Of a stretch of DNA of 64,000 bases, positions 1 to 64,000 are shown piece by piece. The position numbers and the translations under genes were made by a program. The stretch comes from Macrostomum lignano (lineage: Eukaryota): assembly GCA_002269645.1 (NCBI GenBank), contig NIVC01001854.1, forward strand, positions 57,346 through 121,345, read 5' to 3'. Below the pieces are notes generated by a model. The model had not been told where the DNA came from. It was given only the letters and a program-made list of their open reading frames with translations, and did not search any database. The first letter of the stretch is position 1. Each line of letters opens with the position of its first letter.

Positions 1-107
1 GGTTAAAGCAGTCTTCAAACAACATCGCTTGCAGATGGCAAGTATACTCGTACGTGTTCACATCACGGATCAAAGAAAGAGCTGGATAGCTGCATAATAA
101 TAATTGA

Positions 108-356
108 TTGCACCTGCCCTAATGGGCAATGCGCATCTGAAGGCTGCGTACGGCTGTTCAGTCTAAGGACTGGGGGTCGCCACACACCCTCAATTACCCC
201 AGCTAATGCTGGCACCCATTTTACAGCTGGGTGAACTGAAGCAATGCAGAGTTAAGTGTCTTGCTCAAGGACAGAAATTGTTCCAGTGGGATTCGGGAAT
301 CGAACCCCCGACCTTCAAGTCATGAGTCCGACGCTCTGACCACTGGGCTACAACCC
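108..356 (-). mobile_element. tRNA-derived SINE with CORE-like central domain (copy 1)
   Basis: The minus strand begins GGTTGTAGCCCAGTGG (A box) ... GGTTCGATTCC (B box). It continues into TGTCCTTGAGCAAGACACTTAAC...CAGCTGTAAAATGGG, which resembles the MIR/CORE domain, and ends in a TTA-rich tail. A near-identical copy lies at 6363-6608. Confidence 0.85.
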
Positions 357-395
357 TAGTGGGTTCGTTGTTTAGACAAACTTGTAATAAGAATT

Positions 396-634
396 ACAGG
401 GGGCGCCACCACAGACCCTAAATATCATATTCTCAATTAAGTCCAAAATGCAGGCCGCATCATAATAAACTACCCTAAATATCACAAACCCGAAATATCA
501 CATTCTCGAAAACTCTGATGCGGCCTGCATTTTTGATTTTAGCTGAGAATGTGATATTTAGGGTTTGTTTATGATGGGGCTTGTAAGAATTTTTGAGAAT
601 GTGATATTTAGGGTTTATGATGCCCCCCAGAGGG
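396..634. repeat. Fold-back / MITE-like inverted repeat with an internal CCCTAAATATCA motif
   Basis: 416-462 is the near-perfect reverse complement of 516-563. The CCCTAAATATCA(C)ATTCTC motif occurs three times forward and twice in reverse. Confidence 0.65.
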
Positions 635-847
635 TATATAATAAACATGCTGTTATTAAGCTGCTGCTGCTCTCTGTGGCATATGCTCAAAAACTCCAGC
701 TTCTAGAGATGAAGTTATGGGGTTGAGATACCCCGACTTTCCCAAAATGAAAAACCCTAAACTTCTAAACTGGAACAACTTTTTGGTCGATCTTAATTGG
801 TAGGTTTTATGTCCCACTGTACTATAAAATAATTGTTAAACTCGAGC

Positions 848-2379
848 TCAAAGTTGATCACTCAGCAGGCACTCGAATGTGCGCATCGAGTAGGTGTAGT
901 CTAGCGGTGATGGATCAGGGGCTGGATAGTACCTCGAGAATACGATTCCAGTGGCCCAGTTCGATCCCGTGAGGCTGAGAGCTGTCGGAGGCGTGAAGTA
1001 TCGACCGTTCGGGTTGAAGCAGTGGCAGGCGCTGTACCACCAGCCTCCGTGGTACATGCTGGCGCAGTTATCTTTGGGATACGAATCCATGTCTCTGTCC
1101 GGAGCGCTGAACTTCTGGTTGTTCATGAACAGCCAGGAGTTCATTGGGCATTGAATGACGTTCGACCGGTCGACGTCCTGGGCGCCCACGGAGACTCGAT
1201 AGTCCTGATCAGCGCCCTGCACAGCGAACACGACGTTTTCCCACCACCACCAGCTGCCGTTCCACGAGCTCATCTCCCATCTCACTCTCCTGTCGCCAGC
1301 TCGAGTCAGACGGTGGATCGCCTCCAGGCCCATCCATAAGTTTCTGTCCTCGCCCTGTCCGAACTCGGACACGTAGTCCGCCCAGTTGCGGTAGAAGTTG
1401 ATAGAGGCGTCCACCCTGTGCTGGAAGGTTCGCCAGCAGCGGCCTGGCCCGAGGCCATCCAGTGGCCTCACCTGAAATTAGATCGTTGACTGATCGTGCA
1501 ACCCTTCCAGTTTACGAGTATATGTACAAGCAATTTATTTAGCCATGGATACCCATGGTCGTCACTGCTTGTCTTTGGTACTTTTACATTACAAGCGATG
1601 TGTCAAGTATACGTTTCTTAGCTCGGCATCGAAATCGGTGAAAACGAAGCGTGATCCAGGGTTTTCTCGCTGCATATGGGGGCCTCGATTTTGGAGGTGC
1701 CATCGTGAGGAGAAGACCATGCACAAAGGGCGTTTATTTATGGGAGACTGGCAATAAGCAAAGAGTACGTCGTGTCTCCGAACGGATATTTTATCTTAAA
1801 CCAAGGATCATTAAAAGCGTGCATTAAGTTGTCTTTGCCCCCAAACAAGGTCAATTTCCGGACGAAAAAACATACTGGAGAGACAATAATTGATTTGATT
1901 TGGTATGTTTTTTCAAGTCAGTTCTATCTACATGTACGCTCGTACTCGTAAATAACCATCTCGGGAGAAATTACATTTTGGATTCAAACACACTGACAGT
2001 AGATGAAATTGCCAAAAATTTACCTGTTTCCTATTTCGCCAATGCATTTTAATTTAAATTAGGCTTTTTACATTTCTGAGCAGCTCACCCAAAGCAGAGG
2101 CAGGCCGGGGTTCGCGGCGTGCCGGCACTTCCTGCAGCCGTTGCGTCCCAGGCGGCAAGTCAGAAGCTGGCAGATGCCTTCATCGCCAGAGAATGAGACG
2201 GCTTGGTGCCTCTCGCTGGCCAGAGAGACGCACGAGATGCGGCTGGCGGCGCGGACGGCGCGGTCAACCAGGTAGTCGGCGGGGTCGTCGCGCTGAGCCC
2301 GCCACTCGGAGGTCCCGGCCTCGTTGGCTGTGATTGCTGTGCTGCAGAGGTAAAGCAAGACAGCTACTGACAGCATCAT
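848..2379 (-). CDS. Secreted fibrinogen-related domain (FReD) protein with an N-terminal degenerate PAN/apple-like module; 2 exons (2379-2089, 1471-848), about 304 aa
   Basis: Exon 1 has a signal peptide (MMLSVAVLLYLCSTAITA), a TGG|GTGAGC donor and a TTTCAG|GTG acceptor in phase 0. Exon 2 carries FReD motifs FQHRVDASINFYRNWADY, WMGLEAIHRLT, KFSAPDRDMD and CASMYHGGWWYSAC. Confidence 0.88.
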
Positions 2380-3483
2380 ATTGCTGTGGCTTTAACTTTA
2401 ATCGGTTAATCTTTCCTAGGGATAACTATCTTTGTCAGCTATGAAGCAAGGAGTTTCATTGCTTAAATGGCCATAACGGCCCAGCTCAGCAGCCTTCCTG
2501 CAATTCCCCCACGTAGAACAATTCTTGTCTTTCATGCAGGAAGCAGCATTATAATTCTCAAAAAAAATGTTGGCTTCCGACACATCTTCCATTCTGTTCC
2601 TTGGAATCTGAAAGCAGGATAAAGATTTTCTTGCCTGCATTCATGGAATCTTGCCATTGTTTCACAAGTTTCCTGTGTGAAACTGTCTCTCAAAGCAATC
2701 CAGGGTGTGCAATGGTTGCCAAACAGCCTCCATATTCGATCGGTGCAGGAGAGGGGGGTTTCTAGCTTCGTCAGGCCTCTACACGCCCTGTGCCTTGGGG
2801 GTTGGTCATCATGGGTGGTGAATCGCAAACCCCTCACCAGCTGAATTTTTGTGCTCAGACTATAAAGGATAATTCGTTCAGGCCATTCTGGAAGCTTAAG
2901 TTGACATTAAATCCCCATTTATCCCATATTGTCCTGGGATTATCAATGATTCCACGCTCAAGCACCGCTCTGGTGCATGGCTTTTCATTTCGGGACAAAG
3001 TTGGCATCGATCCCCTTCGCATGTACAATGGCCTAGCTTGGAACCGAACCAGGAGTCGTGGCGCGAGAGTCAAGGCGTGTTTAACGTTAGGCTGCTCTGC
3101 CTCCCCGATTGCAGGACTGCTCTGCACTGCTGTTGATCAAACTCTCTCTCTGGTCACAAGAGAGCTTTGCTTGAAATTCTGCACTGACTGAGAAATTTCT
3201 TAAAAGGGATATACAGATCCCTGAGTATTTCAGAGCAGCTTCCATGGAAGGGAGCAATGTGCACTTCCTGTCAGTCCTGTATGGTATACACTATAGTATG
3301 CGATTAGTTTAGCACAATAAAAGTTAGCCAAAACTTCACACACAAAAGAAATTATAGACCTATACAGCCAAAATACCAACTGAAAGAAAGAGGTTAGAGG
3401 GATTGGTTTGAATGAAAGATTCTGGCACGCGGCCTTCCTAACGCGCTTAATTAGAGCCAAAGCCTATTCAAGAGCCCCTTCTC

Positions 3484-3492
3484 TATATAAAA
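3484..3492 (+). promoter_or_regulatory. Putative TATA box of cadherin A, followed by a non-coding first exon (donor at 3617)
   Basis: TATATAAAA, then AAAGAG|GTAAGA at 3617. An acceptor CCCAG sits immediately before the ATG at 4222. Confidence 0.45.
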
Positions 3493-4221
3493 GGAGAGCG
3501 ATGATCTAGAGGCACAAAAAACGGTCGGGTCTTAAGTCTCCAGTGGCACCTCTCTGCCTGATTGTTGCAATATTTTGAGTTTCTCGCCGTCTCTGGCGCG
3601 CTGTCAAGTTAAAGAGGTAAGAAAATTGAGACTGTTTTGATATCAACAGAGCCAACACTGTCCATTGTAACCATCCCAACGAAACCTGTACGCTTTTGTA
3701 GTGAGCAAAGAGAGTAAGAAATTGAGTGAACGTTGCAGACGGAAAATGAGCAATGAAAGAAGGCTACAGACTCTTTCCAGGCCCTTTTGAGCTCATCAAA
3801 GTTGAAAAGTGTGCGGACTCGCAGTAAGAAGAGCGAGTAGGTAGAGAGACAGACAGAATTCCAGTTTATTTTTTAGCGCCCACTCACTGTCTTTTCAAGC
3901 TCTCCATCAATCCCCCATAGTTGCGCTTATTTGTTTACTGTAGTTGCCAACAGACACAGTGACGAAAACACTTTGCAAAGCGCACCACCTGCTCCCTGTG
4001 TTTTGCGTAAACCAGTCCCACCCCATATCTACCCCTACGCTGCACTGTTTTCTGCAGGCTTAAATTGCTTCTTACAAAATCTAAGAGCAGAGCGCACCTG
4101 ACAGTGTCGCAAGACTGTTGCAACTAAGTTATACTTTTTGCTACTTAAATTTGATTGGCACAAATAAACGAACGATAAGTCATTGTAATTTTGAATAGTT
4201 TAAACATTTTCCAACGCCCAG

Positions 4222-7200
4222 ATGCATCGAGTACGACTGCATCACCAATTGGCAATTTTGCTTCTGGCGATCGGTTTTGCGTCCCGAGGTGAGTTGAGAG
4301 CGAAGTTCATTTCCAGTTTTCCTCTTTTAGTTGAACTCCTGTACGCATTAAACGGTTTAAATTAGCAAATGCTTTATTCCATGAACATGTAGAGCAGGAA
4401 GATTCCATACTCTCAAATTGAGACAGAGCTGCTGATGATATTGCATGGATAAAATATCTCAGCATCTAATACTTTGACAATTTTCAGGGGACGCGGCTAC
4501 AACATTCCCTTCTCTGCCGGGAAAAATTGACACCGTGTCAATCACTGAGTCGGCCTCAGCTGGTAGCACTATCTACACACTGACCGCTTCTGGAACGTCC
4601 GCTTGGGACCTCAAAGGAGGTGACGTAGCTTGCACTACAGCCACTCTGATAACTTTGTCCGCGAACTCAGGCGTATCGAGTGTTAATCTTGTAGTTGGAA
4701 CGTCTCAGCTGGACTACGAGACTAACAAGTTTCACGTCTGCCTAATCGAGTAAGACAACGATAGTTAAACTTTTACACGTCGCAATCAGTATGAAAATTT
4801 GCGATGCAAATCATGCATTTTTTCAGAGCCGATGACGGCAGCGGACCAGCTACAGCCACAGTTACCGTGAGCGTCGTCAACGCCTGGGACGTGACGCCAA
4901 CAGCTTCGACAGCAACCATCAGCGGCACAGTCAAGGAGGAGCAGCCGCCTGGCACAGCGGTGATGGACACGGCTGCAACGCCGGCTCAGATTGTGTTCAC
5001 CTTCAATGACGCTGAAATTGCCGGATCTAGCGATGTGCTCACGTGCGGCCTGAGTGGGACCAGTTCTGGGCTATTTAATGTAATTAGCGTCCTTCCGAAC
5101 TCTGCGATTGGAATTTTAAGCTTAAAAACGCACGGAAACTGTTCTTATATTAAACCGAAAAATTTGCAGGTTGCAACGGCAAAGGTGGGCAACACTTACA
5201 CCTGCACCATCTCTACCAGAGTATCAATCGATCGAGAGTCGCTAGCCGCTGACAATCTTCCGGCTGTTTACGTTACGGCGACCGACACAGGCGGTCTGGT
5301 TGGCTCAGCAACCATATCCGTGTCCGTGATAGACATCAACGACAATACGCCAACGTGTCCAACATTGACTTACACGAAAACAATCTCCGAGGTAGACACA
5401 AGCGGTACCATGGCAACTATTGCCAGCTGTACTGACGCCGATGCAGGTGTCAATGCTGATCTGGTTTACGCTTTCGTGGGTACCTACACCGGCTTCTCTC
5501 TAACTGGCAATGTTGTCACTCTGACTGCACCGCAAGATTATGATACGATTACTGCCAACCCAGTGGTTATGCTGGTCACAGTGAGTACAAATTCTTACAG
5601 GCTTTCTCTTTTTATGATTAGAGTATAAATAGCTCCTTTCTGCTTTCCGATTTGCAGATTCGCGACAATGCAGCGACAGTCTCTGAACAGCGGACCATAA
5701 CTGCTACAGTGTCGGTACAAGTGACGAGCGTTAACGACAACACGCCTACATTTTCAAGCCTCTCACCTGGCCTGACGCTGACTATTGCTGAGAGCGCCGC
5801 TCTGGGCACCACGCTGTTCACGCAAGGAGCTACAGACGCTGACAAAGCCGGCGAGCCAGACAGTACACTCACCTGGAGCATATTAAGCGCTCAGAGTACT
5901 ACCCCAGGTGGGCAATAAACAATTGGCTGCTGATCTGTTTTGTTTAGATTTACTTCTTTAATTCTTGAGCTGATTTTTCTAAAAATAATTTTTTCAGTTG
6001 GCACGACTCTAACGGGACATTTCACCATTGACAACTCCGGTACTATTAAACTGGGCACGCAGCCACTGGACTACGAGACCTGGCAGGTGGCTGAACTCGT
6101 AGTTAAAGTCGCTGACAATAGCGCAACTACCCCCAGGTCAGTCACTCGGACTTTGACGATTTCTCTCACCGATGTAAACGAGTTCGCGCCAACCTTCACT
6201 CCAAGCAACTATTACAAGGTTTCCCTTGCTGAAAGTAAGTAGTAAAATGCGAGAATTTGTTCCTAGTTTTAGTGTGTCTTAGTCGCTGAATCATTCTATC
6301 TTTGTGCCTACTGTCTTATTGTGTCTTCACGGCTGACTAAATATTTAATATTTAGTTATTTATTGCACCTGACCCAATGGGCAATGCGCATCTGAAGGCA
6401 GCTTGCGGCTGTTCAGTCCAAGGACTGGGGTCGCCACACACCCTCAATTACCCCAGCTAATGCTGGCACCCATTTTACAGCTGGGTGAACTGAAGCAATG
6501 CAGAGTTAAGTGTCTTGCTCAATGACAAAAATTGTTATAGTATCATCGGGAATCGAACCCCCGACCTTCAAGTCGTGAGTCCGACGCTCTGACCCCTGGG
6601 CTGCAACCCCCTTTCAGGCTACAATCCCTTTCAGGCTACAATCCCTTTCAGGCTACAATCCCTTTCAGGCTACAATCCCTTTCAGGCTACAATCCCTTTC
6701 AGGCCACAATCCCTTTCAGGCTACAATCCCTTTCAGGCCACAATCCCTTTCAGGCTACAATCCCTTTCAGGCCACAATCCCTTTCAGGCCACAATCCCTT
6801 TCAGGCTAAAACAACAGAGATTGATTTCTGTGGCTACAACCCCTTGTGCAGACGATGCGATGCGTACACGTATTTCTTATATGTCTTGAGTGTCTGTCTT
6901 TTAGTGTCCTTTAAAAATATGTGTCGTTGCGATACTCGTTGTGTTTTAGCGTGTCGTTCTACCTGAAAATGTTTGTTAGATAAAGACTTTGTTCATAGAT
7001 GCGTTGGTGTAATGCCAAAGCTAAAATATAACTTGCTAATTTCCAGACAACGTCGAAAACTACACTGTGTTGAATACATTCTCGTACTCGGATCCGGACA
7101 AGTCTGCTCTGCCAGTCTGGTGTGAAATCATCTCAGGCAATACGGACTCGGTGTTCAGATTCAACACAACCAACCGTAATGTGCTGGAATTGGCTAAGAC

Positions 7201-8241
7201 TATCGAACCAGACAAGGCAACTAATCATCCTTTGGTATTCTATATTGAGGTACGTTAAATTGCTTAAGCTACTTTAAACGAGGTTCATCAAAATCGACTT
7301 CAAAAACTTAATAAAATTTTCTTTACCATTCAATCCAGGTGCTGTGCAAAGACAACAACGGAACTAGCCCATTCAAGTCGAGTACAGCCACAATTGAGGT
7401 CGACATCACCACTACTAACGACAATACGCCGACCATCACTGGCACGAGTGCGTGCACCACCGCCAGCCGATGCAGCGAGGCAACCACTCTAAGCGGCTCG
7501 ACTGTTGGCACATTCAACGTCAATGACAACGACGTGGGAACTGACGGTGTTGTCGATTGTCGAATTATCGGTGAGTTCGAACATTTTACGCCTTATTACG
7601 AATTCCAACTTACTGAGTAAGGATGGTTTACTTACTGAGTACTACGTGGCCTAAATAACATACGCATGACTCAAGAGTTAACGAAATCCAACAAACGTTA
7701 TTTATCAAGGCCCAGCAGGAGCGCCCTTTGTACTCCAGGGCTGCACATCGGTGTTGCTCTCTGGATCGCTCGACTACGAGACAGCAACCAGTTATGCTTT
7801 GCAAATTGAGGCCAGAGACCGAGGCAGCCCGTCCCGAGCCAACACTCTTACCATGAACATCTACGTTGGCGATGTGGACGACAATGCTCCCTATTGCTCT
7901 ACGTACAGCTACTCGTTTAACGTCAACGAGAACCAGGGCGTGGGTTCGGCGGTTGGAACGATCAACTGCCGAGATGCTGACAATGCCGGAGTTATTTACA
8001 CACTGGTGCCGGCTACTGTTCCATTTACGGTTGCTGCCAGCGGCTCGAATGCGGTTATTAGCGTTGGAAGTAAGCCTCATATGCTATATTGTCGTAAATG
8101 TATCTATCACAGTTACTTTGTAGGTTGATTAGTTAGTTAGTTATTAGTTAGTTAGTTAATTAGTTAGTTAGTCAGTCAGTTAGTTAGTTAGTTAGTTAGT
8201 TAGTCAGTCAGTCAGTTAGTTATTTAGTTAGTCAGTCAGTC

Positions 8242-8275
<34 letters not shown>

Positions 8276-8303
8276 GTAATTAGTTAGTTAGTCAGTCAGT
8301 TAT

Positions 8304-8335
<32 letters not shown>

Positions 8336-8413
8336 GTAATTAGTTAGTTAGTCAGTCAGTTAGTTAGTTAGTTAGTTAGTTACTTAGTTAGTTAATTAGT
8401 TAGTTAGTCAGTC

Positions 8414-8450
<37 letters not shown>

Positions 8451-8473
8451 ATTAGTTAGTTAGTTAGTCAGTC

Positions 8474-8538
<65 letters not shown>

Positions 8539-11500
8539 ATTAGTTAGTTAGTCAGTCAGTTAGTTAGTTAGTCAGTTATAGTTAGCTAACATTGATATAA
8601 ACATTCAAATTTCAAAACTGCATTGTTTCAGCGTCACCTGACTACGAGTCCGTAACGTCCTACACGTTCGTCGTGCGCACCACGGACCAGGGCTCTCTTG
8701 GCCGTACAACCGACGCCACAGTGATTGTCCAAGTCCTGCCTGTCAATGAGTTTACTCCAACTTTTACAGATACAACCATCAGCGTTGCTGAGAACACAAC
8801 ACCAGGCACGGTCGTCACCACGTTTGCTGCCGTCGATGCGGACACAGGCGGTCACGGAATCGTTTCGTACAGCATTCAAGCAGGTGTGTAGCGGCTTTTT
8901 GATATTGATTACATGTATATTCATGTGTTGCTGCACACTTGTCCTTCAGTATTTTGGTAGCTAATTAAACTCTTCTCAAAATTTTAGCAACAAATGGTGG
9001 TACAGCTTTCTTTAGCATCAGCAATTCGGCACAGGTTAGCCTAATAAAGAGCCTCGATTACGAAACGACGACGCAGTACGTTTTGACAGTGAGGTCCACT
9101 GATGGTGGTGGTTCCGTGGTAAGTGCAGCACATTTCGTTTATTTACTAATCAGATTTTAAGAAGCATAAATAGTTAATTTGCAATCGCTCACCTTTTCAG
9201 GGCACGGGACTGTTGACCATTCAGGTGACTGACGTCAATGACAACAGCCCGGTTTGCACCAACGCCCAAGTCACGTAAGTGGACATATCACAGTATCAAT
9301 ACAAAAGCAACGGGAATAAACAATGCAGCAGTTCTTAAATTATACATTATATAAATCTTGAATAACCTTTACTACAGTTTGAGCATGGCCGAGAATGCGG
9401 TCTCAACCACCACTGCTACTGGCACGCAACCGGTTGCTACAGACGCCGACAGTGCTGCCTTGTACGGCAAGATTGCCTACAGCATTGGTGAGTGGCTCGG
9501 TTTTTATAATTTGACAATCGCTTTAGCGTAAGCGAAATAGGTAGGAGAAAATACAATCTTTGTTGCTGCGACAGTAGGGCGATAGCCGAAAAAATGGACA
9601 CTCTAATGTAGAAAAATGCGTCGAATTCAATTAGAGACTGGGAGTGCACAGCACCTTGATATACTGGGACTTATTACCTTAGTTAGATTTCAGGTAGCAA
9701 CTAAAGTCCTTACTTTCAGTTTCTTCTTTGGTACAAGACATGCTATTTTATATTGTAACGAACAGTGATTTAAAGCTAAGCCCAAACTGCCAAACTATTC
9801 AGCCTCGGGAAACACCGGCAATTACTTTGCCATCTCGAGCACAACTGGCACCATCAGTCGGAGCAGCACAGGCGGCTTGGATTACGAGGCTCTGACGCCG
9901 CCATACAACTATTACAACCTGACCATCCACGCCATCGATGAGAACGGAGCCGGGCCCAACACGGCCACCTGCCTGGCTAAGGTGACCGTCACCGATGTCG
10001 AAGAGGGAGCGCCCGTATTCGGCACAACAATTGCTTCGGCCACGGGCATTACTGAGTCTTCCGCAGTTGGCACTCTGGTGTACACGCCTACTTATACTCA
10101 CGTTGACAAATGGGACGTGCCAGTGTTCAGCATTCTGTCGTCGAATGGCAACTTTTCGATTGACTCAGCAACTGGAAAGGTCTACATTGCCTGTGAGTGT
10201 CGATAGCTTAGGAAGACCCTACCCTACAGAAAATTGATAGCAAAGACCGGCATTTCTTGGTACTAACAGCCAAATGAACAAAAATTAATTTATATATGAA
10301 AAATAGAGATATCTCTAGCACTAAATGAAGAATTTATTTGCAAGCTAATATTTTTGGATAAGACTTCATTTCAATCCTGGACTAGCTAATGGAAATATGC
10401 TGGAGTGTAGCGGGTGATTTATAATACCCTTGCTATTTAAAAAAAGTAAATGCTTAAAAAAGGACTTAAAACAGATTCAAGTACGTTGTGCATCATCATG
10501 GATTACATACGTTATACATCATCATAGATTACATACGTTATACAACATCATAGATTACATACGTTATACATCATCATAGATTACATACGTTATACATCAT
10601 CATAGATTACATACGTTATACAACATCATAGATTACATACGTTATACATCATCATAGATTACATACGTTATACAACATTATAGATTACATACGTTATACA
10701 TCATCATAGATTACATACGTTATACATCATCATAGATTACATACGTTATACAACATTATAGATTACATACGTTATACATCATCATAGATTACATACGTTA
10801 TACATCATCATAGATTACATACGTTATACATCATCATAGATTACATACGTTATGCACCATACATTCCATCATGTACGTACAGGGTGACGCATATGTAGTG
10901 AAACCCAAAAATGAACTAAAAACAGCAAGTTTATTAACAGTACATAAAAATTCACAAAGAATATAAAATATTAGTAAGTTTCTGTCTTCCTTTATCTGTT
11001 ATTCTGTTATTTTTGTGTTTAATTTGGTCTCCACTACATATGCGCCACCCTGTAATCATTGAAAACAATCCGGTAAACTAAACTATAATGTTAAAGGGTA
11101 AAGTATTAAATTACCCTATCAGTAACAAATAAACAATATTAAGTAATTTTATAAAATTTCAGCCGCTCTCGACTACGAAACGGCAAGTCAACACGTTTTA
11201 GTACTGGTCGCAACCGACAAAAACGGCAACACGGGAAGCATGACGCTCACAGTTCCAGTTGGAAATGTCAACGAATTTTCGCCAGTCTGCTCGCCCATGA
11301 GCACAATAGTGAACATTGACGAGAATGACTTAACATCGCCTTCGTTCCCGAAAAATGTAATGACCTTCTCATGCAGCGATGGCGACGCGGGGACAACGTT
11401 ACTGTACAGTGTCACCAAGGTAAGAAGTGATTATAATTAACAACAATCAAGGCATTTAATAAAGTGCATATTAACTTTAACTGCAGGTATACATATGCTT

Positions 11501-14500
11501 TAAAATATGTCAACTCTAACATTTAAGGGACTTACTTTCTTTCATTTTTAGGTCAATGGAACCGCCGGTTCTACTGGATACCAATTCATATCAAACATTC
11601 TGAGAACAACCGCAGCCCTAAATTACGAGACCGCAATCAATGCCATCCTTGAGATCACAATCTCCGACCAGGGACCGGGGACAGCCAACATTCTGACTGT
11701 CACAGTTACTGTGTCAGTGAACCCTGTCAACGAGTACACACCGGCCTTCACTGCGTCCACTTTGACTCCGGCTGCTGTCGCAGAAAATGTTGCCGTTGGA
11801 ACGAATGTCGCCTCGGTAAGTTAATTAAATTCTGCTCCATGCATTTTTTCAATGGCTATTTTACTTATGGATTCAGGAGGTTTTGGCTATAAACAAAAAT
11901 CTGACGCCCTCAGCTCGTCGCTACGGACAGCGACCAGGGATCGACCCATGCGACGCTTAAATACGCGATCTTGTCAGGAAACTCGAAAGGTTTCTTCACC
12001 CTGGCCGAGTCAACCGGTGTGGTGACCACGGCCAAGTCACTTGACTACGAGGATGCAACGCAATACTTGTTGACTGTCAGCGTAACTGACGGTCCGGGGC
12101 TCAGCTCGACGGCCACCCTCACAATTAACCTGTCCGATGTGAACGACAACAGTCCAGTGTTTACCTACTCTACCTATTCTGTAACGGTGGACGAGAATGC
12201 TGGAACAGGAAGCGTCCTGCTCTCTTTTGCTGGTAACTATTTGTAATTTATTGCTTTCGAAAATTGACTTTTAGACCATCAATTCTTTCAAAGACAAATA
12301 CTTAAATTTTGATCAAATCAAAATGGTAAACAAAAAATATGTGAGAGAAGATAAAAATGTTGGCTTTTTTAGACAAAACGCCATCATACGAGCTAGAATC
12401 GATCAATAAAAAAGGAAAAATCCCAAAATCTTTAAAATTTGGTTGCAGCAAAGTTTTGATATGAATAGCAGTCTTAATTAAGTATATTTACATGTACCAA
12501 TTGTTTTTATGTACATGCAAATTATTAATATTTACAATCCAATTATAGGCAAAGTGAGCGACGCCGACGGATCGAGTCCTAACAAGGATGTCACACTGTC
12601 CCTGGTGACAACTGGCACACCGTTTCAGCTGGTCTCCAACCAGCTGGAGCTGACCACAGGTGGCACTTTGAACGCTGCCACCAATCCGAGTTACTCGCTG
12701 GTTATTCGAGCCACTGACGGTGCCGCGGCTCCGGCCACGCAGACGACAGACGCTCAGGTCATCGTTCGGGTGATCGCTGTCAACACTGCGACGCCAACTT
12801 TCAGCGGCACTAGTACGGTTAGCGCAGCGGAGGACACGGCCGTTGGCACCCTGATCTGCATTGTTAATGCCTCAGATGCTGACGTAAGCAATTCATTTGT
12901 TAAACTTGTGCCATAGGAAGCAGAGTTTAGACACCCTGACCTAACATCCTCAGGCTGTGAGAACTTCTAATCCGTGCATTTCTAGCCTGCTACCTAATCA
13001 CAGCAGAGTTTATTTCGCTTCAAAATGCGTTGAAAATATTGTAGTTTTGTTTTCAAATATCGCTTTAAAGACTTTCGAAAATCTCGTCCGAAAGAGTGTG
13101 CGCGCTTGTTTCTGGGTGTTTGGATGCACTATAAGATAATAATTGGTTCCTTTATCTTTTGCCAATGTATTTTACTTGCTAGTTGTTCAAGTGAACATCA
13201 GGTGCTGGGTCCTGTAGTATGTGTTCGAGATGTGCATTTAAACTTTTTTTCCATTTTTTAGTCCGGACTGAACGGCAAGATTACATATTCGGTCGCTACG
13301 GGCAACACGGACAGCGACTTCACCATTGACGCCAACAACGGCAACATCCGACTAAACAACGCTCTGGACTTCGATTCTGGCACTAAAATCTACTATCTCG
13401 GCATCCAAGCCATAGACAGCGGCAGCCCAGCCAAATCGTCGACGTGGACCCTGACCGTGTCGGTTACTGATGTCAACGACAATGCGCCAATTTGGTGGGC
13501 AAACAATACTTATTCGAGTAAGTTTTATTTTCTTCTATTAGTACTTGATAAGGCAGTCTTATTTTGAACTATACGCAGTAATTCAGCATGCTACTGATAG
13601 TAGTTTTATTCTTAGTATCCTAGTATTACGAATTGATATGGTTGTCTGTCATTATTTTAATAGTACTGTAATAACAAAGGTTGGCAGTGAATCGACCAAT
13701 ACGAGTCGATTAAAACCCATAGTCTAAACCGCAGGACAACCACTCTAAATACTTCAATAAAAAATGTTCAATCGGATCATAATGGTGTGACATGTCTTGT
13801 GTGATTTATTGCAGTTTCGATTTCGGAGGCCGTCACAACACCGTCAAACATTTATCAGTCGTTGGTGTCGGACCCAGACACGGGCGCGGGCGGCACGATC
13901 ACTTATTCGCTGCTGTCGCAGACTGGGACAGCTCCAGACGGTGTCTCCGCATTGTTCGCAGTCGATACAGTCGGAGCTATTCGCGTTGTTGCGCAGCCAG
14001 ACCGGGAATTCATGTCAACCTATTATGTCAATGTTCAAGCCTGCGACGGCGGCTCTCCGTCGCTCTGCTCTCAGAGACTGTTCACAATCTACATCACTGG
14101 TAAGGCATTGAAAAACCATTGGCACCGATCGTTTAGCAAAATGACATTGACGCTAGTGGCCTCCAACCCTCTTCAGATACGAATGACAACACGCCGGACT
14201 TTGGACTCTGCCCAAAGGAGATCTCAGTCTCGGAAGCGGCGACCAATCCCACCATCATTAGCACTATCACCGCTTCGGACGCTGACACCGGTGCCAACGG
14301 AAACATCGCGCTCTACTCGCTGACTAGCGCAGACGGTGGCGCCTCATCTCCAACGGGATTTTTTACCGGTGAGCTGGGAGAGCTAGCTAAAGCTAATTAT
14401 CTCCTTGATCTGGTTAAAAAACAGTTGCCCTCTATCTAGTTAGGTTGCGGGACTGTGAAGACCCAAAGCATGTACACAGGGTACAATATTACACTCGTGG

Positions 14501-17500
14501 GTATACATCTGCACGCCAAAGCTATTCATGAAATCTACTTCGTGGGTAGACCCCAAGTTTATGTGACTGCGCTGTGGAATCGAACCCGAAACCCTGATGG
14601 AGAGTCGGACTCACTAACAACAGATTTGTAGCTATCTACGAATAAAAACCAGATATATCAAATACATGCATTTTTTACTATAGGCTCATTTTAGCTCGTA
14701 TTATATTCGATTACAGTTTCAACTGCCGGTGTGATTTCAACTGCTGGAGCCTTGGATCGCGAGTCCAAAAGCGTCTACCAGTTCTACATCAACGCTGAAG
14801 ACAGCGGCTCGCCGACGCGTCGAACTGGCTCTTGCCTGCTCAACATCACCATCACAGACGTCAATGACAATGCTCCGGTGGTGACCGGACAACCGATCAT
14901 TACATCCGTGTCCGAGGCGGCCACCGGTGGCACAATTTTTTACACCATAGTGTCAACTGACGCGGATATTGGCGCGAATGCTATTCTAGCCTACCAAATC
15001 ATTGCATTCACTCCGGCTAACAATTTCTCCGTCAATAACAATGGTCAGCTGAGCGTTTTTGCCAGTAACATGCTCGATAGAGAACGCAATGCCGCTTACA
15101 ATCTGACCCTGCGAGTGCGGGATATGGGCACGCCATCTCAGTCCACCACCTTCACCGTCAGCATTAACATTCTCGACGTGAATGACAACACGCCGAGTTT
15201 CGGTGCGACTTCGATCAGCCGAAGCGTGGATGAGAACAGCGCCGTAGACACCGCGGTTGGGGCCGTGGTGGCGGCTACCGACCCCGATCTGGGTGAAAAC
15301 GCCTCGCTAACCTACCAGATTGCTTCCATTCTGGTGCCGACTTCTGGTGGAGATTATTTTAAAATCGATGCGCTTACAGGTTTGTCGTAGCTAATGCGCT
15401 ATGCTATCTAGATTTCAGTAATGTACTGTTTCGTCTGCATGGCTTAATGAGAGAGCGGGAGCGCCAGAAGAAATGGCATACTCACTCTGACTTTCTTGAC
15501 TTACGAGCTAGCTTCAGCGGCTCAGGGGGGTTCCACTCCAGAGAGTCAGGTGGATGGTTGCTAGCATGGTAACACATTAGGGTAGCGGACGAGCTGGCAG
15601 AGACCTAAAAACTCTGGAGAGGTCCGGGTTTGGGCCGAGGTAGGTAAGCCTGTCCTGAGTAAAGGTGGCGCATTCACAGATGAAGTGCTCCGCATTCTCA
15701 ACACTGGAGAGGCAGAATGAGCATTCCTCACTGCAGATTTTTCCCTGGAAGTAGCCATTCCTACCAAAGCAGCCATGACCTGAGAGGGCCATGGTTATCG
15801 CCTTTAGGTCCCTGCGGTTGAGTCCAAGCTGGGCCCTGCGGAAAGCGGCAGACTTTGAGCGTTAGACCACCTCTCCCTGTGCTTTGATGCTACCCACTGC
15901 CCAATCCAAGTGGTTACAACAAAGGCCCATTCACTTAGCCGTTACCCAGTGTGCCCAAGTTGCAATATAGAATCGACAATGCATTTTATAAATAACGCCG
16001 ACGGAGTTTAAGTTGTTGAACTAAGTTGAATAAGTTGAACTATTCAAATTGATTATAACGTATTAAAACTCAGCAGTTATCCAATTTTTAAAGACGATAA
16101 TTTGCCTTTTTTGGGCATCCGTGACGTTCCAGGTCAAGTCAAAGTGAAAGTGGCTTCTCTGGACCGCGAAGTTCGGGACACGTACATCTTGCGCCTAACA
16201 GCGCAGGACAACGGCTCACCCGCTCTGACAGGCACGACTACGCTAACGATCACTATCGCGGATGTTAATGATAATGACCCTGTGTTCACCAGCACCTACA
16301 CATCCGGCGTGTCAGTCGATGAGAATTCTGTCGCGGGTACCGCGGTAACAACTTTCACGGCTACGGATGCTGATCTCGGCGCTAATGCGGCAGTCACCTA
16401 CTCGATTGACACCAGTCGGCTGAATGGCACCCTGGTTGACACCTACTTCCAGGTTAGCCCCGATTTACTGCATGCTAAATACTACGATTTTCCACGTAAC
16501 TCACTACTAGCAGAAGCAGTGCGCGTACGACCGTTAGAGATGAGTTCCTTAATCTGTAAACCAATAGATTATCAGCTTTATGAATTAATTCCAACTTATT
16601 AATTTGAGGCAAGTCGAAAGAATCCAGGTGTCAAGCAGACACAGTTTTCCAAATTTTGAGCGTTCTAGAGGGTGACCTATCTATACGATTGAATAGTATT
16701 GTGCAAATACGTATGTAATTATGAATCATAGCTGTGAGTTGAACACTGTTCCTAACCCTACCTTCAAATCTTTGTTAAAAGGTCGGCGCGAGCACAGGTG
16801 CACTCACAGTGAAGACTGCAATCGATCGTGAGACCTACTCGATGCTTCAGTTCTATATTATCGCTCAGGACGGCGGTTCACCATCAAGAACAACCAGCGC
16901 AAGCGTTAACATCTACATAAACGATGTCAACGACCATACGCCAATCTTTAATCCAAGTTTCTACAACACCGAAATGTGCTACAAGTAAGTAGTTGCGTAG
17001 GGAAAATAGCCCAAAAATAGCCCAAAAAATCCTCTTGCAAATGATTTTTTTAGTTGCTGTCAATTTATAAAAACTTAATTAATTAAAAATCAAACTTTAC
17101 TTAGCAATTGAGCTGCCTTCTCCTCCTCAGCGAAAATCGGACCGCCATCACCTTGGCAACGCTGAAAGCAACCGATGCCGATGCTACAGGAAACACCATT
17201 ACCTACGGCTGGGGCAGCAGCAGCAGCAACTTTGTGGTTAACACGGCTACTGGCGCGGTGACTCCAGCCTATGGCCAGACCACAACAAAGAACACCAAGT
17301 ACGTGCAGTATCCCACTGCGACAGACTCCGGATCGCCTCAGCGTACCGCGACTGCCACAATCCGAATTGACACCTACGATCCAACCGAAGTCGCGGTTTG
17401 CATAACCTACACCCTGTCCGAGGCGAACTTTCTGACCTCTCAGACAAGCATCGAGTCAGCGCTCAGTTCCACTCTGCAGTTCAAGTATGCAACTGTAAAG

Positions 17501-19025
17501 TGCAAGACGTGGAGGTACACAGTCTCGTCTTCGTAAGTATTTTATTACCCTCCTTATAACGGTTAGCTGCTGTCATAATCATAGGGTACTCGCACTAGCA
17601 ATTCAGACCATCATCGCATTCCAGAACTGAGATCAAGGCCTGTCACTACTGCGTGCAAGACAACTCCACTGATAGCGCCAGCAACTTGGCCAACGCCAAG
17701 TCTTTCGTCACCCAGTCGGAGCTGCTAACGTTCTGGCGACTGGACTCTGCGGGCACCCCGACAGCAATGCTACAGTCGTCAAGTTTCAGTAGCTACCCGA
17801 TCACCAAGGTTGAAGGGTGAGACTGAATATTAATGCCTATGAATCCAGAGCTACTTGTCAAACTGAGGAAAAATAGTCCATGAAGGTTTAAGGTTTAAAT
17901 TTAAGCTAACTTGAACTTCAATGCAAACAACTCGATTCAGATACACGGACTCGACTAGCTCAACGTCTACGCCCTGGTACCAGACGCCTTGGGGCATCGC
18001 CATCATTGTGCTGAGCTCCGTGCTTGGCGCCTCTCTACTCGGCGTGGGCATCGGGGCCCTGGCCAACTACCTATGCAATAAGAGTCCAAAGGTGCCAGTG
18101 ACAAAATCGACTCCCAAAGTGCCGCCAAAAGCTAAAAACCATCCGCCTGCGCAACCGCGAGCCAGACCGGTAAATGTTTTTAGTCGGCATGCATTCACCA
18201 TTTCCTGCTTTAAGCCGCAAAGGCACCTTCTACGAAATTCTTTACACTAATGCCAGAACACAATGCGCTTGTTGTCCCGAGCTGTACACTTATAAATCAA
18301 CGCTTCAAAATCATTACTTTGGAATCATGGTAGATTGTGTCTATGGTTTTGGAGGCGAACAATGGATAAATAATCAGCGGTCCCTGATCGATCGACCGCT
18401 GATTCTTTGCATTGTTTTTCTGTTTGACGATCCTACAGACAATGCATTGTTTGTAGTAATGGATTGTTCTGCATTAAAAATGTGAATAATGATCGTCAAA
18501 TTGCTAAACAATGATATTGATTTTTTTGCCCGCGAGTGACTAAAACAATTCATTATCTATGACAGAACCATTTGCACAAGCACTTTTCAAATTAATGTTT
18601 TTTATAGTAGCCTAAAATAATGATTTCGAAGAAATTAATTATGGCTGTATATGTGAAAAATCAATCAAGTTCTGGCTTCAAAACCGTAGAAGAAGGCTCA
18701 CATTGTTGAGATGCAAAGCAAAGGAACAGTACATGGCTTGAGGGGAGTTGTCGAGATGCCAAAGACTTGTAATTTAGACGCTTGAATTTTAGCTTCAAAA
18801 AGTTCAAAGGTGGTTAAAAATCCGAGAGAATTATCTTTTGTCAAAGTTAGTCTATGGTAAAACCCCATTTTACTTCCTTAGAACGAGAACAAGAACGTCT
18901 ATCGAGACCGCAATGTCTGGCGAGGCACGCCGGATTTCGGCCGGAGCTTCCAGAATTCTCCCGGGGAGCTGCAGCGCACCGGAATTTCACCGAACAGTTC
19001 CCGAGTTCCAACGCCGGTGTCTTAA
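4222..19025 (+). CDS. Cadherin-related single-pass membrane protein A: about 20 EC repeats, a membrane-adjacent domain, TM and a short tail; 28 coding exons, about 2,430 aa
   Basis: Hand-spliced exons: 4222-4288, 4488-4749, 4827-5079, 5170-5580, 5658-5907, 5998-6234, 7047-7249, 7339-7570, 7710-8069, 8632-8883, 8988-9118, 9201-9274, 9378-9487, 9803-10192, 11163-11419, 11552-11815, 11914-12232, 12549-12883, 13262-13517, 13815-14099, 14177-14368, 14717-15379, 16133-16452, 16782-16984, 17131-17532, 17625-17816, 17941-18169, 18882-19025. All introns are GT-AG and phase-compatible, and the frame is open (7,293 nt). Repeated xE, DxD, LDYE/LDRE and DxNDNxP motifs are present, with a signal peptide and a TM segment (WGIAIIVLSSVLGASLLGVGIGAL). 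Confidence 0.92.
6363..6608 (-). mobile_element. tRNA-derived CORE-like SINE (copy 2), in a cadherin A intron
   Basis: Aligns end to end with 108-356. Confidence 0.85.
6611..6808. repeat. 17-bp minisatellite (AGGCTACAATCCCTTTC)n, about 11 copies
   Basis: Direct tandem units abutting the SINE head. Confidence 0.95.
8126..8590. repeat. (TTAG)n/(TCAG)n microsatellite
   Basis: Tetranucleotide run in cadherin A intron 9. Confidence 0.95.
10492..10853. repeat. 23-bp minisatellite (CATCATAGATTACATACGTTATA)n, about 15 copies
   Basis: Direct tandem units in cadherin A intron 14. Confidence 0.95.
14420..14620 (-). mobile_element. Second tRNA-derived SINE-like element (fragment)
   Basis: The minus strand carries GGGTTCGATTCC (B box) followed by ACAGCGCAGTCACATA, similar to the element at 49560-49815. 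Confidence 0.45.
15485..15905 (-). mobile_element. Non-LTR retrotransposon 3' fragment (R1/LOA/I-type C-terminal CCHC zinc knuckle), copy 1
   Basis: The minus strand reads ALSGHGCF...[30 protein letters not shown]. It is homologous to 21388-21858 and 60019-60220. Confidence 0.75.
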
Positions 19026-19908
19026 ACGGATTGAAGCAAAACAAATCCACGAGTGACAAAAACTATAGAGAGATTTTCTTATTTTTTGTTTTAAGTCGCC
19101 ACATTTTGAGAAACTAATTTGAGCTTTGTTATATTTTTCTACTCCATATCATCAATAATTGATGAAACGAGGCATTATTTAAAACGAGCACTACTCTAAA
19201 TAATCAAGGATTAAACGAAAAAAATGTAGCAAAATACAGACAGAAGCAAAATAACTGCTCATATTTTAAGATGCTCGTTCCATCTGACTTTGTTCTCTGC
19301 TTCCACTGAAAATTTCTTTTCACCCAAATTCAATTCATGCATTCACTGTGTCGCGTTCCGATACCATTTTGCCTCTGTGCAGTTGAAGAAATTTTATTAC
19401 ATTATTTTGTTTGCAGATTTGTTACGTAAATGAGACAGTTTTTTCAGTTCCGCTAAAGTTTTTGTAGACTCAACTTCTCCATAGAGTTATGAAGTATTTA
19501 TGCAGTTTGCAGGTCTTACGAATTTCCAATTTTATGCATTGAACACCGAAGTAGCCTCCTTGTAAATAACAGGCTTTATCCGTGAGCATTAGCCTCCGAT
19601 TTGACGCTGAAATTAATCTATGAAATTAACGCTCCGCTTTTAAGATATCGATCATGAAACATTTCGTTAAAAAAGTAAACATAACGATTCCAGCCTCCTT
19701 TTTATATGCGACGTCGAAAACAAAATCGATTCCTAGCAAAACATTATTAATTTTTTTGTGGGTAGCGATTCATGCACATATTATTGAACTATAATAACAG
19801 TTTTCTTATGTAGCTAACTCCTACACCCTAGCTAAACTTTGCGATTCACTCATTCATTAGGCCTGTAATTCACATCTAAGAGGGCCAAGACTTACAAACC
19901 GGCGACCC

Positions 19909-20787
19909 CTTGCAGTAGCTTTGTCACTCCCTCTTGCAGTAGCTTTGTCACTCCCTCTTGCAGTAGCTTTGTCACTCCCTCTTGCAGTAGCTTTGTCACT
20001 CCCTCTTGCAGTAGCTTTGTCACTCCCTCTTGCAGTAGCTTTGTCACTCCCTCTTGCAGTAGCTTTGTCACTCCCTCTTGCAGTAGCTTTGTCACTCCCT
20101 CTTGCAGTAGCTTTGTCACTCCCTCTTGCAGTAGCTTTGTCACTCCCTCTTGCAGTAGCTTTGTCACTCCCTCTTGCAGTAGCTTTGTCACTCCCTCTTG
20201 CAGTAGCTTTGTCACTCCCTCTTGCAGTAGCTTTGTCACTCCCTCTTGCAGTAGCTTTGTCACTCCCTCTTGCAGTAGCTTTGTCACTCCCTCTTGCAGT
20301 AGCTTTGTTACTCCCTCTTGCAGTAGCGTTGTTACTCCCTCTTGCAGTAGCTTTGTCACTCCCTCTTGCAGTAGCTTTGTCACTCCCTCTTGCAGTAGCT
20401 TTGTCACTCCCTCTTGCAGTAGCTTTGTCACTCCCTCTTGCAGTAGCTTTGTCACTCCCTCTTGCAGTAGCTTTGTCACTCCCTCTTGCAGTAGCTTTGT
20501 CACTCCCTCTTGCAGTAGCTTTGTCACTCCCTCTTGCAGCAGCTTTGTCACTCCCTCTTGCAGTAGCTTTGTCACTCCCTCTTGCAGTAGCTTTGTCACT
20601 CCCTCTCTTTGTCACTCCCTCTTGCAGTAGCTTTGTTACTCCCTCTTGCAGTAGCTTTGTCACTCCCTCTTGCAGTAGCTTTGTCACTCCCTCTTGCAGT
20701 AGATTTGTCACTCCCTCTTGCAGTAGCTTTGTCACTCCCTCTTGCAGTAGCTTTGTCACTCCCTCTTGCAGCAGCTCTGTCACTCCC
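19909..20787. repeat. 24-bp minisatellite (GCAGTAGCTTTGTCACTCCCTCTT)n, about 36 copies
   Basis: Direct tandem units. They generate the spurious (EGVTKLLQ)n, (RGSDKATA)n and (LSLPLAVA)n ORFs. Confidence 0.97.
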
Positions 20788-21310
20788 TTGCAGTAGCCTT
20801 GGGACCGATGGCGCTGGTACCCCTTATACGAAGCGGTCCCAATATCTCTAAGCTTGGACCACCAGTCGAAAAACTGCAATGCAAGCATCGGCCTGTGACA
20901 GACTTGTGATCGATAAATATACGGAAGGGGCATGTAAAACTTTGAGAGTTTCCCCAGCGTGACTCGCAGTGTGATTCGTTTCATTCTAAGCGTTTTGCGA
21001 TCAGCCAACTTTCACGATTTTTTTGTATTCTGCAGCTTTGGCTATCAAAACACCAACTTAATTGCCCAGTCATGAACGACTGAAACTATCCTGTACGAGA
21101 AAAAAAATTCCCTCAGCTACGTTCAACTGAAAGCGGAATTACCGGAAGTTAATTTTCGAATCCTATCGACTTCCGGACCTAACTAATAGCTCAAGCCCCT
21201 ATATGAGGCATGCGATCTGCTCACTTCCAGCTAGCCCTAAGCAAACAAACTTCGACAAAAATAGTCAATTTGTTTAACAGAGAAAAATATTCCACTTCAA
21301 ACTGGCAATC

Positions 21311-22462
21311 ATGATGAAGATTCTGCTGTGCATTGCTGTGGCAACAGTTGCTTGCTTCTCTAGCGGTAAGTTTTCGCCAGTGGAAGTGTTGACTTACTTG
21401 ACTCAGCTGCAGGGGCTCCGTGCATCCGGATGCAGCGAGGAGGCGTTGCCGCCCATTTCGCTAACCCCTGGCGACCACGGGCAGCTAGTGCTGCGGTGTC
21501 GCGCAGGGAGTTCCGGTGGCGCCGGTGTCCGCAGCGCGGTCCCCCTCCGGAGAGTCCAGGAGGTGGATTGTCGCTCGCCCGGTAGCCCTTAGGTAGCGGA
21601 CGAGCTGGCAGAGATTCTCGGGCCTGAAAACGTCGGAGAGGTTCGGGTTTGGGCCGAGGTAGGTGAGCCTGTCCTGAGTAAATGCGGGGCATTCACAGAT
21701 GAAGTGCTCCGCATTCTCGACACCGGAGAGGCAGAAAGGGTATCCCTCACTACGGATTTTTTTCCGGGAGGTAGAGATGTCTGGCAAAACAGCCATGACC
21801 CGAGAGGGCCATGGTAACCGCCCTGATTTCCCTGCGGTTGAGTCCAAGCAGGGCCTGGACTACGTTTCTTCTCTTTTATACGTTTAAAATTAAGCCGTTA
21901 GACTTTGATGGTACGATATTTAGAACTCATGGACATGCAAAATCGAACGAGTAAACAAACATTCTGGTTTGACTCTGCGTGCAGGATTGACAGTTCTGCA
22001 TGCTCTATGAACGCGACGTGATTCTAGAACGCTTCGTGCACTCATGCTGATGCTTTGTTGCTTTTGCCAATTGGTGCTTTTGCCATGGCTAGCTTTTTAG
22101 CGTTCTAGAATTGTTCCAGTTTCGACAGTAAGTACATGGGCACTACGCTAATACCAGAAATGCACGGACCCAAATCAATCTGATGGTATCAAACTTTTCC
22201 CGCAAGTTGAACCCGCTGTGCTTGTTTTTTTGCCGGATTTCCAGTTGACGCCGGATGTCGTAGCATCGGCCAAGAGTGCTACAAGATGCCGTGGGCCCGT
22301 TGCTGCACCGGCTACTGCCGTTTCAACAGCAACCCGTTCAAGGGCGGCACCTGCGTGTCCTGCCTGTTCGAGAACGATCGCTGCTCGAGCGACGGCGAGT
22401 GCTGCCTGGGCGAGTGCAAGTGGTCCGGTGGGAAATTTGCCCGGGTCTGCCAGGTAGCCTAG
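21311..22462 (+). CDS. Secreted cysteine-rich peptide with two tandem inhibitor-cystine-knot (knottin)-type frameworks; 2 exons (21311-21365, 22245-22462), 90 aa
   Basis: AGC G|GTAAGT and TTCCAG|TT GAC splice in phase 1 to give [90 protein letters not shown]. The C-C-CC-C-C pattern occurs twice. Confidence 0.85.
21388..21858 (-). mobile_element. Non-LTR retrotransposon 3' fragment with 3' UTR, copy 2, inside the knottin intron
   Basis: ORF 21485-21847 contains [31 protein letters not shown]...[13 protein letters not shown]. It ends in CCCCTGCAGCTGAGTCAAGTAAGTC, a tail shared with the other copies. Confidence 0.8.
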
Positions 22463-23424
22463 CTTAATCTCCTTCTTTGAGCTCCTCATCCTGGCCTGCG
22501 AAGGCTGCAGTCTAAACGCGAGAAAGAAACGCGCATGATAAAAATTTGTCTTTTTTATTTTCTTGTTTGCTTTGAAGTCAAAAGCAAGGCCTGCGGAGAG
22601 AAAAGGCGAAATACACCTGGGGACGACGATTTCCGAGGCAAACAACAAATTGCTTTAATTGCTTTATAGCGCAACCATCTCTTTGGTGGATTTCGCGATT
22701 TCGATAAAAATAAAAATAAATTTTGAAATCATGCAGAATCCAGCTTCACGTTACTCTTTGGCGAACCTTCTGCTATCATTTTAATCTTCCATTCCGTTAT
22801 TTTGTAATTTTTAGGATGCCTTCAAAGCCGATTTCATCTCCAATTATGGGACTCGAATCAGGGCCGGCGACAGCTGAGCCCCAGTAATTTTCTCAGCAAT
22901 TTTTGGACGTCTTTGTCTTATCCGTTGACGAGAAATTGTTTACAGAAAGATTCGTAATCGGCTTAGGCACCTACGTCAAGGGATTAAAATCGACGGCTAT
23001 AAGCGCGTAGGATGTGTTTCATAGGATTTGAGGCTCTGAAAAATCCGCGTGATGGAATCTATAGATTTATGCTTCTTATGCACAATTCTGCGTTGACGAT
23101 ATAAACAAAAATATTTTATTGAATTTGACGAAGAATTTTTGCTTTGTCTATACAGACGGCTCTTCCAATTTATCAACGGATGCGTCTTGTTTAGTCGCGT
23201 GAAAGTTCGTGAAACCTTTAAATATAAGATTCAAAATTTGGCCAAATTGCTCGCGACGGTAAAGGGAGACTTTTAAAATTTTAGGGTGCCAGAAACTAAA
23301 AACTGTTGAAGACTTTCCATGTTGTTCGAGACTGTTGGATGTTTTACAGCAGCCTCCAATTATAGATAAGTTTCAGCTTAAGCCATTCGCTTCTTGCTGC
23401 TTTTAAACCCTTCTGGAGGCTGTT

Positions 23425-23700
23425 GGAAGCTGATGGTGCTGTTGGAGGCTGATGGGTGCGTGCTGTTGGAGGCTGATCGGTAATGTTGGAGGCTGATGGG
23501 TGCTGTTGGAGGCTGATCGGTGATGTTGGAGGCTGCTCGGTGATATTGGGGCTGATCGGTGCTGTTGGAGGCTGCTCGGTGATGTTGGAGGCTATTCGGT
23601 GATGTTGGAGGCTGCTCGGGGATGTTGGAGGCTGCTCGGGGATGTTGGAGGCTGCTCGGGGATGTTGGAGGCTGCTCGGTGATGTTGGAGGCTGTTCGGT
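23425..23700. repeat. 20-bp minisatellite (GGTGATGTTGGAGGCTGCTC)n
   Basis: Degenerate tandem units. Confidence 0.9.
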
Positions 23701-24649
23701 CGTATCAGGACTCTTTCCAGGCTATCTGATTGCTGTTGAGAACTAAGGAACTAATAAGCCATGCCTTGCCTGTCGGTATCTTTGTATACAACTAAAGTCT
23801 TAAACATTGTCACTTTTCACAATAGATTTCTGTTTCTTTTTTACGAGCATACAATAGAGCCTGCATGGTGACACTAGATGTAGCGTTTTACCAACCCTCG
23901 CGCAGACAGATCGAGACCAGTTTCTGGCTTGTTTGTCTTCTTCAGTGACGTCGCGTCCTCTTCCACCACTCTCGGTGCGCTGCCATTTTTTGGTGAAATT
24001 TTCTCGTGTTGTGAGAGATTCTACGATTCATATCTTCATTCGCCTTTTTTCTTAGTAAGTCTAAATTGAATCCCCCACAGGCTCCATGTCGTAATCAATT
24101 GCCCCTAGAGCGGACATCGGACTTTAAAGTAGGCATCAAGCTAGACCAAGGTTGGAAAACTGTTTTTTTAATTTGAAGGACGAAAAAGAGAATAGAGAAG
24201 AGAGAGGAGATGCGAGAGGAGAGGCGAGAGGAGGGCGAGAGGAGGGCGAGAGGAGGGCGAGAGGAGGGCGAGAGGAGGGCGAGAGGCGGAGAAAGGAAAG
24301 AGTCCTCAAACCCAAAAGCACTGACGTGGTAACGCAGATATTTCAGCGAAGTATGTGCCATAATTTCGAATATTTTAGGTTCTCTCTAAAAGCTATGAAA
24401 TGAGAGAGGAGAGGAGAAAAAGAAAAAAAGCTAAGAAGAAACCTTGACCGGACTGGATTGCTATTTTGAAATTTCAAACGACAGGGCCAGATAGGTCGGA
24501 GGCTTCGCCGGCTGCATGTCACGACTCCAGAGTTTGCCGACCCCTGAGCTAGAAGCTAATCCTCACGGTCTCCTAGACCTAAAACACGTGGCCATAATAA
24601 ACAAATTCGATTCGTCTTTTCCGCCTCAAACCAATTTGCGGGCCTTCAA

Positions 24650-24736
24650 ATCAGCCAATCCGCTGCGAAATCTCTTCTTAGCCAATTGTCTTGATTCCGA
24701 TTGGCCATCACTTTTCACTTCGATTGTCTATAAATA
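24650..24736 (+). promoter_or_regulatory. Putative CCAAT and TATA promoter of the PLA2-like gene
   Basis: AGCCAATC (about 24653), AGCCAATT (about 24680), reverse GATTGG (about 24699) and TATAAATA (24729-24736), about 120 nt upstream of the ATG. Confidence 0.5.
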
Positions 24737-24851
24737 GGAAGCTAGTATTCACAACGGCCTAATCTTTTAATTCTCGACGAGCAATTCAACTGGAAGTACT
24801 CAAACCTTTTCCTATCTGAATAGTTGAGCCGTCCTCTAGGCTGAAAGCGCG

Positions 24852-25517
24852 ATGATTGCCCGGCCATCGTTGCTATTTCTGCTTCTAGGGGCCGCTAGTT
24901 TCAGCCTCTTGGTAGTTTCTAACGAAGCATCCTCCGCCTCGGACGACAGCAACCGCTTGATCACCGCGCTCACCGCGCTACGCAAGGCGGACGAGATGGC
25001 GAAGTGCGAGCTGCAGCATCAGGCTCGCCAGCTGCGCCGCCTTCGAGCGGCCAACGGCCGGCTGAAAGTCATGGCCGGCCGGGTCCGACGCAACATGATC
25101 CTGGACGACGAGCGGCCCGACGACAATGACAACAGCAAAGACCTCGGCGGCGCGATGGTGGCCTGCGGTCCTGAAGCCGCCAGTCTCGGCGGCGGCTGCT
25201 CAGCGATTCGTCGACGCTATGGGCTGAAGCTGGACGGCGAGGCCGCCGCCCTGTGCGATGGCTACGAGCTGTGCCAGGGCTGCACCGCCGCTGTCGGGCA
25301 GCGGGACAGCCGCGTCTGCGATCGCGTCTACGTCAGGATGGCGGCCAGGCAGTGCATGCGCCAGGACGATCCGGAGAGCTGCGGCAGGCAGGCCGACCAG
25401 CTGCTGGCTGTCTTGCGCCGCCACTACGGGCGCCGTCAGGGACGCTACGGCAGCGGCGCCAAGTGCAGTCGCACCTGCGCTAATCGGCTGTTCTCTCGCA
25501 ACGGATCCGACGATTGA
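24852..25517 (+). CDS. Intronless secreted conodipine/group IX-type phospholipase A2-fold protein, catalytic dyad substituted (probable pseudoenzyme), 221 aa
   Basis: Signal peptide, helical pro-region and RVRR convertase site, followed by a 10-Cys domain GGCS...CDGYELCQGC...CDRVY...C...C..QA..LLAVLRR. This matches the spacing of NGCS...CxxHDxCYxC...CDxxF...C...CxxxAxxYYxAVR. Confidence 0.7.
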   Translation: MIARPSLLFLLLGAASFSLLVVSNEASSASDDSNRLITALTALRKADEMAKCELQHQARQLRRLRAANGRLKVMAGRVRRNMILDDERPDDNDNSKDLGGAMVACGPEAASLGGGCSAIRRRYGLKLDGEAAALCDGYELCQGCTAAVGQRDSRVCDRVYVRMAARQCMRQDDPESCGRQADQLLAVLRRHYGRRQGRYGSGAKCSRTCANRLFSRNGSDD

Positions 25518-26190
25518 GAACTATTAACAATGATTATCATGGACAATTGACACCTGGAACTTTTAATTCCTCAAGCCCTATACTCTCGTACGAGCTAGCT
25601 CCCGCAAAAAACTGAACAATCAATGCAAATTTTATCGCGTACCCAGAAATCAAAATTCAAGTCATTTTTCCCCTCTTTAGCAGCCCAAATAGGCAAAAGC
25701 GCACATCTCAAACTATAGATTCAGCCCCAGCTCGGTGCAAGATCTCGTTGATTGGAAAAGCATTAAAAACAATGGACTTTTAGTGTTATTTATTTCATAC
25801 TTGAATACGAGTTTGGATAACTAGAGGCTTTAATTTACCTGCTGGTTGTCCTTGCTTGGATTGTTGACTTTTAGGAGGACTTAAGTCCGACCGTATAGAA
25901 AATGCAAGGAGACAATTCACAGCGATCATTCCGCTGACGCAACACACGCAGCTACTTACGTAGACTGTATAATGACGCAGAATTGTACGTGCGCCTTAGC
26001 TCTCTCCATCACATTGTAGCCTTTTACTACGGCTTCAGATGTTACTAATCAACTAAAAAGTATGTATTAGAAATTTCCAACCCAGAATTAAGGCGCACGA
26101 ACCCTGTCACAGTTTAGATTAGCAAACTATACGAGCTAAAATGGCCTGCGAAGCAATGAGGACTGCGAGACCAAAGGATCCCTTAAGTCA

Positions 26191-26481
26191 CAGGGGTCTC
26201 TCTATCCGGCCCTCGGGTCCTTTGAAACTTCACAATAGCAATCCGGCCTGCTGAAGGTTTGTCTCTTCTCAGCTCTCTTCTCTTCCCTCTCTTCCTATCT
26301 CTCCTATCCTCCTGTCCTCTCTCCTCTGATCTCTTATTTCCTCTCCCTTCTCCTCTTCCTTTCCTCCTCTCTCCTCTCCTCTCTCTTCTATTTTATCTCA
26401 TCTCCTCTCTCCCTTCCTCCGGCCCGCAGTCATGCGCTAGGTTCTCTACCTGGCCCTTGAGGTAAAGATTGCCGACCCCTG
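26191..26481. mobile_element. hAT-like MITE
   Basis: Termini are CAGGGGTC ... GACCCCTG, with subterminal CCGGCCC(T/G)CG motifs and a CT-rich core. A related fragment lies at about 32435-32490. Confidence 0.55.
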
Positions 26482-27141
26482 CCCTTAACAGTAGAATGAC
26501 CAGACTATTTTTCCCCATGGGGAAAGACCACGGGGTGTATTAAAAATACACACAACCCATTTCACCATACATGTAGTTCGCTAACCGAATTACCGATTTT
26601 CGTAAAAGTCCACACCATATGAATCAAAATTTTCCGCCCTTTCCGACGAACTAACTTTCATAGTCATCCGACGTCAGCATCGTCGAGATATTCAACGATT
26701 CTCCTCGGGGTGTCTGGTGGCAAAAGCCACCAACATTGGCAATTTTTTTCTGCTCACAAAATCTCATCATGAAACCACGTCGTCTCAGCAAACCCTGCAT
26801 ATCAGTCGCAGGGACTTTTGCTCTCAGCATCCCAGGCAACAGGGTCCCCTTCATCTCCGTCTGGAGCATCGGCGGCGACCGTCGGGACCTTCAAAAAAAG
26901 CACCTGATCGGCATCTCAGAGACGGCTGCGTTCCCAAAATTGAAATGGAAGAATCCTCTTCTACATGCAGAATTCCGTCAAGTAGACTTAATCGGTGAAT
27001 GAAATGGACGATGGCAACCCTCTAGGCTGACCTTTAGACATACAGGCGACCTTCGGGACCTTCAACGGAGTGCCACCACGCGGCCCTGACGAGCTGACAA
27101 CCCCGACATCGTGATTTTTCTATCAAGGAACCAAAAAAGGC

Positions 27142-27915
27142 ATGTCTGCATATTATACAATGCTTTTGCACCATGTTAAACTCGAAACTGCTAAACATCG
27201 TCAGCGGGCTGCCGCAGCGGACAAGCTCTACGGCATCCGACGCCTGTGGGACACCTTTGTCAGTCAGCTGCGCCATCCTGTCCTTTCCGGGCCGTACCTT
27301 CCGGGTGTGAACTGTGACTTCACGGCCTTTCTGAAGGAGAAGTCCGGTCTTCTTCTTCTTCCATTCGGGCGCGCTCGGGCCAGGGCCCATGACACCGGGC
27401 GTCAGATGGCACCCGGCCTTCCTGAGGAAGTTTAACACCGCTGTGCAGTTCTCGAAAACTGCCACGGGCTCCGGGCTTGGCCCCCAACGGTCGCAATGGT
27501 GCCAAGCTGTTCCTGCTGATATCGGCTGGGAATCCAGAGATTCAGGATGACATGGACATCCGCTACGTGTTTAATGCGGAAATCTGCACTGGCAAATGAA
27601 CACTGCTGTCCACTACTTTTGCATCACAGGAATCCGATGCTCGGCTGGCCAAGGGCTCAGAGGTGTGGAGTCGTGAGCAATTTGTTTGCCGATTGGCTGA
27701 TCCACACTGGTACATCACATGTGACAGATTTTTCTCGAGTCCTGCGCTGGCCAATCACTTGTACCGAGAAACGGGATTCACGTTTCTTGGAACAGTGATG
27801 CGCACTCGTGGTGGCCTGCCAGTCGATTTCAAGAATTCAACTCAAACCATGGCTCCACACAGGAGCGAATTCCAGTTTTCTGAGGAGCTCACTTGTGTGT
27901 CCTACTGCCCGTTCA
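27142..27915 (+). pseudogene. piggyBac (PGBD-type DDD) transposase remnant, frameshifted and truncated
   Basis: The motifs above are spread over several frames with stops. The sequence breaks off before the third catalytic Asp and the C-terminal Cys-rich domain. Confidence 0.8.
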
Positions 27916-27937
27916 GATCCTTCTGCTCTGAGTTTGC

Positions 27938-28090
27938 TGTAATATCATTTTTGACATACTGTAATGTCATTTTTGACATGCTGTAATATCATTTTTGACA
28001 TACTGTAATATCATTTTTGACATACTGTAATGTCATTTTTGACATGCTGTAATATCATTTTTGACATACTGTAATATCATATTTGACCAA
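27938..28090. repeat. 22-bp minisatellite (TGTAATATCATTTTTGACATAC)n at the junction inside the piggyBac element
   Basis: About 7 tandem units between the transposase remnant and the inverted arm. Confidence 0.9.
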
Positions 28091-29925
28091 TTAAATATGT
28101 TATTTTTTTCAGTAGCCAGTTAAATCTAACTCTCCAATTTAACATGGTGCAAAAGCATTGTATAATATGCAGACATGCCTTGTTTCATGGTTCCTTGATA
28201 GAAAAATCACGATGTTGGGGGTGCCAGCTCGTCAGGGCCGCGTTGTGGCACTCCGTTGAAGGTCCCGAAGGTCGCCTGTATGTCTACAGGTCAGCCTAGA
28301 GGGTTGCCATCGTCCATTTCATTCACTGATTATGTCTATTGACGGAATGCAGCATGCAGAAGAGGATTATTCCATTTCAGTTTTGGGAACGCAGCCGTCT
28401 CTGAGATGCCGATCGGGTGCTTTTTTGAAGGTCCCGACGGTCGCCACCGATGCTCCAGACGGAGATGAAGGGGACCCTGGTGCCTGGGATGCTGAGAGAA
28501 AAAGTCCCTGCGACTGATTTGCATAGTTTGCTGAGACGACGTGGTTTCATGATGAGATTTTGTGAGCAGAAAAAATTGCCAATGTTGGTGGTTTTTGCCA
28601 CCAGACACTCCGAGGAGAATCGTTGAATATCTCGACGATGCCGATTTTTCGTGATTCTGGAAGTTGCTCCATCGAATAAAGCGGAAAACTTTTGCACGTG
28701 TCCTGAATTTTCAGAATGAATTTGTTGAATATTCTTCGAGATCCAGACAAATGAAAAATGTGTGTATTTGAAATACACCCCCATGGTCCTTCTACTGTTA
28801 AGATAATAGCGCCTGCCCAAAGTGCCATGTGGGGGTAGGAATGAAGTTCACTTCCTGTCTAAGTGTACAGGACAGGTTGGAACTTTTATAGTTACTCCCA
28901 GGGATAACTTTGACCAGGAAATCTCGGATAAAAACCTTATTGCAGAGGACAAAGAATTTTAACATAGGTAAGTCAAGAAGATAGAGATTTATTGAAAATT
29001 CTGGCAAAATTCATCTCAAAGACAAACATCGCATATTTCTATTCACTAGCTTCATGTATGTACTTTTTGTAATAATTATTTAAAAGAATTCTCAAAGTAC
29101 AGAGCTAGATAAAAAGATGCGTGACGCCATTAGCTGTTGGCTTCATTAAGTCTCGAAATGTCACACCTGCAATTTGGCTATATATATATACGGTTTTGAT
29201 GGGGATGCCATTAGACTTCTTCGGACGCAATACCCTGAGATCTAGTGCACCTAATGTGTCATCATCTGCTTCTATGCATACGGCTTCGAGCTTTCGTGTC
29301 TGAGGTAAAGACAAGTCAGTTTGAAAATCTGGTTGCAAATTAATAGCAAGCCCAGGTGCTCTCTGTGACCAGTAGGGGCAAGTGAGCAAAATACAAAAGT
29401 GCAATAGCGTGTCTCTCAACTTCAGTTTTCGGTCCGAGCTGACCCTGCACTGAGCCCCGAAGCTGCGGTACGCAAAGTCAACGGAAAATGGAGTTAGCAA
29501 ATTGTGCAGATTCAATGGAAGCAACGTAAAAAAGAGGACAACAAGAGAAAGAAAAAAAGAGTGACTCGAAGCTGCAAGATTGTCTAAATGTAACTCTGAG
29601 CTCTAATACTCAGCTGAAAGTCTGTACACACAAAACTTGATTCTAATTGGTTCTCAAACCTCTCTCTGCGAGGGCTCTTTCATCTCTGGACTGGCTCAAT
29701 TGTACTCCAGCATCGAGCAAGGGTTGGGTGTGAGAACCGAATAGAGCGCCTGAGCCTGCAATGTGCGCGATTTCCAGGCTCTGAGCTTTGGAATGAGTAT
29801 ATGAGCCCGAAACACTGTACTGTGACAGCCTGCTCCAGTAGCTTCATCACTGCTCAGTTTGAAATTCATTTGCTATCAAGGTAGGAAATAAAGTCCGGCA
29901 TTGTGTTATTTACTTTATTTATATA

Positions 29926-30295
<370 letters not shown>

Positions 30296-30302
30296 ACCGC
30301 AG

Positions 30303-35154
<4,852 letters not shown>

Positions 35155-35299
35155 TTGAAAAACCGGACTGGTTTCCGATGAATTCAGGCCCCAGGGCAAG
35201 AGAATTATACATAATTTAATAACAGGAATTAGGAAACTTTTGTTTAATAAGGCTTGAAATTCAAGCTGCTAAGATTTACTAAGAGATTTCTAATTAATG

Positions 35300-35618
35300 A
35301 TTTAGCGCTTCCATCACTGATTCAGCGCTTCCATCACTGATTCAGCGCTTCCATCACTGATTTAGCGCTTCCATCACTGATTTAGCACTTCCATCACTGA
35401 TTTAGCGCTTCCATCACTGATTTAGCGCTTCCATCACTGATTTAGTGGTTCCATCACTGATTTAGCGCTTCCATCACTGATTTAGCGCTTCCATCACTGA
35501 TTTAGCGCTTCCATCACTGATTCAGCGCTTCCATCACTGATTCAGCGCTTCCATCACTGATTTAGCGCTTCCATCACTGATTTAGTGGTTCCATCACTGA
35601 TTTAGCGCTTCCATCACT
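35300..35618. repeat. 20-bp minisatellite (TTTAGCGCTTCCATCACTGA)n, about 16 copies
   Basis: Lies just downstream of the Rh stop codon. Confidence 0.95.
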
Positions 35619-36181
35619 TTATATATATTTTATGATTTTATACGTTCTTTGCTACTTGTGTAGTGATCAGTAGTATCATTATCAGTAGTATCATTGATGT
35701 GCGTTGCAGTATGAAACATTTCATTAAGAAAAGCTTGCCAAAAACGTTACAGTAATAAAAAATTATACAAATTTAGCTAATGGGATTACATCATTGAATA
35801 TAATTTTTTCCATACTAATAATTATTTTAGTCTTTTACTATTTAAAATTAAGCTATCATAGCTTGTATTTTAATCCCATCATGTTTGGTTCTTGCGATTC
35901 CTCGCCTACATGCGGTGGAAATAAGTGCTCACTGATTGCTCAAAACCATCTTTGATCTGCTTTTCAAGTTAATTATTAAAACAACCTTAACTATATTTAT
36001 TCGACTCTTAACTGACTCTATTGATAGAATTGCATAAGTATTCATTTTTGATTAATGAACTCTTAACAATACACGACAAAGCTCGTATTAGTCTAGCTTT
36101 GCTCGAACTAACTAAACAGTAAAGTTGTTTTTCTTCTATCTTAGTGACACATTTTAAACAGTGTTTCGTGCTTGCAGTGGA

Positions 36182-36655
36182 CACCAAGAGACAGGAACCC
36201 CCACCAAGAGACAGGAACCCCCACCAAGAGACAGGAACCCCAACTAAGAGACAGGAACCCCCACCAAGAGACAGGAACCCCAACCAAGAGACAGGAACCC
36301 CCACCAAGAGACAGGAACCCCAACCAAGAGACAGGAACCCCCACCAAGAGACAGGAACCCCAACTAAGAGACAGGAACCCCCACCAAGAGACAAGAACCC
36401 CCACCAAGAGACAGGAACCCCCACCAAGAGACAGGAACCCCAACTAAGAGACAGGAACCCCCACCAAGAGACAGGAACCCCCACCAAGAGACAGGAACCC
36501 CCACCAAGAGACAGGAACCCCAACTAAGAGACAGGAACCCCACCAAGAGACAAGAACCCCCACCAAGAGACAGGAACCCCCACCAAGAGACAGGAACCCC
36601 AACTAAGAGACAGGAACCCCACCAAGAGACAGGAACCCCACCAAGAGACAGGGTG
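36182..36655. repeat. 20-bp minisatellite (CACCAAGAGACAGGAACCCC)n
   Basis: Intergenic tandem units. Confidence 0.95.
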
Positions 36656-37465
36656 GCGCCCACCCAAGAGACAGAAATTAAAACTCTAACGAGAACCCAT
36701 TTGACATACTGCTCGGAGATCTTAATACGCTACAATTCAGATTATAGCTGGTTGTTCTCTGAGTCGTTTCACCCACGCTACTCTGCCATTGATTTTAACT
36801 AGGAAGCTCACTGCTCAAAGTGCTTCAGTTATTCGATTTTCGTCTTATATCGATTCGATCTAAGTTGAGAAAGAGACCGCCAGCAACTTAAAGGAGTAGT
36901 AGAAAACCATTTTATTTTCTGTCTAAAACTTCTGCTACTAAAAGTACAGCTAACAGCGGTCTGAGCTGTGTTACCTGCTACCATCAGTTATCATTGGCCC
37001 GTGTGCTATGTGCGATAATTGGCAAACCAGGTTCGCAGGACGCTGAAGAGGCGTCACTGGAGTGGTGTGTATAGAGAGATAAAAGGAGGCCAATTGTGAG
37101 CACTGGAGTGGCTGATAGATTGATTGCAAGAGAAAAGTTTGTTGGCTTGAGTGCGGCTGTGATGGTTGAAGGGGGGGGGGCCTGGCTGCCACGACTGAGG
37201 AACAAAATGTTTGGGATAAGCTGGAGACGAAAAGAGGGAAGAGGATTGGCTGTCGAGCCGCCTCGCCTGCCCTCTTATCTTCGTCGCTTCTCTTCCCTAC
37301 CTCAGCGAGCCATCCTTCTCGCCATACCAATTCAGGCTTTCTTCCTCCAGGAGCAGGCCGCCAACCCACCCGGACAGTATAGGGAAGAGAAAAGAAGGAA
37401 GCTGGATATGTAAGGTAAAACTGCGTGGACAGAAAAACTAAGTTATTAAAAAAATCGGAGATAAG

Positions 37466-46584
<9,119 letters not shown>

Positions 46585-46694
46585 CCTGCGGACATTTAAG
46601 CGGGTGTTTTATTAATGTGTTTTTCCTTAAGCAGATGCGGCAGAGTCATTGTTTTAATGAAGTGAGAGGTTTGGATGGATGTGAGGGCTTTGAT

Positions 46695-47115
46695 AAGGGG
46701 TGAGGGGTTCAAATTAGGGGTGGAGGGGTTCAGATAAGGGATGAGGGGTTCAAATTAGGGGTGGAGGGGTTCAGATAAGGGATGAGGGGTTCAAATTAGG
46801 GGTGGAGGGGTTCAGATAAGGGGTGAGGGGTTCAGATAAGGGGTGAGGGGTTCAGATAAGGGGTGAGGGGTTCAGATAAGGGGTGAGGGGTTCAAATTAG
46901 GGGTGAGGGATTCAGATAAGGGGTGAGGGGTTCAGATAAGGGGTGAGGGGTTCAGATAAGGGGTGAGGGCTTCAGATAAGGGGTGAGGGGTTCAGATAAG
47001 GGGTCAGGGGTTCAGATAAGGGGTGAGGGGTTCAGATAAGGGGTCAGGGGTTCAGATAAGGGGTGAGGGGTTCAGATAAGGGGTTCAGATAAGGGATGAG
47101 GGGTTCAGATAGGGG
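46695..47115. repeat. G-rich 20-bp minisatellite (GGGGTTCAGATAAGGGGTGA)n
   Basis: Starts about 110 nt after the C2 gene stop codon. Confidence 0.95.
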
Positions 47116-47300
47116 TGATGGTTACGGATAAGTGTGTATCGAGTGTTTGGGTGTTTAGGTTGTAGGCGTTGTGTGTTAAGCTGGAGCTGTAGATGGGGGT
47201 TTAGTTTGGGAAACAAACATTTTCAGTCTTAATAAAAAGAGTAGCTAGTGGCTTTTCCGCTTGACATTTTTGTTTCCAATTGCTGGCTTTATCGTGGCCA

Positions 47301-47302
<2 letters not shown>

Positions 47303-47345
<43 letters not shown>

Positions 47346-47346
47346 G

Positions 47347-47434
<88 letters not shown>

Positions 47435-47548
47435 TCTGTCTGTCTATCTGTCTGTCTGTCTGTCTGTCTGTCTTCTGTCTGTCTATCTGTCTGTCTGTCT
47501 GTCTGCCTGTCTGTCTGTCTGTCTGTCTGCCTGTCTGTCTGTCTGTCT
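47303..47548. repeat. (TCTG)n microsatellite
   Basis: Tetranucleotide run. Confidence 0.95.
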
Positions 47549-49559
47549 ATCCGTCGGTAAAATACACACACGACTAACGAAATAATTTGTGTTGTTGATG
47601 TCGATATTCTACATTTATTGTCAAGTTTTTAAATGCTAGACTTGTACACGTCGAATGAGTCAATCTCTCTGCGCGATCATTCCTCGCTTAAAGTGAAGAA
47701 AATGTGTCGAAAATTTAGTTAGCGTAACAAATTATTTTAAATCTTGTTGTGTTTGTTAAAGTGCGCAAACGTATAAGTTACAGACGCAAGATGCAGCTTT
47801 CTTTTATGAATTGCTATATTTCTTAGGCAATTATTCGCGTGTCCTACGTTTAGAAGTATCTAGTTTTGTCTCAAATATTTTTATTACGAGCTATCTTGAG
47901 ATACTGCTAATAGGAGAAAGTATAAGAAGCAATGTGACGTAACCCAGGCTTTTCATAGGGAATCTTAATTTTACGAGCGTAGCTGGTGAATGAGCGGTTT
48001 TAAACTAAGATCCTCCTAAGCTCCAGGATTCCAAGGGGTGGATAATAGATAACGCCATCTTAAAGTCTTTCCTCCTAGATGGGTTCGATGCAGCAAGAGG
48101 TCCCAAAGCCATATTGTGGTGCACATCCTACGGGGACTTATTTAGAAGTATTGTTATTGATATAATTATTTGGTTAAATTCGGCTCATACTCGGGTGATC
48201 TTCCACTCTGATCCTCAGCTTCTAGTCCAGGCCATGCGGCAGGCAGGCGCACTCACTACTCACGTTTCATACCACGCCTCATAGTATGAGCCGTAAATAA
48301 GCAAACAGGCAGAAGCAAACTAGTTGAATATAGCTAATACCCTGAATTACTGGCCCTAAACTTGGCCTTAAACGCTAAGTCTAATTATTAAAACGGAATT
48401 AGTAGGTAAGGATTGAAAAATTATGAGATGATGAGCAGTGGGGGGGGGGACCGGGCTGACTATACCCAAGGCAACAGAGAAAGAAATACCTTACAGACGC
48501 GGCAGGGCTGGTTGGCACGGTGGTCGTCGGATAGTCGATAAGCATGAGTCATCGTGATGAATCATCACAATGAGTCATCCCGGCCGGGGGCGCAGGAATC
48601 ACAGGGAAGGAGGGTGCGCGAAAACTACTGGGGCCCAGGACGTACCTACGTCACTTGACAGGATTACTTTTTTATATTAACTTTAAATTCAAGGTAAACT
48701 TTAATTTAGTTAAACTAACATGTTTACTTTACAAATTCGATCAATTTTCTTGAACTTTTTATCTTACTAAATGTTGAGCTATACCTGTAAAAGTCCATAC
48801 AGTACTTAAAAGAATACTCAAAAGTAATAAATTTGAGCTAAACTGTGAAAGTAGGTTAAAACAAAAAACGGCTTAAAGTATTTTTCTATAGAATACTGAT
48901 TGTTGATTCTATTTTTGCATCTAACTTTTGTTTTGAGAGGAGTTAATGTTCAAAAAAATGTTACGCGGTCGAATGTGCAACATCGTGTAATGGAAATGAT
49001 TAATTGATTTGATCAAGAGTATTTTACAAATGTTATTCTATTCCTAAACTGCACTATATAAAATATTTTTAAGGAAGTAAAATGTTCACTTTGCATTGCA
49101 AAAAATTTCAACGTTCTGTTAAAAAGTATGTCAGTTTATTTTTGACAGTTAATCCTGCGCTAAAATTCATTTAAGCAACATGATGTTCACAACATTCTAA
49201 CAAATTTTTAATCATTTCCATGAGAAGTGAAAAACACTTGAATTCAAAAATAACACAGGGTCAGTTTCAAAGCTGTATAATATTTTAATGACGAACTTGA
49301 AGTCACCAAATAACAATATTTCATGCTCGTGCAGTAATGAAAAAAATGTTTGTATTTAAATAATTAAAAAGTGAATTAATGGCCCTTTTAAAAACTGTTG
49401 AACACCGCAAATTTTCTATTTTATTTATGAGCGTAGTAACATTTTCGGGGATTTTTTTATTAGAGGCAGGGGGGTTGTGTGCACCCTGGCGCACTTTAAG
49501 CGACATAGGCACACAACCGGCGAGAGGCATTGCTGCCCATTCCGCCGACTCCCCTGAGC

Positions 49560-49815
49560 AGGCACACAAGCGCGCGGATACGTACGCAGGCACACACTCA
49601 CACAGGAGTGTACAGCGGCCCTAACTTTATATTATCGTTAGGCATGTACACTTCACTGTGCCTTGGGGGGTTGGCTCTCAAGGTCGTTAATTGCACGAGC
49701 AGAGCCAAGCCGAGATTCCAATTCAGCCCCAAATTAATGTGTGTGACTGCACTTGGAATCGAGCCTGGGTCGCTGGCACACCAGAGCCTGCGCTACCGCT
49801 GGGCTACGGGGTACG
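49560..49815 (-). mobile_element. tRNA-derived SINE-like element (second family)
   Basis: The minus-strand head is TAGCCCAGCGG ... GGCTCGATTCC. The body GTACGCAGGCAC...CACACAGG.GTGTACAGCGG.CCT.ACTTT is shared with 57505-57700. Confidence 0.55.
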
Positions 49816-49974
49816 GCCCCCTACATTTTCGGGGATAAATATAAATAAAAATAGTTTGCATGGTTACTCGTATATGTTTCTTGATTTCGAGTCAAATTAA
49901 ACCTCTGTAGCTCACGTTTCAACCGAAAAAGTTCAAATGATCAATGGATCATATCGATCATATCGATTCACCAA

Positions 49975-52900
49975 CTAGCCAATGGGCGTTGGCTGGCGTT
50001 TGGAATACTGGGCGTGGCGCCAGGATTCACCGCTGCCATTGCTGTTTCCAGACTGTTGAGCCGTCTGCTCTCCGTTCCACGGGCTCTTGTCTCGGTAGAT
50101 GTTCAGATTTCGATTCTGTTGGCATTCGATTTTTTGTTTCTTTGTCCAATTTTTTTGTTAATTTTTTGGAGTGAACTGATCACTTTAATAGCTCAGTAAC
50201 ATGCTAAACGTTCTTCACTGATCCTTGAAGTGAACTTCTACCCTATTCACCGGTCCTACAGTGACTTTCTGTAACCCCCACTCACTGGCTTAGCAGTATT
50301 CTGTTGCTTTGAAGGCTGCGGGTGCCTGGCTCTGGTCTCCGGCACCGGCTGCACAGAATCCGGAGCAGCGCTGGGAGCTGAAAGCTTGGTCACCAGTGCC
50401 CAGATACATTACTCAATGCCAGAATTGAGACCAGCATCAGACCGGCGAGTGCCAGCACTGCTATTCCCCAGGGTGTCTGGTACCACGGAGTTGAAGAGGC
50501 GGCTGCTTCCGCGTACCTGGTAAGGTGGGCAATATTTTGAAGTGGTACTTTTGTTATAAAATACTCGTAGCAAATATTGTTGGTGGAGCTTAATATGGGT
50601 TTCTGTGGTGCTTAATATAGGTTTCTGTGGAATTTAAATGGGTTTTCTGTGAAGGTTGATATGGGTTTCTGTGGAGGTTAATATGGGTTTTCTGTGGAGG
50701 TCAATATCGGTTTCTGTGGTGGTCAATATCGGTTTCTGTGGTGGTCAATATGGGTTTCTGTGGAGCTTAATATGGGTTTCTGTGGCTTAATAACAACTAT
50801 GACACCCAATTCGGTATTTTCAGATCCCAACAAACTCATAACTGTGTGAGGCCGGACTCGTACCCCTCAACCTTGACAACCGTGGCGGAGGAGAACGCCG
50901 CAGTCTGCAGCATCGCAGTCGGAGTTCCGTCAGTATTCAAACGCCAAAAGGTGAGCAAATCTGATTGCGGTACAAAATCTTTGGCCAGCGACATGCCCGA
51001 TGCCGCGTCGGTGGCGTTGTTCTGCACGCAGTAGTGGCAGGCCACGACTTCGGAGCTTGCGGTAGTTGAATTATCGAGGAAGGGATTGGTTTTGAAATTT
51101 GTAGTATAAAAATTATGCATTGAAGAATAAAATGGATGAGAATTTAGCAAAGACGAAGACCATTTATAGTTTAATGGATTATTGGGTAATAGAGACGTAG
51201 CTGGTTTTTAGAAAGTTATTAAGCATCTCACCTCTGGGCAGTGTATTTCCAAGTGGCGCACCTACAAGTGGCGTACTTGAACTGTATAGTTTCAGCTAGA
51301 GCAGTCTCTATGGCAGCCTGCTTAGCCTGGAAGCCAGACTCTAGCAACGAGTAGGTGATGCAAACCGCTGTTTCAGTTGGATCGAAAGTGTCGATTCGAA
51401 CCGTTGCCGTGGAAGTGACCGGCGGCGTGCCAGAGTCAATGGCTACCGGGTACTGAATGTACTTTGAGTAGCGAGATGTACTCTGATCCTGGGCGGGACT
51501 GACTACTCCAGTGAGCTGTCCAATCACGAAGTTGGTGCTCAGTGAGCCCCAGTTGTAGTGGACATCTGATCCTGTGACGTCCCTGTCTGTGGCCGAGAAG
51601 GTTGCTAGGGTCAGGGATGTCCGCTGCTCCCTGATCGGGGTATAATGGGACGGGTTCTCGTAGTGCGTTTCAAAAAGTTCACATCGTCGAAAGGAATAAC
51701 CTTCCTAAAGGAAGGCGGACACTGCGGTACGATTCACATAAAATGCTCCTACTCATGTACCCATGCTAGCGTTATCATTTGCATCAGTTTTCATGTGTAA
51801 GGTTGCTTTTTTATGCGTCAGGGTGCCAGGGCGCTACTTTGAGCGTCAGGAGTCAGGGGTCTAGCGGAAGTGCAGGCAAGGAAGGCTGCTTCCTTACGAT
51901 GTCACCCTTGGATGTCGCCAGATGCGTCGCTGTTGCTGTCAGGGGAGTCAAACATATTTGAGTATTTATTAATATGGGGGGTCGTCCCCCCATGGCGCGA
52001 ACGCAGCGGACTCATTTACAGTGGCTGAGCACAGCCCTCAGACAAGAGCAAATACGCTCATAAATACGCTTTAATTATCCGTATCCAGCATCGCGCCCAT
52101 TCCCATTTTCCGGACAAGTGGTTGCTAACCGCTAGGCTAGAGTATATACATATATACGAATCAACCTGGTTGTTGGCGCAATTATCGTCGTCCTTTTATA
52201 GGGAGGCAGGCAGACTCTGCCCAACCGCCGCCCGGGTGCAGTCCTTGTTGCACTTTAGGACGCATCTTTCCCTCTTCTCTCTCCTCTTCGCGATAAATAG
52301 TTTCGCTACTCAGCTTCGCTAGACTCGGCTGGATGAGCAGTCCATCCCTTCCGTCCAGGAGTGTATTATAGTCTTTCCATTCCTCTGTTTCACTAAGAAT
52401 TTCCCGGGTCATTTTTTCCCTAAACTCACTTCCAAACCGTCCGGGCAGGAGTAGGGGAGGGGTTGTAGGAAGGTATATGCAGTATACGAGTCCTGGTAAG
52501 AGCTGGCAATCTACGAGCTACGCTCGTAGTAAGAAGAGTAGCTCTAGGATTTCATCATTGGCTTTCTGGCTACTTCTAATGTATAACTCATAATGGCTCA
52601 TATATATATTATTATTCTGGCATCAATATACATACTTATCGGAAAAAAGAAAGAGGGAGACTGGCACGAGAGGGGTAGGCGAGTTGGTCTGGTCCAATAA
52701 ATGGTTGGTTGAGCCTGCTGCATCCCGTGCCGAGTTCATCTCTATTCCACTTCTTAACCCTCTTATGAGGCCGTAAAGCTCTTGTCCCAAATATTGAATA
52801 GCTAACTGACATCCGCTTGGGGAAGGGTTTAGAGACAGCGGAAAGGCAGCTTCTGCTTCCCAAAATGATTGCTTTCTCTACTGATTGAGTATTGGAGAAG

Positions 52901-55900
52901 CTGCTCGGGATGACAAGGAGAGGGCAGGGAAATGAGACACTAGTAGGAGACAGTTGGACGGCTACAAAATAAAGAGAACATTTCTAAGCTTCATTTGGCA
53001 GCATAAAAAATCAGACTCTCCTCAAAACTTGATTGATGAACCACTAGTCCGCTAGTTTGCTGGGATTCCATGGGTGCTGGCGCGGCAGAATTCCCACACG
53101 TGCTCATGGGGAATTACGCAAACACAATCACTGCCACTCACTTGTAAGCCATCTCGGTGCTGATGAAAGTTTTAGCAAACGTTGGCGCATTGTCGTTAAC
53201 ATCGTTGACAGTGACTACTGCTCGCGTTGACGCCGTCTGCACCGGGCTGCCTTTGTCCTCGGCGATGACATAAAATTCCAATGACGCGTAGGTTTCCCTG
53301 TCGATTGGAGTTTTCACAGTCAGGATTCCGGATGTTGCGTTTAGCTGAAATTTCAGTGCAGTGTTTTTGTCTTATAATTCCGATATCTACGGAGTATCAG
53401 CAGCCAATGGTGAAAATGGTGTATGCTACCTTCTAAAACAACTATAATAGGAACTATTCAATGGCAGAAACAGACCTGAAAGTAACTAGCAGCCAATGAT
53501 CCATTCAATCTGGTTGAATCAATTCGATACAGGGCAACAGCGTTGTCGCCAATGTCGCGGTCAGTTGTGGTGAACGTCACAACTTTAGTACCTGCAGGCG
53601 AGTTCTCGGTAACGGATATGCCAGTGTCATAAGTTGCCGTAAACACCGGTGGATTATCATTAACGTCGGTAATAATTATTGTGACTGTGCCAGTGCCAGT
53701 TCTCTTCAGAGCTATGCCATTGTCTATGGCCAATAGTCGCAGCTGATAGGTGTCCCAAGCTTCTCGATCTAGGGAACCAACTTTCACTTGGATTTGACCT
53801 GTCAAGAATTAAAACAAGAGTCATTGTAAGAGTCGAGAATATTGTAAAGAAAGAGTTCTAAGTGGTGCTCGTAAGGCTCCAGAACATATGGACCGCACTC
53901 GACAACTTGTCGACGTGAAATCCCCAGAGCAAAAGGAGGGGACATCAGTCGGTTTGGTCCCCGTTGCTTTTCGAGCTACTTTCATGAGCTCCACTTCCAT
54001 TTTGTAGGAAATCCATCTCCTAATCTTTATTCATTAAGTTCCAAAGCATTTTTAGGGTTATGGAAGATTAAAGATAGGTGCTTTGCCAATTTTTTAAGTG
54101 CTCCATTTGTTCTATTAGCTAAAAATACAGATGAATTTACGTGGCTGTATTTACGGATCTAATGTACTCACCGCTTGTTGGATGAATTTTGAAGTAGTCG
54201 CCGCCACTCGTAGGCACCAACACCGCATCGATTTTGTAAGTGAGCGACGCATTTTCACCGCTATCCGGATCGCTGGCCAGAACAGGCGCTCCAACATTGA
54301 AGTCAACGACGCTATTCTCTGGTACGCTTCGAGAAACTGGCACAGAGCCAAATGTCGGCGTATTATCGTTCACATCGCCAATATTAATGCTGACGGTGGT
54401 GGTTGCCGTTTGCACTCCATCTGCTGTGCCTCGGTCAGCCACCAGTACAGTGATATTGTACGACGGATGAGTCTCTCGGTCGAGAAGACCACCGGAAAAC
54501 AGTGACAGTTGACCGGCATTGCTCATGGTGAAACTATTGGCTGGCGTAAAGTGTACAATACTAAACTCTAGCTCCGCATTGATGCCAATATCTGCGTCAG
54601 TCACCGACAAAGTGTGAAACACGGTTCCTCCAGGTGCATCCTCCGACACCCAGGCGGTGATGGGAAGTCCTCCAAATACGGGCGCATTGTCATTTCTGTC
54701 CAATATGGTGATGTTTAGCAGACATGAGCCGGTGTTTTTCGATGGGCTGCCGTTGTCGACTGCGGTTAAATAGAACTGGTACACACCTTTGGCTTCCCGA
54801 TCTAGCGAAGCTGACGTTTTGATGTTTCCGTTAGAATCCACTTAAATTTGATAACGTTTTGGGGAGGCAAAGTATCAGTTTGATTCAATAGAAAGCGAGG
54901 ACACATCTAATGACAAGATTTGTCCTGTCGTCAGAGCACTTGTTGACCATGAAGCAAGTCGCGCTTGGTTAGTAATAATTATTTTTCAAGAAATAATATT
55001 CCGAAAGTTTTTGAAATACCTGTAAACTTTCCACCAGCGCTGGACGCTCCGCCATCAGCCGTTACTAGCGAGTACAGGCTAATCTGAGCATTCGCATCCT
55101 TGTCTCTATCGGAGGCGGGCAGCGTTGCCACCAGAGTGTTGGTCGGACTATTCTCGTAAACTGTCGCCTCTTTCGGGCAGACACCAAAGCTCGGGGTGTT
55201 GTCATTTGCATCTGAAATTGATTAGTACAGATGCTCGGGTTGGCTTGAATTCTTTGCTTTCCAGACCGAGGATCTCTTAGAATAATGTAATTATCATCTG
55301 TCGGTGCGCCGCTAGCCACATGGGGTCTCAGGCGGGGTTGCTATTGATCTCCACTCGTCATTACCCTTCCTGCCTTTAGTTCTCCCTTCTCGTCGCGTCT
55401 GTCTCGCTCTCCCCATATGCGTTTTGCGAGCTGCCGCGTTAATCCCTAGAGATCTGCATAGATGATTAGAGCGGAGCGACGGTTTCAGATGGTTTCGTAT
55501 TTGCACTCAACCGCACAGCAGGCAGGTTGGCAGGGATAGACTTTGCCCCAGCAGAGGAAACAGCGGGAGCTGGTTCGCAGAATCTGACAGATTTTTCTAC
55601 GAAAAATATGAAAAAACGGACAACCGCACCCAAGTTTGGGGTGTAGAGGTTAGGCAAGTTGAGACTGACTTGCTTGGAGGCTGGAGAGAGAGACCGGTCG
55701 TACTTTACTTCTAATCCAATTTCAGGCAAGAAATCCACTCGTAGGTCGCAGCTATCGCAAACAAGAGGGTAGGCAGGCGCACCGCTCAGTCCTGTCGTGC
55801 CTCTGTACAGACAAGAGTTTATTCCAAAACAGGTGCGTGAGAGAAGAAGCAGGCGGTAGGTGTATTCATCACACTGTTATACTGACTGAATTTCGAATGA

Positions 55901-58900
55901 GCCTTGCCCGTCCATGCATGCTGCAGTGCCTACTAGGATTCGATTTCCAGCGCACACGTTCCGCAAAGAGGCCTAGAACTGGTTCAATATTCCTACGTGT
56001 GCTCATATATTCCCTTTGTTGTTAAGAAGGCCGCATCGTCAAGGAAGCGGAGAGATTAAATTGAGCAGTAACTGGAGTGAAATCTAACCTTGGCCGCCTA
56101 CCGTCTTTCTTTCACGCCAAATCAGGTCGAATACCATTGACTATCTGAAGTGGCTTATACTACACAGGGAGATGTAAAACAGATGTCTACCTGTAGCAGA
56201 TCTGGAGAGCATTTACAAAAGTACATTCCTCAAGCGTGAGCGGGTTTTTGGAGCAACACGTACCTCAATTTAGGATGTGGGAAAGCATACAGATACAGAC
56301 AAGTTGCTAGGGCACTTACAATAGGGCACAAAGGATGCTTCAAGTCGTGGGAAAAAGATCTATTTCCTCCTGAGACAGCTCACAGGATCCAAGGCATAAT
56401 AGAACACAGGGAGTGTTACTTAGATTGTTTGTAGCTGGTTAGGAAAATTAACTTCTCACCCGAAATCACTATGGTAAACAGTTTGCTAGAGCACAGGCTC
56501 GGTGTGCCTCCGTCGCACGCCTTCTCCAGCAGATAGTATGTCTCCAAGAATTCCCTGTCCGGCATCTTCTCGGCCACAATGGCGCCAGTTGCTGCTGAGA
56601 CGCTGAACGCTGGTGAAGTGCCATCGGGCGCCGTGCCAGTCAGCGAGACTAGGCTAAAAGTCACGGAGCCGTTGGCTCCGGAGTCCGGATCGAACACTGC
56701 CGGTGTGTACACAGTCTGCGGCAGGCCTCCACTCAGGGCTTCAGACACCGTTACTAGCATTTTGGTTGGGGGTGTAAGTGACCAAATGGTATGCTTGGGC
56801 TTGGATAATCCGTTTATCATCGCACAGATGACATATCTTCTAATTGTTGAATGTTATCAAAGTCAAACGTTCAAAGTCAAACTATTTAATATTCCATAAA
56901 TAGAAAATTACTGCTACTCGTAGTAGACGACGAAGAGTTTTTTGCACCAAAGTTTTCAGGATGTTTGATTGAAAAGTTTATATTTATCATTTACGGTTGA
57001 CTTAGCTTAATGCTACAAGGCTTCGATGTTTGAAATAGAAGTCAATATAAATTCCAAGTCATCAGCTCACTTACGCGTATAAGTATTTGAAGAGTTCCAA
57101 GTTGGCGAATTGTCGTTAACATCCAGCACAGAAACGGTCAACGTCCAGGTGGCACTCTTCACCGGAGTGCCAGAATCGCGCGCCTCAACGCCTAGCAGGT
57201 ACTTACGGGGACCGAAGTCGCAGTCCAGGACGTTGGCGATTGTGACAATGCCGTCGGTGGGGCCGATGCTGAAGGCTGAGTCGGTGTTACCAGACACGAG
57301 CGAGAACGTTACTAAGCCGCCTGAGCCGGACTGTTTCGAATAAGATGGTACAAAGAGTTCGGCTTTTAAACGCTTTGTCTGCTTTTCGAAGGAATCATTT
57401 GAAGCCTGTTAATGTATGTATATAACAAATGTATTCTTCTAAATTTCTTTTCAGGTACCCTGGACGCCACAACCAGGACTAAGGAAATTCAGCCAATTTC
57501 ACTGACTCCAGAGCACATGCATGTACAAGCGCGTCAATCCTGTACGCAGGCACGAACTCGTACACACGCTCACACAGGGTGTACAGCGGTCCTGACTTTC
57601 TAATCGTCAGGCATGCACACTCTCTACGTGTGAATAGCGCTTTGAGCGCGCATGAGCGCGAACGGAATCGAATTTGGGGTTCTTGGCGCGGAAGTCAGCT
57701 GTGATTACTGATCAGCTACTCTGTACCCTTTTCAAACATGTTAAGCATGCACTCACATCCAGATCCGTGGCATTCACGGTTAGCAGTCTCGTTCCCACGG
57801 CGGTATTTTCAGCTATGGATATCGACGCCGTTCCATAGAACGTCGGTGGAGCTGTGTTCACTTCCAATACTTTGACGAGGACTCGACAAACGGTTGACCT
57901 GGACGGCGAGCCGCCATCAGCAGCCATCACTGTTAGAATATAGCTTGGTGTTGTGCTAGCCTTCAGTGGCGAAGTGCCAGACACTTGAAGGGAATCGCCG
58001 ACCATTTTGATGGGTACTCCGGTCGTGCTAAGCGAGAGGCTTACGGCGTTGTTTGGAGAAGTTGCGTCGGCATCTGTGACGAGACCTTTAAACATAAACG
58101 GAATGGAAAGCCAATGTGCATCAGATTTACATCAATAACCTGAATTGGCCCGTTCATTGAAATTCCGCTACCTTAAGTAATATAGTCACATACATGTACT
58201 AAAATCCCGTTTTCTGGCAAAAGGCTTGATTAAACACAGCCAGCAATAATTCTAATTCATGTATGAAGAACGCAGGGTAACCATAAGATATTTTGCAATT
58301 ACACTTACCAGCAAAAGAAAAGATCGTAGCCCCATCGCTAGCTGTCTCAACTACGGACACTGAGTAGGTCGCCTGCGTAAAACTCGGCAAATTATCGTTC
58401 ACATCTGTCAGAGACACGGTCATGGTGGCCGTAGCACTGCGTCCTGGACCGTCCGTTGCGTTGACCGTCAGCAAGTAGGTTGCAGAATCTTCTCGGTCCA
58501 GATTACGCACGGAACGCAAACTACCGGTAGCTTCGTTAAGAGTGAAGTAACCTTTGTCATTGCCGGCCAGTAGGGCGAATCGAACGGTGCCATGATTTAG
58601 TCCCGTGTCACTGTCTGGTGCAACTACCTGAAAATTTTAACGATTGGTCAAATATTCTGTGTTACTTGATAACACCATGAAGATGGTTAATTAGAGAAGA
58701 AAATATGTTTTTGATATTTTTGACGACAGACTAGCTAGTAAAACAAAAACCCAATCTAATCAATAAAATCTTTAATGAAAGCGCATGGAACAGGCTTGTA
58801 AAATTCTAATATGTGAGCCTTAGAATACGAGATGCTCGTATTTATTACAGCAAGCGTTTTGAAGTAAGACACGAACACTGATAGAAACGCTTCGTTTTTA

Positions 58901-61900
58901 TTCTGAATACGCTCGTACAATCTAAGAAACTTTGAATTTGACTTTTAATACCATGAAGCAAGGTGTTTTGATTAATTAAAGTGAGGCATCGCTAATTGGG
59001 ACGACTTAGAGAGCCCAATTAGCTGCCAGTTAATGAGGCTTCGCAGCACTTGCCTGGCCGACCTGCGCGCCCACAACCAAGTCTTCGCTTACAGTCGTAG
59101 TGAGGCTTGAAGCGGTAATCACCGGAGGAAACTCATTAACTGGATTGACAGAGATGGTGAGCGTCACCGTGAGAATGTTGGCGGTATCCGGACCCTGATC
59201 CGACACGGTTATTTCTAGCACATTGTAATACCGCAATGAGTAGCTCTCGTAATTTATTGCGGCATTGGTGCGTAAAGTGCTTCCAAGAAAATCGTAAGGC
59301 GTTGACGCTGCGGCGCCATCGACCTACGGAAAATCGATTGATAAAATTAGCTCCGTTAGCTATTATGAATATAACTTCAGTTGAAAAAACTACCTTTGCA
59401 ACTAACCTTGCTAACGCTCAGTTTCAACGAGGTTCCTGCATCCGCGTCAGTACAAACAAAAGCCAGGACGTCTTTTGGAAACGAGGGCGACGTTTGATCA
59501 TTTTCGTCGAGAAATACCGTGGTAGTGGAACCGGGTGTTGAACAACTCGCCATGAATTCGTTCACGTTAGTGACAGGAACCGTGAGTGTTAGGGTACCGA
59601 TGCGAGAATTTTTATCGGTTGCGACAACTTTCAGAGTGTGGCTTGTTGCAGTTTCGTAGTCTAGAGTGGCTGTATAAATTAATTGACGAGGAAAGCTGGT
59701 GAAATTCATCGCGTGAAAACATAGTCTACTTAAAATGACTGTGTGGTCGGTCTTTTTATATTAAATGCATTGAGAGTGGCCTATCTAGGGAATATAAGAT
59801 CTATAGGTCGTGCTATGAACCGCCTAGCCTACTAACGAGCAGAATCACGTCAATGCGTACTAATATTTGAGTGACCAAGTAGTGACCACCTAAACGGCCA
59901 GGAAACTTTCAAAGGCGACTGCAGTCTCTTACATGTACATTGTCACCACTTGGACCAATCAGTGAGCGGTATTCAAGCACTCTTGCGATGCTGTCCCCTA
60001 TACCTCCCTCGGCCTCCGCAGGGTTCTGCTTGGACCCAACCACAGGAACATCATGGCGGTCAGCCTTTTCCTCTTATAGCTACCTCTAGTGGAAATCTGT
60101 GGTGGGAATTGCCCATTCTGCTTCTTCGGTGTTGAGCTGCTGCAAGGGGTCCAGGCTCACCTATCTCGGCAATCTCTCTGAAGTTTTCAGGCCCGAGAAT
60201 GTCTGCCAGCTCGTCCGCTATGTAGTGTGAGCATCTTTTGCGATAGCCTTGTATTCTATTAGTTAGGTTTTGCATTATTGTTATTAAATTGTTATTTTGC
60301 TTTAGTTTAGTCATACGTTTTTGGTGTACTTTTTCCTTGTTAGTTAGAATCAATTTTGCGTAAACAGGCTAGAAGTCAGACGCCATTTGTGACTCAGCGG
60401 AGGGTTGAGTTTTGTCTGCGAACCCCAGCTTTGCGCGGCCAGCCAATCAGAACCGGCCTGGACCCTGGCACGCGGCAAGTTTCAATTTTACCCGGCGCCG
60501 CGGGCACAGTGCAATTCGGCTTAAGCAAGCGGCCGGCCAGACGACCACCACCCGGCTTGAGGGGGGTTTTGAGGGGTTGTGACTCTGACTATATATGAAA
60601 GTGTGTTTGGCAATCGGATCTCGCCTTCTCTCCTCTCTTCCCCGGTTTTGTCTTGTCTTGTCTCCCGGCCGGTGGCCTAGCTGTTTCCCTTTGGTTCGCG
60701 CTTTGAGGCGCCTGAATTCATCACCCCCGGTCCATATTTTTGTTCCCGCCCAACCGCTTTAGTCTTGTGGCGTAACGTCTACGGCAAATTCCTGTCTGAA
60801 GTCGTCGCTATCAAGCGCGGTTAGATAGAGACTGTCGGATCTGATCAAGTACGCGGCCTCGACCCCGAGGGCCTCAGTGTTACACTGAAGGGCAGTTCCG
60901 ATAGAATTTAGTCGGTACTCCGTTGAACGGTCGGTTCGGCAGGGCTCTCGTTTTAGTGTAGGTTCTGGCTTAGGCCAGGGGTTAGGAGTCTTTCTCCGTG
61001 GTCCTGTGTTCGGTGCCTCCTTCTTCTCCTTCTTCTTCAAGCTGAGATCCGCTTGTCAGTGCGTAATATAATCATTATTATTAATCGTTATTATTCGTTA
61101 TCATCAGTCTAATTATCTGCGCCGCGAATTTGCTTGAATCCTGTAACTTGAATAATCAAATTAAATCGTCTAGCCAATTATCAGTTGTATCACGTAGGAT
61201 TATCACTCTCTAAATCTTTCGGTTTGTGTTCCCTCGTGTTCTTTATTTTCTTGTACTGTACCTGCGACTATTGGAGAAAGACTGGTAGGACTCGCCGACC
61301 GGCGATAGGCGATTAGGATTAATAGCTTTAAAATCTCCAAACGCTCCAAGTAGGTTTGTCTAGGGCCTAATTAATTGCTCGCCGTGCATGCTATTTATCT
61401 AATTGCCTATTTATCACAGCTACCTAATAGCTACCGGATGAGCGATAATCCAAATCATGTATTTTCTGTAGGGAGACCGCGACCGGATCTCCCTAGCGTG
61501 GTGTCGCAGCATTAGCTGCTCGTGGTCGCCAGAGGTTAGGGGAATGGGCAGCGGCGCCACCCCGCTGTTATCCGGACGTAGCTTAGCCCTCGCCCCCTGC
61601 AGCTAAGTCGAGTAAGTTAACTAGTATTCTACTTATGTCTTGCGCATTCAAAGGATCCACTTTAAAAACGAATACTTTAAGGCACATATCTGCATAGGCT
61701 CTGAGACAATCTAGTGTGTACTGAGCAGTACCAGTTGTATCTACAAGTATGTCTGGATTAAAAACTTTTACAGACTATACTAACCAGCCAGATAGACCTT
61801 TCCTGTAGCTGGATCAATCGAAAAGTTTCCATCGGCCGGACTGATACTAAACACGGGCAGATCCCACTTGTCAACGTGGCTGACAGTTGGCGAATACACC

Positions 61901-63190
61901 AGAGTACCAACAGGCGCCGATTCTAGGACGGGGCTAGTGGTGGCCACGCTCGGAATGAACGCCGGAGCGCCCTCCTCCGCGTCAAGGATGTTAACCTTGA
62001 CGTAACAGCTGGCCGTGTTCGGTCCGGCACCGTTTTCATCCACAGCCAAAATGGTTAGGTTGTAGTAGGTTCCAGGCGGGGTCAAACTTTCGTAATTTAG
62101 ACCGGGAGTAGAGCTGCGCGAAATTGATCCACTCGCTGAGTCGATTTGCAGAAAACTGCCCGTGTTTCCAGCGCCTGAAAAAAGTTTTAACGTTCTGAGT
62201 TTTGAACACTTTGCGTGCTAAAAACAGGCGTCCTTTGAAGACATCCTAGAACCCATTTTAAAGGACACTAGTTTGTTCCCTAGAAGCTGCTCCGAATCTT
62301 ATGTCAGAGGTAATAAACCCAGCACAGGGAGTTTTTGAAGGTTTTAATACGTTAATTAGCTCCCATAGGACTCACTTATGGAGTATTTAATCTTGCCGTA
62401 CAAAGCACTACTGTCCGCATCAGTAGCCGTCGGTTGGGTTCCAGTTGCAACAGTGTTGGTGGCAGCGGATTCCGACAGTTCCAAACTAAAAAGAATGACA
62501 CCTTTTATAAATTAACTAGCACTAATTTGAAAATTAATGCAACAAAATAAATAGGTTACTCGAGCTTACTTGTATGCTCTGCTGCCAAAGACTGGCTTAT
62601 TGTCATTCACGTCGGTAACCAGGATTACAAGCTGACCTACCTAATAAAGCAATAAACTTTGTTTAAAAGGTGAAAATGTCTCATGAAAAGGCATTGGCTT
62701 GGATTGTTCTTACAGTAAGGGAACCACCATCAACTGCCAAAGTGGTAAGCACATATTGCTTAGGCGTAGCAGCAATAATTCGTAGTCAAGCTGCCGCAAC
62801 AGCAAAATTCCTCCCGAGCCGTCAATGCCAAACAGACCGCCTCCGCTAATTGTGACTGCAAAATTTTATAATGCTTATAGGATTTTTCTTTAATAAGATT
62901 AAAAACTTCAGAGCCGAAGCACACGAGCCCGCTTTTATTCACCCGACTTAATGCTGTAGGACTGAACTCCATGACCTCCGGTATCCGTGTCCGTTGCTGT
63001 AAAGCTCGCCAACTTCGTACCGACGGCCGTGCTCTCAGCCACCGATATTGACGTGTTGGCGAATGTTGGCGTCATCTCGTTGACAGGCGTCACGGCGATC
63101 CGCACCGTAGCGTCGGCGGTTCGAGAAAATGTTCGCGGTCCGTGGTTCGCACCGTGAACTCGTAAGAAGTTGTAGTTTCATAGTCAATTG
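49975..63190 (-). CDS. Cadherin-related protein B, paralog of A; 19 exons seen (equivalent to A exons 10-28), 5' part outside the window, three apparent -1 frameshifts
   Basis: The exons align one-to-one with A at the same intron positions and phases. Examples: DENGAGPNTA.C, ACDGG.PSLCS, TGSCLLNITI, PWYQTPWGIA and last exon N.N.NIYRD. Single-base losses occur at about 63134, 62774-62778 and 50409-50410. Confidence 0.88.
50590..50790. repeat. ~22-bp repeat (ATGGGTTTCTGTGGAGGTTAAT)n
   Basis: Intron before the TM exon of cadherin B. Confidence 0.85.
57505..57700 (-). mobile_element. Dispersed copy of the 49560-49815 SINE-like element
   Basis: Shares the body sequence and has a degenerate GGAATCGAA B-box complement. 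Confidence 0.45.
60019..61620 (+). mobile_element. Non-LTR retrotransposon 3' fragment, copy 3, split into 60019-60220 and 61471-61620 by a 1.25-kb insertion
   Basis: GTTTTCAGGCCCGAGAAT.TCTGCCAGCTCGTCCGCTA and GTGGTCGCCAG.GGTTAG...CCCCTGCAGCT.AGTC.AGTAAGT match the reverse complement of 21388-21858. Confidence 0.7.
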
Positions 63191-64000
63191 CTGGTAAAGG
63201 ATTCAGTTGTTGGTGCTTAAACAAGATGATATAATTAAAACATAGATTTTCCTTTTTATGACTTCGAAGTAAGTTCGTTCGTGAGCTTCAATTTGCCCTT
63301 CTCAATTCGGCCGGCTGTTCTGAGCTGCGATATAATATCTAAATAAAGCAGATTTACTGTATCGTAGCCTACAATATATTTGAACTGGGATTGCAGCTTA
63401 ATTAACTACTTTTTTAACTGCAGCTGCCTTGAAGATTGATCGATGCAAGCCCACACAGCTCCGTACTAACCTCAGCTAACTCTGCTTAACCTGTAGCGCC
63501 GGTGGTGCGCAAAATCACTCGGCTAGGCGCCTGCGATAGAAATGCAAGTGCTTGAGTAGCGCGCGACCATCCACTGTCTTAGCACTGTCTCAACTGAGCT
63601 AATGGCTGTACAGTGTACACCTTGACATCTTGGAGCGACTTGGCGTACTTCCAATTATTTCATTTTAACAAAATTGTGATCTACATGTGTTTAAATTACC
63701 AATTAAAATAGTAGCTAAGGACAGAACTAAAGGACTAACGCAAGGACCACTAGGAACACTTCGTTATATAAGGACGTAACACTCTCGATTCGTGTGAAAA
63801 TAGTGAAGGCCGATTTTCGTTCTCGCATACATTAGTGAGATAGAGGAATTGCATGATTTTCAACATAATCTGCTGTTTGCAGAAGCCTAGGGCTATTAAT
63901 TTCCGAAATTTGCAGAATGTAACCAGAAACACTTAGCTAAATAATGTTATTTCGTGGTTTAGTCATATTTTTGTAGTTATTTACAATTTTTTACAACTTA

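Follow-up and report, generated by a model that had tools for sequence, protein, structure and literature searches.

A divergent UPF0506 protein with two putative inhibitor-cystine-knot lobes in Macrostomum lignano, a free-living flatworm

Background

Peptides that carry two lobes of the C-C-CC-C-C framework on a single chain include DkTx of a tarantula (acting on TRPV1), Hi1a of a funnel-web spider (ASIC1a), Xt3a of a remipede (ryanodine receptor) and CpTx1. Such tandem inhibitor-cystine-knot (ICK) peptides have been stated to be confined to the venoms of spiders and remipedes, and the linker between the two knots comprises 12 residues in DkTx and 6 in Hi1a, as counted by the definition used in that paper (PMC9950431).

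The same number of cysteines is found in the UPF0506 proteins, whose 12-Cys motif and knottin fold were published in 2021 from a tapeworm secretome, the family being described as restricted to flatworms (PMC8400842). The published motif, C-x6-C-x7-CC-x4-C-x9-C-x2-C-x6-C-x5-CC-x3-C-x4-C (PMC8400842), is descriptive and not a definition of the family. The Schistocephalus homologue was present in four of the five secretomes and absent from the body proteomes (PMC8400842). Published in situ hybridisation identifies upf0506 as a parenchyma-specific marker in adult Schistosoma mansoni. The UPF0506 domain is also listed for Anopheles in one paper.

The gene discussed here lies in a stretch of 64,000 nucleotides of the Macrostomum lignano genome (assembly GCA_002269645.1, contig NIVC01001854.1, positions 57,346 to 121,345 of the forward strand), hereafter referred to as the window. 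A preliminary description, made from the sequence of the window, had proposed that it encodes a hidden and rare secreted double-knottin peptide, possibly a toxin.

Gene structure and existing annotation

The locus is a real, already annotated gene of two exons and codes for a small protein of the secreted type (Table 1). Its 90-residue product is identical over 100% of its length to the 'hypothetical protein BOX15_Mlig011635g2/g4' of M. lignano, deposited from three contigs (PAA56754.1, PAA63340.1 and PAA94306.1 in GenBank; A0A267E785 in UniProt) with the same gene span of 1152 bp, and the translation of exon 1 is the start of this deposited protein (P0001). The gene can thus not be regarded as hidden. 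The GenBank annotation of M. lignano derives solely from RNA-seq-guided transcripts (PMC5730564). In the mechanical list of open reading frames, the frame of exon 2 is represented by just an ATG-initiated ORF of 58 residues (22286-22462), and its absence from the ORF track, correctly pointed out in the preliminary description, is explained by a cut-off of 60 residues. The gene identifier Mlig011635 is not mentioned in the literature searched, including the supplements of M. lignano papers, and neither a paper on M. lignano and knottins nor data on expression, localisation or phenotype of the gene turned up in that literature.

Table 1. Features of the UPF0506 gene of M. lignano (positions in the window)
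Feature	Position	Strand	Remarks
Coding sequence	21311..21365 and 22245..22462	+	273 nt; ATG at 21311, TAG stop at 22460-22462; 90-aa product
Exon 1 CDS	21311..21365	+	55 nt; 18 residues and first base of Val19; signal-peptide part
Intron	21366..22244	+	879 bp, phase 1, GTAAGT...TTTCCAG, canonical splice sites
Dispersed-repeat (transposable-element) fragment	21388-21855		inside the intron
Exon 2 CDS	22245..22462	+	rest of Val19, DAG, entire 12-Cys domain, QVA tail, stop
Lobe (knot) 1, Cys23-Cys55	22256..22354	+	C-x6-C-x7-CC-x3-C-x11-C; basic and aromatic
Inter-lobe linker Val-Ser	22355..22360	+	two residues
Lobe (knot) 2, Cys58-Cys87	22361..22450	+	C-x6-C-x5-CC-x3-C-x10-C; acidic first half
Probable 3' UTR	22463..22720	+	ends near two overlapping AATAAA signals, 22709 and 22715

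The donor GTAAGT directly follows exon 1, and the acceptor reads ...TTTTTTTGCCGGATTTCCAG followed by TT, hence the start of exon 2. Continuation through the CAG/GTAGCC site into a larger protein, envisaged earlier as a case that would overturn the model, is contradicted by the deposited model; in addition, the protein ends 1-13 residues past the last cysteine in 26 of the 27 family members scanned, the exception having a tail of 33 residues.

The spliced precursor, its twelve cysteines, their spacing and the Val-Ser linker are exactly as first proposed, the cysteines occupying positions 23, 30, 38, 39, 43 and 55 before the linker and 58, 65, 71, 72, 76 and 87 after it. Cleavage is predicted after V-D-A21, where the -3/-1 rule is satisfied by eye, and would yield a mature peptide of 69 residues. 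The hydrophobic N-terminus precedes the first cysteine by 22 residues, as compared with about 20-25 in full-length relatives. Computed charge and pI agree with the character originally assigned to the two knots, knot 1 having a net charge of +4, a pI of 8.9 and five aromatic residues, and knot 2 a net charge of -1 and a pI of 4.9, with its acidic residues in the first half. The mature peptide as a whole is aromatic-rich and has a net charge of only +3.

The cysteine pattern exceeds chance. The double C-C-CC-C-C framework has a single occurrence in the six-frame translation of the whole window and appeared in none of 100 simulated windows (Markov-1), in which single frameworks averaged 0.07 per window.

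Three near-identical copies of the gene are present in the M. lignano assembly, and one gene type was found. Exon 1 is 100% conserved across the three copies, exon 2 shows three differences, all of them synonymous and none non-synonymous, and the probable 3' UTR has no mismatches in 248 aligned nt. Divergence between the copies is greatest in the intron, which carries an indel of ~104 bp. Diverged copies of the intronic repeat occur at 15523-15835, 60152-60220 and 61419-61621 of the window, and an antisense ORF within the intron (21485-21847) has no Pfam match. The survey for paralogues recommended in the preliminary description was performed by tblastn, with the precursor and the single lobes as queries; no nearby paralogue came to light in the window or in the two other genome copies.

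Membership of the UPF0506 family

The M. lignano protein belongs to the UPF0506 family as a divergent member, and its interpretation as a new toxin is not upheld. It matches Pfam UPF0506 (PF11703) with 31.7 bits against a gathering cut-off of 23.2 (E = 2e-7), residues 23-79 being aligned with profile positions 1-56 of 59 and lobe 1 with positions 1-33. The deposited protein likewise bears a precomputed assignment of this Pfam domain. A word-indexed single-sequence homology search recovered only the protein itself, and its relatives needed exhaustive phmmer, which added seven proteins at E <= 1e-3, one an unnamed ENA sequence and six from flatworms that bear the name 'UPF0506 domain-containing'. 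A profile search retrieved 30 proteins (29 besides the query), every named one from a flatworm; the named homologues are all tapeworm or fluke proteins with the same twelve cysteines and the two-residue linker. The suggestion of rarity or novelty is not borne out, since PF11703 is distributed across tapeworms and flukes and its knottin motif had already been published.

Relatives such as Echinococcus EGR_08713, S. mansoni A0A5K4FBJ7 and Schistocephalus solidus A0A183TDP7 and A0A183TB17 show 33-45% identity and have in common with the M. lignano protein a signal peptide followed by one 12-Cys domain of ~58 residues, as well as conserved Gly, Lys, aromatic and Trp positions besides the cysteines. 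All twelve Cys columns are invariant in alignments of 8 and of 11 sequences; the last two are near-invariant in an alignment of 13 rows, because one row is a truncated sequence. Each of the 27 family members scanned has a two-residue linker, which begins with Val in 22 of them. The two-exon layout, with a signal-peptide exon and a domain exon, is the same in both homologues checked (Echinococcus and Heterobilharzia), and a phase-1 GT..AG intron is situated 1-4 residues before the first cysteine in these two and in M. lignano.

Of the members found, only the M. lignano protein comes from a free-living flatworm; it represents the earliest-branching lineage in the family and scores among the lowest against the family profile. 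As UPF0506 reaches a free-living, early-branching flatworm, the family would not have been born as a host-manipulation factor of parasites. Compared with the published motif, six of the nine spacings are identical, and the three that differ (x3 for x4, x11 for x9 and x10 for x4-5) are indels in or beside two hairpin loops. The loop lengths are 6,7,3,11 in lobe 1 and 6,5,3,10 in lobe 2 around the linker of 2, as against 6,7,4,9 and 6,5,3,4-5 around the same linker in the relatives; the published motif fits the other 26 members, seven of which have x5 as the final spacing. M. lignano thus has longer beta-hairpin loops in both lobes, the last by 5-6 residues, and the usual 'SKTIF' of the family is replaced by 'YKMPW'. 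These three departures in loop length set the M. lignano protein apart from each of the 26 relatives, and its binding specificity may accordingly not be the same as in the parasites.

Predicted fold

The C-C-CC-C-C framework with typical ICK loop lengths occurs twice in the peptide, which, judged from sequence and model, looks like two ICK lobes joined by a two-residue linker; we infer for each lobe the ICK disulfide pairing I-IV, II-V and III-VI, in which III-VI passes through the ring made by the other two. AlphaFold with the family alignment (11 sequences) gave a pLDDT of 83.3, two of the five models having values of ~50, and a single-sequence run (pLDDT 41.6) was of no use. In the former, a beta-hairpin carrying the fifth and sixth cysteines is predicted in each lobe (strands 23-26/34-37 in lobe 1 and 55-59/66-70 in lobe 2, mature numbering). 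The structural check suggested in the preliminary description, which was meant to yield the disulfide topology, supplied a predicted hairpin in each half.

Foldseek returned 42 PDB matches, mostly knottins, with none at E <= 0.001, as is usual for such small proteins. The top whole-chain matches were DkTx (6cuc, 5irx_E) and a double-knot hexatoxin (6ba3), with E-values of 6e-3 at best, and the best single-lobe matches to knottins had an rmsd of 1.3-1.4 A and a target-normalised TM of 0.76-0.79. The UPF0506 family profile matches the solved double-knot toxin Xt3a over both lobes (E = 0.0046), and the profile of lobe 2 aligns all six cysteines with omega-atracotoxin-Hv1a (E = 2.4e-4). Lobe 2 also has sub-threshold Pfam matches to Toxin_29, Conotoxin_I2 and Toxin_23. 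Comparison of the lobe-1 and lobe-2 profiles by hhalign revealed no similarity beyond the cysteines (probability 0.8%), so that the sequence gives no demonstration of a simple tandem duplication. A fold of the Dickkopf/colipase/prokineticin type was considered and set aside, as the evidence for it (a sub-threshold Dickkopf_N match, E = 0.034, and Foldseek E > 5) falls short of that for a double knot.

On these sequence and model comparisons, a fused pair of cystine knots, linked by two residues, is the best reading of the UPF0506 domain. This goes beyond the public annotation, as do the reach of the family to a free-living, early-branching flatworm and the structural divergence of the M. lignano copy, whose hairpin loops are enlarged. 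From the original double-knottin proposal, the two-exon gene, the secreted-type product and the two ICK-like lobes suggested by sequence and model are retained, while concealment, novelty and a toxin role are not supported.

Probable biological role

The precursor would enter the ER and be cut after Ala21, and the product of ~7.6 kDa would fold into two ICK lobes with three disulfides each. As just Val-Ser intervenes between the last cysteine of lobe 1 and the first of lobe 2, the lobes probably form one rigid, protease-resistant unit and not two freely tethered heads. The secreted protein may act on an extracellular target to which its exposed loops bind, the likeliest contact surfaces in M. 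lignano being the enlarged beta-hairpin loops of both lobes. The functional role that we infer, as a best guess, is that of an endogenous ligand or modulator in the flatworm, acting on a surface receptor or an ion channel and released by internal secretory cells of the parenchyma type. The reading as a whole, namely a UPF0506 member of M. lignano with two ICK lobes that serves as a secreted endogenous binding protein, is considered probable. Conservation from Macrostomorpha to Neodermata and the synonymous-only differences between the genome copies would fit a constrained endogenous function, and the conservation between free-living and parasitic species, together with the parenchyma marker of schistosomes, points away from a venom-like, fast-evolving toxin. 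A toxin of venom, prey capture or seminal fluid is less likely than an endogenous ligand, and nothing was found in support of the toxin or seminal-fluid role mentioned in the preliminary description. A reported binding of S. mansoni 'UPF0506' to human IGFBP1 was also considered; the gene identifier given in the legend, Smp_311670, is that of the Kunitz inhibitor SmKI-1 (PMC6838133), the interaction is moreover non-reciprocal and the lead was dropped.

It is unlikely that the protein is a bivalent double-knot toxin for defence or prey capture, acting with high avidity on the ion channels of other organisms in the manner of DkTx, Hi1a and Xt3a. The two-ICK architecture is the same, DkTx and double-knot hexatoxins rank first in the whole-chain structural comparison, and Xt3a is matched by the family profile. 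Toxin families of spiders, scorpions and cone snails are matched below threshold, the sequence has a basic, aromatic-rich character, and a neurotoxin-like role was speculated upon by the authors of the tapeworm secretome (PMC8400842). However, the family is conserved in both parasitic and free-living flatworms and, unlike fast-diversifying venom families, has fixed loop lengths in all but one of its 27 members, the schistosome member is located in the internal parenchyma and not in a gland opening outward, and the one gene type found in M. lignano argues against an expanded toxin family. M. lignano is not known to possess a venom apparatus, and it feeds on diatoms. A linker of two residues also cannot bridge separate equivalent sites as that of DkTx does (linker lengths from PMC9950431).

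An antimicrobial or protective peptide of mucus or tissue, in the manner of knottin-type host defence, is unlikely. The mature peptide, cationic, aromatic and presumably stabilised by disulfides, has the knottin Ep-AMP1 as its best single-sequence PDB match, a weak one (E = 0.06), and the antifungal knottin PAFP-S is among the Foldseek matches; the Echinococcus UPF0506 genes adjoin a gene with a weak Tachystatin_A match. All these matches are, however, below significance, the net charge is low, and some relatives are acidic, among them P0026 with a pI of 5.1.

A knottin-type protease inhibitor, protecting tissues or controlling extracellular proteolysis, is very unlikely, even though the closest single-lobe superpositions, with the rmsd and TM values given above, are those on the spinach trypsin inhibitor SOTI-III (4aoq_E, 4aor_D) and the parenchyma cells of schistosomes are rich in proteases. 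The E-values of these superpositions are 0.7-4, and they carry no functional information because the knottin core is generic; further, the UPF0506 alignments show no conserved loop that could be recognised as a reactive site. Transfer at mating as a seminal-fluid protein is highly improbable: the sole argument for it is that a small, secreted, Cys-rich protein occurs in a species rich in seminal-fluid proteins, against which stand the parenchymal location of the schistosome member, the lack of any supporting evidence found and the spread of the family over the phylum, seminal-fluid proteins being fast-evolving and lineage-restricted. The reading that the locus is no gene, with a cysteine pattern due to chance or a wrongly spliced model, has nothing in its favour but the short length and the want of a long ORF, and is refuted for practical purposes by the identical RNA-seq-derived deposited model, the Pfam match above threshold, the intron position common to the homologues, the simulated windows and the synonymous-only copy differences.

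Significance and comparison with known knottins

The importance of the present observations is modest, the gene being already deposited and the family named though uncharacterised. UPF0506 members are secreted by a tapeworm and mark a cell type in schistosomes, and therefore a tractable free-living model could help to find their function. If UPF0506 is indeed an ancient family of endogenous double-knot ligands, the gene of M. lignano, a worm amenable to transgenesis and RNAi, would provide the practical route to the function of a protein that tapeworms release into the host, and the tandem ICK architecture would not be confined to the venoms of spiders and remipedes, in contrast to the view in PMC9950431. 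Double knottins that are rigid also attract interest as stable scaffolds for binding. A wider proposal, that UPF0506 is an ancient, non-venom family of endogenous double-knot ligands with the shortest inter-knot linker known (two residues), acting on a flatworm receptor or ion channel and dating back at least to the ancestor of macrostomids and parasitic flatworms, is tentative, possible rather than probable.

Single ICK peptides such as omega-atracotoxin-Hv1a, the calcins, the asteropsins and plant knottins (e.g. SOTI-III) match each lobe in framework and predicted hairpin, and the M. lignano protein differs from them in fusing two such units head to tail. In comparison with the double-knot toxins, its inter-knot linker has two residues where that of Xt3a, counted alike between cysteines, has four, and the whole-chain rmsd is ~7-11 A because the orientation of the lobes differs. 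UPF0506 is further set apart from these toxins by conservation across a phylum and not within a venom lineage, its source being neither a venomous animal nor a venom gland. The predicted structure thus suggests a protein built like a double-knot toxin, which should not be filed as one, the likeness being compatible with both homology and convergence.

Gene structure, deposited annotation and genome copies

Reading and translation of positions 20800-23000 confirmed, base for base, the two-exon gene of the preliminary description, the joined coding sequence of 273 nt giving a 90-aa precursor. The cysteines are spaced as claimed there, C-x6-C-x7-CC-x3-C-x11-C in lobe 1 and C-x6-C-x5-CC-x3-C-x10-C in lobe 2, separated by Val-Ser, and the charge asymmetry is also present, lobe 1 having a net charge of +4 and five aromatic residues and lobe 2 a pI of 4.9. 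The N-terminus is hydrophobic, with V-D-A at -3 to -1 ahead of Gly22. The double framework was found to be unique within the window by a regular-expression scan of the six frames and occurred in none of 100 Markov-1 simulated windows. A single C-C-CC-C-C match elsewhere in the window, which is Arg/Pro-rich and antisense to the ammonium-transporter gene, is probably due to chance.

Features of the gene and its surroundings (positions in the window)
Feature	Position	Strand	Remark
Cadherin gene	11311-19025	+	large; upstream
24-bp minisatellite	19909-20801		CTTGCAGTAGCTTTGTCACTCCCT; 37.6 copies, 96% matches; ~510 bp 5' of ATG
TATA-like candidate	21199-21206		CTATATGA; ~105 nt 5' of ATG
Candidate spliced-leader acceptor	21270-21281		pyrimidine-rich ...TTTGTTTAACAG; 30 nt 5' of ATG
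Start codon	21311	+	ATGATG
Exon 1 end	21365	+	GTAAGT donor directly after
Intron	21366-22244	+
Intron repeat	21388-21855		diverged copies 15523-15835, 60152-60220, 61419-61621
ORF in intron repeat	21485-21847		antisense
Acceptor	ends 22244	+	pyrimidine-rich ...TTTTTTTGCCGGATTTCCAG
Exon 2	22245 to 22460-22462	+	TAG stop; from translation
Short tandem arrays	23421-23700, 24202-24286		just 3' of gene; 20-bp and 11-bp units
Ammonium transporter gene	30303-32462	+	downstream
Single C-C-CC-C-C match	~32264	-
Simple-satellite block	39147-47548		12-bp unit x255 (40961-44033), TCTG x126, GAGAG x113, 10-/20-/26-bp arrays

The gene had been called hidden because the mechanical ORF list gives the exon-2 frame as a 58-aa ATG ORF only. 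This label does not hold, as PAA56754.1, PAA63340.1, PAA94306.1 and UniRef100_A0A267E785, deposited as 'hypothetical protein BOX15_Mlig011635g2/g4 [Macrostomum lignano]', match all 90 residues with 100% identity. According to the genome paper (PMC5730564), the GenBank annotation was built only from transcript assemblies guided by RNA-seq (StringTie/TACO and a de novo transcriptome), in which ORFs were called with TransDecoder, so that transcripts would already underlie the splice junction. No publication dealing with the M. lignano gene emerged from a literature search.

The same protein is encoded on three contigs of GCA_002269645.1, in two of which the deposited gene span is 1152 bp, matching 21311-22462 exactly (window positions 11311-32462 correspond to NIVC01001854.1 68656-89807 at 100% identity). 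The three copies are consistent with the recent polyploidy of the line (PMC5730564). Three synonymous and no non-synonymous differences separate their coding sequences, and no mismatches occur over 248 aligned nt of probable 3' UTR after the stop codon; the intron varies more, that of the copy on NIVC01000012.1 being ~104 bp shorter with its middle part rearranged. An ammonium transporter gene lies downstream at all three homeologous loci, and a cadherin gene is called upstream at two of them.

Several repeats surround the gene. A spurious minus-strand repeat ORF of 383 aa arises from the 24-bp minisatellite. The intron repeat is GC-rich and dispersed, and its antisense ORF, which had no Pfam match, carries a Cys/His motif reminiscent of the C-terminal end of ORF2 in non-LTR retrotransposons. 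The simple-satellite block explains the extreme AT and GC skews at 40-48 kb.

Membership in the UPF0506 family

The Pfam scan assigned the product to UPF0506 (PF11703) with 31.7 bits against a curated cut-off of 23.2, the match spanning residues 23-79 and thus both knots together. When 1.84 billion representative proteins were searched exhaustively with phmmer, seven besides the query reached E <= 1e-3. One of these is an ENA sequence without a name; the other six are named proteins of flatworms (Echinococcus/Taenia, Schistosoma, Calicophoron, Schistocephalus, Trichobilharzia and Heterobilharzia), and UniRef labels five of the six 'UPF0506 domain-containing protein'. Two profile searches yielded 30 proteins, adding Hydatigera, Spirometra, Sparganum, Hymenolepis, Mesocestoides, Paragonimus and Fasciolopsis, and no named match outside the flatworms was obtained by phmmer or the profile searches.

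Twelve cysteines and two glycines are invariant in the alignments (the last two cysteines near-invariant where one row is a truncated sequence), as is the Val after the sixth cysteine; in a wider scan of 27 members this Val occurs in 22. The cysteine spacing is 6,7,4,9, then 2, then 6,5,3,4-5 in 26 of these 27, M. lignano alone having 6,7,3,11, then 2, then 6,5,3,10. Like M. lignano, Echinococcus granulosus and Heterobilharzia americana have a signal-peptide exon, a phase-1 GT..AG intron and a single domain exon, the intron lying 1-3 residues ahead of Cys1 in these two homologues and 1-4 with M. lignano included. The protein agrees with UPF0506 in its score above the cut-off, the register of its cysteines, its linker, the structure of its gene and its source taxon; of the nine spacings in the descriptive loop-length motif six are identical and three differ. 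It belongs to this known but uncharacterised family, of which it is a divergent, free-living representative.

The novelty implied earlier is thus lost, both the family and its motif, C-x6-C-x7-CC-x4-C-x9-C-x2-C-x6-C-x5-CC-x3-C-x4-C, having been published by Berger et al. 2021 (PMC8400842), who term 'UPF0506' a knottin fold occurring only in Platyhelminthes and detected a member from Schistocephalus solidus in secretomes (four of five) but in none of the body proteomes. The cell atlas of adult S. mansoni uses upf0506 as a parenchyma-specific marker, and other papers mention members in expression tables only. A preprint (bioRxiv 10.64898/2026.06.27.734962) has an S. mansoni 'hypothetical protein UPF0506' binding human IGFBP1; this lead was rejected, since the figure-legend identifier, Smp_311670, is the Kunitz inhibitor SmKI-1 (PMC6838133) and the interaction was not reciprocated.

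On the Echinococcus granulosus contig APAU02000116.1 (408-6410), two tandem UPF0506 genes (3220-4585 and 6001-6410) adjoin a gene with a weak match to the knottin Tachystatin_A (408-1898, minus strand), which together may form a small knottin gene cluster. Protein models from Taenia asiatica (P0020) and Hydatigera (P0021) each resemble a pair of tandem UPF0506 genes joined into one.

Predicted two-knot fold

AlphaFold reached a pLDDT of 41.6 from the single sequence and, for the 71-residue mature region with a family alignment, 83.3 (pTM 0.60), the alignment being shallow (11 sequences) and two of the five models lying at ~50. The predicted strands 23-26/34-37 and 55-59/66-70 each form a hairpin with the fifth and sixth cysteines of their lobe, the secondary structure that typifies the inhibitor cystine knot (ICK). 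Foldseek gave 42 matches in the PDB, mostly knottins, the top three being double-knot toxins: DkTx (6cuc, E = 6e-3), TRPV1-bound DkTx (5irx_E) and a hexatoxin (6ba3). Single lobes superpose on SOTI-III with an rmsd of 1.3-1.4 A and a target-normalised TM of 0.76-0.79. The family profile aligns over both lobes to the remipede double-knot toxin Xt3a (7rz3, E = 0.0046), and the lobe-2 profile aligns with omega-atracotoxin-Hv1a at all six cysteines (E = 2.4e-4); such modest E-values are always the case for 30-residue cysteine-rich units. The hairpins, the Foldseek matches and the Xt3a alignment thus support, at the level of prediction, the two ICK lobes proposed earlier. No similarity between lobes 1 and 2 was detectable (hhalign probability 0.8%), so that an origin by simple duplication within the gene is not demonstrated.

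Proposed biological role

The precursor would be imported into the ER and cleaved to a ~7.6 kDa, 69-aa peptide in which six disulfides would form. The lobes should act as one rigid body, as only two residues separate the last cysteine of lobe 1 from the first of lobe 2, and both are fixed in the cores of their respective lobes. Conserved family-wide besides the cysteines are the lobe-1 loop-2 Lys and aromatic residue, glycines, the Leu after Cys7, the acidic residue before the second CC and the Trp after Cys11, likely structural or contact positions; M. lignano retains them, and both its hairpin loops are longer.

An endogenous extracellular ligand or modulator is favoured, with confidence about evenly balanced. 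The grounds are the conservation of the family between a free-living macrostomid and parasitic species, loop lengths that stay constant in 26 of 27 members, the single gene type of M. lignano in place of an expanded toxin family, and the parenchymal expression of the schistosome member. This context speaks against the toxin towards which the preliminary description leaned. The less likely alternatives are, in descending order, toxin, antimicrobial, protease inhibitor and seminal-fluid roles.

Comparison with double-knot toxins

The main value of the gene is that it offers a tractable way into what a secreted double knottin found throughout the flatworms does, and the tandem ICK architecture, here predicted, would also occur outside spider and remipede venoms. 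By predicted fold the protein shares the architecture of the double-knot venom toxins; it is not classed among them, because its context argues against venom origin and bivalent channel action. It differs from DkTx, whose long, loose linker reaches separate equivalent sites, in having a two-residue linker, and is nearer to Hi1a and Xt3a, whose linkers are short and semi-rigid (PMC9950431). Counted from cysteine to cysteine, Xt3a has four residues between its lobes and the M. lignano protein two.
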